Assembly: GCA_046331665.1 (NCBI GenBank)
Contig: JAXLQK010000029.1
Coordinates: 2,784-66,783, forward strand
DNA from: Terriglobia bacterium
GTDB taxonomy: Bacteria; Acidobacteriota; Terriglobia; Versatilivoradales; Versatilivoraceae
Direction of reading: 5' to 3'
Length of the DNA stretch: 64,000 nt
Part shown: positions 1-64,000 of the stretch, piece by piece
How positions within the stretch are numbered: position 1 is the first letter of the stretch
Layout: each line of letters begins with the position of its first letter
Notes under the pieces: model-generated
Databases searched by the model: none
What the model saw: the letters and a program-made list of their open reading frames with translations, nothing else
Told to the model about the DNA's origin: nothing
Made by a program: the position numbers and the translations under genes

Positions 1-1324
1 CATCAGCAGGACGTTCGACGAAGATCCTGAACTGCTCTACCGTTACGCCCTCGACGATGTTCGTGAGACTCGTGGGCTTTCGGAACTCCTGCTTCCCAGT
101 TATTTCATTCAGGCTCAAATCTTCCCTTACAATTTTCAGGACGTCATCGTTCGCGGCAACGCCACCAAGATCAATGCCCTTTTTGTACGCGAATACCTGC
201 GTTCGCGCCACTCTCTTCCGTCCCCTCCCGCCGGGAGCCAGGATTTCGCAGGGGGGTATACCGATATTTTTTATGAGGGCGTTGTCAATCACGTTGCGCA
301 TTGTGACGTCACGTCGCTCTACCCCTCCATCATGATTTCCCAACAAATCAAGCCCGCCCCCGACGAGCTCAACGTATTTCTGCCGTTGTTGACCGACTTG
401 AGAAATTTCCGGATCGAGGCCAAGAAGCTTGCCCAACGGGCGAAATCGCAGGAAGAAAAGATCCACTTCCAGGCCCTCCAAACGGCCTTCAAAATCCTGA
501 TCAATTCCTTTTACGGCTACCTGGGGACTTCTTTTTCCAACTTTGCGGACTTTCAAGCGGCTGGAAAGGTGACGGAATGGGGGCAGACGATTCTGCGGCA
601 GATGATCGATTGGCTGAGGGAGCGCGGCTGTCAGATTATCGAACTCGACACCGATGGAATTTATTTTGTCCTGCCGGAGGGGTCAAGCTCTTCGGAAAAA
701 GCCGAGACCCTGATTCATTCCATGTCCGGCATCCTTCCTGAAGGCATCGAAGTTGAGTTCGACGGACACTACCAGGCCATGTTCAGCTACAAAATGAAGA
801 ATTATGCCCTGCTGGGGGACGATGGAAGGCTGACCATCAAAGGGTCGGGTTTGCGGTCGCGGGGGGTGGAGCGATTTCTGCGTAATTTCCTGCGTGAGTT
901 GATCTTGTATCTGCTCAAGGGGGAGCATGATCAGATTCTTCCTCTCTACGAATCTGTCCGCTCCAGAATCGAGGGCCATCAACTGGATATTTCCGAATTT
1001 TGCAAAACAGAAACTCTCTCGGAAACCCTGGTGAGTTATCAGCAAAAGATTCGGGAGAAGAAACGGAATCCGACGGCGCTTTATGAGTTAGCCTTGAAAT
1101 CGGGCAGAGATTATCAGCCGGGAGATCAGCTCTCATACTATGTGACGGGAACCCGGAAGAACGTCCGGGTCTATGACAACTGCAAGCTGTCGAGCCAGTG
1201 GAATCCCGCCCAGCCTGACGAAAATGTCGTTTATTACAAAGAGAAGCTCAGCGAACTCTTTGAAAAATTTCAGCCCTACGCCAAGACCTCCCAAAACCTT
1301 GGGCAACAAAGTCTCGAGTTGTAA
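1..1324 (+). CDS. polB: Family B DNA polymerase (Pol II-like), C-terminal ~440 aa; 5' end lies outside window
   Basis: Frame of ORF 332..1324 stays open back to nt 2. Motif A 'DVTSLYPSIM', motif B 'KILINSFYGYLG' and motif C 'IIELDTDGIYF' are all present in order. Confidence 0.8.
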   Translation, partial: ISRTFDEDPELLYRYALDDVRETRGLSELLLPSYFIQAQIFPYNFQDVIVRGNATKINALFVREYLRSRHSLPSPPAGSQDFAGGYTDIFYEGVVNHVAHCDVTSLYPSIMISQQIKPAPDELNVFLPLLTDLRNFRIEAKKLAQRAKSQEEKIHFQALQTAFKILINSFYGYLGTSFSNFADFQAAGKVTEWGQTILRQMIDWLRERGCQIIELDTDGIYFVLPEGSSSSEKAETLIHSMSGILPEGIEVEFDGHYQAMFSYKMKNYALLGDDGRLTIKGSGLRSRGVERFLRNFLRELILYLLKGEHDQILPLYESVRSRIEGHQLDISEFCKTETLSETLVSYQQKIREKKRNPTALYELALKSGRDYQPGDQLSYYVTGTRKNVRVYDNCKLSSQWNPAQPDENVVYYKEKLSELFEKFQPYAKTSQNLGQQSLEL

Positions 1325-1375
1325 TTCGGATTTCTAGGAGGTTGCCGAAAAACTCGGTCGACCAAAGAGCGGGAG

Positions 1376-1402
1376 CTGTAGCGGCGGTCTATGACCGCCG
1401 AA
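1376..1402. repeat. GC-rich hairpin (8-bp stem CGGCGGTC/GACCGCCG, loop TAT) between convergent polB and uxaC-like genes. Member of a REP-like family also found near 48.7 kb; possible bidirectional terminator.
   Basis: Perfect inverted repeat read directly at 1382-1400. Near-identical element with compensatory stem change at 48691-48709. Confidence 0.5.
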
Positions 1403-1565
1403 ATTCAATTACTTGCAGAACGACGACGCTCATAGAGTGCCGCAACAGGGAGTTTTTCAGCAACCTGCCAAGGGGGAGCTCAAGGGAATTTGTCCCATTT
1501 ATTCTTATGTATTCCCCCTACCGCTCGGACGGGGGAATAGAAATTAGACTCGTGCTTTAAATTAA

Positions 1566-2912
1566 TTATTTGCCCCGCGGCCTCATACCCAGGAGGGTTT
1601 GTGGCGTCTCGAACAAGATGGCTTGGGCTATCCTTAAGGCATCTTCACGGGAATATTGTCCTTGTTCCACTCTTTGCGCCAGCACTTGAGACAAAATTTT
1701 GCGGACCATGATGACTTTGGCATAGGTCCATTCCACAACGTAGGCATCTGAAAAGAACCCGACCTGCTTGTTCATGGGGAGCATATCCAGCCGCTCAGAC
1801 ATCACGCGCCGAATGGCCTCCGGGAAAAAGTTGTGCCACCAGTAGCCAGCCAAACTGAAATTCGGCAACTCACGCGCCAGCGTACAAAGGGATTGATTGG
1901 CGGCCGCGTTGGCTAGGAAACACTGAAAGCGAAGTTTTGGGTGCTGTCCAATGATCGATGCGATTTGAGCAATCGATTCTTGCGATACCCGGCTGGCGGT
2001 TTCGTAAGGCAGGGGCTCCGCTGCGAAACTAAACTGAAGGACAATCTTGTCGCCGTGTTTTTCCAATTGCTTCAAGAAGGCGTTGTTGACATAAGAAGCG
2101 TAGATGTCTCGTTCGACCGGTCCTGCTTGTGCGCGGCGGGCCAAGGCCGCCGCAAACTCGTCATCGCCGACTTCACGGAAATGGATGTCTGTCGAGACGT
2201 GGGTGGCTGTGGCAAGGACCTTGTCATAGGGGATACTGCTCACGTAATAGTGAACGGCTTCATGGAGATCCTCCACGGAGCGGATGGTGCGCTGTGCGGG
2301 AGCCCGGCCTCCGGCCCCAATCGGGGAGGGAGAGCTGAGGGGGGACTTTCCCCAGCACAACTCCAATTCGTAGAGTGCCGTGTCAAACTCACCCCACTGG
2401 CAGCGAGTAAAGAAACCCCACTCCAGCGCATATTGAAACCGGTCGTCGTCCTGGCCTTGCCCGCGACGGGCAATCTCCGTCCCGGTGCGTTGAATGTTGA
2501 CCCGGTCCAGGATGGAGTGGTGCCAGCTTCGATCTTCAGACCGTTCTCGAATTAAGGCATCCAGCCGGCGCCAGTTGTCCGAGGTAATAGGCTCCGTCCA
2601 TTGATAAAGGTCTCTGAGCAGGATTCGAATTCCCCAGGACGTGCTCGTGTTGTAGACCTTGGAAAGATAGGGGAGCGCTTCCTGGATGCGCTGGTGGGCT
2701 TCCTGGTCCGACGGAAAGTTCGGATATTCGGTCAGGCGCTTTCCCGTTGGGCAACCAGCTCCATAGAGATCAGAAACCGCCATGTGGTAGAGCAAGACAT
2801 CATGAAGGCCTCGCGCTCCCAGCTTGCCTCCGATCAAATGGGTGTGAATGTCGAGGATCGGAATTTCGGCAAGGGCCTTTTCCAGTTCGAGAGTCAAATC
2901 ACTGAGATTCAT
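1566..2912 (-). CDS. Glucuronate (uronate) isomerase family protein (UxaC-like TIM-barrel metal hydrolase fold)
   Basis: N-terminal 'PILDIHTHL' resembles the 'DYHCHL' metal site of UxaC. C-terminal 'GYWWHNF...FFSDAYVVEWTYAKVIMVRKIL' is collinear with the UxaC 'SGWWFND...[20 protein letters not shown]' region. Its start overlaps the upstream pfkB stop by 14 nt. Confidence 0.6.
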   Translation of the reverse strand: MNLSDLTLELEKALAEIPILDIHTHLIGGKLGARGLHDVLLYHMAVSDLYGAGCPTGKRLTEYPNFPSDQEAHQRIQEALPYLSKVYNTSTSWGIRILLRDLYQWTEPITSDNWRRLDALIRERSEDRSWHHSILDRVNIQRTGTEIARRGQGQDDDRFQYALEWGFFTRCQWGEFDTALYELELCWGKSPLSSPSPIGAGGRAPAQRTIRSVEDLHEAVHYYVSSIPYDKVLATATHVSTDIHFREVGDDEFAAALARRAQAGPVERDIYASYVNNAFLKQLEKHGDKIVLQFSFAAEPLPYETASRVSQESIAQIASIIGQHPKLRFQCFLANAAANQSLCTLARELPNFSLAGYWWHNFFPEAIRRVMSERLDMLPMNKQVGFFSDAYVVEWTYAKVIMVRKILSQVLAQRVEQGQYSREDALRIAQAILFETPQTLLGMRPRGK

Positions 2913-3843
2913 GATGGCGTTCTCCTTTTAAAAAGGCTTTTACCGCGTCAAAATTTGGAATCCCCTCCTGCCCGCCAGCCCGAAGAGCCTTCATCGCCGC
3001 CGCCGCCGAGGCCAGTTGGACTCTCTCGACCAGGTTCATCCCATGAATTAATCCGGCCGCATACGCCCCATGAAAGACGTCACCGCAACCGGTTGTATCA
3101 ACAGCCTTGATGGGGAAGGCGGGGAAGTGGATGGGTGCTTCAATGTGGCTTTCACTGACATACCAACAGCCTTCGGCCCCGCAGGTGGTGATGACGACCT
3201 GGCGGCCTGACCTCCAAAGCCTTCGGGTCGCAGCAGCCGGATCACTTTCCCCAGTCAGTGAGGCGGCAAACGCCTGGGAGACAATTAAATGGTCGACTTG
3301 ATCGAGTAATTCCTCAACCCAGGGAGATCCTTTTCCTTCCAAATCCCCAACGACGGGGATTGCAGCCTGTCTGGCAATCCGCACAGCGCGCAACATGCCT
3401 TTGGGGCTCAAATAGTCGACGAATAAGACACGGGCGCTTTGAATAATTTCTGCTCCGGGCAGATCATCGTCTGCGCCCACAAAACCGTGCAAGTCGAAAA
3501 AAATGTTCCTCGTCTTTCGACCTTCATCGACAATGATGGTGGAGTGAATGGGTTGTGCACTCTTGCGACGAATGAGATGATCGAATTTGATCCCTTCAAG
3601 GCTCAAGCGTGTGATGACGTATTGGGAGAGTTCATCGTCGCCTAACACACCCGCATACGAGCAGCGACAGCCGAGGCGAACGGCTGCCACCAGGGCAGTC
3701 GCCGTCAAGCCGCCGCAATGACGCTCTCTTCGAGAGATCGGGATCTTGGCGTCGGCGGGAGGGTAGGCAGGGACAAAGATGAGGTCGTCGACCGCCACCA
3801 CACCCAGGCCCAGAACATCTATCGTTTTGCGGTCTGCCATCAT
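2899..3843 (-). CDS. PfkB-family sugar (acid) kinase (ribokinase/KdgK-like)
   Basis: PfkB signature 'DTTGCGDVFHGAYAAGL' near the C-terminus. N-terminal 'IDVLGLGVVAVD' Gly-rich region. Confidence 0.75.
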   Translation of the reverse strand: MMADRKTIDVLGLGVVAVDDLIFVPAYPPADAKIPISRRERHCGGLTATALVAAVRLGCRCSYAGVLGDDELSQYVITRLSLEGIKFDHLIRRKSAQPIHSTIIVDEGRKTRNIFFDLHGFVGADDDLPGAEIIQSARVLFVDYLSPKGMLRAVRIARQAAIPVVGDLEGKGSPWVEELLDQVDHLIVSQAFAASLTGESDPAAATRRLWRSGRQVVITTCGAEGCWYVSESHIEAPIHFPAFPIKAVDTTGCGDVFHGAYAAGLIHGMNLVERVQLASAAAAMKALRAGGQEGIPNFDAVKAFLKGERHHESQ

Positions 3844-4481
3844 AAAGAGGCCAGCCAGCTTCTCATTGCTTTGGGGTCTTCCCCGAACATCAATGACCCC
3901 GGAACAATATAATCCGCCCCAGCCTCATGAAGGAGGGGAACCGTCTGCCGTCGAATGCCTCCATCGCTTTCAATCTCTGTTTTCAGGTTGCGCTCTTGGA
4001 TGATGCGGCGGGCTTGACGGATTTTGTCGAGAATTCCCATTTCCATCGAAGCGCCTTTGATGCCCATGGCCGTACCCACGATGGTAACAATATCCAGATA
4101 TTTCCAATAGGGTTCAAGGACCTCAATCGGCTCATGAATCAGAAGGGACACCCCGGCATATTTCCCCTGAGCTCTGATGGCTTGTAACACCGAAGCCGGG
4201 TCCTTGGCTGCGTCGAAACAAAAAATGATTCCATCCGCCCCCGCTTCAACGAAGGGTTCGATCCAGTCTGCAGGATCCGTGACCATGAGATGCACTTCGA
4301 AAGGGAGTCGCGTATGTTTTCGGAGCGTCTTTACGAGATCCGGGAAGAACAACAGATTCTTGACGTAATGGCCATCGGCGACATCCAAATGAAATCGCTC
4401 TGAAAACGGTTCCACCCTTTTCATTTCGGATTCCAGATTGGCCAAGTCGGCCGACCAGAGAGAAGTCGAGCACTTAAGCAT
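3840..4481 (-). CDS. Ribulose-phosphate 3-epimerase family protein (Rpe/AlsE-like)
   Basis: 'STSLWSADLANLESEMKRV', 'FHLDVADGHYVKNLLFFPDLVKTL', 'HLMV' and 'ESDGGI' match the Rpe (beta/alpha)8 motifs. Start taken at the internal Met 4 nt after the upstream gene's stop; the longer ORF reaches 4550. ATGA overlap with the pfkB start. Confidence 0.7.
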   Translation of the reverse strand: MLKCSTSLWSADLANLESEMKRVEPFSERFHLDVADGHYVKNLLFFPDLVKTLRKHTRLPFEVHLMVTDPADWIEPFVEAGADGIIFCFDAAKDPASVLQAIRAQGKYAGVSLLIHEPIEVLEPYWKYLDIVTIVGTAMGIKGASMEMGILDKIRQARRIIQERNLKTEIESDGGIRRQTVPLLHEAGADYIVPGSLMFGEDPKAMRSWLASL

Positions 4482-5301
4482 GTTTAAGTTCCTTTGGTAA
4501 GAAATATACGGCGAAAAATTCATTGAGGAATTTTTGAACGTCTTCTCCATGCCGCTTCACGTCGACGGCCTTTGACGTTAGTTCGCGAAACTCGGCGCCC
4601 GGGATGGATTCGGCCAGTACTTTTCCGAATTCAAATGGGTGAATCGGGTCCTGATGGTTCGCCAGAATCAGGGTGGGAACCCGGATTTTTTTCCATTCCT
4701 GCCGGCTCGAACAGGGAGCATCGAGAGGAATTTGCTCCAGCTTGACCACAGTCTCTGCTGCCCGGGGGTGGGCAAACTGACCTTCCAAGGATTTGGCCGA
4801 TTCCATCGATTGACGTTCAATTTCCAGGTAGTTCTCTGAAAGCTTGAATTGTTCTAATCCTGCTTCGGGGCCCATTTGACGAATGAGGCGCGCCATTTCA
4901 GCAAAGACTCGGGCATTCTGTTCATTGGGAGAGTCCAGCCAGGCCGCACGGGATTGTACGAGCCCGAGAACTCGATCTGGAAAACGCAGGGTGAAATTCA
5001 GCGTAATGGCCGCACCCATGGAGGTCCCGCCGATCACGGCGCTGTTGATTCCCAAGTGGTCCATGAAAACGCCGAGGTCATCTGCAAAAATGGAAAGGTG
5101 GATTCTCTCAATATTTCCGAGCGGGCGAGTCTGTCCGTGGGCACGGCAGTCAAAGGCAAGAAGACGAATCCCCGAAGGAGGAGAGAAAAGCCCAAAGGGT
5201 TGGGACACATCACCCCCCAACCCATGCTGAAAGATGAAAGGGATTCCTTCTCCGTTTTCTTGATAATAGAATTCCAACCCATCGTGTTTGAAGAGCGGCA
5301 T
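4474..5301 (-). CDS. Alpha/beta-fold hydrolase (possible lactonase/esterase)
   Basis: 'HGLGGD' oxyanion region and 'GTSMG' nucleophile elbow (GxSxG). Length 275 aa. Confidence 0.75.
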   Translation of the reverse strand: MPLFKHDGLEFYYQENGEGIPFIFQHGLGGDVSQPFGLFSPPSGIRLLAFDCRAHGQTRPLGNIERIHLSIFADDLGVFMDHLGINSAVIGGTSMGAAITLNFTLRFPDRVLGLVQSRAAWLDSPNEQNARVFAEMARLIRQMGPEAGLEQFKLSENYLEIERQSMESAKSLEGQFAHPRAAETVVKLEQIPLDAPCSSRQEWKKIRVPTLILANHQDPIHPFEFGKVLAESIPGAEFRELTSKAVDVKRHGEDVQKFLNEFFAVYFLPKELKHA

Positions 5302-5380
5302 CGATTTTGTCGGTTTAAAATCTCAATTTGCGAGGATTATAAAGGGTTAGCTATTTCGCAGGTCTCAGAGTTTTGCTTCC

Positions 5381-6220
5381 TCAATTCAGCCTCTCCAGCT
5401 TTTCACGCAGGAATCGCACACAGAATGGAACTTCCGACTCCTCCAATCCATGAAGAATTAATGGGCCGCTGAAAGGCACTTGCTTCAACAGACTCAGGTA
5501 GAGGTCGTAGTTCAGGACGCCGGTTCCAGCGGCTTTGTTCCCGGCCTCGCCATCACGGTCGAGATCCTTGGCATGCGCCAGGGTTAGATCTGAACCCAAT
5601 AGTTCAAAGGCTTCGTGCAGGATCCTATCCATTTGAGAAAGTTCGCCCTGGTGAAATAAGTTGGCTCCATCCATCACCACTTTCAGCCGAGGAGATTTGA
5701 ATTGATCCAGTAACCGCCTGGCTTTGGCGGCCGTATCAATGACATTTGCAATCTCTGGTTCTATGGCGAGAGTCACCTGATGTCGATCAGCGATTCCCAA
5801 TGCTTCTTGCATCGAATAGAGCAAGTCGTCCCAGGCCTGGGAGGAATCATTGTCAGGGTGGCGGCGCCACATATTCTCCTGGTCGCGGGTGCCTGTGCAG
5901 AGCGTGATTACCTGAGTTCCCATCTTATGGGAGGCTTCGGCCAGGACAGCCAGACGTCGCATTCCTTGAGCCCGGTGGGCCGGGTTGGGATGAATCATAT
6001 TGTAGGTTCCTGAAACGGCAGCCATCGTCAAGTCCCTGGTTTGGTGTGCCTGTAGGATGTGGATAGCCAGTTCAGTTGCAATCTGGTCCGGCATGGGGGG
6101 CTGTCCAGCGCAGGACAAATTAAATTGAACACAACCCACCCCGGTGGCTTTGACTGCGTCCAAAGTTTCTTCGAGCGCAGGTCGCGGAAAAGTTTTTGCA
6201 AAAATTCCGATTTGCATCAC
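5381..6220 (-). CDS. Sugar phosphate isomerase/epimerase (xylose-isomerase-like TIM barrel, AP_endonuc_2 fold)
   Basis: Length and motif spacing ('GCVQFNL', 'TLAIEPE', 'MDGANL') are typical of the xylose-isomerase-like TIM-barrel family. 4-nt overlap with the upstream Gfo/Idh/MocA gene. Confidence 0.6.
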   Translation of the reverse strand: MMQIGIFAKTFPRPALEETLDAVKATGVGCVQFNLSCAGQPPMPDQIATELAIHILQAHQTRDLTMAAVSGTYNMIHPNPAHRAQGMRRLAVLAEASHKMGTQVITLCTGTRDQENMWRRHPDNDSSQAWDDLLYSMQEALGIADRHQVTLAIEPEIANVIDTAAKARRLLDQFKSPRLKVVMDGANLFHQGELSQMDRILHEAFELLGSDLTLAHAKDLDRDGEAGNKAAGTGVLNYDLYLSLLKQVPFSGPLILHGLEESEVPFCVRFLREKLERLN

Positions 6221-7293
6221 ACACTACCGCTTACGGAAGAGAGCTGAATCTTCTCTCCACTTTCCACAGAGCGGGCGATGGCGACCATCGCTCGCATCGC
6301 TGCGATACCGTCATCGATTCCGGCTCCATGCTGTGGTTTGCCGTGTAGTATCACATCGGCAAACCCCTCAATTTGGCGTTTGTACGTGTAGGCATCTTCA
6401 CCGAGCGGGCGGTGAAATTGTCCGTCGCTCACGGAGAAGCATTCGACAGTGCTCGACATGTGATACCAGGGAAGGTAAAACTTTCCTTTGATACTTCCCT
6501 TTTCTCCATAAATCTGGAAGGACTCTTCGAAATCCCCGCGGATGGCTATCGTCAAATCGAGATGACCCAGGCATCCATTGGCAAAATCGGTGTCGACAAA
6601 CCAACAGTAGGCGCCAAACCGTTCCGATAGGCGGGCGCGGACGCTGGAGATTTCGCCGGCGAGAAAACGTGCCGTATCGACCAAGTGGCTTCCGTGCGTC
6701 AGCATGAAATAGCGCCGTTTGTCCGCTTTGGGATCTCCCGCCGGTTTCCTGGCCGCCTGGCTGTGCCTCGGGATGGGTTGCAGATTATCGGTCATGGTGT
6801 AACGATAGGTTGAGTCGCAGTAATTGGACTTGAAGCCCATTAACTGGCCAATTTCGTCGCGAATGAATTGACAGGCGAAGGTCGCCCCAGGATCAAACCG
6901 CCTGTTATTCCCAACCTGAAAGACGAGTTTGCTTTCGGCCACGCGGCGCCGTAACTCTTCACACTCTTCCACGGAGACACCCAGGGGCTTCTCCACCAGG
7001 ACATGTTTTCCGGCGGCTAGTGCCTTCAAGCAAAAAGGAACATGAAATTGGTCGGCAGTTGCGATAATGACTGCTTCCACGTTAGGGTCCAAGAGCATCG
7101 CATCAAAATCGCGATAAGCCACCTTGGGCTCATGAATAGAACCCATTTTGTTCAGCAAATCCTCGGCGACATCGCAAATCGCATAGAGTTCTGCATTCCG
7201 AGACTTTCGACAGGCATCGAAATGAGCAAATTGGGAAATCGGGCCGCAGCCCAGGACACCGATTCTCAGAAGGCGTGAATCCTTTTTCATCAC
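6217..7293 (-). CDS. Gfo/Idh/MocA-family NAD(P)-dependent oxidoreductase (sugar dehydrogenase)
   Basis: N-terminal Rossmann 'LRIGVLGCGPISQFAH' and 'EKPL' motif ('KHVLVEKPLGVSVEECEEL'). Confidence 0.8.
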   Translation of the reverse strand: MMKKDSRLLRIGVLGCGPISQFAHFDACRKSRNAELYAICDVAEDLLNKMGSIHEPKVAYRDFDAMLLDPNVEAVIIATADQFHVPFCLKALAAGKHVLVEKPLGVSVEECEELRRRVAESKLVFQVGNNRRFDPGATFACQFIRDEIGQLMGFKSNYCDSTYRYTMTDNLQPIPRHSQAARKPAGDPKADKRRYFMLTHGSHLVDTARFLAGEISSVRARLSERFGAYCWFVDTDFANGCLGHLDLTIAIRGDFEESFQIYGEKGSIKGKFYLPWYHMSSTVECFSVSDGQFHRPLGEDAYTYKRQIEGFADVILHGKPQHGAGIDDGIAAMRAMVAIARSVESGEKIQLSSVSGSV

Positions 7294-7472
7294 TTAAGTT
7301 CCCTTAATGAGTTCATCAAGAAATCTCATTTTCCATTGGTTATTTCTGCTTTTCTATATGATCGTTGTGTGTTGAGAATTAATCCAAATAGAAAAGAACA
7401 GATTGCAGTTCGGAAATAACAATGAGCCATTGTCGCAGCCGAGGCCGACGGCCGTCATGCCCTTTAATCGTT

Positions 7473-7739
7473 CTAAACCCCATATCGTTGTCGTAACGCT
7501 TCCCGAAGCGCTTTCAACTTCTTCTTTTCCGAAATATCGATGAGCACCGTCAAATGTTTTTCAAGCGGCACCTCTCGGAGCTCGCCTGAAGTATGGACGT
7601 CCAATGCCTGGCTCATAGCTTCCGCGCCCAATTTTGGATCCGCTCTTCCGGCATCATTTTTGATGGAATTAATCGCCGATCCCGCCAGGTACAAGATGTT
7701 GCTGCTCAATCTGCGGGTTTCAGCATCGGCGAGGTTCAT
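7473..7739 (-). CDS. 88-aa ORF whose ATG overlaps the RLP stop (ATGA); resembles the RLP/RuBisCO C-terminal helical tail. Either a split RLP or a frameshift.
   Basis: 'MNLADAETRRLSSNILYLAGSAI...GRADPKLGAEAMSQALD...GELRE' parallels the RuBisCO 'MPAL.EIFGDDSVLQFGGG...GA.ANRVALEAC...GRDL' segment. ATG 7739-7737 overlaps TGA 7738-7736. Confidence 0.35.
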   Translation of the reverse strand: MNLADAETRRLSSNILYLAGSAINSIKNDAGRADPKLGAEAMSQALDVHTSGELREVPLEKHLTVLIDISEKKKLKALREALRQRYGV

Positions 7740-8896
7740 AATAATATTTCCCTGATCCAGACCCCTGCCCTGGCGATCATGGTTGGGTTGATGCCTGGCA
7801 GTGGACGGGTGAGAACCTCTTCCGAGGCCTCCCACTCCGCGCCATACGGAAAGATAAAGGGCGGGCCATTTCGAACCGGGGCCGTCTGGCGGAAGTCGAT
7901 GCCGTCAAGCCTGGCGAGTAAGTCAATAATTTCCCGCCATATCGACTTGGTTCTGACGCCAATACCCGCATTATGGCCATAAATAGCCGGAGGCGTTTGC
8001 AAGTGCTTGGTTGCTTCTCGAACCATTCGCACCGTGCCGCCCGCAAAGGATTCACTGAACATCACGCCCGTTGCTCCAACTTCCAGGGTGGCGTGCAGAC
8101 TCTCGAGGATCTCGTGAGGAGAACCGGTAATATGCGGGGCAAAAATCAGCCCCAGTCCGCCGCGCTTCTCCTTGACTTTCTCGATGGCTGTGACTGCCCG
8201 CCTTGCCCTTTCCTTGACCGGGGAATAGTTCAAATCGGGATAGAGATTTTCATCCTCTTTAATGAAGAGGAACAGCGGACAGGCAGCCGCCTCTTCCACC
8301 AGCGTGCCCACCTCTTCCGGAACGATGCCTGCCGTTGGTTTTAGGATCGTCCCGAAGGCAGGTTGTTCCGGTTTGAAACCTGTGGCTTTGCGAACCCCCG
8401 GTGCACCATAGGCCGGACCGGGAAAGGTACGAATCACTTTTTCTGGAATCTGAAGGGCGACCAGGCGAGCGTCCTGATTTTCATACACGTCAAAAATAAT
8501 GGCCCCGGCCACGGTGTGAAGGATGTCGCAGGAAGTCAAATGCCCGTCGGGGTGGAGCAGCATTTTCAACGGGAAAGCCATGTGAAGCAGCCCGATGCGT
8601 CCACTCATGTCGAACGGGTCGACCCCCGCCGCCTGAGCCGTACATTGCTCCAACAAAGACCCGGCCGGCGGGTGCTTAATGCCGCTCGTCGCGTGGTAGC
8701 TGATTTCACGGACTGCCTGCTCGAGTTTTTGAGTTCGGAAGGCAAAGAAATAACTGGCTACAATTTGGTCGTCCATCTGTGGGGGTGGATTCTCTGCCAG
8801 TCTGCGACTTACCACTCGGCGCAGCAGGACGTCGCGCGCATTGTTGTCATACCAAAGGGAATCGAGTGTTGTTTGATCGAGTGAAAGAGATTTCAT
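7736..8896 (-). CDS. RuBisCO large-subunit-like protein (form IV RLP), 386-aa main frame
   Basis: 'GTILKPTAGI' corresponds to the RuBisCO 'KPKLGLS' region. 'FLFIKEDENL' corresponds to 'DFTKDDEN' with the carbamylated Lys and acidic ligands retained. 'IYGHNAG' corresponds to 'IHRAMHA'. The C-terminal region seems to continue in another frame (see 7473..7739). Confidence 0.6.
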   Translation of the reverse strand: MKSLSLDQTTLDSLWYDNNARDVLLRRVVSRRLAENPPPQMDDQIVASYFFAFRTQKLEQAVREISYHATSGIKHPPAGSLLEQCTAQAAGVDPFDMSGRIGLLHMAFPLKMLLHPDGHLTSCDILHTVAGAIIFDVYENQDARLVALQIPEKVIRTFPGPAYGAPGVRKATGFKPEQPAFGTILKPTAGIVPEEVGTLVEEAAACPLFLFIKEDENLYPDLNYSPVKERARRAVTAIEKVKEKRGGLGLIFAPHITGSPHEILESLHATLEVGATGVMFSESFAGGTVRMVREATKHLQTPPAIYGHNAGIGVRTKSIWREIIDLLARLDGIDFRQTAPVRNGPPFIFPYGAEWEASEEVLTRPLPGINPTMIARAGVWIREILL

Positions 8897-9235
8897 TGGT
8901 GTATGGTTACATTAATCCTTATGGCAATTGGAAGGCATCCTGACGATGCCTCTCCCATGAATTGTTGAGATGTAAATTTAAAACTTCCAAAGAGATTCCA
9001 GAACAATCGTGGGCCTGAAATCCTTACTCACAAACCGCGGAATATTACCATAATCAACGTGGTTTCGCCCAATTGATCAGAAACCGTTGAAACAACTGTT
9101 TCATGAACCCGGAGGCGTCGGCATGTTGGTTCACGTAAGTGTCTTCGGGTGAGGACTTCAGCCAAAGAGACGAGCGTAAGGCCTCTCGAACCTCCATAAG
9201 TTGGGAGTTCCAAGGCATAGCCAAATTTCTAAAGA

Positions 9236-11356
9236 TTAATCCTTGATGGTACAGAGAATGTCTTCGTAGGCGCACAGTAGCGCGCGTTTTGGCTTTCTAG
9301 GGAGGGGGATGCTAAACTCTGGAGTAGTCGTGTTCCCGAGGAGCGCGGTGGATCCCAATCTCACGAGTTTCCCGTCAAGGTCCAGATACATGGGGACTCG
9401 CATTCGAAAAGAACTGTCGACATTGCTTTGGGTGATCTTTCCGGTGAGCTTGATCTGCGACGGATTGCTGGTGTCGATAGTATATTCAAGCCTGTATTCG
9501 GGGATTTGATTGCCGTAGACCCATTCCCTGACGAACCAATCCATCTTGTGGTCGCCAGCCAAATCCATCTCCTTGGTCATGTGTTTTGAAACGGTTTGAA
9601 AGAAGTCTTCCGTCGATACATTTGAGTTATAGTAAGTTTTGACAAAGTCTTTCATCATCGTCATGAAACGGGCATCGCCAGATTGCGAGTCCCACATCAT
9701 CATCCGCAACATATGCAAAATGAAGGCCCCTTTCGGATAGATCAAGGAACGGGTGGCATTCTCGGTCAGCGCCGTGTCCAGGCGATAACCCATAATGACA
9801 CTGCCTATATCTGCCGGTCGCATTCCCGAAGCGTTTTTCTGGAGGATGAGTTGCCGTTCGTCCCGCCAAAATTTTAGGAAAGTGTCATCCTTATAAACGG
9901 CTTGCGCGAATAGCGAAGCCGAAAAGTCTGCAAATCCTTCACTCATCCATTGGTCACGGTACGATTTCCAGCCAATTAAATGTCCCCACCATTGATGAGC
10001 CACTTCATGGGCGGCCACTACTTTGAAGAAATTCTTAGGATCATCAAAACCTAGCTCGTGGCGATATGTATAATCGAGATAAGCGGTGAGTGGCATGTAG
10101 ACCAACATGGGCCATGCCTGACCAAAATTCATGAAGGGCTGTTGGGTCATTGCCAGTCGTCCATAGGGAAGCCCACCGAAGTAGTTCGTATAGATTCCCA
10201 TGGCTGCTTGGGCTTCGGCCCGAGATTGGTTCATCATTGCCGTCGTATTGAGAGATCCGAGCGTCGAAGAGGATTCAAGAGAGCCTACGGTTTGCGAACC
10301 GGTTACGGGGGAGGTTGTAGATTGAGTCGCGCCATGTTGTGCTGTCTTTAAGAAGTCGGGAAGATCTTTGTTAGCATAACTCTCGATCAAACAATTGATT
10401 TTCTCGTCTTGTACGGCAGTCTTCTTGAATTTGCCATAATTGAAACCCGCAACGGCTAAGGGAATATCGCTCTTCCAGTGAGTGACCAGTCGGTCTTTCT
10501 CTTTGGATTCTGGTCCTGGAATCCCTGTTGCTACCAGGAGAAGGTCTTTGGGCGTATTGAGTGTCAGGTCGTAGGTCGCACGATCGGTAAAGGCAGAATT
10601 GGGGTACCAATCGGTTCGGGCCACCAGTGTGTAATTACCTCCACCACTATCGCGTACAGCGTCGTCTCCCGCGTAGGAGAATTGAAGAGTGTATTCTTGA
10701 CCTTCCTTCAACTCCTCAGGCAAAAGGATATAAAAATCGGCATCTTCATCCTTGTCTTCTTGAATAAACCCCAGACTCTTGCCGGCTTCGTCTGTAACGT
10801 TTTTCATCCGCAATGCTGGATAAAGATCTAAATCAAGAACGCGAGCACCGGATACCTTGGCCTTGAATCGGGTTCTGACCGTGGCTTCAAGACTTTTGCC
10901 CTTGGGAGTTGCATTGATTTCGTGATGGAGGAAATCAATGAGCTCATGGCTTTCGGCCATAGGGATGCCATTTTGGTAGTGACTGCTCAAGTGCGAGGCA
11001 GCCCAGATTCCAAGCGCCCTCTCCGAAAAATTGACCAGGACCACTTCTTCCGGTGTTACAAAGGGGGCTCCCAGGGGATCAATCCCATAGAGCGTCTCGC
11101 CATATTTCTTCCCGTCGAAATACGCCATGAAGATTCCCGATTGTCCCAGCCAAGTGAGGTCTTGCAAGATCCGGGCGTCCAAATTGTAGCGTTGGAACGC
11201 CAATGCGATATTGGAATGAAGGTGCGTTTTCCCCTTGCGAAGAAATTTGCGATGGTCATGCAACAAATCAGCCGCAGCGGAATTTATGGGACCTGTCTTG
11301 GGTTTTCGCTCTCTAGTTATTTCTTCATAAGTGGAATCCGTAAAGCGGAGAACCAT
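9236..11356 (-). CDS. M1-family zinc metallopeptidase (aminopeptidase N-like)
   Basis: 'HEVAHQWWGH' followed by 'WMSEGFADF' gives the M1 HEXXH-(X18)-E zinc site. Confidence 0.8.
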   Translation of the reverse strand: MVLRFTDSTYEEITRERKPKTGPINSAAADLLHDHRKFLRKGKTHLHSNIALAFQRYNLDARILQDLTWLGQSGIFMAYFDGKKYGETLYGIDPLGAPFVTPEEVVLVNFSERALGIWAASHLSSHYQNGIPMAESHELIDFLHHEINATPKGKSLEATVRTRFKAKVSGARVLDLDLYPALRMKNVTDEAGKSLGFIQEDKDEDADFYILLPEELKEGQEYTLQFSYAGDDAVRDSGGGNYTLVARTDWYPNSAFTDRATYDLTLNTPKDLLLVATGIPGPESKEKDRLVTHWKSDIPLAVAGFNYGKFKKTAVQDEKINCLIESYANKDLPDFLKTAQHGATQSTTSPVTGSQTVGSLESSSTLGSLNTTAMMNQSRAEAQAAMGIYTNYFGGLPYGRLAMTQQPFMNFGQAWPMLVYMPLTAYLDYTYRHELGFDDPKNFFKVVAAHEVAHQWWGHLIGWKSYRDQWMSEGFADFSASLFAQAVYKDDTFLKFWRDERQLILQKNASGMRPADIGSVIMGYRLDTALTENATRSLIYPKGAFILHMLRMMMWDSQSGDARFMTMMKDFVKTYYNSNVSTEDFFQTVSKHMTKEMDLAGDHKMDWFVREWVYGNQIPEYRLEYTIDTSNPSQIKLTGKITQSNVDSSFRMRVPMYLDLDGKLVRLGSTALLGNTTTPEFSIPLPRKPKRALLCAYEDILCTIKD

Positions 11357-11763
11357 TTTAGAAAGGTCTCTTCCATCGAACCGGAACCCGTAAGGATACT
11401 CAGCTGGTGTCGTTCTACATCGATGGGGGGAGAATACTTAAATTCTCCCTGGCCAATGAAGACAGCCCCGGTTATTTTTCCAGCAACTGGCGTTAGGAAA
11501 AAGAACTGACCTGAAATGAAGGTGATCGTTGCACGGTCCCGGGAGAGAGTAAATTGTTCAATGCCTACAGACTCCCCGCTCAAGAGAGCGGTGCGGAGTT
11601 GGACATAGGTGGGGTCTGAATTAGCAAAGGGGTTCTTGTCGGCAGCGCGCAAAATGAATCCAGAAGGGGAGTGCTCCGGAAAAGGAAAGCAGGTCAGGAG
11701 GAGAATCAGGCCCGTGAAGGTCATGGGTCTACTCCAAATATAAGATCTGCGGCCAGGTTTCAT
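11317..11763 (-). CDS. Signal-peptide-bearing N-terminal segment, probably part of the same M1 peptidase gene (frame change in the 11317-11356 overlap)
   Basis: N-terminal hydrophobic signal 'LILLLTCFPF'. The ORF overlaps the peptidase start by 40 nt in another frame. Confidence 0.4.
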   Translation of the reverse strand: MKPGRRSYIWSRPMTFTGLILLLTCFPFPEHSPSGFILRAADKNPFANSDPTYVQLRTALLSGESVGIEQFTLSRDRATITFISGQFFFLTPVAGKITGAVFIGQGEFKYSPPIDVERHQLSILTGSGSMEETFLKWFSALRIPLMKK

Positions 11764-11830
11764 CGCAGCCCTCCGGAGCTATTTCAAGGGATCCATTGAT
11801 TGCGCCCAGTATAGCACAGAACGGTGGTCC

Positions 11831-12823
11831 TTAGCAGGTCACCGGAGCCTCTTCGCGGATGAGTTTTTCCGCTTTCAATTCGGCCCAGAAGACTTCTGGA
11901 ATCACTTCCTCGAACAGGTGGAAATTTTCATAAACTCGTTCCGGGATCCGAGTCCCGGGGATAATGCAGGTGACGGCCGGATGGGCGAGCGCAAACTGGG
12001 TGGCTGCTGCTTTCAGAGACACCTGATGCCGTGCTGCCACGGTTCGGATTTTTCGGGCTCGTTCAAGAATTGCCGGTGTGGCATCTTGATAGTTGTATTT
12101 GGTCCCAGGACTCAAGTCGCTTGCCAATATGCCGCTATTGTAGTGGCCGCCGAGCATGATCCCGATATTCCTGCGCTGGCATTCAGGAAACAATTCGTCC
12201 AGAGCGTCTTGTTCGAGCAGACTATAACGGCCCGCCAGGAGTAAGCAGTCCACATCAGTTTCACGGGCAAAGCGCACCAGCATCTTGCACTGATTCATGC
12301 CGGCGCTGACCCCGCGGATGACTCCTTGTCGACGCAATGCCTCCAAAGCCGGGTAGGCACCGCGCAGAACCTCATCCCAATGGTCGTCTGGATCGTGGAT
12401 GTGCAAGATGTCGATGCGGCTGAGATGGAGCCTCTTGAGGCTTTCCTCAAACGATCGCATCACCCCGTCATAGGTAAATAGAAATTTAGGTCGAACGGGC
12501 GGCGGATTTTTCCAATAGACATCCTGACTATGATCGCCTTCTGCCTCCGGAACGAGCAATCGCCCCACCTTGGTCGACAAAACATACTGATCGCGCGGTA
12601 ATTCGGCGAGAGCCTTTCCCAGTCTGCGTTCGCTTTTGCCATACCCATACAGGGGGGCGGTATCAAACAAATTAAGTCCCAACTGAAAGGCTTGATGGAC
12701 GACAGCCGAGGCTTGTTCATCGCTGATGTCGCCGTACAAATCTCCGAGAGAAGCACATCCGAGCCCGAGCCGGGTGACCTGGATCCCGGACTTGCCGAGA
12801 GGTTTTAGATCGAGAGCTTTCAT
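11831..12823 (-). CDS. Aldo/keto reductase
   Basis: 'MKALDLKPLGKSGIQVTRLGLGC...FDTAPLYGYGKSE' is a typical AKR N-terminus. Start taken at the internal Met (ORF extends to 12910). Confidence 0.85.
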   Translation of the reverse strand: MKALDLKPLGKSGIQVTRLGLGCASLGDLYGDISDEQASAVVHQAFQLGLNLFDTAPLYGYGKSERRLGKALAELPRDQYVLSTKVGRLLVPEAEGDHSQDVYWKNPPPVRPKFLFTYDGVMRSFEESLKRLHLSRIDILHIHDPDDHWDEVLRGAYPALEALRRQGVIRGVSAGMNQCKMLVRFARETDVDCLLLAGRYSLLEQDALDELFPECQRRNIGIMLGGHYNSGILASDLSPGTKYNYQDATPAILERARKIRTVAARHQVSLKAAATQFALAHPAVTCIIPGTRIPERVYENFHLFEEVIPEVFWAELKAEKLIREEAPVTC

Positions 12824-12959
12824 CGAATAGTTCCTTGAAGCAAACTGGCTACATCGGTCTGCACCGGTTTCAAAGGGCGGCGAGGAGGTTTGAAGCGAGA
12901 TAGCCAGCACGCATCTTCAAACCGGGAAGCGACTGGAATCCAAGTTTGTTTTGAGTCCC

Positions 12960-13625
12960 CTAGAAACGCCCATACTGCCGAAAGGCATCTACTGGATGGA
13001 CACCCTCAAGAATTGATTTCCGCAAGAGATTCTCGGTACGAACAACTTCCTCAGCTTTTGTAATGACTTCTTCCGCGATGGCTTGGGGGATGATGAGAAC
13101 ACCATCTCGATCACCTACGACAAAGTCCCCGGCCTCAATCTGAACGGTGCCAATCTGGATTGGAACATTGTAGTCCACCAGCCTCCATCGCCCCACAATG
13201 TCCAATGGCGTCGTATAGCGCGCAAAAACAGGGAAACCAAGTTTGAGAATATAGTCAGTATCTCTCACACCCCCATCGATAACGGCTCCCTTCGCTCCTC
13301 TAAATTTGGCGGTTTCGCAGGAGAGTTCACCGATATGGGCGCAGGTTTGGTCATTGGGTTGGCTGACGATGACATCTCCAGGACGAACGTCTCCCAACAT
13401 CTTAAGGAAGGGGATGAAGATAATCTCGGGATCGACACTGGCAACAGCCTCACCACGAACGGTCAGGGCGCGACCGACCAAATTTTGCCCCTTCTGGATG
13501 GATTGGATGGTGTGTGGCAGAACCTGGTTTGTAAATCCCATTTCATCCATGATGTCGCTAATCGCGCCCGTATATGGGATGAACTCGAGTCGATTGACCA
13601 AACGAAGGTTCTGTTCTTCATTCAT
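12960..13625 (-). CDS. RraA-like / class II pyruvate aldolase family protein (HMG/CHA aldolase-like)
   Basis: 'GDVIVSQPNDQTCAHIGELSCETAKFRGAKGAVIDGGVRD' is the RraA-family core. Start taken at the internal Met 'MNEEQ'. Confidence 0.7.
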   Translation of the reverse strand: MNEEQNLRLVNRLEFIPYTGAISDIMDEMGFTNQVLPHTIQSIQKGQNLVGRALTVRGEAVASVDPEIIFIPFLKMLGDVRPGDVIVSQPNDQTCAHIGELSCETAKFRGAKGAVIDGGVRDTDYILKLGFPVFARYTTPLDIVGRWRLVDYNVPIQIGTVQIEAGDFVVGDRDGVLIIPQAIAEEVITKAEEVVRTENLLRKSILEGVHPVDAFRQYGRF

Positions 13626-13872
13626 AGGATTGTATCTCCTTAATGGTTCTCTTCCATGATGAATCAAATCCTGAGGTACGATGGTGAGCACTTGGAAATC
13701 AAGCAAGGGGAGGGAGGTCGCGATTCCGCTGTCGGTTCGAATTCCACATTGACAAAGTCTCATTTTATTAAGACAAATAGCATTCGCAAATGAAAATCGG
13801 GTGGAAGTCAGGATCTCTTGAACGCATGGCCGTTGAATTTGAAATTCCAGTATTTAAAGTCTTTTATCGGGA

Positions 13873-15039
13873 TTGTATGAAGAGGAGCATCTTGTGACGA
13901 TCAGTCTGCGCGGGCTCACCTGGAATCACACCCGCGGCTACTTGCCAATGATTGCTACAGGGCAGCGATTTTCCGAGTTGCATCCTGAGGTCGAAATCGT
14001 GTGGGAAAAGTGTCCCCAGGAAGAGCTGGCGGCGTTGGCCCGCGATTTGAGTGACCAGAAGCTGGATTTTCTGAATATGGATGCCATCGGGATTGGCGAG
14101 GCCGCTCAGGCGGGACTACTGGTTCCGTTGGATGCGCATTTGCCCAGGGAATTTATGGACGATCAAGCCAGACATTCCGTGGGAGGATCTCACGAGAGTT
14201 TTCAGTGGGGAGGGCATCAATGGGCATTGGCGATTGATACATCCGCGGTGGTAAGCGCTCGACGGAGTGTGTTGCTTGAGCAATGTGGACTGGCTGTGCC
14301 GAATACCTGGGACGAGTTGATAGCCTTGGCCAGGCGCGGCTGGGTCGCAGTCCCCGGATCTCCTCACGCCTGCCTGTTGAATTTTTACTTGCTTTGCGCT
14401 TCGCTGGGTGAGGAGCCTTTTCAGCAAGCAGGAACTCTGGTTAGCGATTCAATTGGGGGCGATGCCCTGAATCGGTTACGCGAACTGATGTCTCATTGCC
14501 CGGAGGTCTGTTATTCCTGGGGATCGGCTGCCACGCTTGAAGCGATGGCTTGCCATGACAACATAGGTTATTGCCCGTTTGTGCAGGGATACGTGAATTA
14601 TGCGCGAAGCGGCTATGCGAGTTATCGACTCCATTTTGGCGAACTTGTGAGTTTGGATGGGGAACGTCCCCTTCGTAGCGTGCTGGAAGCAAAAGGGTTG
14701 TCGATTACTTCTCGCTGCCTGCACCTCAAGGAAGCCTGTGAGTATGCTCAGTTTGTGGCCAGCCCCTCCAGCCAGCGGGGCTTTTATTTTGAGAGCGGTG
14801 GGCAACCTGCTCACCGTAAGGCATGGCTGGAAAAGACGAACAATATGATCAGTCTCGACTTTTTCCAAAAGACACTCCCGGTCATAGAGCGGGCTTTTGT
14901 GCCTCCGCGTTTTGGCGGGTACCATGATTTTCGGAGACAAGCCGGACTGATGATTCAGGAGTACTTGGGCAATGGCGGGGATCCAACCCCTGTTCTTGAC
15001 CGGCTGAAAGACTTGCATAAACAGTTTCAGGCAACTTAA
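13873..15039 (+). CDS. Solute-binding-protein-like protein (SBP_bac_1-like) without an obvious signal peptide
   Basis: Overall pattern resembles periplasmic sugar-binding proteins, but there is no N-terminal hydrophobic segment. Confidence 0.4.
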   Translation: MYEEEHLVTISLRGLTWNHTRGYLPMIATGQRFSELHPEVEIVWEKCPQEELAALARDLSDQKLDFLNMDAIGIGEAAQAGLLVPLDAHLPREFMDDQARHSVGGSHESFQWGGHQWALAIDTSAVVSARRSVLLEQCGLAVPNTWDELIALARRGWVAVPGSPHACLLNFYLLCASLGEEPFQQAGTLVSDSIGGDALNRLRELMSHCPEVCYSWGSAATLEAMACHDNIGYCPFVQGYVNYARSGYASYRLHFGELVSLDGERPLRSVLEAKGLSITSRCLHLKEACEYAQFVASPSSQRGFYFESGGQPAHRKAWLEKTNNMISLDFFQKTLPVIERAFVPPRFGGYHDFRRQAGLMIQEYLGNGGDPTPVLDRLKDLHKQFQAT

Positions 15040-15190
15040 ATCGTTGAAGAAACCATTTTGTTGAATTGTTGAAGGTCTCATTTAGCCTGCATCAATCTAA
15101 GTCTGAATAGAACACTTTGCTGGGACCTGTTTTTCACCGAGGGGGTTCTCATGAAAGTTATCCCCGGCTTGAAGAGACTCTGGAGGACTC

Positions 15191-18100
15191 ATGTCCCGTA
15201 AACCTGGCTTCTGGATAGCGCTGTCGCTGATTTCGATTTCGGGAGTTCTCTTTACCTTTAAGTATTTCTCTGAGGCATTCCCGATTGTGACGCTCGACCT
15301 GAGAATGGACCGGCATGGCGCTCTTCAACTGGCCAGAACTTTGGCGGCAAAATTCCAATGGGGTCCCAAGGACTTTTCCCAGGCTGCCTCCTTCGATCTG
15401 GACAGTGAGGTGCAGAATTATGTGGAACTGGAAGTTGGAGGGAGCCACGCCTTTAAGGAACTACTTCGGGGAGGGTTATACTCTCCCTATCTGTGGCGGG
15501 TGCGCCACTTCAAGGAAGGCAATCCCAATGAGTCTGTCATACGATTTACCCCGGAGGGCAGCCCCTACGGTTTTCGCGAGAAGCTCCCGGAAGACGCCCC
15601 AGGCGCCAGCCTGGACACTAACCAAGCCCGGGGAATTGCGGAAAAGGCGGCCACCGAGCAATGGCAGATTCTACTCAACCAATTTGTGGCAGTGGAAACG
15701 TCCCAGGAAGAGCGGCCCGGCGGCCGTCGCGATCATACCTTTGTCTATGAGCGCCCGGACAAGAAAATTGGGGAGGGGCTTTATCGACTGAGACTGGTCG
15801 TGGGCGGAGACCGGCTCATTGAGCTGACCCACTTCATCAAAGTTCCAGAAGCCTTCGAGCGCCGCTACGAGGAGATGCGGTCTGCGAATGAGACGTTGGC
15901 TTCGGTTGCCCAGTATGTCGTTCTCGTTCTATATCTGGGTGGAGGCTGCATCATAGGCTTTTTCTTCCTGCTCCGCCATCATTGGCTCATTTGGAAAAAA
16001 CCGCTGGCTTGGGCTGTGTTCATTGCTTTCTTGAACTTCCTGGGCAGCCTGAGCGCCCTGCCTTTGAGCTGGATGTCCTATAACACCGCCCTCTCTGCTC
16101 GTGCCTATTTGATTCAGCAAATTCTATTTGAGATTGGCGGCTTTGCGCTGTGGACACTGGTCCTCGCTCTTTCCTTCATGGCAGCGGAGGGGCTGACCCG
16201 GAGAGCCTTCCCGCACATGATCCAGCTTTGGAAGCTGTGGTCGCCAGAAACAGGAAGCACCTATGCAGTCCTGGGTAGAACCATCGGCGGCTATCTCATC
16301 ATGGGTTTTGACTTCGCGTTTGTGGTTGCCATTTACTTTGTCACAACCCGACATTTTGGCTGGTGGACGCCGTCGGATTCTCTTTTTGAGCCAAACTTGC
16401 TTGCTACTTATTTCCCGTGGCTTTCGGGCGTTGCCCAATCACTTCAAGCGGGATTTTGGGAAGAATGCCTGTTTCGGGCCGTGCCGCTGGCCGGGGCCGC
16501 AATTCTCGGACAGAAGTTTGGTAAGAGAAGACTCTTTATCGGGATCGCCTTCCTGCTTCAGGCGGTGATTTTTGGTGCAGGTCACGCCAACTATCCCAGC
16601 CAACCGGCTTATGCGCGCCTCGTCGAGTTGATTATTCCTTCCTTCGTATTCGGCGGGATCTATCTGACTTATGGTTTGCTGCCGTCCATTATTTCGCATT
16701 TCACTTTTGACGTCGTATGGTTTTCCCTCCCGCTCTTTATTTCCACGGCCAAGGGAATCTGGCTGGATCGGGCTATGGTGGTCCTGTTGACGCTGACACC
16801 ACTATGGATTGTATTGCGTGTGCGACTCAGGAAAGGATCGTGGGGGGCGGTTCCCAAAGAGGCTTATAACGCATTCTGGAAACCCCTTGAACCCCCCCCC
16901 TTTACTGCAGAACCTGCAATTGTTGAAACATCTAATCTTCGACCCTTCATCCCCCTGCGTTGGGTCATCGCGGGAGGACTGGGCGGATTAATCTTGTGGC
17001 TCCTGGGGACAAACTTCAAACAGGATGGGCCCGCTCTCTCTGTAGGGCGGCGAGCCGTTGTGGAGATCGCACGGCAGGCTCTCGAGAAGCGCGGTGTAAC
17101 TTTGAATGCAGAATGGAAGGCCTACCCTTTAATTCGTGGTCAGATTGATTCCCAGGATCGATTCATCTGGCAGACGGGGGGGCGGAAGATTTACCACCAA
17201 TTGGTGGATCCCTACCTGCCGCCTCCTGGATGGGAAGTTCGGTTTGCACGTTTCAACGGAGACGTCGTCCAGCGTGCCGAGGAATACAACGTTGAAATCG
17301 GGGCTTCTGGAATCGTCACCCGTCTCCACCATACGCTACCGGAATCAGCTCCAGGGGCAAGCCTGTCCGAAGGGGAGGCGAGAGTCTTGGCGCAGGAGGC
17401 ATTGAAGTCCCAGTTTCAAATGATGCCTGAGACGCTCAAAGAGATTTCGGCCGAGTCGGCCAAACTTCCTTCCAGACAGGATTGGACTTTTACCTTTTCT
17501 GATCCCAATCACTTTCCTCTAAAGGAAGGACAGGCGAGAACTGTCATTCTTGTGGCAGGCAAGGAAATCGCTGACTTCTATGGCTATATTTTTGTGCCTG
17601 AGGAGTGGGAAAGAAAGGAAACGAGCCGGGCAAATATCCTGGATCTCATTGTGATTTGCTGTTGGGCAATTCTTCTGGTGGGGCTCCTGGTTGCTGGAAT
17701 CATGGGCATCGTTCATTGGAGCCGCAGGCGCTTTCCAGTGGGTACGTTCGTTTCCTTCTTCGTCATTTTGGCCTTGGCTCAAATCCTTGGACGGCTGAAC
17801 CACTGGCCTGCCACCCTTGCTAACCTCTCAACCGCCGAGCCTGTCAGCCACCAGTTATTCAAGAGTATTGCCGGAAGTCTCGTGAGCATTCTTCTGCAAT
17901 CTGCGTTTATGGCCCTGGTACTGGGATTCATCCAAACCCGACTTGCGGCGTGCCCGGTTTATGATGTCAGAAATCTCTGGAAGCGCGGGGTCTGCCTGGC
18001 GCTCGCGGTTACCGGATTGATCGCCATACTCAACCGTTTCATCGAACCTTCCCTCGCTCCTCGTTTCGCGAGTTACAGTCAATGGAGCACCTATGTTCCG

Positions 18101-18541
18101 ATAGTGGACGGTGCTTTGGCGGCTGTTCATCTGGTCATCAACAGCCTCGCCATGATTCTCTTTTACTTTGTGACCGCAGATCGGCTGACGAGCTGTGGCA
18201 TTCGCAGGAAGCTGTTGGGATTCGTCATCTTCCTGGTTTTGGGGTTGTCGCTTGCGGGCTTACAGGATCTCGAGACCGTTTCCTATTGGGCTATGGCGGG
18301 GATCTTTATGGGGTTGTGTTTGTGGGGCGGTTATCTTCTCGTTGCTCGTTTTGGGCTGATTTGCCTGGTTTACTCTGTCGGGACAATCTTTGCTCTCTCG
18401 ACCGTGATCCAGATGGCTTACCATGCATTTCCCCATGCCATCCCGGCAGGCATCATTCAAATCATCACGATTGCTTTATTGTGCTCCTGGAGTGCCAAGA
18501 AGCTGGGGAGAGGAATGAATGTTTCGCGAATTTCCTCTTAA
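15191..18541 (+). CDS. Large polytopic membrane protein, CPBP/CAAX-protease (Abi) family, internally duplicated (two modules of ~560 aa)
   Basis: Module 1 carries 'FWEECLFRAV' (EExxxR) and 'FGAGHANY' (FxxxH) CPBP motifs. The two modules share 'LPEDAPGASLDTNQARGIAEKAA' / 'LPESAPGASLSEGEARVLAQEAL'. Confidence 0.6.
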   Translation: MSRKPGFWIALSLISISGVLFTFKYFSEAFPIVTLDLRMDRHGALQLARTLAAKFQWGPKDFSQAASFDLDSEVQNYVELEVGGSHAFKELLRGGLYSPYLWRVRHFKEGNPNESVIRFTPEGSPYGFREKLPEDAPGASLDTNQARGIAEKAATEQWQILLNQFVAVETSQEERPGGRRDHTFVYERPDKKIGEGLYRLRLVVGGDRLIELTHFIKVPEAFERRYEEMRSANETLASVAQYVVLVLYLGGGCIIGFFFLLRHHWLIWKKPLAWAVFIAFLNFLGSLSALPLSWMSYNTALSARAYLIQQILFEIGGFALWTLVLALSFMAAEGLTRRAFPHMIQLWKLWSPETGSTYAVLGRTIGGYLIMGFDFAFVVAIYFVTTRHFGWWTPSDSLFEPNLLATYFPWLSGVAQSLQAGFWEECLFRAVPLAGAAILGQKFGKRRLFIGIAFLLQAVIFGAGHANYPSQPAYARLVELIIPSFVFGGIYLTYGLLPSIISHFTFDVVWFSLPLFISTAKGIWLDRAMVVLLTLTPLWIVLRVRLRKGSWGAVPKEAYNAFWKPLEPPPFTAEPAIVETSNLRPFIPLRWVIAGGLGGLILWLLGTNFKQDGPALSVGRRAVVEIARQALEKRGVTLNAEWKAYPLIRGQIDSQDRFIWQTGGRKIYHQLVDPYLPPPGWEVRFARFNGDVVQRAEEYNVEIGASGIVTRLHHTLPESAPGASLSEGEARVLAQEALKSQFQMMPETLKEISAESAKLPSRQDWTFTFSDPNHFPLKEGQARTVILVAGKEIADFYGYIFVPEEWERKETSRANILDLIVICCWAILLVGLLVAGIMGIVHWSRRRFPVGTFVSFFVILALAQILGRLNHWPATLANLSTAEPVSHQLFKSIAGSLVSILLQSAFMALVLGFIQTRLAACPVYDVRNLWKRGVCLALAVTGLIAILNRFIEPSLAPRFASYSQWSTYVPIVDGALAAVHLVINSLAMILFYFVTADRLTSCGIRRKLLGFVIFLVLGLSLAGLQDLETVSYWAMAGIFMGLCLWGGYLLVARFGLICLVYSVGTIFALSTVIQMAYHAFPHAIPAGIIQIITIALLCSWSAKKLGRGMNVSRISS

Positions 18542-18940
18542 CTACAAAATGAAATCGAAACTCATCCCCCCTATCCGGAAATTAGTAGCCTGGCGCGATT
18601 CAAATTCACCTCTATCCCCTTCAAGAACCGGTACTCCCGAGTTATCCTGGCTTTGACAAGGATTCATTCGGTCCCATTTCGGGAAGCGGCGAATTCAAAA
18701 AAGGAAATTGCTCGTCATTTGGTGTGAGTGCACAAGATTTACTGGTGCTCCAGGATTCCAGTCACCCCTTACCATTATCTTGTTTCTCTTCGCTGAAAAA
18801 GATGTGGTACGTGACCGCATCCCAGGCATTGTGGATTCCAGCAGATTGGTAAGGGCAACCCGGAATTCCCCCAAGGCCATTCTGTCCTGATCCAATGGAA
18901 GGTTAGGAAACCTTAAAGTTGCTTTGCAGAAACTGAATTT

Positions 18941-19519
18941 TTACCTTCGTCCCGCAGCCTCGATGCTCTGAGTAGGATCTGCTCCCTCCCAGGAAACATC
19001 GGCAGTAGGTCCATAGGTGGAGGGGACTTCTTTTCCTAAGAGCCGCAAGTAGACTGTTAGCTGGGTGCGATGATGAGCGGTGTGTAAAATACGTCGCCAA
19101 AAGATCCAGATCTTTTCCCGTTCGACATCAAAAAAACGGACTCTTCCAAGCCACCATGCTTCATCGCGCTCCGCCAGGAATCTTAGGCGGGGCAGGGCTA
19201 AATCCACGAGTCGATGCGCGTATTCATCGAGAAGTTCCTGCTCAGGCAAGATTTGAGCGGGGTTTGGCTCTCTTGTTCCCAGGAATTCTCCAAAGAATCG
19301 GCGCTCTGAAAGGAGCTGATGTTTCATGATCTCCAGGACTGTGCTGGATCGTGCGTGCGGCTTGAAAGCCAGGTCGGTTGAAACGAATGTCCTCCACACG
19401 GAAGCGACTTTATTGGTTTCGCTCACGTATATATCCAGGAGATGCTGGAATTGCGGCGAATGGGCTTTGGGAACCTCGACGTCAGGGATCGAGATGGAAG
19501 GGTAATGCATGGGCATCAA
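18941..19519 (-). CDS. DinB/YfiT-like (DinB_2) family protein
   Basis: 'LHTAHHRTQLTVYLRLLG' resembles the DinB-family HHRGQ helix. Confidence 0.5.
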   Translation of the reverse strand: MMPMHYPSISIPDVEVPKAHSPQFQHLLDIYVSETNKVASVWRTFVSTDLAFKPHARSSTVLEIMKHQLLSERRFFGEFLGTREPNPAQILPEQELLDEYAHRLVDLALPRLRFLAERDEAWWLGRVRFFDVEREKIWIFWRRILHTAHHRTQLTVYLRLLGKEVPSTYGPTADVSWEGADPTQSIEAAGRR

Positions 19520-19725
19520 TGATCCCTCCTTAGTCTGATCTTCTTGATGTAATAAGGGAGCCCCTACCTAATAAGGAGTGCAACGGAACGCTGCCATCAG
19601 ACAAGCATTTTTGATGCTAACAATCAACTGTGGGCACGTCAACTTTCGTTGGACACCCTTACGCCGAGATTGTACGATGTCCCTTCTATTGGAACCCCAA
19701 ACCAAATATTAGAGATTGTGCACCT

Positions 19726-20499
19726 ATGTTTGAAGGAAAAGTGGCTTTAGTAACAGGAGGCGCCACAGGGCTGGGACGGGCGACTGCGCTTGCATTTGCG
19801 CGGGGCGGCGCTGATCTTGCGATCGTCGACCTCAACGAAGCAGCGGCACGGGACACTGCCTCTGAAATTCGACTTCTGCAGCGGTCTTGCTTTGTGATTC
19901 AAGGGGATATTTCCCAACCCGGCGTGCCTGAACAGATGGTTCGCAAGACCGTTGAATCGTTGGGGCGTCTGGACATTCTTGTCAATAATGCCGCGACCTG
20001 GTCCGTTGAGCCGTTTAACGAGATCAGCGAAGCGGCTTGGACGAAAGTGTTCGACGTCAATGTCAAGGCCTTGATGTTTTGCCTGCAGGCCGCGGCCCGG
20101 GAGATGCGATCCAAGGGAGGGGGAAAAATCATTAACATCACTTCCCCCGCGTCCCACATGGCTCTGCCGAATTATACGGCCTATGCTGCCAGCAAAGCCG
20201 CTGTGGACAGTATTACGCGGTCGGCTGCTGTTGCGTTGGGCAAGGACAGGATTACGGTAAACTCGGTAGCCCCCGGCCGCATGGATACTGCTATGCAGCG
20301 GGAGACAGAACCTAAATTCGCGGCTCTCGCGGGCAAAGAGTTGCAGTCCTTCATCCTGGACCGCACCAAAGACATCCCTATCGGGCGTCGAACGTCGCCG
20401 GAAGAAGTAGCGGAGGGAATTCTTTGGCTTGCCAGTGCCCAGGCGGATTACGTGACCGGGGCTCGCCTTAATTTCTCCGGCGGGCTGGAGGTAGATTGA
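19726..20499 (+). CDS. SDR-family oxidoreductase
   Basis: 'KVALVTGGATGLGRATA' and catalytic 'YAASKAAV'. ATG at 19726 chosen over the upstream in-frame start. Confidence 0.85.
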   Translation: MFEGKVALVTGGATGLGRATALAFARGGADLAIVDLNEAAARDTASEIRLLQRSCFVIQGDISQPGVPEQMVRKTVESLGRLDILVNNAATWSVEPFNEISEAAWTKVFDVNVKALMFCLQAAAREMRSKGGGKIINITSPASHMALPNYTAYAASKAAVDSITRSAAVALGKDRITVNSVAPGRMDTAMQRETEPKFAALAGKELQSFILDRTKDIPIGRRTSPEEVAEGILWLASAQADYVTGARLNFSGGLEVD

Positions 20500-21335
20500 T
20501 GCGCGAAGCACACCTGGCGACGTCTATTTCAGAATTGAGGCAACATGCCCGTCGGATTCGCCAAAACGTCCTCCGGATGGCCAAGAACAAGGGAGATGGT
20601 TACGTGGGTCAAGGCTTAGACGCAGCCGACATTCTAGCAACCCTCTACTTTCGTGAAATGAAATTTGATCCACAACGATTGGATTGGCCCGAACGAGACC
20701 GATTCTTGCTTTCCACCGGGCACTATTCCATCGTTTTGTTTGCCACCTTGACCGAACTTGGTGTTTTCCCACCCGAAGAATTGAAAACCTATGGCGCTGA
20801 CGGGAGTCGATTTGAAATGTCGAGTTGCCATACTACTCCTGGTGTGGAGATTACCGGCGGCTCCCTGGGACACGGCCTTTCACAAGCAGTAGGGGTGGCA
20901 CTCGGTTCTCGGCTGAGCGGACGAAATTTCCGGGTCTTCAATTTTCTCAGCGATGGGGAACTTCAGGAAGGGGTCACTTGGGAAGCGGCCATGGCAGCTG
21001 CCAATTTTCAATTGGGGCAACTGATCGCGCTCATCGACGTGAACGATATGCAAGCCGATGGGAAGGTGTCTGACGGCATGAAGATCGAACCCGTTGCCGA
21101 GAAATGGAGGGCGTTCGGATGGCACACGCAGGTTGTGGATGGGAATTCACTCGAAGCCCTCGTTGCTGCCTTGGAAGTCGTTCGCTCGATACTTGACCGC
21201 CCCAAAGCCATCGTCTGTTACACCAAGCTGGGAAAAGGAGCCCTCCTCGTCGAACAGCGTGCACAGGGCCATTTCGTGCGCCTGGAGCCTGATGAATGGG
21301 AGATGGCACTCAAACAGGTTGGGGAGAGGGAGTAG
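20496..21335 (+). CDS. Transketolase, N-terminal (TPP-binding) subunit
   Basis: 'GHYSIVLFATLTELG' and 'GSLGHGLSQAVGVA' are the split-transketolase N-subunit motifs. Confidence 0.85.
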   Translation: MMREAHLATSISELRQHARRIRQNVLRMAKNKGDGYVGQGLDAADILATLYFREMKFDPQRLDWPERDRFLLSTGHYSIVLFATLTELGVFPPEELKTYGADGSRFEMSSCHTTPGVEITGGSLGHGLSQAVGVALGSRLSGRNFRVFNFLSDGELQEGVTWEAAMAAANFQLGQLIALIDVNDMQADGKVSDGMKIEPVAEKWRAFGWHTQVVDGNSLEALVAALEVVRSILDRPKAIVCYTKLGKGALLVEQRAQGHFVRLEPDEWEMALKQVGERE

Positions 21336-21337
21336 GC

Positions 21338-22330
21338 ATGGAAACGCTCAGACCCAAGCCGGGACAAACGACAGCCATGAGCGAGGCGGAGCCGATGGCT
21401 GCCACCCTTCCAGCCGTCGACAAACCCTTTGGCAAGGCCCTCATTGCTCTTGCTCAACAAAGGTCAGACATCGTTGGGCTGACGGCCGATTTGGGCAAGT
21501 ATACAGATCTCGACATCTTCGGCGTACATTTCCCGGACCGGTATTTTCAGGTTGGGATGGCGGAGCAAAATCTGATCGGTATCGCCGCGGGACTCGCGCA
21601 TGTCGGCTACGTCCCTTTTGCCACCACGTATTGTGTCTTCGCAGCTCGTCGCGCCTATGATTTCATTGCCATTGATGTGGCCTACCCTCGCGCCAACGTC
21701 AAGATCATTGCCGGCCTCCCTGGATTGACAACAGGCTATGGAGCCACCCACCAGGGAATCGACGATTTGGCGCTAATGCGGGCTATCCCGAATATGACAG
21801 TGATCGATCCTTGCGATGCTACGGAGATTCAACAGGCTGTTGTTGCTTTGGCGCAGTATCACGGACCCGTTTACATGCGCTTGCTGCGAGGCAAAGTCAA
21901 ACGCGTCTTCGAAGATAAAACCTATCAGTTCGAAATCGGAAAAGGCAAGATCCTCCGCAAGGGGCAGGACCTTCTTTTAGTGAGTACGGGTTTGATGACC
22001 GACCGTGCCTTGCAAGCCGCGGATGGGCTGGCTGAGGAAGGGATTCAGGCCCGTGTGTTGCACCTTTCGACCTTGAAGCCGTTTGATTCCGAAACTCTGC
22101 TGGAAGCCACCTCTGGTCTCAAGGCTCTGGTGACACTGGAAAATCACAGTACGATCGGAGGGCTGGGTTCAGCGGTGGCTGATGCACTTTCCCAGGCGGG
22201 AGTCCACATCAGGCTGACCAAGATCGGCATTCCCGATTGTTTTGTGGAATGCGGTTCCGTGGATTATTTGACCGAGAAGTATGGATTGTCAGTTGCATCC
22301 ATCATCCGGACTGCCCGCCAGTTGCTCTAA
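21338..22330 (+). CDS. Transketolase, C-terminal (pyrimidine-binding) subunit
   Basis: 'FQVGMAEQNLIGIAAGLA' and 'GATHQGIDDLALMRAIPNMTV'. ATG 2 nt after the N-subunit stop. Confidence 0.85.
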   Translation: METLRPKPGQTTAMSEAEPMAATLPAVDKPFGKALIALAQQRSDIVGLTADLGKYTDLDIFGVHFPDRYFQVGMAEQNLIGIAAGLAHVGYVPFATTYCVFAARRAYDFIAIDVAYPRANVKIIAGLPGLTTGYGATHQGIDDLALMRAIPNMTVIDPCDATEIQQAVVALAQYHGPVYMRLLRGKVKRVFEDKTYQFEIGKGKILRKGQDLLLVSTGLMTDRALQAADGLAEEGIQARVLHLSTLKPFDSETLLEATSGLKALVTLENHSTIGGLGSAVADALSQAGVHIRLTKIGIPDCFVECGSVDYLTEKYGLSVASIIRTARQLL

Positions 22331-22428
22331 TCCTGAAATGTGTCTGGGGAGCTGGCGAATCCACTGGGAACCTCTTCTGTCCCCTCGCATGCCGGCACAA
22401 GCCTCAAACCGAGCCATAGAGGAAGGCA

Positions 22429-23607
22429 TTGATGAAAATCACCAAACTGGAAACTTTTTTATGCAATGCCGGGCTGAGGAATTATCTATTCTTGCGCCTC
22501 CACACGGACACCGGATTGACGGGAATTGGCGAAGCTTCTCTCGAATGGCAGGAAGACACAGTACGGACACTGGTTCACGAGTTTCTCCACGATCGTTATG
22601 TCATTGGGGCAAATCCATTTGATATTGAAGACCTGGTCACACGCATGGTTCGCGACCAGTATCAGGGCGGGTCGACCGTCATGACTGCAATCAGTGCCGT
22701 GAAGTGGCGCTCAGGGCAAGCCTGCGGACAGCCGGTCTATAACCTGTTAGGGGGACGCTGCAGAGATCGCCTGGCAGCCTACGCCAACGGCTGGTAAGGG
22801 CGGTGCCCAGAGCCTGTGACCAATTTGCACGGGCAGCGGTTCAATGCGTACAACGGGGGTATACCGCGATGAAATTCGACCCGTTTGGGGTGGTATTGAA
22901 GGAATTGACCAAACCTCAGCTAAAGCATGTCATTTCCTGTGTGGAAGGGTCCGGAGAGCAGAAGAGAAGAGGTTCGTCTGATGATCGAGGGGCATGGTCG
23001 GCTTGGGGTTGAAACGGCCATCGAGGTGGCCAGAGCGCTTGAGCCTTATCAACCGGCATGGTTTGAGGAACCTGTGGATCCCGAATGCATTGAATTGTTA
23101 GCCGAGGTGAAAGCTCAAACCCGGATACGCATTGCGGCAGGGGAGCGTCTTTACACCATGCCTGATTTCTTTCGACTGGTGTCCAACCGGGCAGCCGACA
23201 TTGTGCAAATGGATGTCTCCCATTGCGGGGGTGTTTTAACGAGCCGAAAAATTGCGGCGATGGCTGCTGTTCAGGACTTGCAGGTTGCTCCCCATTGCTC
23301 CATCGGTCCCGTAGCACTAGCGGCGGCGCTTCATTTTGACTATGGCACTCCAAATTTTTTCATTCAGGAAGCGTTTTCGGATTTTGATGTTCCCTGGCGA
23401 CATTCGCTCGTTAAGGGATGGAATCCTTTAAAAGAGGGTTGGTTTAGTCTTCCGGAACGTCCGGGACTCGGTTTGGAGCTGGACGAGGACGCGATCGCTG
23501 CACATCCTTATGTGAGGAATTCCTTCCCCAGCCTCTGGGAGCAGAAATGGGCGGAAGACTTTACTCAGAATGAAACGGGCCTCAAAACGCGGCCGGGTCA
23601 AGAATAA
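22429..23607 (+). pseudogene. Enolase-superfamily dehydratase (MR/MLE, D-galactonate-dehydratase-like) interrupted by two frameshifts (frames 1>0>1 within ~130 nt)
   Basis: N-domain in 22429..22797. 'GYTAMKFDPFG' is only in the frame of 22803..23012. 'LMIEGHGR...AWFEEPV...QMDVSHCGG' in 22927..23607. G5 run at 22852. Confidence 0.6.
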
Positions 23608-23693
23608 CCCCGACGGAATCATTCGGAGACTGGAATCCGGATTTATTCCAAACAGCGCCGCTGATCGGAGACACGAGAAGTATTGTCAAAAAA

Positions 23694-25019
23694 ATGGAAG
23701 ATCGTTCGACCGGGAAACCACAATTCAGCACGTTCTTAAGATTCTTCAAATCCGAAGCCACTGGCAGTCTCCTCTTGCTGTTCTGCACCTGCGCTGCCCT
23801 CCTCTGGGCGAACTCTCGCTATGCCGAAAGCTACCATGAGCTTCTGCATACGAAAATTGGAGTTACCTGGGAGGGCTCCACTTTTGGTTTTTCACTGCAT
23901 CACTGGATTAACGATGCTTTGATGGTCTTGTTCTTCTTCGTCGTTGGGCTCGAGATCAAACGGGAAATCATCGTGGGGCAGCTTTCTTCGTTGAGGAAAG
24001 CCGTGTTGCCGGTAGCCGCCGCTCTGGGCGGCATGATCATTCCTGCGATCTGTTATCTCTTCTTCAACTACGGGCAGAACGGGGCGCGAGGCTGGGGAAT
24101 CCCAATGGCGACCGATATCGCCTTTGCACTGGGGATTCTTTCCCTGCTTGGGCCGCGCGTTCCCGTAGGACTCAAACTATTTCTGACTGCCCTGGCCATT
24201 GCCGATGATTTGGGAGCCGTGTTGGTGATCGCTGTTTTTTATACGGAGCAGATCCGCGTGGGGGCCATTCTGATATCCGTTTCTCTTTTGATTCTGATCG
24301 CCTTTGCCCAGCGATTCGGGATACGGTGGGGCCCGTTCTATGCCTTGGCTGCATTCGGTGTTTGGCTGGCCGTCCTCAAGTCCGGCGTCCACGCCACCGT
24401 GGCAGGGGTGCTTCTGGCCATGGTTGTGCCTGTCCGCCCCCGGATTCAATCCAAACAATTCTTTACCGTAGTCAGCGATTCCCTGGAAGATCTTCAGAGA
24501 AGTTTTTCAGAACAGAATAAACCGTTGGATCGGCGACAAGTGGAGCTTCTCGAGGGTATTCATGAGGTAACGCGGGATCTGATGCCTGCCGGACTGGCCT
24601 TTGAACACTTTCTGCATCCAATTACAGCCTATTTTGTCATTCCCTTGTTTGCACTGTTTAATGCCGGAGTCACTGTTGAATCTGGTCTCATGAACGCGAT
24701 GGTCAATCCAGTGAGTCTCGGCGTGTTGGTGGGGCTCTTCGTCGGGAAACAGCTTGGAGTGTTTCTGGCCAGTTGGATTTCCATTCGTGTCGGGGCGGCT
24801 GAAATGCATGCCAATGTGAGTTGGGGCCAGATCTATGGAGCAGGTATTTTGTCGGGCATTGGCTTTACGATGTCACTTTTTGTCGCTGAACTCGCCTTCC
24901 CGGATGGCCCGCTCATGGCCGCGGCAAAAATCGGTATTCTCTGCGCTTCAGTTCTCGCCGGAATCATCGGGTATGGAATTCTTCGTCTGGTTCTGCGCCA
25001 GAGCCAGGAACAGCTGTAA
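23694..25019 (+). CDS. nhaA: Na+/H+ antiporter NhaA
   Basis: 'WINDALMVLFFFVVGLEIKRE', 'GIPMATDIAFALG' and 'ALAIADDLGAV' are NhaA hallmarks. Confidence 0.9.
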   Translation: MEDRSTGKPQFSTFLRFFKSEATGSLLLLFCTCAALLWANSRYAESYHELLHTKIGVTWEGSTFGFSLHHWINDALMVLFFFVVGLEIKREIIVGQLSSLRKAVLPVAAALGGMIIPAICYLFFNYGQNGARGWGIPMATDIAFALGILSLLGPRVPVGLKLFLTALAIADDLGAVLVIAVFYTEQIRVGAILISVSLLILIAFAQRFGIRWGPFYALAAFGVWLAVLKSGVHATVAGVLLAMVVPVRPRIQSKQFFTVVSDSLEDLQRSFSEQNKPLDRRQVELLEGIHEVTRDLMPAGLAFEHFLHPITAYFVIPLFALFNAGVTVESGLMNAMVNPVSLGVLVGLFVGKQLGVFLASWISIRVGAAEMHANVSWGQIYGAGILSGIGFTMSLFVAELAFPDGPLMAAAKIGILCASVLAGIIGYGILRLVLRQSQEQL

Positions 25020-25053
25020 CTGGTGCCACTACGGATGACTGCCGGATACATCG

Positions 25054-25668
25054 TCACTTAATGAGACCGCGTTTCGTCATCACTTTTCTAATGGCCTTGG
25101 CCACTCCCTCGACAAGGTCCGGGAGAGAATCGGGATTTGTGGTCTCGGTGACGCTGGTCCAGAGCAGTTTGTCATCCGTGATGGAGTAGATCGTTGTTTC
25201 CACCTGAAAAATCTTATCGGTATAGACGTAGTCGGAAGAATAAACGTCTGCCCAAGCCCAGCTATAGTATCCCCAAAACGTGCCGTAATAAGGCGGATAG
25301 AACCCAGCCACATACGTCACTTTGTCCTTGGCTCCAAGCAAGCGCATGACGACGGCTCCGTCAAACCCCATTTTCTTGATTTTCTCCCGGGCTTGGTCTT
25401 TGTTCATCAAATCAGATTCGGTGAGCACATTGTAGGATTGAAAAGGATTCCCCCGCTTGATCTCAAAAGCCATCTGATTTTCCACCATCTGCCGGTTCCC
25501 CTGGTCTTTCGTGACGCACAGGGTTAGCAAATGTTTGAATGAATAATTCCCGGCCCCGGGAGCCGCCCAGCTTTGGACTACCTTGGTCCCCGCCTGAGAA
25601 GCCGTTTGCAGCATTCCCAACATGAAAAAGAGCATGAAGAAAAGCGTTCGAGAAAAAGATTGGCGCAC
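25054..25668 (-). CDS. Secreted hypothetical protein (signal peptide)
   Basis: N-terminal 'LFFMLFFMLGMLQTASQA'. No recognised domain. Confidence 0.5.
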   Translation of the reverse strand: MRQSFSRTLFFMLFFMLGMLQTASQAGTKVVQSWAAPGAGNYSFKHLLTLCVTKDQGNRQMVENQMAFEIKRGNPFQSYNVLTESDLMNKDQAREKIKKMGFDGAVVMRLLGAKDKVTYVAGFYPPYYGTFWGYYSWAWADVYSSDYVYTDKIFQVETTIYSITDDKLLWTSVTETTNPDSLPDLVEGVAKAIRKVMTKRGLIK

Positions 25669-25747
25669 TGTGAACCTCCAAAAGGATGTGATTGATTCGC
25701 TATTTGCCTATGGGAAAGTCTATCTCCGTTTGACCGGATAAGATTGA

Positions 25748-26866
25748 TCATTTTGTCACAAATCGAGCCGGAGAAAACTCATTTCTCAAGACATGTTCTC
25801 GTGATTGCAATATCAAACTGGCGGCTAAGACTCCTGCCGAATAGCTCACGGTGACTCCGTGTCCTCCGAGCCCCGCTACCCAAAAGAAGCCATCGAGATT
25901 GGGGTCCCACCCAATGACAAAGTGGCGGTCTGGAGCGAAGGTTCTTAAACCACACCACGAATTCCGAATCCGTAATTCCGCCAGCTTCGGGAAGCAACGC
26001 AACGTCTTTTCCGCCAGCATCTCCAGGACGGAAGGATCTTGGGCCGGAAGACCCGGGCTTTCGGGAGACTCATCACAAGGGCTTAGAAGTAATCCCCCCG
26101 ATTCCGGGCGAAAATAAAGTTCATGAGCGAGGTCCCAGATTATGGGCCAGGCCGGGGAAACCCAATCGAGAGCTTCAGTGACATACAGATGACGGCGGTA
26201 GGGAATCATCGGAATTGCTGTGGCCCCGGCGAGGGCGGCAATTGCGCCGGCCCAGGCGCCTGCAGCATTGACCACGATATCGACTTCGAATTCACCAACA
26301 TTCGTTTCCACGGCGACGACTCGCTGGTTGCGTGTAATGATCCTGTTTAATTTCTCGGAGAAGCGGACTTCGGCCCCACCCGCCTCAGCGGACTTCAGAT
26401 ACCCTCGAATGAGACCATGGATATCAATGACCCCGTCGGTAGGACACCAGATTCCTCCAAGACAGGGAGAGCCTTCGAGCACCGGGACTTGCCTAACGAT
26501 CTGTTCAAGTGGCCACCATTCTGCCTTTACACCGGATTCCCGGGAGCGTCGTCCGTCTGCCTGAAGACGGATGGCACCTTCATCATTGGTAAGCAGAAAT
26601 GAACCGATTTGTTGGAACGGAGTTTCCACTGGCCAGGAATCCGGCAATTGGCGAAGAAAAGCAGCCCCTCCACGGGCCATTGCACTGACGGACTCCCCGG
26701 AAACGACCTGCCGGATCATGGCCGCATTTTTCCCGGACGCATGGCTTCCAGGGATTGCTTCCTGCTCGATCACCTTCACATGGGTCATGCCCATCTGGGT
26801 CAAGTGAAAGGCAGTTGTTGCCCCCGCGAATCCAGCTCCAATAATGACACAACGCTTTTCGGTCAT
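25748..26866 (-). CDS. FAD-dependent oxidoreductase (DAO/glycine-oxidase-like)
   Basis: 'KRCVIIGAGFAGATTAFHL' dinucleotide-binding motif. Start at the internal Met (ORF runs to 26905). Confidence 0.8.
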   Translation of the reverse strand: MTEKRCVIIGAGFAGATTAFHLTQMGMTHVKVIEQEAIPGSHASGKNAAMIRQVVSGESVSAMARGGAAFLRQLPDSWPVETPFQQIGSFLLTNDEGAIRLQADGRRSRESGVKAEWWPLEQIVRQVPVLEGSPCLGGIWCPTDGVIDIHGLIRGYLKSAEAGGAEVRFSEKLNRIITRNQRVVAVETNVGEFEVDIVVNAAGAWAGAIAALAGATAIPMIPYRRHLYVTEALDWVSPAWPIIWDLAHELYFRPESGGLLLSPCDESPESPGLPAQDPSVLEMLAEKTLRCFPKLAELRIRNSWCGLRTFAPDRHFVIGWDPNLDGFFWVAGLGGHGVTVSYSAGVLAASLILQSREHVLRNEFSPARFVTK

Positions 26867-26901
26867 AGCTCCAGCCATAAAACTCCACCCATCTCTTTCC
26901 G

Positions 26902-27740
26902 TCATTGCCCGAAGATCTTCAAAGGATTCTCGGAGTCAATCCGCTCTACTTGACCGAACCCCTCAGCAATGAACCGATAGCCGACTCCGCGGACAGTCAG
27001 AAGATAGCGTGGCTTGGTGGGGACGTCTCGAAGATAGCGGCGCAATCGAACGATGAAATTGTCAATCGCGCGCGTATCGGTATCCAGCGAAGCCTCCAGA
27101 CTTCTTCCAAGATCGACTTGCGGGAGACGGTTCGCCCAGCATGTTGAACCAAATGGTGAAGCAAGGCGTAGTTTCCATCAGAGTCAGTGGTATCACCCCG
27201 GATTTCACGCGAATTTCGGGAATTGTAAAGTCAATGGTCTTTGTCCTCCAATTTGAAAGATTTTTGATCCAAGTCGCCATTGAGAAGTCCTGCCTTCAAC
27301 GTGGATTTCGGATTGCAGGGGGGCGCCATTTCTCAAGCGATGAGCGCTCCGAGTAACTGCGCAGAAACCAATGCCGACGGCGTAAAAGGCTTCCCAGTCG
27401 AGCCATCAAAATCGATAATTCGAATGGTTTTGGCAAATAATCGTCGGCACCCGCTTCAAATCCCTGTAAAACGTCTTGCGGTTGACCACGGGCAGTCATG
27501 ATCAGCACGGGAAGGAAAAGCCCTGCCTTCCGGAGTTCGGAAACCACGCGAAATCCATCCATTCCCGGCAGCATCACGTCCAATAGGATCACATCAAACC
27601 GCTCTGGCTGACGCCGTACCGCATCCAGAGCACCTTCACCGTCTCCTGCGACTTCGACCTGATAGCCTCTTGCTTCCAGGCGTAATCGGCAATCCGTTGG
27701 CCAAGCTTGTCTCATCTTCAACAATCAGTATGGCGCTCAC
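26902..27740 (-). pseudogene. OmpR-family response regulator with at least three frameshifts
   Basis: GTG 'VSAILIVEDETSL' at 27740, then receiver 'RGYQVEVAGDGEGAL...FDVILLDVMLPGMDG' in another frame. The winged-helix C-terminus 'LDTDTRAIDNFIVRLRRYL...RYLLTVRGVGYRF' is only readable in a third frame ending at 26902. Confidence 0.6.
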
Positions 27741-27768
27741 AGTTCTCGTCTTTTCCCATTACCGCATT

Positions 27769-28701
27769 CTACGCGCGCGGCAGTTCAACTGTAAAAGTAC
27801 CGCCCAACCCCTTACCCTGTACTTCCGCAAACCCTGCCTTTGTGCCGCTTGACAATTGAGCGAACGATGAATAACCCCAAGCCTGTTCCTTGGACACGCC
27901 TCGATTCGCGATGAGTTGCCCGATAAAATCTTTGAAAAATTCTCTTGAGCCGATCTCCGGGAATTCCAATCCCGAGCGGTTACGCACCCGGATCACTGCC
28001 CGCGACGACCACCAGCAGCCATCGCTGCAGCCATCGGACGCTTCCGGAGAGTTATTATTGACCCGCCATCCAGCAGTGTTGGTCAATGCGCCCATTTCTT
28101 CGTCACCCCAAACTGCCGTAGGGGAGTCATCAACTTCCAATTCCTGGAAGACCATCGGTCCTTCATTAAGTGGTACCGTGCTCGAGCCCATTCCATGCAC
28201 TCCCGGACTAATGGAGCCAGTAGAATGCGATCCCGTTGGGCCGCCTCGCTCCGATGGGAAAGCCGGCCAGTGCGCAAGACTTGCTCGACCGTATGCAGCA
28301 GGCGGTCGTTATCGGCAAGCATAATGTTATAAAACTGAAGGCGAGTTGCCTCGTCGACTCGCGGGTTTTCAGAGTTTCCAAATAAAGGCGGATGGAGGTG
28401 ATGGGAGTCTTCAGCTCGTGAGTGACTGCATTGATGAATCCAGTCATGTTGTTCATTGGCAGGGCACTGCGAACCAGAAAGGTCGTATTCAGAATGAGTC
28501 CGGCAATGATGGCTATAAAAAAAATGCATCTCTAAAACCAGGGATGGCTACCTGCCGCCAATGCAAAACGACCCATCCCACATTCAAGGCGACGGCCAGT
28601 GCAACCAGGCAGGTCCCCAGGGCAATAAAGAATATGATGGAACTCTTCCGACTTGGTACATGCATCGAGCCAATTCTAGGCGAAGGTCGCGAAGGGAGCA
28701 A
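27769..28701 (-). pseudogene. Sensor histidine kinase fragmented over all three frames
   Basis: TM segment in 28513..28701. H-box 'AVTHELKTPITSIRLYLETL' in 28208..28456. 'IMLADNDRLLHTVEQVLR' in 28083..28529. HATPase end 'GKGLGGTFTVELP' in 27769..28200. Confidence 0.6.
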
Positions 28702-28957
28702 ACCGGAATATTGATGGGGCTACAATTCCTAGGCTTGCGTCGCGAAAATTTGGTGTAGAGTATTCCTGTGCGTCTTTGCCAGGTTCCATTCTCGCCTCAT
28801 GGAAAATCTTAATGGACGGTTGGGCGACTCCCTAAGCCCGGAGTCATGAAATTCATTTGGGTTTGTTCCCGAAATGCATAGACTTCCGGGATGCAGTTCG
28901 GGACCTTCGGAAAAATCAGCGATTGCTTGATCTAGCCATGAACCAGGAGAGGTTACG

Positions 28958-29965
28958 ATGACGAGTGAAAAACCAAATCCAGAATTAATTTTTGACGCTC
29001 TGAATGCCTACCAAAAATCAGCCACCTTGAGCGGCGCCATAGAACTTGATCTATTTACGGGTGTGGGCGAAGGGAAGAATACAGTTTCCCCAATTGGCCG
29101 AATACTGCAAAGCCACTGCCAAAGGGATCAGGGTGTTGTGTGACTTTATGGTCATTCAGGGCTTTTTGGGAAAAGATGACGCCATTATCTTTTGACCCCC
29201 ATCTCAGCCGTTTCTGGATCGAAAATCCCCAAGTTATCTCGGGTCCATCGTTCGATTCCCCAAACAACCCCTTCGATAGAGGGGGCCTTTCAAGATGTTG
29301 CCTCGTTGGTCCGGAAGGAGGGATCGGTTCTCGCAGGGGACGGTAGAGGCGAACAATCCCATTTGGGTCGAATTTGCCAGAAGCATGGCACCATTGGCTC
29401 TCCCGGATGGCCGAGGCAGTAGCCAAGTTAGTTGAGCCGAAGGCGGGAAATCTTCCCAAGGTCCTGGATATTGCCGCTGGACATGGATATTGGCGGGGAT
29501 CTCGATCGGGAAGTGAATCCCCAGGCTCAGATTGTTGCACTCGACTGGCCTGCGGTGCTTGAAGTGGCAAAGACGAACGCCTCAAAAGCAGGGATGGATG
29601 GGCGATTTCATACGCTCCCGGGAAGTGCCTTCGAAACGGAATTTGCGGGTGAATATGAAATTGTCCTTTTGACAAATTTCCTTCACCACTTTGATCAGGA
29701 AACCTGTAAAGGGCTGATTGGGAAAATCAGAAAGTCCATAAGCAAAGGGGGAAGGACTTTGACGGTGGAATTTGTGCCCAACGAAGATCGGGTCTCTCCA
29801 CCGGTGGCTGCCTCATTTGCGATGATGATGCTCGGAACGACGGCCTCCGGGGATGCCTATACCTTCTCGGAGTACGAACAAATGTTTCGGGAAGGTGGGT
29901 TTTCGCGCTCTGAGCTGCATACGGTCCCAAACGCACCTCAGAGTGTGATCGTCAGTTACGCCTAA
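28958..29965 (+). pseudogene. SAM-dependent O-methyltransferase (family-2 type) broken by several frameshifts
   Basis: Dimerisation-domain start 'SGAIELDLFT' (28958..), motif I 'VLDIAAGHGYW' in the frame of 29374.., and 'LLTNFLHHFDQETCKGL' C-terminal domain in 29432..29965. Confidence 0.55.
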
Positions 29966-30057
29966 TTGTCGCGGAAACGGCAATCTGCTGTATGAATTGG
30001 CGTTATAAATTTTGTGATTCCCTGTTCAAGGCACTTGAACTTCTACCAACAGGCTTG

Positions 30058-30209
30058 GCGCCTTACGGAGCTTTGTCGATACATGATGGGGGTTTCTATA
30101 AACAGATCGCCCCTAGCGGGGCTCAATCGGCTCCAACCTCTCTATGCGACCAGTCTGGTTCATTCTGCGTGCGGCAATCCAATTTGTAGTTTCCCGTTGG
30201 ATCAATAGG
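30058..30209. repeat. ~150-bp repeat, left copy, near-identical (>90%) to 30896..31043 in direct orientation. Contains hairpin GCCCC-TAGC-GGGGC.
   Basis: 68-nt core 'gggggtttctataaacagatcgcccctagcggggctcaatcggctccaacctctctatgcgaccagtctg' is identical in both copies. Confidence 0.8.
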
Positions 30210-30325
30210 TTGTATTTGATTTTTCGTGGGCCAATGGGTGAATTCTGTCTGTTGGCTTGCCTGACTTGATTCCCCTTAGCTCTCGCTTAGACAGACCTGT
30301 TTGCGAGATTTTGCCGAGCAAATGG

Positions 30326-30406
30326 CCAAGCTCCGTCAGGAGCGACCTGTATATAGATATGTGTGTCCCCAACCTTCCAAGCTCCGGGTTGTGATGACCT
30401 GTTACC
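30326..30406. repeat. Two REP-like ~55-bp units (CCAAGCTCCGTCAGGAGCGACCTGT.TATAGA...) abutting the tnpA 3' end
   Basis: Same unit as the array at 31106..31392. Contains the GCTCC-GTCA-GGAGC palindrome. Confidence 0.7.
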
Positions 30407-30412
30407 TTTACA

Positions 30413-30871
30413 TCAGTGGGTGACTTGAATATGCATTTCATCAAAATCAACATCAAACTTCTTTAGCAACTGCATATACTCGTCCCGAAATCTTAATTTC
30501 TTGTGGTGTTGTTCTTGCAGTTGAATGTAACGGATTACTTTTCCTAGTTGTGAGTGAGAATAAGAAAACGCACCAAAACCCTCTTGCCAATTGAATTTTC
30601 CGCGGAACCATTTCTTCTCGTTGATGAACCCCGCAGATATGGCCTTAATGTCCCGAACAAGATCAGATAGGGCAATATCGGGTTTCATGCCTAGGAGTAA
30701 ATGAAGATGGTCGGGCATGCTGTTTACGGCGATTAGTTTCTGTCCACGGTTGTGGACAATGCCAGTGATGTATTTGTGAATCTCCTCCTTGAAATCCTTC
30801 TTTATAAGGGATTCTCTGGCCTGAACGGCGAAAATGACATGAACATAAATTTGGGAATAGGTGTTAGCCAT
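30413..30871 (-). mobile_element. tnpA: IS200/IS605-type Y1 (HUH) transposase, REP-associated (RAYT-like) TnpA, 152 aa
   Basis: 'MPDHLHLLL' HUH motif, catalytic Tyr region 'VIRYIQLQEQHH', and N-terminal 'YVHVIFAV' typical of IS200 TnpA. Flanked by REP-like arrays. Confidence 0.8.
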
Positions 30872-30895
30872 GTCAAAAAACAGGCCGCTCCTACG

Positions 30896-31043
30896 GAGCT
30901 TCGTCGATACTTGGTGGGGGTTTCTATAAACAGATCGCCCCTAGCGGGGCTCAATCGGCTCCAACCTCTCTATGCGACCAGTCTGTCTATTCTGCGCGCG
31001 GCAATCCAATTTTTAGTTTCCCGCTGGATCGATAATTTTATCG
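30896..31043. repeat. ~150-bp repeat, right copy (direct repeat of 30058..30209), immediately upstream of the tnpA start
   Basis: See the left copy. Confidence 0.8.
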
Positions 31044-31105
31044 ATGTTTTGCCGAGCCGCTAAGAGTTTATTTTGAATAGGGTGTTGTCCTAACAGGAAG
31101 CATTT

Positions 31106-31392
31106 AGCTCCGTCAGGAGCGGCCTGTATATAGATATGTGTGTCCCCAAATCCTTCCAAGCTCCGCTAGGAGCGACCTGTTTATAGATATGCGTGCCCCC
31201 AGATCCTGCCAAGCTCCGTTAGGAGCGTCTCGTTTATAGACCTTGCCTGCGCGAAATGGCCAAGCCTGTTAGAGCGTCCTGTTGGCAGACCTGCCCTGCG
31301 CAAAAATCACCAAGCTCCGTTAGGAGCGACCTGTGTATAGACCTTGCCGAGGCGAAAATCACCAAGCTCCGTCAGGAGCGGCCTGTCCACTA
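31106..31392. repeat. Tandem array of six ~55-bp REP-like units (palindromic core AGCTCCGTCAGGAGCG + semi-conserved tail)
   Basis: Units begin near 31106, 31158, 31211, 31262, 31312 and 31364. Tails are related to each other, not unique spacers. Confidence 0.75.
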
Positions 31393-32713
31393 AGCAAGCA
31401 TCTTGGGGATAACATTACCTTCCACGTCGGTTAATCGGAAGTCTCTTCCCATGTGACGGTAGGTGAGTCGCGTGTGGTCGAAGCCCAGGCATTGCATCAG
31501 GGTGGCCTGCAGGTCATGAACGTGGACGGATCTTCGACAATATTCGTGACAAAAGCCGTCGGTTTTCCTAATAACTTGGCCCCCTTTGATTCCCCCGCCC
31601 GCCAGCCACATACTATAGGCGTTGGGATGGTGGTCGCGCCCTGCATTTTCCGCATCTTCAGGCTTGCGGATTTCCACCATCGGGGTGCGCCGAATTCTCC
31701 GCCCCAAACAATCAGGGTCTCGTCGAGCAGCCCTTTGTTTAAGATCCTTGATTAAGGCCGCAGTTGATTTGATCTTCTACAGCGCTTGGGAAGTTTTCTG
31801 TTGAGCTCAACGTGATCATCCCAGCTGGCGTCCATCATCAAGATAAATCGGACACCCCGTTCCACCATGCGACGCGCTAACAGACAATTCGTCGCATATT
31901 GTTTTAGGTCCTCGTCACTACTCGTTACTCCGTATTGGTCAAGAATGCTTTGAGGTTCATTGTCGAAGCTTAACAAACCAGGGGCCTCCATTTGCATTCG
32001 AAATGCCAGTCTACAAGCTGAAATACGGAGTGCGATTTCCATATCCCCCGTGCTGCTGGGCAAACGCTCTTCATTCAAGTCCCGAAGGGTCTCCAGAGCC
32101 AGCTTCGCGATGCCTGGTTAATGCCAGAGGGGTTAGAGAGGTAGAGGATCGGGTCTCCGCTGTTTCGGAAGACTGTCCCCTGATAATGTGACGGCAGAAA
32201 GCCGCTGGAAAAATTACTGGCACCGCCACTGGTTCCGACGCCCGAGGTGAGCACGACAAAGCTCGGCAGATTTTGCGATTCACTCCTCAGTCCTACACCG
32301 ACCATGCACCCAAGAAGTCGGCCTTCCGAATCGGTAATGGACCCGTGAATAGAAGAAGTGATCAAAGGGTGGTGATTAAAGGTACTGGTGTGCAGCATCC
32401 GGATCAGACAACTTCGTCTCCGCAGGAACTGATATGGGGCAGCAATCGGAAAATGGCACTGACATTCCTGGCTGCCTGGAATTTGTAGTGACTCGCCATA
32501 ACGGCGGCCGTGGGCTTGATAAAAGCCAGTTTTAGATCCTTCGCTTGGCGAGGGGGGAAGAGATTGCCTGACGGGGCTTTTCGGCAGAGCCATTTTCATC
32601 AAACAGTTCGAATTGCCGTCCTCCTCCATAAACATAAAAATCACATGCTTGGCTTTTGGCGCAAAGTGCGGAAGCTGGGGGCCAGAGGATTCACCCGTGG
32701 CAGAGCGTTTCAT
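31390..32713 (-). pseudogene. DUF1501-family (sulfatase-like) protein split into three frames and lacking the Tat-signal N-terminus
   Basis: The three ORF pieces 32075..32713, 31752..32078 and 31390..31707 are collinear with the intact paralogue 62119..63552 ('PKAKHVIFMF', 'CLLARRMVERGVRF', 'HDLQATLMQCLGFDHTRLTYRHMGRDFRLTDVEGN'). Confidence 0.7.
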
Positions 32714-35436
32714 GGCCGTCTGCGGTCAATAAACTGTAGCCAAAGCCATGACCCCGACTCCCCTGGCACACCGTTGCAGGAAATCTCTTCGTGATTGAGT
32801 TGTTTGAAGTGACGAAAATCCATGGACATTGAGCCCCTCGTAATGAATTCATCGAGATTCATAACCACGCGTCCCAGTCCCACCCATGCGGCCACATCGA
32901 CAGGATCGGACCCCGCAATGGGGTTGGGGGCAAGAATCTTGATTGCATCGGGGGTCGTTTCAAAGAGACGACGTTGATCCCAGTAAAAGCGAGCAAGCCG
33001 ATCACGCTCGATTGAGTTTGGTTTACGATTGAGACAAAACTCATAGACGGTATCGAGCCGGCCATTCCAATCGCTGGGCGCTTCCTGCAAAGCCCTCATC
33101 GCCAGGGATTGGGCCGCCTCGGTAAAGACCGGATCATTCAAAAGGTTGAGCGCCTGGAGAGGCGTGTTGGAGCGCCGGCGTTGACTGGCGGCATTGTTGG
33201 CGTTGGGCTCGTCAAAGTTGGCCAATTGTGGATAAGGCGAGGTTCTCTGAAAATGGATGTAGAGACCGCGGCGATAGCGGTCTTTCCCCGTCGTTTCCTC
33301 CCATTTGGCATTTCCGTAAGTAAGTTTGGTGACACTCTCCGGTTGGGGCGGTCGAATACTCGGCCCCCCGACGGCTGGATAGAGCAGACCGCTGGCAAAG
33401 AGAGCGGCATCCCGAATCCCTTCCGCGGACAAGCGCAGACGATTCTGCCGGGCGAGTAGCGTATTGGCAGGGTCTTTTTCTCTCAAGTCGGGCCGGTCAT
33501 GGGAAGATTGTCGATACGTGGCAGACATGACGATCAACTTGTTCATCTGTTTCAGGCTCCAGTCCCGGTCCATGAATTCGACGGCCAGCCAATCCAGGAG
33601 TTCGGGATGGGTCGGCTTTTCCCCTTGGAGGCCAAAATCATCGGAAGTTCGGACAATCCCGCGTCCGAAAAATTCCTGCCACATGCGATTCATGGTGACT
33701 CGGCCGGTCAGCGGGTTCTCGCGCGAAACAATCCACTGAGCAAATTGTAAACGGGGTTGCGCCGAAGTGCGGGGTGGAGCAGGGAAGATGGCAGGGATCT
33801 CAGGCTGAACTTCGATTCCGGCTCTGCGATAGTCCCCGCGGATGGCAATGAATGTCTTAACCGGTTCGGGGTTCTGACTAATGACAAAAGCCTGGCTTAA
33901 TGCAGGATAAGATCTATCCAGGTCCTCCAGCTTTTTCTGCAATTCCTTGAATTTTTCTCTTTGGGCCTTGTCCTTTTCGATGTCAGGTCCCGGTGATTTG
34001 ACAAAATAATCGGTCAGGCCATCATTTTCCTTTGTGGTCCTCTTGTCGGGATCCCGCCGCAATATCAAATCGACGGAGTCCACCATGGCCCGGATTCCCG
34101 TTACCTGGTAATCCCAGGCGAGATTTTTTCCCGGAGAGTCCATCGCCTGACGCAGGTTCGCTTCCCATTGCGCCTCGAGCACAGGGACATCTAATTCCGC
34201 CAGCAATTCGGCCCTTTTTTTACGGTATTCAGGCTGATGTTGGAGGAAGGGACCCAGCTCCCCGGGGAGAGGAGCGTCTATGGTCTGGTCTTGCGTCTGA
34301 TTCATGAAAGCATAGAGTTGATAAAAATCTTTCTGAGTGAAGGGGTCATACTTGTGATCATGGCATTGAGCACAACCCACGGTCATTCCAAGCCACACAG
34401 TTCCTATGGTATTCGTCCGGTCAACCAATTCTTCAAAGCGCGCCTCTTCACGTTTTACTCCGGCTTCCCGGTTCTTCAGCCCATTGCGATGAAAACCTGT
34501 GGCGACTTTTGGGTCGACGGCCGACTTGGGCAGCAGATCCCCCGCAATCTGTTCAATTGTAAACTGGTCAAAAGGCATGTCACGATTCAAAGCTTCAATG
34601 ACATATTCCCGCCAACGCCAGGCATAGGGACGAGGGAGGTCCTTCTCAAAACCATCACTGTCGGCATAGCGTGCCAGATCCAGCCATTGTCGTGCCCAGC
34701 GTTCTCCGTAGTGGGGAGAGTTAAGCAGGCGATTGACCACCTTCTCATAGGCGTCCGGGCTGGAGTCAGACAGGAATGCCGTGACCTCTTCCATCGAGGG
34801 AGGAAGCCCGATGAGGTCAAAGGTAACGCGGCGAATCAGCGTTGTTTTGTCCGCCTCGGGCGAAGGAGTAATTCCTTCGGATTCCAGCTTGTGAAGGACA
34901 AAGGAGTCAATGGGATTTTGTACCCAGGAACCCTGCTTTACTGTGGGCGGCTCAGGCCGATGGACCGGCTGAAAGGACCAATGGGCTTTACGTTCCGCGA
35001 GGGAAGGTTTTTGGGAGGTAACTGGAGTTCTGGTACTCTCCGGCCATGAAGCTCCTTGATCGATCCAGGCCTTCAACCTGGCAATCTCGGCGGGGGTCAA
35101 CGTATCAGCCGGCGGCATCTTAAAGCCTTCCTTGTTGCTTGAGACACGCTCGATCAACTTGCTTTGAGCGCTATCGCCCGCCACAATCACTGCTCCAGAA
35201 TAACCGCCTTTCAAGGCGTCTACTTTCTTATCCAGACGCAATCCCACCATTTGAGTGTCAGGACCATGGCATTGGTAACACTTGGTGTGAAAAATCGGCT
35301 CAATCTCACTGACAAAATCAACTGGATTCTCAGTCGCGGCAGAACAGACCGCAGGTTGCCAAAGCATCGGGCAAACGAATATCCCGATCATGAGAAGCAA
35401 AAGTCGCCATCGGATTGGAATATGTCGAAGGTACAT
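32710..35436 (-). CDS. DUF1549/DUF1553 protein with planctomycete cytochrome-c-like (PSCyt) N-domain, secreted
   Basis: Signal peptide, 'CYQCHGPD' PSCyt motif, and paralogous along its length to 55362..58049 and 59607..62111. Extends ~40 aa beyond the conserved 'NLDEF(I/L)TR' end of the paralogues. Confidence 0.85.
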   Translation of the reverse strand: MYLRHIPIRWRLLLLMIGIFVCPMLWQPAVCSAATENPVDFVSEIEPIFHTKCYQCHGPDTQMVGLRLDKKVDALKGGYSGAVIVAGDSAQSKLIERVSSNKEGFKMPPADTLTPAEIARLKAWIDQGASWPESTRTPVTSQKPSLAERKAHWSFQPVHRPEPPTVKQGSWVQNPIDSFVLHKLESEGITPSPEADKTTLIRRVTFDLIGLPPSMEEVTAFLSDSSPDAYEKVVNRLLNSPHYGERWARQWLDLARYADSDGFEKDLPRPYAWRWREYVIEALNRDMPFDQFTIEQIAGDLLPKSAVDPKVATGFHRNGLKNREAGVKREEARFEELVDRTNTIGTVWLGMTVGCAQCHDHKYDPFTQKDFYQLYAFMNQTQDQTIDAPLPGELGPFLQHQPEYRKKRAELLAELDVPVLEAQWEANLRQAMDSPGKNLAWDYQVTGIRAMVDSVDLILRRDPDKRTTKENDGLTDYFVKSPGPDIEKDKAQREKFKELQKKLEDLDRSYPALSQAFVISQNPEPVKTFIAIRGDYRRAGIEVQPEIPAIFPAPPRTSAQPRLQFAQWIVSRENPLTGRVTMNRMWQEFFGRGIVRTSDDFGLQGEKPTHPELLDWLAVEFMDRDWSLKQMNKLIVMSATYRQSSHDRPDLREKDPANTLLARQNRLRLSAEGIRDAALFASGLLYPAVGGPSIRPPQPESVTKLTYGNAKWEETTGKDRYRRGLYIHFQRTSPYPQLANFDEPNANNAASQRRRSNTPLQALNLLNDPVFTEAAQSLAMRALQEAPSDWNGRLDTVYEFCLNRKPNSIERDRLARFYWDQRRLFETTPDAIKILAPNPIAGSDPVDVAAWVGLGRVVMNLDEFITRGSMSMDFRHFKQLNHEEISCNGVPGESGSWLWLQFIDRRRP

Positions 35437-35722
35437 GTCTTATGCCTTCTTCGAAGTAATGCGCAAATTCTGGTATCGCTAGAATATTAAGCTACCTATC
35501 CTGATTGGACAAGATTTACCTTGTCACTGCCTGGCGTTGCTCCCATTGTGGCGGATCTTCGGGGGAACGAGCTGGCGGTGGGTTTTGACCGAAATAGGCG
35601 TGGGGTCGACGAAGGATTTGCGTCGAACTCATGGTACCGCTTCCTGTGAAAGAGCATCACGGTATTGGTGACAAGCCGGAAGAACTACTCACCCGCAACG
35701 CTTGGTTGCTTGCAGAAACACA

Positions 35723-36580
35723 TTATTGCTTTTCCTGGTTTCTTCCCGTGGCCCAAAATAGCGCGTTTACCAGAAGTTGACGAAAGGAGGGATCTGCAAA
35801 ATCATCATAAGATCCCAACGCGGTATAGAAGATTCGGCCCCCTTTATAAATTCGCGTCCAAGCGGATGGTTGACTGCTTTGAGGAATCGAGCCAACCATG
35901 AGTAATTCCGCATCAGGGGAAAGGGGACTAGTTACGTAGAGAACAGACTTCGATCGAATCTTTCCTACTCCCTTCAAAATCGGGTGATCTTTCTTCCCCG
36001 GGACTTTCGTCACGGTTTGTTTTGATTCCGGTCCAAAATGTCCTTGGTAATTACCGCCCAAGACGTCCTTGTCAAATTCCAACCAATCCTGAAAGCCGTG
36101 ACTGGCAGTCCTGACGGCAACTATGGGTCTTCCAGATTCAACGTAGGCTTTGATTCGGTCGAGTTGATTTTTGGGAATGGTGACTCGTCGCGTGAAAAGC
36201 AACACTACATCACAATGCTCGATGGCTTCGAGTCCGGGCAAGTCAGTAGGTTCCAAAAACCGATTTAACTCTCCACGGCCCTGAATCAAAATGCATCGGA
36301 TGATGTAATATTTTTCGAGGAATCGTCTGAAATTATCAAGGGAAGCGCCCGAGTCATATTCGTTTGATCCGGAGACCAAACAGACCTGGAGTGGTGATTC
36401 GCCATGCGCATCGCTGGCATACAAAAATGCCAATAAAATTAGACTGAGGGCTAAGCGATGGGAAAGAAGCCTCAACCAGGTCCTTATTGTGACGGAGTCC
36501 CATCGGTTGAAAGGAGGGTAGAAGCTATTGGGTATTCTTCCAGTAAAAGGGAAACAATGGTTGGAAATTGGTGAGTGCAC
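35723..36580 (-). CDS. ThuA-like (trehalose-utilisation / class-I glutamine-amidotransferase-like) protein, secreted
   Basis: 'GGRIFYTALGSYDDFADPSFRQLLVNALFWATG' is a typical ThuA C-terminus. Confidence 0.7.
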   Translation of the reverse strand: MHSPISNHCFPFTGRIPNSFYPPFNRWDSVTIRTWLRLLSHRLALSLILLAFLYASDAHGESPLQVCLVSGSNEYDSGASLDNFRRFLEKYYIIRCILIQGRGELNRFLEPTDLPGLEAIEHCDVVLLFTRRVTIPKNQLDRIKAYVESGRPIVAVRTASHGFQDWLEFDKDVLGGNYQGHFGPESKQTVTKVPGKKDHPILKGVGKIRSKSVLYVTSPLSPDAELLMVGSIPQSSQPSAWTRIYKGGRIFYTALGSYDDFADPSFRQLLVNALFWATGRNQEKQ

Positions 36581-36585
36581 TTAGC

Positions 36586-37953
36586 TTAGGAACGACGCGA
36601 AGCAGGGAATTTCTTCAAGAGCAGGGTCAGCACGCCAGCGAAAATGAACCCCGCGGAGATCAGGAATACGACGCGGTTAAATGGAATGCCAGCCCCTAAG
36701 ATTTTCCCAATCACATAGGGTCCTGAAAAGCCTCCCAACCCACTAAAACAGTTGATGAAGCCAATGGCAGCGGCAGCCGCACTTTCACTTAACGTCATTG
36801 TAGTTAATACCCAATACGAGGGAGAAAACCCATTGTAAAAGAAGGCTGTAGCACACAAGCAAGCCAGGAGCCATCCAAATGTAATGCTGGGAATAGAGGT
36901 GAGAGTGAAACAGCATCCTCCCAAAATCAAGGGGAGGGCTGTGTGCCAGTATCGTTCCTGAAATCTGTCAGACGACCAACTGAAAAAGAGCAATGAGAGA
37001 ATCCCCATCGCGAAGGGGAGTCCTGAGATTGTCGCTGCCAGGTAGGTGGGATAACCGGAAGCCTTTTGAACCGTCGTCGGAAGCCAGAGGTAGAAGCCCT
37101 GACTGGCAATATTTACGGAAAATGTAATGAGCGCCAGAAATATTACCGGACGATGGTGTAAGGCTTGAAGAATGGTCAATTTTGCGAAGGCGCTTTTTCT
37201 CTTCTTTTCCTCCTCCAACTCTTGACTGATCCATTTTTTTTCATCATTGGTAAGCCATCTGGCTTCCTCGGGTCTATCGGTAAGGTAAAGGAGTGTGATA
37301 AATCCGAGAGCGACTGCCGGGACCCCCTCAAGAATGAACACCCACCGCCAGCCCGAAAGGCCGAACCAATTGAGTTTAAGAATGAGCCCGGAAACAGGAC
37401 CACCCAACGCAAGCGAGACAGGGATGGCAATGATAAATCTTGCCATGGCGCGACCGCGGTACTGCCGCGGGAACCATTGATTCAAATAGACAATCACTCC
37501 CGGAAAGAATCCCGCCTCGGCAACCCCCAGAATGAATCGCGCCACATAAAACTGCGACGCAGTATGGATAAAACCCATGAGAGCCGAGCACAATCCCCAA
37601 CTAAAGAGAATTCTTGCAAACCACCGTCTGGCCCCCCACCGCTGGACGATGAGACCTCCGGGGACCTCGAGCAGCAAATAGCCTATAAAAAACAACCCGG
37701 CTCCAAATCCATAGACATCATCCGCGAATCCCAATTGACTGGACATGTCCAGTTTCGCGAAAGCGACATTAGCGCGATCCAAAAAGGCCGTAATGTACAT
37801 GGTGAAGACAAAGGGGAGAACTCGCCTTCGGATCTTGCGCATCGCACTCATTTCAATTGAGGTAGTTGCCTGAGTAGAACTCAGGGACAGAGTCGATTGG
37901 AAGGGGTCTAAGGGCATAAACGAGAAGTTTCCTGTTTTCAGGGAGATGCTCAA
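36586..37953 (-). CDS. MFS transporter, anion:cation symporter (ExuT/GudP-like sugar-acid) type
   Basis: 'FLDRANVAFAKLDM' and 12 predicted TM segments. Confidence 0.8.
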   Translation of the reverse strand: MSISLKTGNFSFMPLDPFQSTLSLSSTQATTSIEMSAMRKIRRRVLPFVFTMYITAFLDRANVAFAKLDMSSQLGFADDVYGFGAGLFFIGYLLLEVPGGLIVQRWGARRWFARILFSWGLCSALMGFIHTASQFYVARFILGVAEAGFFPGVIVYLNQWFPRQYRGRAMARFIIAIPVSLALGGPVSGLILKLNWFGLSGWRWVFILEGVPAVALGFITLLYLTDRPEEARWLTNDEKKWISQELEEEKKRKSAFAKLTILQALHHRPVIFLALITFSVNIASQGFYLWLPTTVQKASGYPTYLAATISGLPFAMGILSLLFFSWSSDRFQERYWHTALPLILGGCCFTLTSIPSITFGWLLACLCATAFFYNGFSPSYWVLTTMTLSESAAAAAIGFINCFSGLGGFSGPYVIGKILGAGIPFNRVVFLISAGFIFAGVLTLLLKKFPASRRS

Positions 37954-38265
37954 CAGCCAGTCCTGTCAGGTGAGGAACTGCGCTGCTTCATCCAGAATGG
38001 AAGATAATAACGAAAACTCACCTTACACCTATAGCGGGAAGGCAAGCAAGGTCTTATGTTCCTGGTGGATGAGGCGAACTCTTTCATTGGAACAAAACCA
38101 TGACTACGGTTGTTTGAAATCCCCTTGACATCTTCCAAATGTCGCAGATAAGTTTATCGTTAAAACAATCTGTCGGGAATTTCAAGGAAAGGGAACATTT
38201 GCTTTGCATTGAACCCCATAAACCGTGGCACCGCTTCAAAAACCAAGAAAGGAGGATTATTGCTT

Positions 38266-40761
38266 ATGGACAGACGAACCTTCATTCAATCGTCATCCGT
38301 GGGAATCGCTGCTCTGGCAACATGGACGGCTGAACAAAGCAGCCTTGCCGCCGCCAGAAAAACTCTAGCGGCAGGACCCCCTTCTGCTATACCAGTGACA
38401 CGCCCTGCCTCCACAAAGCTCTTTTCCGCAGTGGCAACCAAAACTGAATGGGAATCATTTTCAGCAGCAGGGTTTACGAAACCGGTGGCAGGAGTGGTCT
38501 TTTCAGCTGATCAGCCTCCTTGCTGCGGGGTTCCTCTGGGAGGGATCAGCACAGGCTGCCTTGACATCGAAGCCAACGGTACGTTGGGTTTTAACTGTTT
38601 GTTTGATGCTTTTCCGCGGAAGCCGCAACTTCTAAAACCCTTCCTGGGATTGGCCGTGGGCAACAAAACTTGGGTATTGACGAGTGAATCCATTCGAGCT
38701 GGTGGGGTCTTTGAGACTTGCCATGAACAACAGAAAAAGCCCACCGATTGGATGGTGACAATCCCAATGCTGAAGGGAGTTCATTCGGCCAAGCAGATCC
38801 GTTATTGGGGGCATTTCCCCGTGGCCGATCTGGAGTTTGATCTAGAGGATTCGCCAGTGAGCGTGGGGCTGAGGGCCTGGGCACCCTTTATCCCGGGCGA
38901 CACGAGCGTGTCGAACACACCGGGAGCCGTTTTCGAGATCCACCTGCGCAACACTGCTTCCGCACCGTTAAATGGAACCCTCGCCTTTAGTTTTCCGGGT
39001 CCTACTCAGCAGGAAGCTCAGGTTCCGGCAGACGTGCCTCCGCGAGGTCTGGAAATCGGCGGGATGCACGCCTCTCGGCCGGTGGTGGAGGGCGGCGTTG
39101 AAGGGCGGCAGCGGAGAGTCGAATCTCCAGTTAATGGAGTGTCCGTAGAAATCCAGACTGGAGTGAACTACTGTCTGGGCGTGCTCGGCGAACAAAGGGT
39201 TCGTACTGGTGGCGGTATCAGGACAGTTCCCCTCATCCCAGGCGGCTCCGAGCGAGGAGAAAAGATCGTTGAGGACTGGGCGCACATTGCCACGGCTCTT
39301 CCTCCAGAATCGCCTCGCGAGTTTGGAGCCACCGTCGCTGTTGATTTCTCCTTGCAACCCAAAGAGGAGAAAACCATTCGCTATGCATTGACTTGGTATG
39401 CCCCGATGTGGTGCGGCGAAGGTGAAAAGAAGTATACCCAAATGTATACCACCCGGTTCAAAAGCGCCCTTGAGGTGGCCGGGCTGCTGGCTCGGGAACA
39501 TGAGTCCCTCTTGAAGCGCGTGTTGGCGTGGCAGGAAGCCATTTACTCCGATCCGGCTCTGCCGGGTTGGCTGCAGGATACCCTGATCAATGTGATGGCC
39601 ACCATCCCCGAGGACAGCTACTGGGCGAAACCCGTGTATCCACTAGCGTGGGCGCCGGGAGATGGTCTTTACGGGATGAATGAATGTCCGCGAGGGAGCC
39701 CGCAAATTGAGTGCATCCCTTGCAGTTGGTATGGAAATATTCCCATTGTCTACTTTTTCCCGGAGTTGGCGCTCAGCACTTTGCGCGGCTACGTGCACTA
39801 TATGCGCGAGGATGGAGCGGCTCCTTTCCGTTGGGGGCCTGGGTCGGACTTCGACAATGTGACCTGGGAGTGGCAGAAATCCCTGAATGGCGTCTGTTTC
39901 GTTGACATGGTGGGCCGCCTTTGGCTGCGCACCCAGGACGACGCGATCCTCCGCGAAATGTATCCTGCCGTGAAGAAGAGCACGACCTGCACCATGACCA
40001 TGCGTCCCGCTCCGGAAGGCATCGTTAGCATGCCCAAGGGGAATGTTGGGCGGGAGTGGTGGGAAGCCGAGGACTGGTATGGGGTTGTTCCTCACATCGG
40101 CGCCATGCGGCTCTCGAATTTGAAGATTGCTGAGCGAATGGCGGAAAAGATGGGAGACACTGCGTTTGCTCGGCAATGCCAGGATTGGTACAGCCAGGGC
40201 AGCGAGATGATGGAGAAGGTTGCCTGGCAGGGAGAATACTACCTCCATTTCAATGAGCCGGAGACGGGAAGAAAATCGGATACGATCATGGCCAACCAGA
40301 TTGACGGGGATTGGTCCAACGCTTTTCATGGACTGCCGGGAATCTTCCAAGCGGAGCGCCTGAAAAAGACGTTGGAGACGGTCAAGCGTACCTGCCTCAA
40401 CGAGGCCTGCGGGGCGGTGAGTTTTGCCTATGGTGATGGAACTCCCCAACGGCACAGCTATGGCATCTTCCCTCCGGAAATTATGATTTTGGGCATGATG
40501 TATCTGTACGTGGGTGACCGCGAGACTGGGCAGGAGATCGTCCGTCGCCTCATGTATGATTTGACATGCAGGCACCGCTACGCGTTTGACCTTCCCAACA
40601 TGATTTATTGTGATACCGGGGGGCGTTGGTTTGGAACCGACTACTACCAGGACATGATGTTGTGGGCGATGCCTTCGGCGATGTTGGGCAAAGACATCCA
40701 CGCTCCCTGCCTGCCTGGCGGATTGGTCGACCGAGTCATTCAGGCGGGGAAGGCAGCGTAA
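38266..40761 (+). CDS. Tat-exported putative glycoside hydrolase, GH116 (GBA2/DUF608)-like
   Basis: RBS AAAGGAGG then 'MDRRTFIQSS' Tat motif. 'GVPLGGISTGCLDI' resembles the GH116 N-domain 'PLGGIGTG' signature. Confidence 0.55.
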   Translation: MDRRTFIQSSSVGIAALATWTAEQSSLAAARKTLAAGPPSAIPVTRPASTKLFSAVATKTEWESFSAAGFTKPVAGVVFSADQPPCCGVPLGGISTGCLDIEANGTLGFNCLFDAFPRKPQLLKPFLGLAVGNKTWVLTSESIRAGGVFETCHEQQKKPTDWMVTIPMLKGVHSAKQIRYWGHFPVADLEFDLEDSPVSVGLRAWAPFIPGDTSVSNTPGAVFEIHLRNTASAPLNGTLAFSFPGPTQQEAQVPADVPPRGLEIGGMHASRPVVEGGVEGRQRRVESPVNGVSVEIQTGVNYCLGVLGEQRVRTGGGIRTVPLIPGGSERGEKIVEDWAHIATALPPESPREFGATVAVDFSLQPKEEKTIRYALTWYAPMWCGEGEKKYTQMYTTRFKSALEVAGLLAREHESLLKRVLAWQEAIYSDPALPGWLQDTLINVMATIPEDSYWAKPVYPLAWAPGDGLYGMNECPRGSPQIECIPCSWYGNIPIVYFFPELALSTLRGYVHYMREDGAAPFRWGPGSDFDNVTWEWQKSLNGVCFVDMVGRLWLRTQDDAILREMYPAVKKSTTCTMTMRPAPEGIVSMPKGNVGREWWEAEDWYGVVPHIGAMRLSNLKIAERMAEKMGDTAFARQCQDWYSQGSEMMEKVAWQGEYYLHFNEPETGRKSDTIMANQIDGDWSNAFHGLPGIFQAERLKKTLETVKRTCLNEACGAVSFAYGDGTPQRHSYGIFPPEIMILGMMYLYVGDRETGQEIVRRLMYDLTCRHRYAFDLPNMIYCDTGGRWFGTDYYQDMMLWAMPSAMLGKDIHAPCLPGGLVDRVIQAGKAA

Positions 40762-40970
40762 GGTTCCCCTGCAAAATGTCCGAATCCGGGCGCGGGAGGA
40801 GCTTCGTCTCCTCCCCCGTCTTTGACTGAATGATTTTGGGGCGAGAGGTGCTGGATCGAGTCGTTCCAAAATTGCAATTGGCTGAAACAGTTGAATCGAT
40901 GGGCGCCTTGGGTCCCCATCATCCCGCGTGTAAAAACCCCTTCCATGGAAATCGATCAAATGAAAGAGGC

Positions 40971-43175
40971 ATGAAGAAACCTCAGGTGCTCTTTGTCATT
41001 TCAGTATTCACAAGCTTCCTGTTTGTTCTGCGATCGGCCGATACCTTTGGTCACAGCAAAGCCAGCATACAGATCCGTGAACAGGAGGTGATTTATAACT
41101 CCGGCCCCGTGATTTATGCCGAAGCACTTGAAGGCGGCCGCTGGGTGGGCCGAAGTTGGAAAGCTTTGGGAGAGAGAGAACTGCCCGTGAGCTCCTGGTC
41201 GGACGAGGCTTTCAAAATCATGCTTAAAGTTACCCCATCTCCGTCGAATGAGCCGGGGCTACTACTCGCCACCGATTGGACTTGGGTGTCGGTGACTGAG
41301 TCTTTATCGAAACGTAATCCTGACACGATTCACGCCGTTGTCGAGCTATCCCATTCCAATCCTCCGCTTTCACTCAAGATCCATACGCTTCTTGATGGCA
41401 CGCCAGTGCTCACACGTTGGCTGGAGATAAAGAATCTGTCCACCAAAGCAGCCGCTCTCACCAATGTCTCGCCGTGGTCCGGTCGACTCTGGTCGGTTGG
41501 TGCTCCAATCCAGCTGGGGCATTCGCTCCGTAGTGAAGTTCCCTGGGAAGGGTGGTTTGGATGGAAAGAACTCAGGGCGGGGGCCAACCTCTTCAGGAAT
41601 GACACGGATCGACTCTGGGACGATCCATACTTCCTTCTCCAAAACAATTCCAAGGGGGAATATTTCTTCGGCCAGCTCGCCTGGGCGTCCAATTATCAAA
41701 TGGAATTTCGTCAGGATGAGGGGTTGACGTTCAGCATCGGTCCGGTGGCGCGCCAGAATTTGCGTGTGATTGCGCCCGGTGAAACCATCACAGCCCCGGC
41801 GGTCCACCTGGGGTACATCAGGGGAGACTTTGACGCGGCAGTCCAAGCCATGCATGAGCATTTGCGCCGCACGATTCTACCCACACGCGAACCGCCGCTG
41901 GCCTACCGCAGCCAATATCTTTTTCCGGAAGATCAGCGCTGGAGTGTGTTGCATGGCGATGACTATAACGTGACCAACCTAAAGAAGTGCGTTGAGGTGG
42001 CGGCGAGCGCTGGAATTGACGTTTTCATTTTGGATGGGCCCACCTGGATTTCGGCTTACGGGAACTGGCTCGCGCCCAAGCCAAAGTGGTTTCCGGAAGG
42101 ATTGAAACCCCTGGTGGATTACGTTCATCAAAAGGGGATGCTCTTTGGCGCCTATTTCGAAACCGAGGAGGCCGTGACGGAAACACCAGTTTTATCTGGG
42201 ATGGCGGGGCATTGGCCGGGATGTGGAAAGAAAGCAAGGTGTACCAGGAACACCCCGAATGGTTCGACAATATGAACCTCAATCTGGCGATTCCACAAGC
42301 GGCCGCCTATTTGGAAGAAGAACTGGGCCGGATCATCGAGTTTTACGGTCTTGACCTCTACCGGCATGATCAAAACGGAATTGTCTTTTTTCCCCCCGGG
42401 CCGGGAGGAGGGGAAAGTCTGAGGACGGGGAGGTTTATTGACAGTAACTACTGGCGTCATAATGAAGCACTTAATCAGGTCCTTGAGCGTGTTCATGAAA
42501 AATACCCCAAGGTGGTGTTGCAATCCGCAGCCGCAGGCAAATTTTCGCCTCGACCTCGGTACCGTGGGGGCATTTCATGAACATTTTGCCAGTGATCGTG
42601 CCAGTTGGCCGGCCGTGTATCGCATGATCAGCGGCATGAGCGTCTACCTGCCGCCAGAAATTCTGCTCGCCTCCAATGGAATGGCAGGACCGAATCAGCC
42701 GGACCAGATCACGATGCTTCGTTGTGCCTATGCCGTTGGTAATACACCCATGATTTTTAATGCCATGCTGCCAAAGAGCCTGGAAGAACTTAAAGCAGCG
42801 GATCAGAAACTATTTCGTCGCTACTCAGACCTCTACAGGAATTTCATCCGCCCAATCATGGGAAAAACCAAGGTCTATCATCATGCTCCGGTAAATGCCA
42901 CGGGCGGAGTTGAGAGCGGCGATTGGTTTGCCATGGAGTATAGTTTGCCCGATAGGACGAGAGGCTGGGCTACGATCATTTCATTGTCAAAAGACCGAAC
43001 TTCGCCCTACCTGTTAAAGCCCAGGGGGCTGGATGGCTTAAAGCGGTATAAGGTGACATTTGACAATACGGGTGAAACTAAACTCATTGATGCGGCAACG
43101 TTGATGCGTGAAGGACTTCAAATTCAGCCGACGGAACAGGTCGCATCGGAACTCGTCTTATTTGAAGCAGAATAA
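40971..43175 (+). pseudogene. GH36-like (clan GH-D alpha-galactosidase-type) secreted glycoside hydrolase carrying two frameshifts (frames 0>2>0)
   Basis: 'IDVFILDGPTW...GNWLAPKPKWFPEGLKPLVDYVHQKGMLFGAYFETEE' parallels GH36 'FVLDDGWF...GDW...FPGGLKPLVDEVH.LGMKFGLWFEPE'. Continuation 'YQEHPEWFDNMNLNLAIPQAAAYL' is only in frame 2 (42086..42580). C-terminus in 42438..43175. Confidence 0.55.
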
Positions 43176-43251
43176 GGTTGGATTGGAAGCTGCCTTCGAC
43201 TCGATCGAAGCGAACGCTCACCGTTGATGAGGGGAAGGGAAGAGATCAAAC

Positions 43252-44025
43252 ATGAGACTTGGTAACCAGGTCGTTTTGTTGACTGGGGCTGCCTCAGGCA
43301 TCGGCAAAGCCGCCGCCCGCCTGTTTGCCAGAGAAGGTGCAATTCAGTATCTCGTGGACTTGGATGGGCAGGGGCTACAAGAGACAGTGAAGGTCCTGGC
43401 GAACAAGGGAAACGCGTATCCGCTTGCCGTTGACGTCAGTAAGCCGGAGGAAGTTAGAGAAGCGGTTGAAGGTGTGATTCATTCCCATGGAAAAATTGAT
43501 GTCTTGATTTGCAATGCAGGAGTTGTGCGGGTTGGGGAGATTGAAGACTTTCCCGACGAAGAGTACGATTTGTTAATTGATGTAAATCTCAAAGGCACCT
43601 TCTATTGCTGCAAGTACGCAGCCCCTCACCTCAAGAGACAGAAGCACGGGGTAATTCTTACCGTTGCTTCGGTGGCTGCGCACGTCGGCCAGACCCAACA
43701 TGCCAACTATTGCTCGACCAAGGCCGCAGTCCTGGGATTTACACGGGCTTTGGCATTGGATCTGGCCCCCTTTGGTATTCGGGTGAATAGTATTTCACCG
43801 GGTGCGACGAACACACCCATGCTCCTGCGCGACATCAAGAAACAAGCTCAGGATCAGGGGGTTCCGGAATCAGTCATTAAGGAACAATTTGAGAAAGAGA
43901 GCGTCCTGGGTAGATGGGCCAATCCTGAGGAGATCGCTGCCGGTATGTTATTCCTGGCCAGCAGCGATTCCTCATTCATGACGGGTGCAGACCTCCGGAT
44001 TGATGGGGGATGGACAGCCAGATGA
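43252..44025 (+). CDS. SDR-family oxidoreductase
   Basis: 'VVLLTGAASGIGKAAA', 'NAG' and 'YCSTKAAV'. Confidence 0.9.
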   Translation: MRLGNQVVLLTGAASGIGKAAARLFAREGAIQYLVDLDGQGLQETVKVLANKGNAYPLAVDVSKPEEVREAVEGVIHSHGKIDVLICNAGVVRVGEIEDFPDEEYDLLIDVNLKGTFYCCKYAAPHLKRQKHGVILTVASVAAHVGQTQHANYCSTKAAVLGFTRALALDLAPFGIRVNSISPGATNTPMLLRDIKKQAQDQGVPESVIKEQFEKESVLGRWANPEEIAAGMLFLASSDSSFMTGADLRIDGGWTAR

Positions 44026-44107
44026 AGGCTTGATGACACGTATGATTTTTCGGTCAATCTTATCGTTTACAATTCAGGGGCTTTTCATTTAAAGGAGAAG
44101 AATCACA

Positions 44108-45385
44108 GTGAGCCTGCCTTCATATCTGTCCCGCCACGCTTGGAAATTGAAACGAATTTGGATGGGGTTATTGATCACCCTTTTGATGGGAAGCTCTTTG
44201 TGTGTGGCGGCAGATGCGGATTGGCCACAGTGGGGAGGGCCTCATCGAAACTTTGTCGTTGAGTCAGGCCGCCTCGCGATTTCCTGGCCAAGCGAAGGCC
44301 CAGCTAGACTCTGGGAAAGGGAGCTTGGAGACGGGTATTCAGGAATCGCCGTTTCCTCTGGCCGGCTTTATACCATGCTTCATCGTGGCAATCAGGAAGT
44401 GGTGGTTTCTCTGGATGCCTCCAATGGAAAAACGATTTGGGAATATCCGTATGACGTGACCTATTTGGACGAGATGAATATGGATACGGGACCGGGCCCC
44501 CACTCGACGCCACTCCTCGTGGGATCCTACGTCTTTACGACAGGAACTACAGGGCGGGTGCATTGCGTGGATTCCAAAAGTGGGAAGATGGTGTGGTCCC
44601 GAGACCTGTTTAAGGAATTTGGCGGAACGATTCTTGCCCGAGGCTACTCCTCCAGCCCCATTGCCTACCAACAAAGCGTGATTGTGACCACAGGCGGGCC
44701 GGGCCACGCTCTTGTCGCCTTCCATCAAAAAGATGGATCCGTCGTTTGGCAGAAACAAGATTTCCTCAATTCGCATTCTTCGCCTACCCTGATCAAATTC
44801 AAAGAGCAGGATCAACTGGTCGGATTCATGGCCAAGATGATTGTTGGCATCGACCCCGCCAACGGAGACCTCCTCTGGAATGTTCCCCATGAATTGGGAG
44901 GGGACTTCATTGTATTTACCCCGCTTTGGACTGAAGATAATCTTTTGTTCTTTTCCAGCGCCTATGGCGGCGGGAGCCGCCTATTGCAGCTATCGAAGGA
45001 CGACGGGAAGGCAGCCGCCAAAGAGCTATGGTTTAACAATAAAATGCGAATTCATCATGGCAACGCAATTCGCGTAGGTGGCCTGATTTTTGGCTCCAGT
45101 GGCGACTTTGGACCGTCCTTTATGACCGCAATCGAGGTTGCATCGGGGAAAATTCTTTGGCAAGACCGGAGTTTTGCCAAATCGATGCTGCTCTATGCGG
45201 ATGGAAAATTCATTCTCCTGGATGAGGAAGGAGCATTGGCGCTGGTTCAAATGGACAGCCAGGGATTAAAAATCATTTCAAAAACAGAAATCTTAAAGAG
45301 TAAATCGAGAACACCGCCGTCCTTGGTCGGCACGAAGCTCTACCTCCGTGACAGAAAAACCATGGTCGCGCTGGACTTAAAGTAA
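44108..45385 (+). CDS. Secreted PQQ-like beta-propeller repeat protein
   Basis: Signal peptide. 'WPQWGGPHRN' and repeated 'G.LY....G.....DA.SGK..W' blades. Confidence 0.7.
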   Translation: MSLPSYLSRHAWKLKRIWMGLLITLLMGSSLCVAADADWPQWGGPHRNFVVESGRLAISWPSEGPARLWERELGDGYSGIAVSSGRLYTMLHRGNQEVVVSLDASNGKTIWEYPYDVTYLDEMNMDTGPGPHSTPLLVGSYVFTTGTTGRVHCVDSKSGKMVWSRDLFKEFGGTILARGYSSSPIAYQQSVIVTTGGPGHALVAFHQKDGSVVWQKQDFLNSHSSPTLIKFKEQDQLVGFMAKMIVGIDPANGDLLWNVPHELGGDFIVFTPLWTEDNLLFFSSAYGGGSRLLQLSKDDGKAAAKELWFNNKMRIHHGNAIRVGGLIFGSSGDFGPSFMTAIEVASGKILWQDRSFAKSMLLYADGKFILLDEEGALALVQMDSQGLKIISKTEILKSKSRTPPSLVGTKLYLRDRKTMVALDLK

Positions 45386-45560
45386 GTGCTTGTGGGTGAG
45401 GTTGCCGCGGCAAGACGAAGTCCGTCGAAACAACCTGGATTCAAGTTGGGCCATTCACTCTTTCAAGGAAGAATGTCAAGCTTTCCGTCCTTATAAATTG
45501 CAAAAACACTTCGGTGAAACTCCACTCCGTTCTTGAATTTCGGAACCAATTGGAACTGCA

Positions 45561-46043
45561 TCACAAATCGGTCAGGTTTATAAAGGTATAGAGCTCGCTT
45601 GATCCGCTCCACGTACTTGCAACATCGTCTATTCCGCTACCGGCCATCCCCATCACTGAAAAAAGACTCTCAACAATGATCTTGGGAGACTGCTTCCGAA
45701 TTTCCTCAGATACATTGGCGGCTGCGGTCCATCCATTGGACTCTTTGTTGAACATCACCCTCGGAATAGAGACAACTGCCGACGGCCTGATCGATTCAAC
45801 AACCTCCGTAACAGTCCCTAGATTTACCATGGTGTAGACCAGTTGTTCCTTAACTTCTGCAGCCTTTTTTTGGGAGCTCCGCAATTCACCTTCGAGCGTT
45901 GAAACTCTCGCCTTGAGCAAGGCCAACTCGGAGACCAAGGTTTCTATTTCCTGCTTCGATAGTTGGCTGGCAGCAACTTGTGAAAAACCAAAGCTGACCA
46001 AGGGAACAAGTAACATGGCAATTATTCCACACACCTTTTTCAT
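45561..46043 (-). CDS. Small secreted coiled-coil protein, hypothetical
   Basis: Signal peptide 'IIAMLLVPLVSFGF'. Heptad-like 'LVSELALLKARVSTLEGELRSSQKKAAEVKEQL'. Confidence 0.45.
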   Translation of the reverse strand: MKKVCGIIAMLLVPLVSFGFSQVAASQLSKQEIETLVSELALLKARVSTLEGELRSSQKKAAEVKEQLVYTMVNLGTVTEVVESIRPSAVVSIPRVMFNKESNGWTAAANVSEEIRKQSPKIIVESLFSVMGMAGSGIDDVASTWSGSSELYTFINLTDL

Positions 46044-46138
46044 AGGAGCCTCCTTTCATAGATACTTAAGGGTTCTCATAAGAATGTAATCACGAGAACG
46101 GGGGGCCAACTACCAGACATGTCAACCACGGTTTCGAG

Positions 46139-47626
46139 TCATCGGTCAAAAGATTTTCCGAAGCAATACAAGTGTTGACGGGTTCTAACATAGAGTCTTC
46201 CGTCGGCAATCGCCGGGGTTGCAAAGCACTCCTCTCCCAAATCGTTGACCGCCAGAATCTCCCAATCCCCTTTGGCTTTCAAGACGGTTACTTTCCCCGT
46301 TACGCTCACTAAAAAAACTTTGTCATCCGCTGCTACCAGCGAAGCAAAATACGATTCGAGGCCATCTTGTAATCGCCCTTGTTTCAGAACTGTGCCAGTG
46401 CTGGGATCCAGGCTGGTCACGACTCCACCATCCTTCACCATAAAAATCACACCTTTGTAAAGGAGCGGGGAAGATACGTTTGGGAGCGATTTCCAATAAC
46501 GCCAGAGAATATTGGTTGTAGTGAGATCACCGCGGTCACCCAACCGAACGGCAAATAGTCCATTCTGGCCTGTGAGCATGGAACGGTAGGAATCCCATTC
46601 TTTTTTGTCCAGGGTTCCATTTTTATCCAAGTCCACCACCGACCAGGATTCCTTTAGATTCGGGCCAACCGCTTCGTCGAGAGAAATGCAGCCATCATGA
46701 TTCTTGTCATGTTCCCGAAGGACTGCATCAAACTCGGGCAACTCCACTTGATTCCCGGGGTCGCCGGTACCCCAGGTATTGATATGAAAATAAAGAATGC
46801 CCTGGTCTATGAGGGGTACTTTCTTGTGCTGACAGTTGAGCCCGTGAATCCACCAAAGTTTCTGGCCGCTGGCAAGTTCGTAAGCGATCAGTTGAAAGGA
46901 GCCAGGGACGATCACTTGCGATGGTCCTTCCAGCGGCTGGTACCAGATCGGCGTAGAGAATCCTTGAATAACCTCTGGACGAGCCGTTTTCCAGCAAGTC
47001 TTGCCATTGTCCTTGTCTATTGCGGTCACGAAGGAGTTGGTTTCCTGGTCGCACACGAGAATCAATTTGTTATCGGCGATAATCGGGGAAGAGGCCATGC
47101 CGTGGGCATTGTTGAATGGCCCCATAGAAACTCTCCAACGTTCAGTGCCGTCCAACCGATAAGAGATCAGCCCGAAATCGGCAAAGAATACGTAAACGTT
47201 TTTCCCATCGGTCACCGCAGTCGGTGTGGCTGGAGTGTTGTGTGGATGGTGCTTTTCGTTGCGAGGCCTGGGGATTTCGCGGTGCCAGAGCCTCTCCCCA
47301 GTCTTGCGGTCGAAGCATAAAGTGAGAAGATCAGTATCATGGTAGGCCGTGACGATGAGACGATCTCCCGCTACTACGGGAGAAGAATGGCCTGGGGGAA
47401 GAGCCACTTTCCAAACTACACGATTAATCAATTCCAAACTCGACTGGGAGCCTCTTGGTCTTGGACACGTCGATCCATTTGGGCCGCGAAACTGTGGCCA
47501 TTGAGCGTTCGATACCCCTTGGAGAACGAAGAACAAAGCTACAAGGAGTACCCAGCCTCTACAGGTAATCGCTCCAGTGAAGTAGGTGTTACGCCACATT
47601 TGGATTTGAATGTTTTGCCGCCACAT
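46139..47626 (-). CDS. Secreted PQQ-like beta-propeller protein with inserted EF-hand pair
   Basis: 'WPQFRGPNGS' start of propeller. 'DKNHDGCISLDE' and 'DLDKNGTLDKKE' are canonical EF-hand loops. Confidence 0.7.
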   Translation of the reverse strand: MWRQNIQIQMWRNTYFTGAITCRGWVLLVALFFVLQGVSNAQWPQFRGPNGSTCPRPRGSQSSLELINRVVWKVALPPGHSSPVVAGDRLIVTAYHDTDLLTLCFDRKTGERLWHREIPRPRNEKHHPHNTPATPTAVTDGKNVYVFFADFGLISYRLDGTERWRVSMGPFNNAHGMASSPIIADNKLILVCDQETNSFVTAIDKDNGKTCWKTARPEVIQGFSTPIWYQPLEGPSQVIVPGSFQLIAYELASGQKLWWIHGLNCQHKKVPLIDQGILYFHINTWGTGDPGNQVELPEFDAVLREHDKNHDGCISLDEAVGPNLKESWSVVDLDKNGTLDKKEWDSYRSMLTGQNGLFAVRLGDRGDLTTTNILWRYWKSLPNVSSPLLYKGVIFMVKDGGVVTSLDPSTGTVLKQGRLQDGLESYFASLVAADDKVFLVSVTGKVTVLKAKGDWEILAVNDLGEECFATPAIADGRLYVRTRQHLYCFGKSFDR

Positions 47627-47728
47627 CCAACCCCTTGGGGATTGCTTGAAGAAAAGGCGGCAATTTACAAGCCGCCAATTCCGTTCTTCTGCCCACGGCT
47701 TTGGTGACCCTCGCGACGGCAGCTCGCA

Positions 47729-48548
47729 TCACGCCATGAACGCGCCTCCGTTCGGAGAAAGCCATTGGCCTGTGAAAAACGCGCTGTCGTCACACGCCAA
47801 AAATAGTGCTGTAGCCGCCACCTCTTCTGGCTCGGCCGAACGGCCCAGAGGGGTGCGGCCCACGTAAGTTTCTCTTAGTTTAGGTGAGAGGAGTTCATTG
47901 AATCGCATTGATAAATCCTGGCAGATGGTGACCACCCGAATATTTTGAGAGGCAACTTCCTGGGCAAGCGCGCGCGTGAAACTCAGAATTCCTCCTTGGC
48001 AGCCGAGTAATGAGGAGAACATCCAGTCCCGCCAAAGCGGCTACACTGGCCATGTTGACGATCACACCGTGGTTTCGGCGGCTCATCAGCTTGAGAGCTT
48101 CCCGCGCGTGCAAAAATGTACCATTCAAGTGACTCCAATCATCCTGTGCCACCTGTCATCGCTCATCTCTTGAGTGATCTTCCAATGGGTCTGGGCCCTT
48201 TGTCCGTTCTTTGTTTCTTGAAATCGAGCTTCGAATTTTTGATTTGCCAATTCCCATACACTGGCCGTTGCGGGGATGCCCGCATTGTTGACCAAGACGT
48301 CAAGCTCTCCAAACCGTCGCTCGATCTCGGAAAACTTGGCCTTTACCTGGTACTGTCCGAAACGTCGGCCTGAATGATACAGCTCTGGGCTGACAGGGGA
48401 CCCATGGCCTCAACTGTTTCCTGACCCTGTTCCAAATGCAAGTCATTGACAATGACACGCGCCCTTCCGCTGCAAAAAGTATGGCGATCGACCGGCCGAT
48501 CCCCGAACCTCCGCCAGTGATAAGCACTGTTTTATTCGACAGCTTCAT
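47729..48548 (-). pseudogene. SDR-family oxidoreductase fragmented across frames (paralogue of 43252..44025)
   Basis: N-terminus 'KTVLITGGGSGIGRSIA' (48300..48548), middle 'GVIVNMASVAALAG' (47895..48152) and C-terminus 'GGILSFTRALAQEVASQNIRV...FLACDDSAFFTGQ' (47729..48022), each in a different frame. Confidence 0.6.
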
Positions 48549-48682
48549 AGACTTGACTCCTTGACGAATCGGCGGACTTCGGGGGAGCCCGTCGAGTATC
48601 GCCGACTTTACCGCGTCTCGAAGTTGTTTCAGTGCCCGTTGCTGAGGTGCCCAACAAGGAATTCATTCTCGAAAATAGTTAA

Positions 48683-48876
48683 TGTTGTGGCGGCGCTCTA
48701 TGAGCGCCGAAGTAGTGAGACCGTAGACGGACCACTCAGGATCTGGCGGTCACAGACAGACGCTACAGAATTTGCCCCTGTTGTAGCGGCGCTCTATGAG
48801 CACCGTCTTGCGTCAGTCGCTTCGATCTCGGCGGTCACAGACCGCCGCTATAGTCACAATTCTTCGGAAACCGGGA
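48683..48876. repeat. Two tandem ~98-bp units each carrying GC-rich hairpins (CGGCGCTC-TAT-GAGCGCCG; GGCGGTC-ACA-GACCGCC); same family as the 1382..1400 hairpin
   Basis: Direct reading. 'tgttgtggcggcgctctatgagcgccgaag' / 'tgttgtagcggcgctctatgagcaccg' and 'ctggcggtcacagac...' / 'ctcggcggtcacagaccgccg'. Confidence 0.7.
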
Positions 48877-49068
48877 TGCGAAGGGAAACCAGCAGCCAAC
48901 TGCCGTCTCTATTCACGAACGAGTAGGAAGATTCGAGTCACACCATGGCTTGTTGGACGTGATCTCTCCGGCAATTCCTACAATGGCGCGGCCGTGCTCC
49001 CAGGAGCGGCGAAGGCTTTTTCATCAGCGGGCTTTTCCTTTGGGGATTGAGTTTTCTAAATTCAGGAT

Positions 49069-49710
49069 TCAAAAATTGAGAGGCCCCTGCCAATTTGCCT
49101 CGTGGCAGATTCCTTCTTGGACGGCCACCGATGCTAGATACAGTGTTTCTTCGAGTTTGTCCGGTGGGATAGCTGTGATCCCGTTGGCATCCGCAAAGAT
49201 GATGTCACCGGAATTCACCTGCAGTTTTCCGCAACGAATTGGCGCGCCTATATTCCCATACTTTTCCTTGGTCGCTCGACGAGGAACGATGGCTCGCGCA
49301 AATACGGGGTAGCCTATCGCCCGGAGTTCGAGCAAATCACGCACCGCTCCATCAACGATTGTTCCCGCCAACCCCCTCCCTCGTGCTGAAGTCGACATCA
49401 ATTCGCCCCAGAGAGCTGCTTGGCAACTGCCACCCCCGGAAACCACGAGGACATCTCCAGGCTTGGCTGAATGCAACGCATGATGCAGGGTCAGGTTGTC
49501 GTCGGCCGCACAGAGCACCGTTAGTGCTGGGCCACAGATGCGGAATTTCGACCTCATGGGCCTGATCTCGTTCTCGAATTCGAGGGAAGGTCCAAGGGCG
49601 TCGATGATCTGGCATACAGAAATCTTCTTAAATTGTTTTAAGGTTTCCGCCGTGCATGTCATGGGAATCCTGCCCGCGACTTTCCAGGCCTTTTCATTTG
49701 ACGAGATCAC
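49069..49710 (-). CDS. RraA-like / class II aldolase family protein (second paralogue)
   Basis: 'GDVLVVSGGGSCQAALWGELMSTSARGRGLAGTIVDGAVRD'. The true start may be the internal Met at 49662. Confidence 0.7.
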   Translation of the reverse strand: MISSNEKAWKVAGRIPMTCTAETLKQFKKISVCQIIDALGPSLEFENEIRPMRSKFRICGPALTVLCAADDNLTLHHALHSAKPGDVLVVSGGGSCQAALWGELMSTSARGRGLAGTIVDGAVRDLLELRAIGYPVFARAIVPRRATKEKYGNIGAPIRCGKLQVNSGDIIFADANGITAIPPDKLEETLYLASVAVQEGICHEANWQGPLNF

Positions 49711-49880
49711 AGGGGATCGCTGATTGATAGGCTAATATTTTGGAGGTAGCATTGCCGGCTTTACCCGGGAATTTCAGGTCGAGGTCCCGCCGCAAGCCTG
49801 CGTCGCGTCAGCACTTTCGCCAATTTCCATCCATCGGGCGATCAGTGCCGAGAAAACGAGAATGCATCCGGTCCACACGG

Positions 49881-50534
49881 TTACTGAACAACAAACGGCA
49901 GCAACCGCCAGTTCAAGTCAGACTGATAAAATCGCTCGTGGAATTTCGCCTCTGCATGACACGCAGGATGGGTTCCTGACGTTTGGCATCTTCCGGCGAG
50001 GTCACCTGGAATGGCCGCTGCGGCCAATCCGTCGGTGAGCCCAGGTCGAAGCAGTGCAATATGTGGATGCGTCCATTGCATACCAAGGGTGGGGGTCAAC
50101 GGGAAGACGACGGTCAAAGCGAGCGGTTCGAGCGGCTTTCCGTTGAAGCGGTTTCTCGCCTCCCGGAGGAGGGGCCAGGTCAGGCTCCACAAGCCAATCA
50201 GGCCGCCTTCGCCATCAGGGCTGGGCGGCTGCACCTGCCATTCTCCCGTACCTTTCAAAAAATTGGTGTTGATATCGTCGAGAACCTTCCGGGCGACTGG
50301 TGTAACCAAATCAAACGCGACTCTGAATAAGGCTTCGCGCTCAGCCCGACTGGAGGCACCTTCGTACCATTTGTTCTGCAGGTCTACAACATGGCGGTGA
50401 TAATCCTCGACCCGCCGAGTCCAGATCGACTCGTTTAGATTCGCCGGCGACGATGGACTGACCTCTTCCCGAATCGCCGTTCTGCCAGCAGACTCATCAT
50501 TCGTCATCGGTGCCTCCTCTAATTGAGCGCACAA
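49881..50534 (-). CDS. Hypothetical protein
   Basis: ORF only; no recognised motifs. Confidence 0.35.
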   Translation of the reverse strand: MCAQLEEAPMTNDESAGRTAIREEVSPSSPANLNESIWTRRVEDYHRHVVDLQNKWYEGASSRAEREALFRVAFDLVTPVARKVLDDINTNFLKGTGEWQVQPPSPDGEGGLIGLWSLTWPLLREARNRFNGKPLEPLALTVVFPLTPTLGMQWTHPHIALLRPGLTDGLAAAAIPGDLAGRCQTSGTHPACHAEAKFHERFYQSDLNWRLLPFVVQ

Positions 50535-50578
50535 ATTGAGGTTGTCATTGACCTATGGGCGAGCATCTCGTGGCAGGT

Positions 50579-51523
50579 TCATTCTGAAGCTCCTTTGGGA
50601 ACGCGATCAACGTACTCTTTCCGAATTCGACGGACCGAAGCCACGTCCATCCATCGTTCCATATGATCGTAAATACTTCCGTGCTCGGTGGCCACGGCAT
50701 CGGTTCGGCCTGTCGTCCTGACCTTTACGGCCGCTGCAAACATGGCATTTGCCGCCACACCCAGCAGGGTGGTGGGTTCGACGTACATCTCATATCCCAA
50801 GGCATAGAGATCATCAATTGAGAGCGACATCATCTCATTGGTGTATTGCACTCGATCTGTGGGGATTTGGGTTCCAAGCGTTCGTATGGTAATCAGTGGT
50901 CCGCTGACTTGACTGCGGAACCATTTTGCCTGCTCGACCGTCCAGCAAATCGGGAAGAGAGCGTCTGCCCCAGCCTCCTGGTAAGCATTGGCTCGTTTCA
51001 ACCAATCTGCTCGCCGATCTTCCTCCTTCGTGTGTTTTGAGGCAACATAGGTACCGGGTCGTCCGATGATCATGAAGTCCTTGTTTCTTCGTTCTCCCAC
51101 CATGGACCTGATCTTGGCCGCGGTCAGTTCCATGTCTTCAAGACCCAGCACATGCGGAGGAATGAAGGGGCATTTGTAAGGAAGGCCATAATCATCGACA
51201 TGGACTGCGGAGACTCCGACTGCTTCCAGCTCTTTCATCCAATAGACTGAAACATACGGCTCCCCAAACCCTTGTTCGAAATCCACCAGGATTGGAAGAT
51301 GGATGCTCCGTCGAATGGCTCTGCAGCAGCGAACCAGTTCTTCCGGACCGATGACGCCGATGTCCGGTACTCCGTTGACGAAACTCATTTGTAGAGATTG
51401 AACTCCCACGGCATCGAACCCAGCGCGTTCGGCAATCTTTGCGGAGAGCACATCGTGCACTCCCATAATCCAAATCGGCCGGCCCCGCCCAAGCATGCTG
51501 CGAAAGCTAGGCGTTTCATTCAT
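50579..51523 (-). CDS. PEP mutase / isocitrate lyase superfamily enzyme (methylisocitrate-lyase or carboxy-PEP-mutase-like)
   Basis: 'HLPILVDFEQGFGEP' matches the superfamily 'PLLVDIDTGFG' motif. GGAG RBS before the ATG at 51523. Confidence 0.7.
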   Translation of the reverse strand: MNETPSFRSMLGRGRPIWIMGVHDVLSAKIAERAGFDAVGVQSLQMSFVNGVPDIGVIGPEELVRCCRAIRRSIHLPILVDFEQGFGEPYVSVYWMKELEAVGVSAVHVDDYGLPYKCPFIPPHVLGLEDMELTAAKIRSMVGERRNKDFMIIGRPGTYVASKHTKEEDRRADWLKRANAYQEAGADALFPICWTVEQAKWFRSQVSGPLITIRTLGTQIPTDRVQYTNEMMSLSIDDLYALGYEMYVEPTTLLGVAANAMFAAAVKVRTTGRTDAVATEHGSIYDHMERWMDVASVRRIRKEYVDRVPKGASE

Positions 51524-51669
51524 TTTGATCTCCCTAAATGGCAATCCCGGCAGCCTGCTTACCCCAAGCCTCACGTCGCTTGAATTCGAGAGGCGAGATC
51601 AGCCTTCAGACGCGATCAGAGTTTTGAGAAAAATCACCAGGTGCTGCCCTCTCGCGAGGGCCTGCAGCT

Positions 51670-52107
51670 TCACGGTAGCTCAGGGACTCGGTGTTCCTGG
51701 ACTTTTATCAGTTCAAACAAAATCCCCCCGGGGGATTGTAGAAACACCACTTCCCTGGTGCCGAAGCCGGCAGAGACAAATGCCTTTGGCATTTGTTCGC
51801 TGGCGCCGGCTTCCAGGGCGCGGCTTCGCAATTCCTCAAGGTCGTCAACCTCAAATACGACGTGGCAGAGTCCGTATGGGAGCGGAGCGTCGAGGCGATC
51901 TTCGTAGACGGCTTTTTCAAAAAGATGTAGATACTTGTCTCCCCATTTGGCCAAGATCACCCGATAGTTCTTGTCATCGAATTGCAGAACTTCATCTAAG
52001 AGAACATGGCCGCCCATCGTTTTGATGAAAGAGATTTCCTCGTCCAATTTAGGAACTTTTGCCGCCACATTCCAAAGTTTCATTGTCGTCATTTTTTTGT
52101 TGCCCAC
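51670..52107 (-). CDS. VOC-family (glyoxalase/dioxygenase fold) protein
   Basis: Size and 'GLCHVVFEVDDLEE' beta-alpha-beta-beta-beta module pattern. Confidence 0.55.
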   Translation of the reverse strand: MGNKKMTTMKLWNVAAKVPKLDEEISFIKTMGGHVLLDEVLQFDDKNYRVILAKWGDKYLHLFEKAVYEDRLDAPLPYGLCHVVFEVDDLEELRSRALEAGASEQMPKAFVSAGFGTREVVFLQSPGGILFELIKVQEHRVPELP

Positions 52108-52131
52108 CAGTTTTTGAGCGTCGGCTCGATC

Positions 52132-53346
52132 TTAACTTTTTTGGGAACTCCCCCCACTTGTCGGTAAAATCATGGGCAAGGAACCGGGATCCTCGGTAAT
52201 GGAACACTCCTTATGCAATTGCGCTGACTGATAGGCGCCCTCCACCGCGGCTAGCGTTATTGCACCATCTTCACCGGTGGCACAGCGGCTGGGTTTGCCG
52301 GCGATGGCCTGTGCGAATTCACGGATTTGCGACCCAAACATCACGTGAGAAGCCCCTGCGGGTGACCCTCGTCGCCGACTGGGTTCCGGCAGTTCCACAT
52401 AACTCCAGCCCATTCCTTTACTGGTGGCTTCCCCCACCCGCCAGATGGCGATTCGACCGTTTTCACACGAATCCCAGGGTAGCAGGTCAAAAACCAGCTG
52501 TCCACGGGTACCGAAAATGTAGCCGTACTCAGTCCATTCCCCGATCCCAGACCCTAGTGACCAGATCGGGGAAAGGCTGCGCCCAACAGTCCCGGTTTCA
52601 AACCGCAAAACGAACCCATTAGAAAATCGTACCACGGCCAGGCACAAATCTTCCCACACCGAATGCTCCACTGACCAACCTAGGTAGTCTTGCGCGATAT
52701 TCATCGTTTGCGCATAAACGGCAATGGGTGTTTCATCAATCCAATCCCGGACAAGGTCGACATAATGAGGCAAATGATCCTGAAGAATTCCTCCTCCAAC
52801 AGTCCGATCTCTCCACCGCCACTTGTATCCAGGGTAAAAACCCTCCGGCACCAGACGGTCCGGGTCAAGCTTCACGGAACTTGCCCAATGAACACCGCAG
52901 AAGTAAGGTCTGCCGATTAATCCTTCATGTAAGATTGAACGCACCTTCTGAAAAGTAGGGTGAAAACGCTTCTCATGACCGACCAGGAGGGAAACTTTTT
53001 TGCCAGCCGCCATCTCCATCATCACCTTGCATTCGCTGAGCCGGGCAGCTAGAGGTTTCTCGACCAGGACATGCTTGCCTTCAGAGATAGCGGCACAGGC
53101 GATTTCAAAATGGGAATCAGGAGGGGTCGCTACGATTACGGATTGGAGACCTGGCGTTCTTAGAAATTCTTTCAAATCAGTGGATGCGTATGGCACTGTC
53201 CATTGTGTTTGCGCATCATCAAGTTTGGCTGGGTCACGATCACATATCGCCAGCAGATTGAACTCATTCACGCCTATCACGGCGGGAATGTGGCCACACA
53301 GTGCCGCCACACCCACTCCAACTATTCCAACGCCGATAGGGGCCAT
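52132..53346 (-). CDS. Gfo/Idh/MocA-family oxidoreductase
   Basis: 'IGVGIVGVGVAALCGHIP' Rossmann motif and 'KHVLVEKPLAARLSECK'. Start taken at 'MAPIG' (ORF runs to 53445). Confidence 0.8.
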   Translation of the reverse strand: MAPIGVGIVGVGVAALCGHIPAVIGVNEFNLLAICDRDPAKLDDAQTQWTVPYASTDLKEFLRTPGLQSVIVATPPDSHFEIACAAISEGKHVLVEKPLAARLSECKVMMEMAAGKKVSLLVGHEKRFHPTFQKVRSILHEGLIGRPYFCGVHWASSVKLDPDRLVPEGFYPGYKWRWRDRTVGGGILQDHLPHYVDLVRDWIDETPIAVYAQTMNIAQDYLGWSVEHSVWEDLCLAVVRFSNGFVLRFETGTVGRSLSPIWSLGSGIGEWTEYGYIFGTRGQLVFDLLPWDSCENGRIAIWRVGEATSKGMGWSYVELPEPSRRRGSPAGASHVMFGSQIREFAQAIAGKPSRCATGEDGAITLAAVEGAYQSAQLHKECSITEDPGSLPMILPTSGGSSQKS

Positions 53347-53487
53347 TTCAGGGTCTTCTTGATTTGTTGCTGTTTCGGAAATTTCTGTCAAGGGCACTCC
53401 TGCCATTTCCAGCCAACGCCGAAATACGGCCTGCAACCCGGCCAACTCTCACATGAGTTTGAGCTGCAAGTTGCCTGTAGTGCCCTC

Positions 53488-53504
53488 TTTATGGCAGTAT
53501 TTGT
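53488..53504. promoter_or_regulatory. Candidate operator half, TTTATGGCAGTATTTGT (copy 1 of a 17-bp direct repeat)
   Basis: 16/17 identical to 53716..53732. In the divergent intergenic region between the Gfo/Idh/MocA gene and the regulator. Confidence 0.3.
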
Positions 53505-53715
53505 ATGAAACGAGACACAAGATCTCCGAGCTTCACTTTTCGTGAGGCAGATTTGATCTGCTGGCAGAAATCCCCTGGACCACAAGGTGCTCGCTTGCCT
53601 ATGAATATTAAGCTTTTAAATTGCGAGTCCAAAAAACCAAACCGGACTAAATTGTTTTATAACCGCATCAGTATAGGAAGCCGGGGGGTCGGGAACAAGG
53701 CCGAAAGGTATGGAT

Positions 53716-53732
53716 TTTATGGCAGAATTTGT
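53716..53732. promoter_or_regulatory. Candidate operator half, TTTATGGCAGAATTTGT (copy 2)
   Basis: See copy 1. About 200 bp upstream of the regulator start. Confidence 0.3.
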
Positions 53733-53929
53733 GTTCTCGCGGCTCAACAGCCACCTTCCTGCGGAACAAGAAACAAGATTGCTTCTGCATCAAGTTAGGA
53801 AAACATTTTCATTTACTTCGAAGATTGGGTTCCGTGAATGGCGGCCTTTTACTTGGTCCAGGGTTGAAGCGGCCAAAACTTGTTGAAGAATGCTTTTTCC
53901 GGTTCTTCTTGAACGGATAAAGAGGAAAA

Positions 53930-55198
53930 ATGGGATCGAGGATATCAACTAGAGTTGCGAAAGTTAAAAATGGCCGAAAATGGTCTTCCTCGACATTAAC
54001 TTCTCCAGAAAAAGGGGCATTGGTTCTACTCAGTTCAAACCTAGTGTACTGGTCACGGTCCGAAGTTGCCTGTGGAGCGAATCTGACAGCCAGAAATCTA
54101 GGGTACCGCTTTTTCTGCTACGATTGTTATGGTTCGCCCGAGCTGGAACACGAGTTTCTAATGACGATCCTTCGGGGAGGAGTTGCCGGCGTTCTCCTGA
54201 TCTGTACTGATTCCACGAAGAACTTGCAGCTTTGCCTTCAGGTTGCAGATAAGGTTCCCACCGTACAAGTCATCGCAGGTCATCCTTTGATAGCAGCTGA
54301 TACGGTGACTGTCGACGAGTACACTGGAGGGATCCTGGCCATGGAACACCTTGTCGGACTTGGCTATCGACGGATTGGACACGTCACCTTCGAATTCGAC
54401 ACTTCCCCGGTCCGTGAACGCGAACGGGCTTATCTGGACTCTATGGCGAAGGCTGAATTGCCAGTTTCCGATCAGTGGGTGGTTCGCTTGCCGGCAGCCC
54501 TTTACCTCAAGGATCCATCGGAACGGAAGCCATGGTTCAAAAGATTCCTGCAAAACCGCGGACGCCCAACCGCGGTTTTTGCACAGGCCGACAGGCTAGC
54601 CGTGGAACTGATTCAAGTTGCAGTTGAAATGGGAATTTCTGTGCCAGAAGACCTGGCGGTGGTGGGTTTTGATGACATTCCAGCGCATGCCTTGACGAGC
54701 ATCCCTCTCACAACGGTCCGCCAGAATTTCAGACACTTGGGAAGATTGGCTGTGGAACGGGTGGTGGCGCGCTTGCAGGGTACGATTTCGGGGGCAGCGA
54801 CTGCGATCCGCTCCACTCCGCAACTGGTAGTGAGAGAATCTTCAGTCGGTCTGCTGGCTCGAGACGACCGTTGGATCCGGGTTCAGAAGTACATGGCTGA
54901 GAGATTCCGCGAGCCGCTTCCTGCGACCGAATTGGCCAGCATAGCGGCATTGGAACCACACTATTTCTCCAAACAATTCTCAAAGGCCTTTGGGAAGAAA
55001 TTTACAGACTATCGAAACCACCTGCGATTGGAGCACGGCAGAGAACTATTGGTTACCAAAGAGTGGCCCATTGAGGTCATAGCCCAGGATTGTGGGTTCC
55101 AGAGCCCGAATCAGTTCTATCGCTTATTCAAGTTGAATTTTGGAATCACCCCCGGTGAATATCGTGATGAATACTCCTTAAGCTTCACTGAGCAGTAA
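53930..55198 (+). CDS. Hybrid transcriptional regulator: LacI-type periplasmic-binding-protein sensor domain + AraC-type HTH C-terminus
   Basis: 'LAVVGFDDIPAH' is a LacI-PBP hallmark. The C-terminus 'IEVIAQDCGFQSPNQFYRLFKLNFGITPGEYR' is an AraC HTH. Confidence 0.8.
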   Translation: MGSRISTRVAKVKNGRKWSSSTLTSPEKGALVLLSSNLVYWSRSEVACGANLTARNLGYRFFCYDCYGSPELEHEFLMTILRGGVAGVLLICTDSTKNLQLCLQVADKVPTVQVIAGHPLIAADTVTVDEYTGGILAMEHLVGLGYRRIGHVTFEFDTSPVRERERAYLDSMAKAELPVSDQWVVRLPAALYLKDPSERKPWFKRFLQNRGRPTAVFAQADRLAVELIQVAVEMGISVPEDLAVVGFDDIPAHALTSIPLTTVRQNFRHLGRLAVERVVARLQGTISGAATAIRSTPQLVVRESSVGLLARDDRWIRVQKYMAERFREPLPATELASIAALEPHYFSKQFSKAFGKKFTDYRNHLRLEHGRELLVTKEWPIEVIAQDCGFQSPNQFYRLFKLNFGITPGEYRDEYSLSFTEQ

Positions 55199-55361
55199 GC
55201 TCCATGTTTATTTTTCTCCACCTCGACTATTACGGTGTTGAAATCCGCAGCAGACCTTGAGGAACACTTCCTATCAGTAAAACCGCACTTTTTGTCCTTG
55301 AAGAAATGAGCATTGACCGTTAACTTTAATATTCTAAGGTCAGTACATCCCCCATTTATCC

Positions 55362-58049
55362 ATGCGCCCCATACCCTTATTAAAAACATGGAGACTCATT
55401 AGTCGTCTGACGGTTTTCATGATCTTGCTGATTTGGGGTGCCACTTCTCTGGCTCAATCCAAGCCTGAACAAGATCAAGCTGCACTAAGGACCTTGGAGA
55501 AGAATTGTTTCTCGTGTCATGGCGAGCTACGGATTTCCAATCTCGATATGCGGCAGAGGGAGAGCCTGCTGAAAGGAGGAACACGTGGCCCGGCCGTAGT
55601 CCCGGGAAAAGCAGAAGAAAGCCTGATATATCAAGCGGCTGCTAGAACCGGTGAACTGAAGATGCCCCCGCAGCAAACTGGATTAACTCGGGAAGAACTT
55701 GAGTTATTGCGTGCTTGGATCGACGCTGGTGCCACTTGGACACAAGGGACTGCCACCTCGACGCGTAAGTCAGAGCCTTCTTGGTGGTCTTTTCGCAAAC
55801 CCGTCCGTCCCCCTGTGCCAGAACCAAGGAACAAAGAATGGGTTCGCAATCCCATTGATGCATTTGTCCTGCAAAAACTTGAGGAACAACAGCTTACCCC
55901 CGTGGCTCAGGCGGACAAGCGAGTCCTGTTGCGCCGTATTTATTTTGATCTCATTGGGCTACCACCGACCACGGAGGAACTCGATCGCTTTATGAGGGAT
56001 TCCTCTCCCGATGCCTATGAGAAAGTGGTCGATTTTCTCTTGGCATCCCCCCATTACGGAGAACGTTGGGGAAAACACTGGTTAGATGTCGTTCGCTATG
56101 CAGATACCGGGGGTTATCAAACCGACCTCTACTATAAAGACGCTTGGCTATATCGTGACTATGTCATTGCTTCCTTTAATAAGGACAAGCCCTATGACCG
56201 TTTTGTCCAGGAACAGATTGCAGGAGACGAACTTTGGCCCGACAATCTCGACCTCCATGGGAGTTATTTCATTCCGGAAAAGGAGATGGAACACATAGAA
56301 GCCAGGATTGGAACCGAGTTGTACACCATCAGTCCCGTTTACCACGAGTCTGGCCTCGATGTAGAAAACTACTTTGACATGCAATGGACCGACTGGGTCG
56401 ATGTCACTGGTTCCGCCTTTATGGGTTTGACCTTGGGCTGTTCCCGATGCCATGACCATAAGTTTGATCCAATTTCGCAGAGGGATTACTTTGGACTGCG
56501 AAGCATCTTCGCCGGAAGTGACCGAGTCGAGATTCCGTTGGTTCACCGGATGGATCTGTTTGACCAGTGGCAGTCGTACCCAAGGCACATCCGCGTCCAG
56601 CAACTGAGAGCGGAAGCCGAGAAAATCACGAGCCAGTCTAAACGCAGAATCATCGAGTCCTTGAAAGGGACTTTCCCCAAAGAGGTGCTGGAAGCGTACG
56701 AAATCCCAGAGGGAAAACGTAGCCCCGAGCAACAGATTCAGGCGGCCAAATTTCAGGAGGCCGTCGGACGGATCAAGGAAGAAGAAATTCTTTCAAAGAT
56801 GATTCCGGCGGAAAATGAAAAATACAAAGCCCTTCTGGAAGAGATTGGGAAAGCCTATCTGCAGACCCTCAAGCCCATGCCCACCGCCACGGTCCTGGGA
56901 CATGCTGAGGTGATTCCGGAAATCCATCTCCTGGTGCGGGGAGACTATCGAAATAAAGGAGAGCGGATCACCCCTGCCTTCCCCAAGGCCCTTCGCGAGG
57001 AAAACGAAGTGATTGAAGAAACTTCCCTGCGACCCTTTGTTCCGCAAAGGCGAAAGGCTTTGGCTCTGTGGTTGACGAAACCCGACCATCCTCTAACGGC
57101 TCGAGTGATGGTGAATCGACTCTGGCAGGGACACTTTGGCAGCGGTCTGGTCGCCACTCCAAATGATTTTGGCCGTCAGGGCCAGCCACCGACCCATCCC
57201 GAACTGCTCGACTGGTTGGCCACGGAGTTTGTCCGGCAAGGTTGGAGCATCAAACGGATGCATCGTTTGATGGTTCTTTCGAACACCTATCGGCTATCCA
57301 GCATGGGGAATGAAGCCGATTTGAAAATCGATCCTCAGAATCGATTTCTTTGGAGAATGAATCCACGCCGCCTGGAAGCGGAGGCCATTTGGGATTCGGT
57401 CCTGGCGGCTGCGGGCACGCTTAACCTCAAGGCCGAGCCATTGAGATACTATCGACCGTTGAAACAAGCCAACCCTGCACTATTGAATGAAATGGGAGGC
57501 CCGCCGGTTTTCCCTCCCTTATCGCAGGATGAGCGGGACGGCGGAGACTTGCTTGAAAAATCTCAATGGCCCGACAGCCTGGATCCTAACGAATACACAC
57601 GAAGAGGCGTTTACGTGTATGTGAAGCGTTCCTTTTCCTTTCCGATGTTCAAGACATTTGATGCACCAGATTCTTCACTGAGCTGCGAGCGCCGTCAGAA
57701 TACAACGGTGGCCCCCCAGTCCCTGGCGTTGATGAACAACGAGTTCATCCACCGGCAGGCAAGGGCCTTCGCCTTGCGATTGTTGAAAGAAAATGGAGAT
57801 CAACTTTCCGCTTGCATTGACGAGGCTTGGTTGATCGCCCTCAACCGGGCTCCCACTCAAGATGAGAAGGAGAAAAATATGGAATTCCTTCTCAAATTGG
57901 AAGAGAGCTGGAAAAATGGGACGAGAAAGGAAGAAGCTGAGAATTGGCTCCCGGAGTCACTTCGCTCAATCTCTCCCGCTCGCGCAGAGGCACTAACCAA
58001 GCTTTGCTTGACGATTTTTAATTTGAACGAGTTCCTGTATGTCGACTAG
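55362..58049 (+). CDS. DUF1549/DUF1553 protein with PSCyt N-domain, secreted
   Basis: Signal peptide, 'CFSCHGELR', 'HYGERWGKHWLDVVRYAD'. Paralogue of 59607..62111. Confidence 0.85.
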   Translation: MRPIPLLKTWRLISRLTVFMILLIWGATSLAQSKPEQDQAALRTLEKNCFSCHGELRISNLDMRQRESLLKGGTRGPAVVPGKAEESLIYQAAARTGELKMPPQQTGLTREELELLRAWIDAGATWTQGTATSTRKSEPSWWSFRKPVRPPVPEPRNKEWVRNPIDAFVLQKLEEQQLTPVAQADKRVLLRRIYFDLIGLPPTTEELDRFMRDSSPDAYEKVVDFLLASPHYGERWGKHWLDVVRYADTGGYQTDLYYKDAWLYRDYVIASFNKDKPYDRFVQEQIAGDELWPDNLDLHGSYFIPEKEMEHIEARIGTELYTISPVYHESGLDVENYFDMQWTDWVDVTGSAFMGLTLGCSRCHDHKFDPISQRDYFGLRSIFAGSDRVEIPLVHRMDLFDQWQSYPRHIRVQQLRAEAEKITSQSKRRIIESLKGTFPKEVLEAYEIPEGKRSPEQQIQAAKFQEAVGRIKEEEILSKMIPAENEKYKALLEEIGKAYLQTLKPMPTATVLGHAEVIPEIHLLVRGDYRNKGERITPAFPKALREENEVIEETSLRPFVPQRRKALALWLTKPDHPLTARVMVNRLWQGHFGSGLVATPNDFGRQGQPPTHPELLDWLATEFVRQGWSIKRMHRLMVLSNTYRLSSMGNEADLKIDPQNRFLWRMNPRRLEAEAIWDSVLAAAGTLNLKAEPLRYYRPLKQANPALLNEMGGPPVFPPLSQDERDGGDLLEKSQWPDSLDPNEYTRRGVYVYVKRSFSFPMFKTFDAPDSSLSCERRQNTTVAPQSLALMNNEFIHRQARAFALRLLKENGDQLSACIDEAWLIALNRAPTQDEKEKNMEFLLKLEESWKNGTRKEEAENWLPESLRSISPARAEALTKLCLTIFNLNEFLYVD

Positions 58050-58061
58050 CAGGAAAGGAGT

Positions 58062-59564
58062 TTGGTGATGAACCCCTTTGGATTTGGAAATAGCCGTTGT
58101 GCAGGCGAAGGTCCTGCGGTTCGCTCTCGCCGTGAGTTTCTGGCCAGATTTGGCGGCGGATTCGGCACTGTGGCAGCCATCCATTTGCTTGCCAAAGAAG
58201 GGTTCTCAGGAATTGCAACGACACCTGCACCAAATCCACTCTCGGCAAAACCGCCCAATTTCCCGGCCAAGGGGAAGGCCGTGATTCATCTCTTCATGCA
58301 CGGGGGGCCGAGCCAAGTGGATACCTTTGATCCCAAGCCACTGCTTTCGCGGCTTCACGGCCAACCTCCCCCACCCGGCATCTTGAAGGCAGAACAGAAG
58401 ACCTTCTTACAGTTTACCAAGATCAACGAGGCGCCTCTTCTGGCTCCCCGCGCAACCTTCAAAAGGTATGGGCAATCCGGCCTCGAAATTTCAAACCTGT
58501 TTGAAAACGTCGCTCAATCGGCGGACGACCTGGCTGTCATTCGGTCTTGTTATCATGACGCATTCACCCATGGCCCCGGAGTGCAAATGATCAATAGTGG
58601 CGTCACGCGGCTCGGGCACCCCAGTATGGGAGCATGGGTCATTTACGGGCTTGGCAGTGAGACGGAAAATCTGCCTGCATACATAGTCATGGTGACCGAC
58701 GGGAGTATTAGCGCGGGGGCGCCAGGCTATGGTTCAGGTTTTCTTCCCGCCATCTACCAAGGAACATTGCTCCGAAAAAAGGGAACGCCAATTCTCAATG
58801 CTCGGGCCGCGGACGATTTCTCCCCTGGAGAGCAACGTGAAGTAATCGATTTGCTCAGCTGGCATAATCAGCGACATTTGGCGGCACATCCCGAGAACTC
58901 AGAGCTGGCAGCCAGAATCTCTTCTTACGAATTGGCATTCCGAATGCAAGCCGCAGTCCCTGATTTGACGGATCTCTCCAATGAGAGCGAAGCCACAAGA
59001 AAGCTTTACGGCCTCGACAATGAAACGACGGAACCCTTCGGCAGAAATTGCCTTTTGGCGCGTCGCATGGTGGAACGAGGGGTGCGGTTTATTCAAATCT
59101 ATAAAGACGGATGGGATGCCCACACCAGTTGCGATGAGAACCATGCCAAAAACTCACGCGCCGTGGATAAGCCGATTGCAGGCTTGCTCACCGATCTAAA
59201 ACAGCGAGGACTCTTAGATTCCACCCTGGTGGTTTGGGGAGGTGAATTCGGCCGAACGCCGGTCACCGATGGCCAGTCGAATAGCGATGTGCGAACAGGG
59301 GACGGGCGTGATCACAATCCGTATGGCTTTACGACCTGGATGGCGGGTGGTGGCATCCAAGGTGGAAAGGTCATCGGAGCCACTGACGAGATAGGATTCC
59401 GGGCCACTGAAGATCCAGTTCACGTTCATGATCTTCATGCCACCATCCTTAGCCTGCTCGGGCTTGATCATACCAAGCTGACTTTCTTCTTTCAGGGACG
59501 AAACCATCGTCTTACCGATGTGGGGGGAGACAACAATCTGGCGCCACGGCTTATCTCAGCGTAG
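58062..59564 (+). CDS. DUF1501-family (sulfatase-like fold) protein with Tat signal
   Basis: 'SRREFLARFGGG' Tat motif. 'CLLARRMVERGVRF' and 'HDLHATILSLLGLDHTKLTF'. Confidence 0.85.
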   Translation: MVMNPFGFGNSRCAGEGPAVRSRREFLARFGGGFGTVAAIHLLAKEGFSGIATTPAPNPLSAKPPNFPAKGKAVIHLFMHGGPSQVDTFDPKPLLSRLHGQPPPPGILKAEQKTFLQFTKINEAPLLAPRATFKRYGQSGLEISNLFENVAQSADDLAVIRSCYHDAFTHGPGVQMINSGVTRLGHPSMGAWVIYGLGSETENLPAYIVMVTDGSISAGAPGYGSGFLPAIYQGTLLRKKGTPILNARAADDFSPGEQREVIDLLSWHNQRHLAAHPENSELAARISSYELAFRMQAAVPDLTDLSNESEATRKLYGLDNETTEPFGRNCLLARRMVERGVRFIQIYKDGWDAHTSCDENHAKNSRAVDKPIAGLLTDLKQRGLLDSTLVVWGGEFGRTPVTDGQSNSDVRTGDGRDHNPYGFTTWMAGGGIQGGKVIGATDEIGFRATEDPVHVHDLHATILSLLGLDHTKLTFFFQGRNHRLTDVGGDNNLAPRLISA

Positions 59565-59606
59565 TGATCTTCAATACGCCGCCAACTCGAGACTGGACAT
59601 CCCGAG

Positions 59607-62111
59607 ATGAAAATTCGGTCTCTGATCTTCTGCCTGTTGCTCTTCCCGTCAGTAAAAATCTGTTTACCCAACGCGGGGAGCTCTCCCCCATCAGGTGTCG
59701 AAGTCTTGAATCGCTATTGCGTGGGTTGTCATAGCGAATCTGTTCACACGTCGGGTCTAAACCTCCAACGTCGAGAGTCCACACTGAAGGGCGGAAATCG
59801 AGGGCCAGCTGTAATTCCTGGCAATGCCAAAGAAAGCCTTCTCTATGTGGCCGCCTCGCACTCAGGCGAACTAAAGATGCCTCCTGGGCCATCCCCGTTG
59901 TCAGCCCAGGATTTGGAAACTCTGCGGGAGTGGATCGATCAGGGCTTTGATTGGGTTGCTGCCCGGGCCTCTTCCGAAACCAAGGACGGGCAATGGTGGT
60001 CTTTTCGGAGTCTTAACTGTCCACAAGTCCCGATGCTGGACCGCTCCAAGAATGCCGGATGGGCACGAAATGAAGTCGATCGGTTTATTCTTGCCCGCCT
60101 CAATCAGGAAAATATTGAACCTTCCCCTGAAGCAGACCGTTACACATTGATTCGGCGATTGAGTCTGGATTTGACAGGGATCCCGCCAGAATGGGGGACT
60201 GTAGAAGCCTTTGCGGTAGATCCCAGACCTGACGCCTACGAGAGGGTCGTTGATACACTCCTAAACTCTCCTCACTATGGTGAGCGGTGGGGGCGGCACT
60301 GGCTCGATCTGGCGCGCTATGCAGACAGCAACGGTGGCGAAATCGACAAGCCGCGTTCCATGTGGAAATACCGGGATTGGGTAATCGAGGCATTGAATCA
60401 GGATCTACCTTTTGACCAGTTCGTCGTGGAACAGATTGCTGGGGACCTTCTTCCAAAAGCCAGGGAGCAACAGGTCATTGCCACGGGTTTTCACTGCAAT
60501 AGTATCGTGGATGAGCTTGCAGGGAATGGAAACGCGGAAGTAGCACGGCTTGAGGCGGTGGTCGATCGTGTCAATACCACGGGAGCAGTCTTTCAAGGAT
60601 TAACCTTGGGTTGTGCTCAATGCCATGCTCATAAATTCGATCCCCTCTCTACGCGGGATTACTATCAATTGCTGGCCTTTTTCAATGATGCGGATTGCTC
60701 CACCTTGGAGTTTGCCCCAGCGGCTGAGATCGCCCGGCGTGACGCCGTTCGCTCTCAATTGGAATCACTCAAAGCGGAATTGAAGGTGTATGAAAAGACG
60801 TTGCCTGAAAAACTGAAACAGTGGTCGTATACCCTCAGCGAAATCGATCGGTCTGCCTTGAAGGAGGAGATTAAGGTCGCGCTCAAGGTTCCGGAGAACC
60901 AGCGGACCGACAAGCAAAAACAACAGTTGCTCGAAGCTTTCAAGGCTCAAGATCCCGGATACCAGCAGCGATTGAGCACCATTGAAGACCTTACCCAGCA
61001 CGAGCCAAAAATCGTCTCTACCCAAGTCATGAAGCAGAGCGAGGCGGCGAGAACGACTCACATTTTTATTCGCGGCGATTTCCAAAACAAAGGGGCGGAG
61101 GTCAATCCAGGCGCTCCTCAAATTCTTCCCGCCATGGCTAAGGCAGATGCTTTTCGTGGGGGAAGCTCTTCGGAAAGACCCACTCGACTCGATCTGGCGA
61201 AGTGGCTTGTTTCAATGGAGAACCCGTTGACGGCCCGGGTGACCGTCAATCGCGTCTGGCAGCAATATTTCGGCAGAGGTCTGGTGGAAACCGAAAATGA
61301 CTTCGGCACCCGAGGGAGCCGCCCCAGTCATCCGGAGCTCCTTGACTGGCTGGCCTGGACGTTCAGGGAGAACAAATGGAGCCTCAAGGAACTTCATCGA
61401 TTGATCGTTTGCTCCGCCACTTATCGTCAGTCTTCAGGGAGCCGCCCGGATCTTGTTGAAATCGATCCGCAAAATAGATTATTGGCCCGGCAGGCACGCC
61501 TCCGCCTGGAAGCTGAATCTATCAGGGATTCAGCGCTCTCCGTGAGCGGTCTCTTATGCCAAAGGATAGGAGGTCCAAGCGTGTTCCCATACCAGCCGGA
61601 GGGCATCCTCGAGGGGCGGGCCACCAAGGCGGAATGGAAAATGAGTGAAGGGGAAGACCGGTATCGCCGTGGCATGTACACTTATTTTTGGCGCTTGACC
61701 CCTTATCCATTCCTGCGCCTTTTCGATGCACCGGATGCGGTGACGACGTGCACACGCCGCTATCGCTCGAACACGCCGCTCCAGGCGCTCACCTTGCTCA
61801 ACGATCCAACTCTGGTGGAATGTGCCCAAGCCCTGGCAACGCGGACATTCCAAGCTTCCCTGGCAGACGACCGGCAACGGCTTCGCTACGCCTTTCGTCG
61901 TGCACTTGGCAGAAATCCAAGCTCAGCCGAGCAGCAATATCTTCTTCAGTTTCTAGAACTCCGGTTACGTGAGTTTGCCAGTGAGCCAGCCTTGGCCAAG
62001 AAGGTGGCTCCCTCTGAAGGTTTACCCCAGGCTGATCTTCAGCGGCTCGCCGCTTGGGCCTCGGTTTCGAGGGCCCTCCTGAATTTGGATGAATTTCTGA
62101 CAAGAGAGTGA
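59607..62111 (+). CDS. DUF1549/DUF1553 protein with PSCyt N-domain, secreted
   Basis: 'CVGCHSESVHTSGLNLQ', 'HYGERWGRHWLDLARYADSNG', 'GCAQCHAHKFDP'. Confidence 0.85.
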   Translation: MKIRSLIFCLLLFPSVKICLPNAGSSPPSGVEVLNRYCVGCHSESVHTSGLNLQRRESTLKGGNRGPAVIPGNAKESLLYVAASHSGELKMPPGPSPLSAQDLETLREWIDQGFDWVAARASSETKDGQWWSFRSLNCPQVPMLDRSKNAGWARNEVDRFILARLNQENIEPSPEADRYTLIRRLSLDLTGIPPEWGTVEAFAVDPRPDAYERVVDTLLNSPHYGERWGRHWLDLARYADSNGGEIDKPRSMWKYRDWVIEALNQDLPFDQFVVEQIAGDLLPKAREQQVIATGFHCNSIVDELAGNGNAEVARLEAVVDRVNTTGAVFQGLTLGCAQCHAHKFDPLSTRDYYQLLAFFNDADCSTLEFAPAAEIARRDAVRSQLESLKAELKVYEKTLPEKLKQWSYTLSEIDRSALKEEIKVALKVPENQRTDKQKQQLLEAFKAQDPGYQQRLSTIEDLTQHEPKIVSTQVMKQSEAARTTHIFIRGDFQNKGAEVNPGAPQILPAMAKADAFRGGSSSERPTRLDLAKWLVSMENPLTARVTVNRVWQQYFGRGLVETENDFGTRGSRPSHPELLDWLAWTFRENKWSLKELHRLIVCSATYRQSSGSRPDLVEIDPQNRLLARQARLRLEAESIRDSALSVSGLLCQRIGGPSVFPYQPEGILEGRATKAEWKMSEGEDRYRRGMYTYFWRLTPYPFLRLFDAPDAVTTCTRRYRSNTPLQALTLLNDPTLVECAQALATRTFQASLADDRQRLRYAFRRALGRNPSSAEQQYLLQFLELRLREFASEPALAKKVAPSEGLPQADLQRLAAWASVSRALLNLDEFLTRE

Positions 62112-62118
62112 CTGCCCA

Positions 62119-63552
62119 ATGATTCTCCATCTACAGCAAACTCTGTTGAATCGCCGAAATTTCCTGGGTCAATGTGGAATTCGTTTGGGCTCTGTCGCTC
62201 TGGCATCCCTGCTCGCTGATCAACACTCTCTTTCGTCGAATACGAGGGAACATTCAAATCCACTCGCCCCCAAACCCAGCCACTTTCCCGCCAAAGCAAA
62301 GAATGTCATTTATCTGTTTATGGTGGGAGGTCCGAGCCATTTGGATATGTTTGAGTACAAGCCCAAGCTCACCCAACTTACGGGAGAACCAATTCCGGAA
62401 TCTTATCTCCGAGACCAGAAATTCGCACAGATCAAGGAGAAACATCCCAAGATCATGGGGAGTCTTTGGAAGTACGCGCAGCATGGAGGGAGCGGCGCTT
62501 ATGTTTCTGAGCTATTGCCTCAGACGGCCTCCATCGTCGATGAGTTGACTATTCTCAAGACGGTTAAAACCGAGGAGATTGTTCATCCGTTTGCGGAATT
62601 ACTCATGAATACCGGTGTCCGTGACTACGGAAAACCTTCCCTGGGTGCATGGGTCACCTACGGGTTGGGCAGCGAATCGCAGAACCTGCCGGGTTTCGTC
62701 GTTCTGCAAACGGGTGGGTTTGCAAGGGCCAAAGCGGGAAACTACGGCAACGGCTTCTTGCCGGCCGCCTATCATGGCGTTCCTCTGCGAAATTCCGGCG
62801 AGCCCATCCTGAATCTTCAATCACCCCCGGGGGTTTCTGCCCGCCATCAAGAAGAACTGGCCGAAACGGTTACCGCGCTCAATGAACTTCGATTCGAACA
62901 AATGGGAGATGCCGAAATTTCGGCCAGAATTACGGCATACGAACTGGCTTTTCGGATGCAGATGAACGCCCCGGAATTGATCGACTTGACGGGCGAGAGC
63001 AAGCAGACACTGGCGCTGTATGGCGCGGAATTGGACAAGCCGTCCTTTGGACGCAGCTGCCTGTTGGCTCGGCGAATGGTGGAACGTGGCGTGCGGTTCG
63101 TTCAGCTATTTCATGGAGACTGGGATCATCACGGCAGTATCGCGGAGAAGCTCCCCGTCCTTTGCCACCAGATCGATCAAGGATGCGCGGCATTGGTGAA
63201 GGATTTAAGGCAACGCGGACTGCTGGATGAGACGCTGGTGGTTTGGGGGGGCGAATTCGGCCGCACACCTGTGGCACAACAACAAGAGTCGACCGCAGTC
63301 GGGCGTGACCATCATATTGAAGCCTTCGCCATTTGGATGGCCGGCGGCGGGACGAAGCCGGGGACGACGATTGGAGCGACCGACGACCTTGGCTACTACC
63401 CCGTTGAAGATTCCATTCACGTGCATGACCTGCAAGCCACGATCTTACACTTGTTGGGATTGGAACACACCAAGCTGACCTACCGATTCAAAGGACGTGA
63501 CTTTCGATTGACCGACGTCGGTGGAAATGTCGTGACCAAGGTGATTTCCTGA
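62119..63552 (+). CDS. DUF1501-family protein with Tat signal
   Basis: 'NRRNFLGQCG' Tat motif. Collinear with 58062..59564. Confidence 0.85.
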   Translation: MILHLQQTLLNRRNFLGQCGIRLGSVALASLLADQHSLSSNTREHSNPLAPKPSHFPAKAKNVIYLFMVGGPSHLDMFEYKPKLTQLTGEPIPESYLRDQKFAQIKEKHPKIMGSLWKYAQHGGSGAYVSELLPQTASIVDELTILKTVKTEEIVHPFAELLMNTGVRDYGKPSLGAWVTYGLGSESQNLPGFVVLQTGGFARAKAGNYGNGFLPAAYHGVPLRNSGEPILNLQSPPGVSARHQEELAETVTALNELRFEQMGDAEISARITAYELAFRMQMNAPELIDLTGESKQTLALYGAELDKPSFGRSCLLARRMVERGVRFVQLFHGDWDHHGSIAEKLPVLCHQIDQGCAALVKDLRQRGLLDETLVVWGGEFGRTPVAQQQESTAVGRDHHIEAFAIWMAGGGTKPGTTIGATDDLGYYPVEDSIHVHDLQATILHLLGLEHTKLTYRFKGRDFRLTDVGGNVVTKVIS

Positions 63553-63625
63553 ACCACGAGTCAAATTCGGTCCCATCCTGTCGCCTTTTGGTTGAGCTCA
63601 CTCCTTATTGAAGGGAGAAGTGAAC

Positions 63626-64000
63626 GTGACTGCAACTCAGGAAGGCTTGCGTTACGGCATGTTTCTTATGCCCATCCACAATCCAGCCAAGCCATTGGCG
63701 CAATGCTATGACGAGGATTTGGAGCTCATCGTCCAATGCGAGCGGCTGGGGTTCAGCGAATTCTGGTGTGGGGAGCATCATTCCTCGCTTTACGAAAATA
63801 TTGTGATGCCTGAAATCTTTCTCGCCAAGGCGCTCGGTTTGACGCGGTCAATTCGCTTGGGACCCGCTCCGGTCTGTCTCCAATATCATCACCCTGTTGA
63901 TGTCGCCAGTCGCCTCGCTTTTTTGGATCACTTGTCCCATGGACGGCTCGGGGTGTGCTTTGGTGTGGGCGCCGTTCCCACCGACATGGAGCTGTATGGC
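63626..64000 (+). CDS. LLM-class (luciferase-like) flavin-dependent oxidoreductase, N-terminal part; 3' end outside window
   Basis: GTG start after a GGGAG RBS. 'YGMFLMPIH...GFSEFWCGEHHSS' matches the LLM N-terminus. Confidence 0.65.
   Translation, partial: MTATQEGLRYGMFLMPIHNPAKPLAQCYDEDLELIVQCERLGFSEFWCGEHHSSLYENIVMPEIFLAKALGLTRSIRLGPAPVCLQYHHPVDVASRLAFLDHLSHGRLGVCFGVGAVPTDMELYG

Follow-up and report, generated by a model that had tools for sequence, protein, structure and literature searches.

The locus described here raises the question of whether a small transposase gene and the hairpin repeats around it form one system or came to lie together by some other route. The window, that is, the whole 64,000-nucleotide stretch of DNA analyzed, contains the gene, tnpA, at positions 30413–30871 on the minus strand. 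We consider this to be probably a REPtron-type locus, in which an IS200-like Y1 (HUH) transposase of subclass 1.2, presumably low-copy, lies among repeats that are cognate to it. The initial annotation had read it as a REPIN/BIME-like cluster maintained by a RAYT. The repeat side of that reading was retained, as cognate REP-like units are arranged as in a REPtron and the same architecture recurs in independent homologue loci; the enzyme side was not, as described below.

The protein was classified from HMM scores, PDB matches, and signature motifs. It is a 152-aa HUH/Y1 transposase, as the string MPDHLHLLL had suggested, and it matched Pfam Y1_Tnp (PF01797) at 88.2 bits (cut-off 23). It also passed NCBIfam transpos_IS200 (NF033573; 72.4 bits, cut-off 55) and failed REP_Tyr_transpos (30.9 bits, cut-off 80). 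In a PDB search, the HUH motif DHLH and the catalytic tyrosine Y115 aligned with ISDra2 TnpA (E = 1e-8), and the E. coli RAYT structure (4er8) was absent from the matches at E values up to 10. The tyrosine motif, YIQLQEQHH, is of the class 1 (IS200-like) form Y---Q--HH, unlike RAYTs, which carry Y---NP. These three observations (the failed RAYT model, the missing Y---NP, and the absent structural match) argue against a RAYT as the enzyme that maintains the cluster. Based on WQ, the Y---Q--HH signature, and the length of 152 aa, which match Table 1 of Quentin, Siguier, Chandler, and Fichant 2018 (PMC6006769), the protein is, by its sequence signatures, an IS200-like TnpAY1 of subclass 1.2 and no canonical RAYT. 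It shares with the published subclass WQ, Y---Q--HH (published as YIKNQKEHH), a conserved C-terminal tail of approximately 30 aa, and the lack of tnpB, none of which was found at the window locus; the length compares with a published median of 148 aa, and DHLH with a published DH[IV]H (PMC6006769). The consensus of 60 family members reads DHxH / WQ / YIxNQExHH, followed by K..F.EEY...L....I.YDE.YLF, and the family is plausibly what Bertels et al. call “RAYT-like IS200 Group 3.” Under NCBIfam, the window protein is named an ordinary IS200/IS605 transposase, a name that we counted against the REPtron reading.

The repeats around tnpA belong to one composite block, consisting of two inverted units, approximately 150 nt, and then forward units, of which there are two directly oriented copies, one to either side of the gene. 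The left block includes a degenerate tail-less hairpin (unit F2′, 30040–30073, minus strand, reading AGCTCCGTAAGGCGCC..CCTGT on that strand) and a tail-bearing unit (F1t, 30095–30123, minus strand), in which the hairpin GCCCC-GCTA-GGGGC (30109–30122) is followed on the minus strand by GATCTGTTTATAGA. Direct repeat A (30058–30209, no strand) comprises two inverted units and approximately 90 nt. It repeats the region upstream of tnpA and is located beyond the units downstream of the gene. These downstream units, all on the plus strand, are a degenerate unit (30270–30325) that corresponds in the alignment to the right array's first unit, an intact tail-bearing unit (30326–30377; hairpin 30330–30343, then GACCTGTATATAGA), and a truncated unit (30378–30412, CCAAGCTCCG...) that abuts the tnpA stop codon. 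On the other side of the gene lie a tail-less hairpin unit (F2, 30880–30901, minus strand), whose hairpin (30887–30899) has its start 28 nt ahead of the start codon, where family members most often have theirs, and a tail-bearing unit (F1t, 30923–30951, minus strand; hairpin 30937–30950), 79 nt before the start codon. Direct repeat A′ (30886–31043, no strand) is the region directly upstream of tnpA. It is followed by the right array of six units of approximately 52 bp (31103–31392, plus strand; starts 31103, 31156, 31209, 31260, 31310, and 31362), of which the unit at 31260 is degenerate and without a stable hairpin on folding, and that at 31362 is terminal and tail-less. Tandem Repeats Finder placed this array at 31106–31386 with a period of 52–53.

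Comparison of the two direct repeats yielded two collinear matches (30064–30157 vs 30892–30985, 94 nt, 97%, spacing 828; 30162–30207 vs 30989–31034, 46 nt, 91%, spacing 827), which combine to 140 nt at 93.6% identity. The initial estimate of two repeats of about 150 bp with more than 90% identity was therefore sound (approximately 94%), but the longest exact stretch is 71 nt (30087–30157 = 30915–30985) rather than 68 nt, and a right start at 30896 is a few bases late, since similarity of that copy begins at about 30886–30892. The proposal that the 150-bp repeat begins with an inverted REP core was borne out; both copies in fact hold two inverted units, one of which (30109–30122 and 30937–30950) has the compensated stem GCCCC/GGGGC. 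Arrays of 55-bp units, two on the left and six on the right, had also been described. Six was right for the right array, but the period is closer to 52 bp, and the left side has one good unit, one truncated unit, and the degenerate one at 30270–30325 that had gone uncounted. The duplication is longer than 150 bp, as the spacer and the first following units are collinear in both copies. The approximately 90-nt non-REP part of the repeat was not conserved in the closest relative, L016, where the units alone match; we therefore ascribe no function of its own to it.

Such collinear blocks are what would be expected if an ordinary IS200 insertion had by chance been duplicated in tandem at this spot and the 52-bp units were a local satellite unrelated to the transposase. 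Within the window, the units are indeed confined to the locus: the core AGCTCCGTNAGGAGCG (two or fewer mismatches) occurred seven times in the 64 kb, always at the locus (0.09 expected by chance), a scan of the other approximately 62 kb found no hairpin units, and BLAST of both repeat blocks against the window returned no additional copy. This confinement was also counted against the REPtron reading. A different reading is suggested by the position of the right array, which ends exactly at the stop codon of a DUF1501 gene remnant and occupies an intergenic gap where two genes have their 3′ ends. The units could be mainly host elements, namely terminators or protein-binding sites between convergent genes, beside which tnpA tends to insert, as do insertion sequences that target REPs. 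Four units scored as terminator-like, although their stems are only 5 bp. An Rfam search of the window found no family, and a sigma-70 promoter scan of 29.8–31.6 kb found nothing.

The window units are built on the hairpin GCTCC-N4-GGAGC. In general, a unit consists of a 5-bp GC-rich stem followed by G-NN-(C/A)TGT, to which inner units add TT(A/G)TAG, approximately 8 nt 3′ of the stem, and approximately 20 nt of free spacer; units form polarized runs of tail-bearing members that end in a tail-less hairpin, and these runs are directed at tnpA from either side. We collected 353 distinct units anchored on the tail alone, and 295 of them (84%) had a perfect 5-bp stem 4 nt upstream, compared with 5.5% of shuffles. 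The stems were compensated (GCTCC/GGAGC in 141, GCCCC/GGGGC in 39, ACCCC/GGGGT in 29, and GTCCC/GGGAC in 12). Stems thus covary while the tail is conserved, and the covariation indicates selection on the hairpin, which a satellite would not explain. The individual hairpins in the window are short (5 bp, −5.2 kcal/mol, z of about −1.8 each), and the 5-bp length was likewise counted against the REPtron reading. Two familiar kinds of repeat were rejected. A canonical GTAG-type REP does not apply, as the tetranucleotide is absent from the 5′ foot of the hairpin, which reads (C)CAAG or is variable, AG alone being constant. CRISPR arrays have identical repeats, unrelated spacers of approximately 30–40 nt, and cas genes usually close by. 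Here, spacers are approximately 20 nt and mutually related within the array, and there are no adjacent cas-like ORFs.

Whether the units belong to the gene is decided mainly by its homologues, for which we used 80 metagenome loci picked by protein alone. GCYCC-N3-4-GGRGC occurred within 1 kb of tnpA in 59 of the 80 loci, with a density of 2.03 per kb near the gene vs 0.037 per kb far from it, and a stem-agnostic caller found a hairpin unit within 1 kb in 78 of the 80 (2.79 vs 0.092 per kb). Upstream units were mostly forward (99, against 26 reverse) and downstream units mostly reverse (132, against 39 forward). The nearest upstream hairpin was forward in 51 of 56 loci, with a modal position 28 nt before the ATG. 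The window follows this family pattern: two forward units precede the ATG, starting at distances of 79 and 28 nt, and past the stop codon there is a reverse unit. In other words, tnpA and the units flanking it in inverted orientation have a REPtron-like organization. Because 78 of 80 independent homologue loci have flanking units of the same orientation and start-codon distance, and the core recurs in at least 65 assemblies, the local satellite is hardly credible. The host-element reading is very improbable: the conserved tail could be an insertion target, but the fixed hairpin–ATG distance and the mirror polarity on both sides indicate that gene and units are one module, and the units co-vary with the TnpA lineage (stem GTTGC/GCAAC in Bernardetia, and other stems in L185, L162, and L177). 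In addition, 21 of 74 homologue loci have tnpA set between direct repeats of 40 nt or more, and the duplicated block is organized like a dispersed composite in a related genome. These two results speak against the initial idea of a one-off local duplication that caught the transposase between its copies.

The repeats also occur without the gene. The exact 22-nt core was found in at least 119 stretches from at least 65 assemblies and more than 10 phyla; among the matches listed, approximately 10 of the core-bearing stretches contained tnpA, and most had none nearby. These units away from tnpA in other genomes support the repeat side of the initial reading. The family as a whole was found in Acidobacteriota, Planctomycetota, Verrucomicrobiota, KSB1, and other phyla. 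In Blastocatellia STL-ACI6, an asymmetric gene-less element of approximately 160 nt was present in at least 10 copies with unique flanks; it consists of a forward doublet and a reverse doublet, that is, two inverted REPs as one repeated unit, as in a REPIN. Such blocks also occur in CAWBAT01. A relative of the source genome, with a TnpA 75% identical and neighboring orthologues 70–84% identical to those of the window, carries tnpA-less blocks organized like the duplicated block of the window, of which the window itself shows two copies alone, beside tnpA. The composite element of Bernardetia was found at the tnpA locus alone within a 601-kb replicon, indicating that dispersal is not universal; this confinement was another observation counted against the REPtron reading.

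The commonest gene-less element, a forward doublet followed by a reverse doublet, is exactly the locus minus tnpA. An insertion sequence that has miniature derivatives would give this pattern too, and it was counted against the REPtron reading on that ground. Under this alternative, tnpA would belong to an active insertion sequence whose terminal inverted repeats are long hairpin doublets, forward on one side of the gene and reverse on the other. The element would move as a whole and spread between phyla, its gene-less copies would be MITE- or PATE-like deletion derivatives, and it would be selfish, not domesticated; the direct repeats are spaced 828 bp apart, close to one element length, and the locus could be a tandem-dimer remnant. 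PATEs are gene-less IS200/IS605 derivatives consisting of the ends alone. Such an element would account for the membership in the NCBIfam IS200 equivalog and for the non-syntenic position of tnpA between the window and L016. The TnpA identity of 60–78% across phyla, also counted against the REPtron reading, together with the shared 22-nt core, suggests co-transfer of the gene and its ends; judged from the sequences, it points to putative horizontal transfer over long domestication.

However, the distribution of the tnpA family is housekeeping-like. Protein clusters comprised just 1–3 contigs each. Subfamily-level matches were nearly absent from plasmids (2 of 72,556) and none was found in phages; the two plasmid matches were from Bernardetia (52%), on a 600-kb replicon with housekeeping genes, and Persicobacter (36%), on a 632-kb record without annotation. 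For a Flavobacterium isolate, four contigs from different samples were inspected, and in all of them tnpA lay at the same fixed position within a haem-synthesis cluster; the locus had the same repeat architecture. Subclass 1.2, as well as IS200 Group 3, which may be equivalent to it, has been reported to be low in copy number and to lack duplicates (PMC6006769, PMC5581495), and the ends of classical IS200/IS605 elements are direct, not inverted. We therefore regard the active insertion sequence as unlikely, while giving it more weight than the other two alternatives.

The REPtron-type locus that we favor resembles REPtron/RAYT systems (TnpAREP, class 2; E. coli RayT and the Pseudomonas REPIN-RAYT) in that a probably low-copy Y1 HUH gene, almost absent from plasmids, is flanked by inverted short hairpin repeats, and some genomes have scattered copies that lack the gene, many of them paired in inverted orientation or clustered. 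It differs from them in its repeats: the 5′ GT[AG]G foot is absent, a conserved CTGT-TTATAG tail lies 3′ of the 5-bp stem instead, units form polarized doublets or arrays, and the core is common across phyla rather than species-specific. With classical IS200/IS605 elements, it shares the catalytic fold and subterminal hairpins near conserved short motifs, which are cleavage sites in IS608 and ISDra2. Those elements, however, have direct-repeat ends on one strand without terminal inverted repeats, whereas the flanking hairpins are inverted here, and they are multi-copy and near-identical, often plasmid-borne, and often accompanied by tnpB, features that were not seen in the material analyzed here. 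As in TIRYT/TIRtron systems (Di Nocera et al. 2013, PMC3733652), a Y1 gene lies between long inverted repeats, which in addition make up repeat families of moderate abundance; TIRYT repeats occur singly, as dimers, and in clusters, Acidobacteria included (PMC3733652). TIRYTs are, however, mostly of subclass 2.1 with an HTH C-terminal domain and a GGGGWSAS repeat motif, and neither holds here. The regularly spaced hairpin units of mixed orientations in an intergenic gap at gene 3′ ends recall BIMEs, but BIME orientation alternates per unit with defined linker motifs, whereas here there are unidirectional runs (six forward) with one switch per block.

The claim that such systems are barely described outside Proteobacteria did not stand, as REP/RAYT systems of other phyla have already been published (PMC3733652, PMC6006769, PMC5581495). 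In contrast, a repeat association for subclass 1.2 appears to be undescribed so far. The subclass was listed as REP-less and without terminal secondary structures, mostly in Cyanobacteria and Bacteroidetes (PMC6006769), whereas the window and 78 of 80 homologue loci have cognate hairpins on the flanks of the gene, and more phyla are involved. This departure concerns the published description of subclass 1.2, not its sequence definition. The supplementary REP table of PMC6006769 contained no subclass 1.2 entry and no similar unit, a full-text literature search for the core strings returned no paper, and a search for later work on the subclass returned the original paper alone.

As for the mechanism, we infer that a TnpA dimer would bind unit hairpins in single-stranded DNA, such as the lagging-strand template, and would cleave and rejoin at or next to the conserved tail via a 5′-phosphotyrosine bond. 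Such catalysis on the units could act in trans to move or copy repeat elements that lack the gene. Arrays such as the six-unit run may then be enlarged by local re-cleavage or by neighboring units recombining.

Among bacterial transposases that have been domesticated and keep a miniature-element population of their own, REP/RAYT is the main example, and its studies have so far been almost exclusively of class 2 enzymes of Proteobacteria, in which each species has its own REP sequence. We tentatively propose, with somewhat less confidence than doubt, that subclass 1.2 is a second REP-associated Y1 lineage, independent of classical RAYTs, whose repeat “dialect” (5-bp covarying stem, CTGT-TTATAG tail, and polarized doublets) is almost unchanged across more than 10 phyla. 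If there is such a second lineage, gene and recognition sites would spread as a pair, a code for cleavage or guiding that all members share would be marked by the conserved tail, and arrays of the six-unit type could arise from the element end being a preferred insertion site. If true, Y1 transposases became or stayed associated with repeats on either side of the divide between IS200 and RAYT, and thousands of natural compensated-stem sites could reveal how an entire enzyme subclass recognizes DNA. The cultured hosts Flavobacterium sp. F-380 and Bernardetia sp. Wsw4-3y2 would then be open to direct tests. On the practical side, annotation labels such genes ordinary IS200/IS605 transposases, and metagenome assemblies can break at the repeat arrays.

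In the window, the repeat locus (30040-31392) occupies the space from a truncated O-methyltransferase ORF (+ strand, ending at 29965) to the 3′ end of a DUF1501 gene that is broken (− strand, stop at 31390), and its one intact ORF is tnpA (30413-30871, − strand; 152 aa, Y1_Tnp domain). The arrangement described in the initial annotation, a transposase between ~150-bp direct repeats with hairpin arrays after each, was confirmed with small coordinate corrections: self-comparison of the window matched 30064-30157 to 30892-30985 at 97% and 30162-30207 to 30989-31034 at 91%, and the longest exact match is 71 nt rather than 68 nt. Units of ~52 bp built on GCTCC-N4-GGAGC follow each direct repeat on its right; the right array has the six units originally counted (period 52-53, Tandem Repeats Finder), whereas the left has one intact, one truncated and one degenerate unit instead of two. 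Both ~150-bp repeats, where a reversed core had been noticed, also hold two oppositely oriented units, one of the two with a compensated stem (GCCCC/GGGGC). The core occurs seven times in the 64 kb (0.09 expected), always at the tnpA locus, and a scan of the 64 kb found no units outside 30.0-31.4 kb.

The genes around the locus (27769-29965 and 31390-32713) appear degraded: a histidine kinase is fragmented over several frames, with an 82-aa ORF keeping only half a HisKA domain, the O-methyltransferase ORF spans profile positions 84-210 only, and the DUF1501 gene falls into three ORFs. Since the rest of the window carries long intact ORFs (up to 1116 aa), this decay is not general assembly noise. 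Among three paralogous PSCyt/PSD1 (DUF1549/DUF1553) + DUF1501 pairs (32710-35436, 55362-59564 and 59607-63552), the DUF1501 partner is broken only in the one adjoining the repeat locus.

TnpA had been taken for a RAYT, and this assignment failed. The protein scored 72.4 bits against NCBIfam transpos_IS200 (cut-off 55) but only 30.9 bits against REP_Tyr_transpos (cut-off 80); among solved structures, it matched ISDra2 TnpA (E = 1e-8) along with further IS200-type proteins, IS608 matched only weakly, and the E. coli RAYT was not matched. A protein 100% identical to it is on record from a Terriglobia MAG as "IS200/IS605 family transposase". Its motifs are DHLH, WQ and YIQLQEQHH; the family consensus, derived from a 60-member alignment of representatives of 50%-identity clusters, is DHxH / WQ / YIxNQExHH and then a conserved C-terminal tail. 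Judged by these motifs, TnpA carries the signature of TnpAY1 subclass 1.2 (WQ, YIKNQKEHH, median 148 aa, low copy number), which Quentin et al. 2018 (PMC6006769) placed near IS200 yet without insertion-sequence properties and listed in Table 1 as "REP: no". Bertels et al.'s 2017 "RAYT-like IS200 Group 3" (PMC5581495), which has no duplicates and has abundant flanking 16-mers, may be the same group. On profiles, structures and motifs alike, TnpA thus falls on the IS200 side and is not a RAYT by membership, but it may work like one. Some relatives of ~290 aa have two tandem Y1 domains, each matching the whole query (P0122, P0124, P0125, P0130, P0131, P0132 and others); TnpA acts as a dimer, so they could represent single-chain dimers.

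We investigated the association between gene and repeats in 80 metagenome loci picked by protein alone (59-68% identity). In 59 of the 80, a GCYCC-N3-4-GGRGC hairpin lay no more than 1 kb from tnpA; hairpin density was 2.03 per kb near the gene versus 0.037 per kb farther off. With a stem-agnostic caller, which accepts any 5-bp stem if the flanking signature is present, units were found in 78 of the 80 (2.79 versus 0.092 per kb). Polarity was regular: forward units exceeded reverse units upstream (99 versus 26), and reverse exceeded forward downstream (132 versus 39). In 51 of 56 loci the nearest upstream hairpin was forward; the mode of its position lay 28 nt ahead of the ATG, and the next unit outward bears the tail TT(A/G)TAG. 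The proposed tie between REP-type units and the adjacent transposase was therefore upheld, and the window matches the family rule exactly, with forward units beginning 79 and 28 nt before the tnpA start and reverse units past its stop. Cultured Flavobacterium sp. F-380 and Bernardetia sp. share the design with different stems.

When units were anchored on the tail TGT[TC]T[AG]TAG alone, independently of stem sequence, a perfect 5-bp stem ended 4 nt upstream of the tail in 295 of 353 distinct units (84%), compared with 5.5% in shuffles. Compensated stems included GCTCC/GGAGC (141), GCCCC/GGGGC (39), ACCCC/GGGGT (29), GTCCC/GGGAC (12), ACTCC/GGAGT (9) and others, and other loci carried ATCCC/GGGAT, AACCCG/CGGGTT and GTTGC/GCAAC with the same tail. 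Because the stems are compensated and the tail is constant, the hairpin is selected as structure and the tail as sequence. In IS608, ISDra2 and E. coli TnpAREP, the Y1 enzyme reads a single-stranded hairpin and a nearby short motif, and the pattern here is as would be expected of such an enzyme. Single window hairpins fold weakly (−5.2 kcal/mol, z about −1.8); the argument for the hairpin, suspected from the outset, is borne by this comparative evidence. Some Bacteroidota carry arrays of 25-26 nt period (GTAGCTCCGTTAGGAGCGTCCTGTTT) consisting of hairpin and tail without spacer, GTAG touching the next stem (L008 1-80, L060 3120-3236, L037 6400-6777 and L191 downstream of tnpA); several lie at contig ends.

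Alignment of the locus halves showed that the duplication comprises the whole block (inverted units, ~150 nt and first forward units). Long direct repeats, of up to 356 nt, bracket tnpA in 21 of 74 loci, in several as whole composite elements on both sides. In a relative of the source organism (TnpA 75% identical, neighbouring orthologues 70-84%), blocks without the gene run from two reverse units through ~150 nt to two forward units, with homology stopping at ACAGG.../...CCTGT, and are organised like the window's duplicated block. Given this recurrence and these blocks, we interpret the window as a block - tnpA - block arrangement that recurs elsewhere, rather than as the one-time local accident that the earlier suggestion would imply. 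The two copies could have arisen by an 828-bp tandem duplication followed by loss of one tnpA, by insertion of a second block, or as an element dimer. Synteny between the window and this relative (L016) does not extend to the tnpA locus; window 1591-5301 and L016 3826-7546 share 74% nucleotide identity over 3.7 kb (proteins 70-84%). The L016 MAG is labelled Acidimicrobiia and the window TnpA is on record under a Terriglobia label; one label is probably wrong.

The exact 22-nt pattern AGCTCCGYNAGGAGCGNCCTGT occurred in at least 119 stretches from at least 65 assemblies, labelled by their submitters as Bacteroidota, Acidobacteriota, Brocadiales, Verrucomicrobiota, Chlorobiaceae, Kryptoniota, Sumerlaeia, Cloacimonadales, Acidimicrobiia, Anaerolineales and Heliomicrobium. 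Among the matches listed, only ~10 stretches had a tnpA homologue, and the commonest composite had a forward doublet and then a reverse one, equalling the tnpA locus minus the gene. A Blastocatellia genome contains 10 or more copies of an asymmetric element of this kind (~160 nt); unique DNA begins directly outside AGCTCC.../...GGAGCT. Dispersal is not universal, because the Bernardetia composite was not found away from tnpA within its 601-kb replicon. An inverted-pair element of ~100 nt, its flanks conserved (AAGATAGGATGCCATAACAGATATT ... ATTTACCCTATT), is common to anammox genomes of several genera (L044, L047, L071, L075, L082, L086, L089, L093, L097, L099, L107, L110 and L113); its presence in L094, from a MAG labelled Anaerolineales, points to transfer or to contamination of the bin.

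A serious rival explanation is an insertion sequence with miniature derivatives, since TnpA is 60-78% identical across phyla with a common core, which argues that gene and sites were transferred together. The distribution speaks for a gene that is low-copy and chromosome-bound: protein clusters span 1-3 contigs each, only 2 of 72,556 plasmids and no phage gave a subfamily-level match, and in Flavobacterium the four contigs inspected, which came from different samples, all had tnpA at one constant place within a haem cluster. The locus probably works like a REPtron, differing in that its enzyme comes from the IS200 side of the family. Unlike typical REPs, the window-type repeats have no 5′ GTAG foot, carry their conserved tail on the 3′ side of the stem, and are grouped as polarised doublets and arrays. 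Outside Proteobacteria, REP/RAYT systems were initially thought barely described, but PMC3733652 and PMC6006769 already report them. For subclass 1.2, the association with repeats and the cross-phylum core appear to be undescribed, no description having been found in the searchable literature. In Flavobacterium sp. F-380 (GCA_014305115.1), where the tnpA homologue (L202 9800-10560) lies between hemF and hemB of the haem-synthesis cluster, the upstream unit is duplicated along with the last hemF codons.
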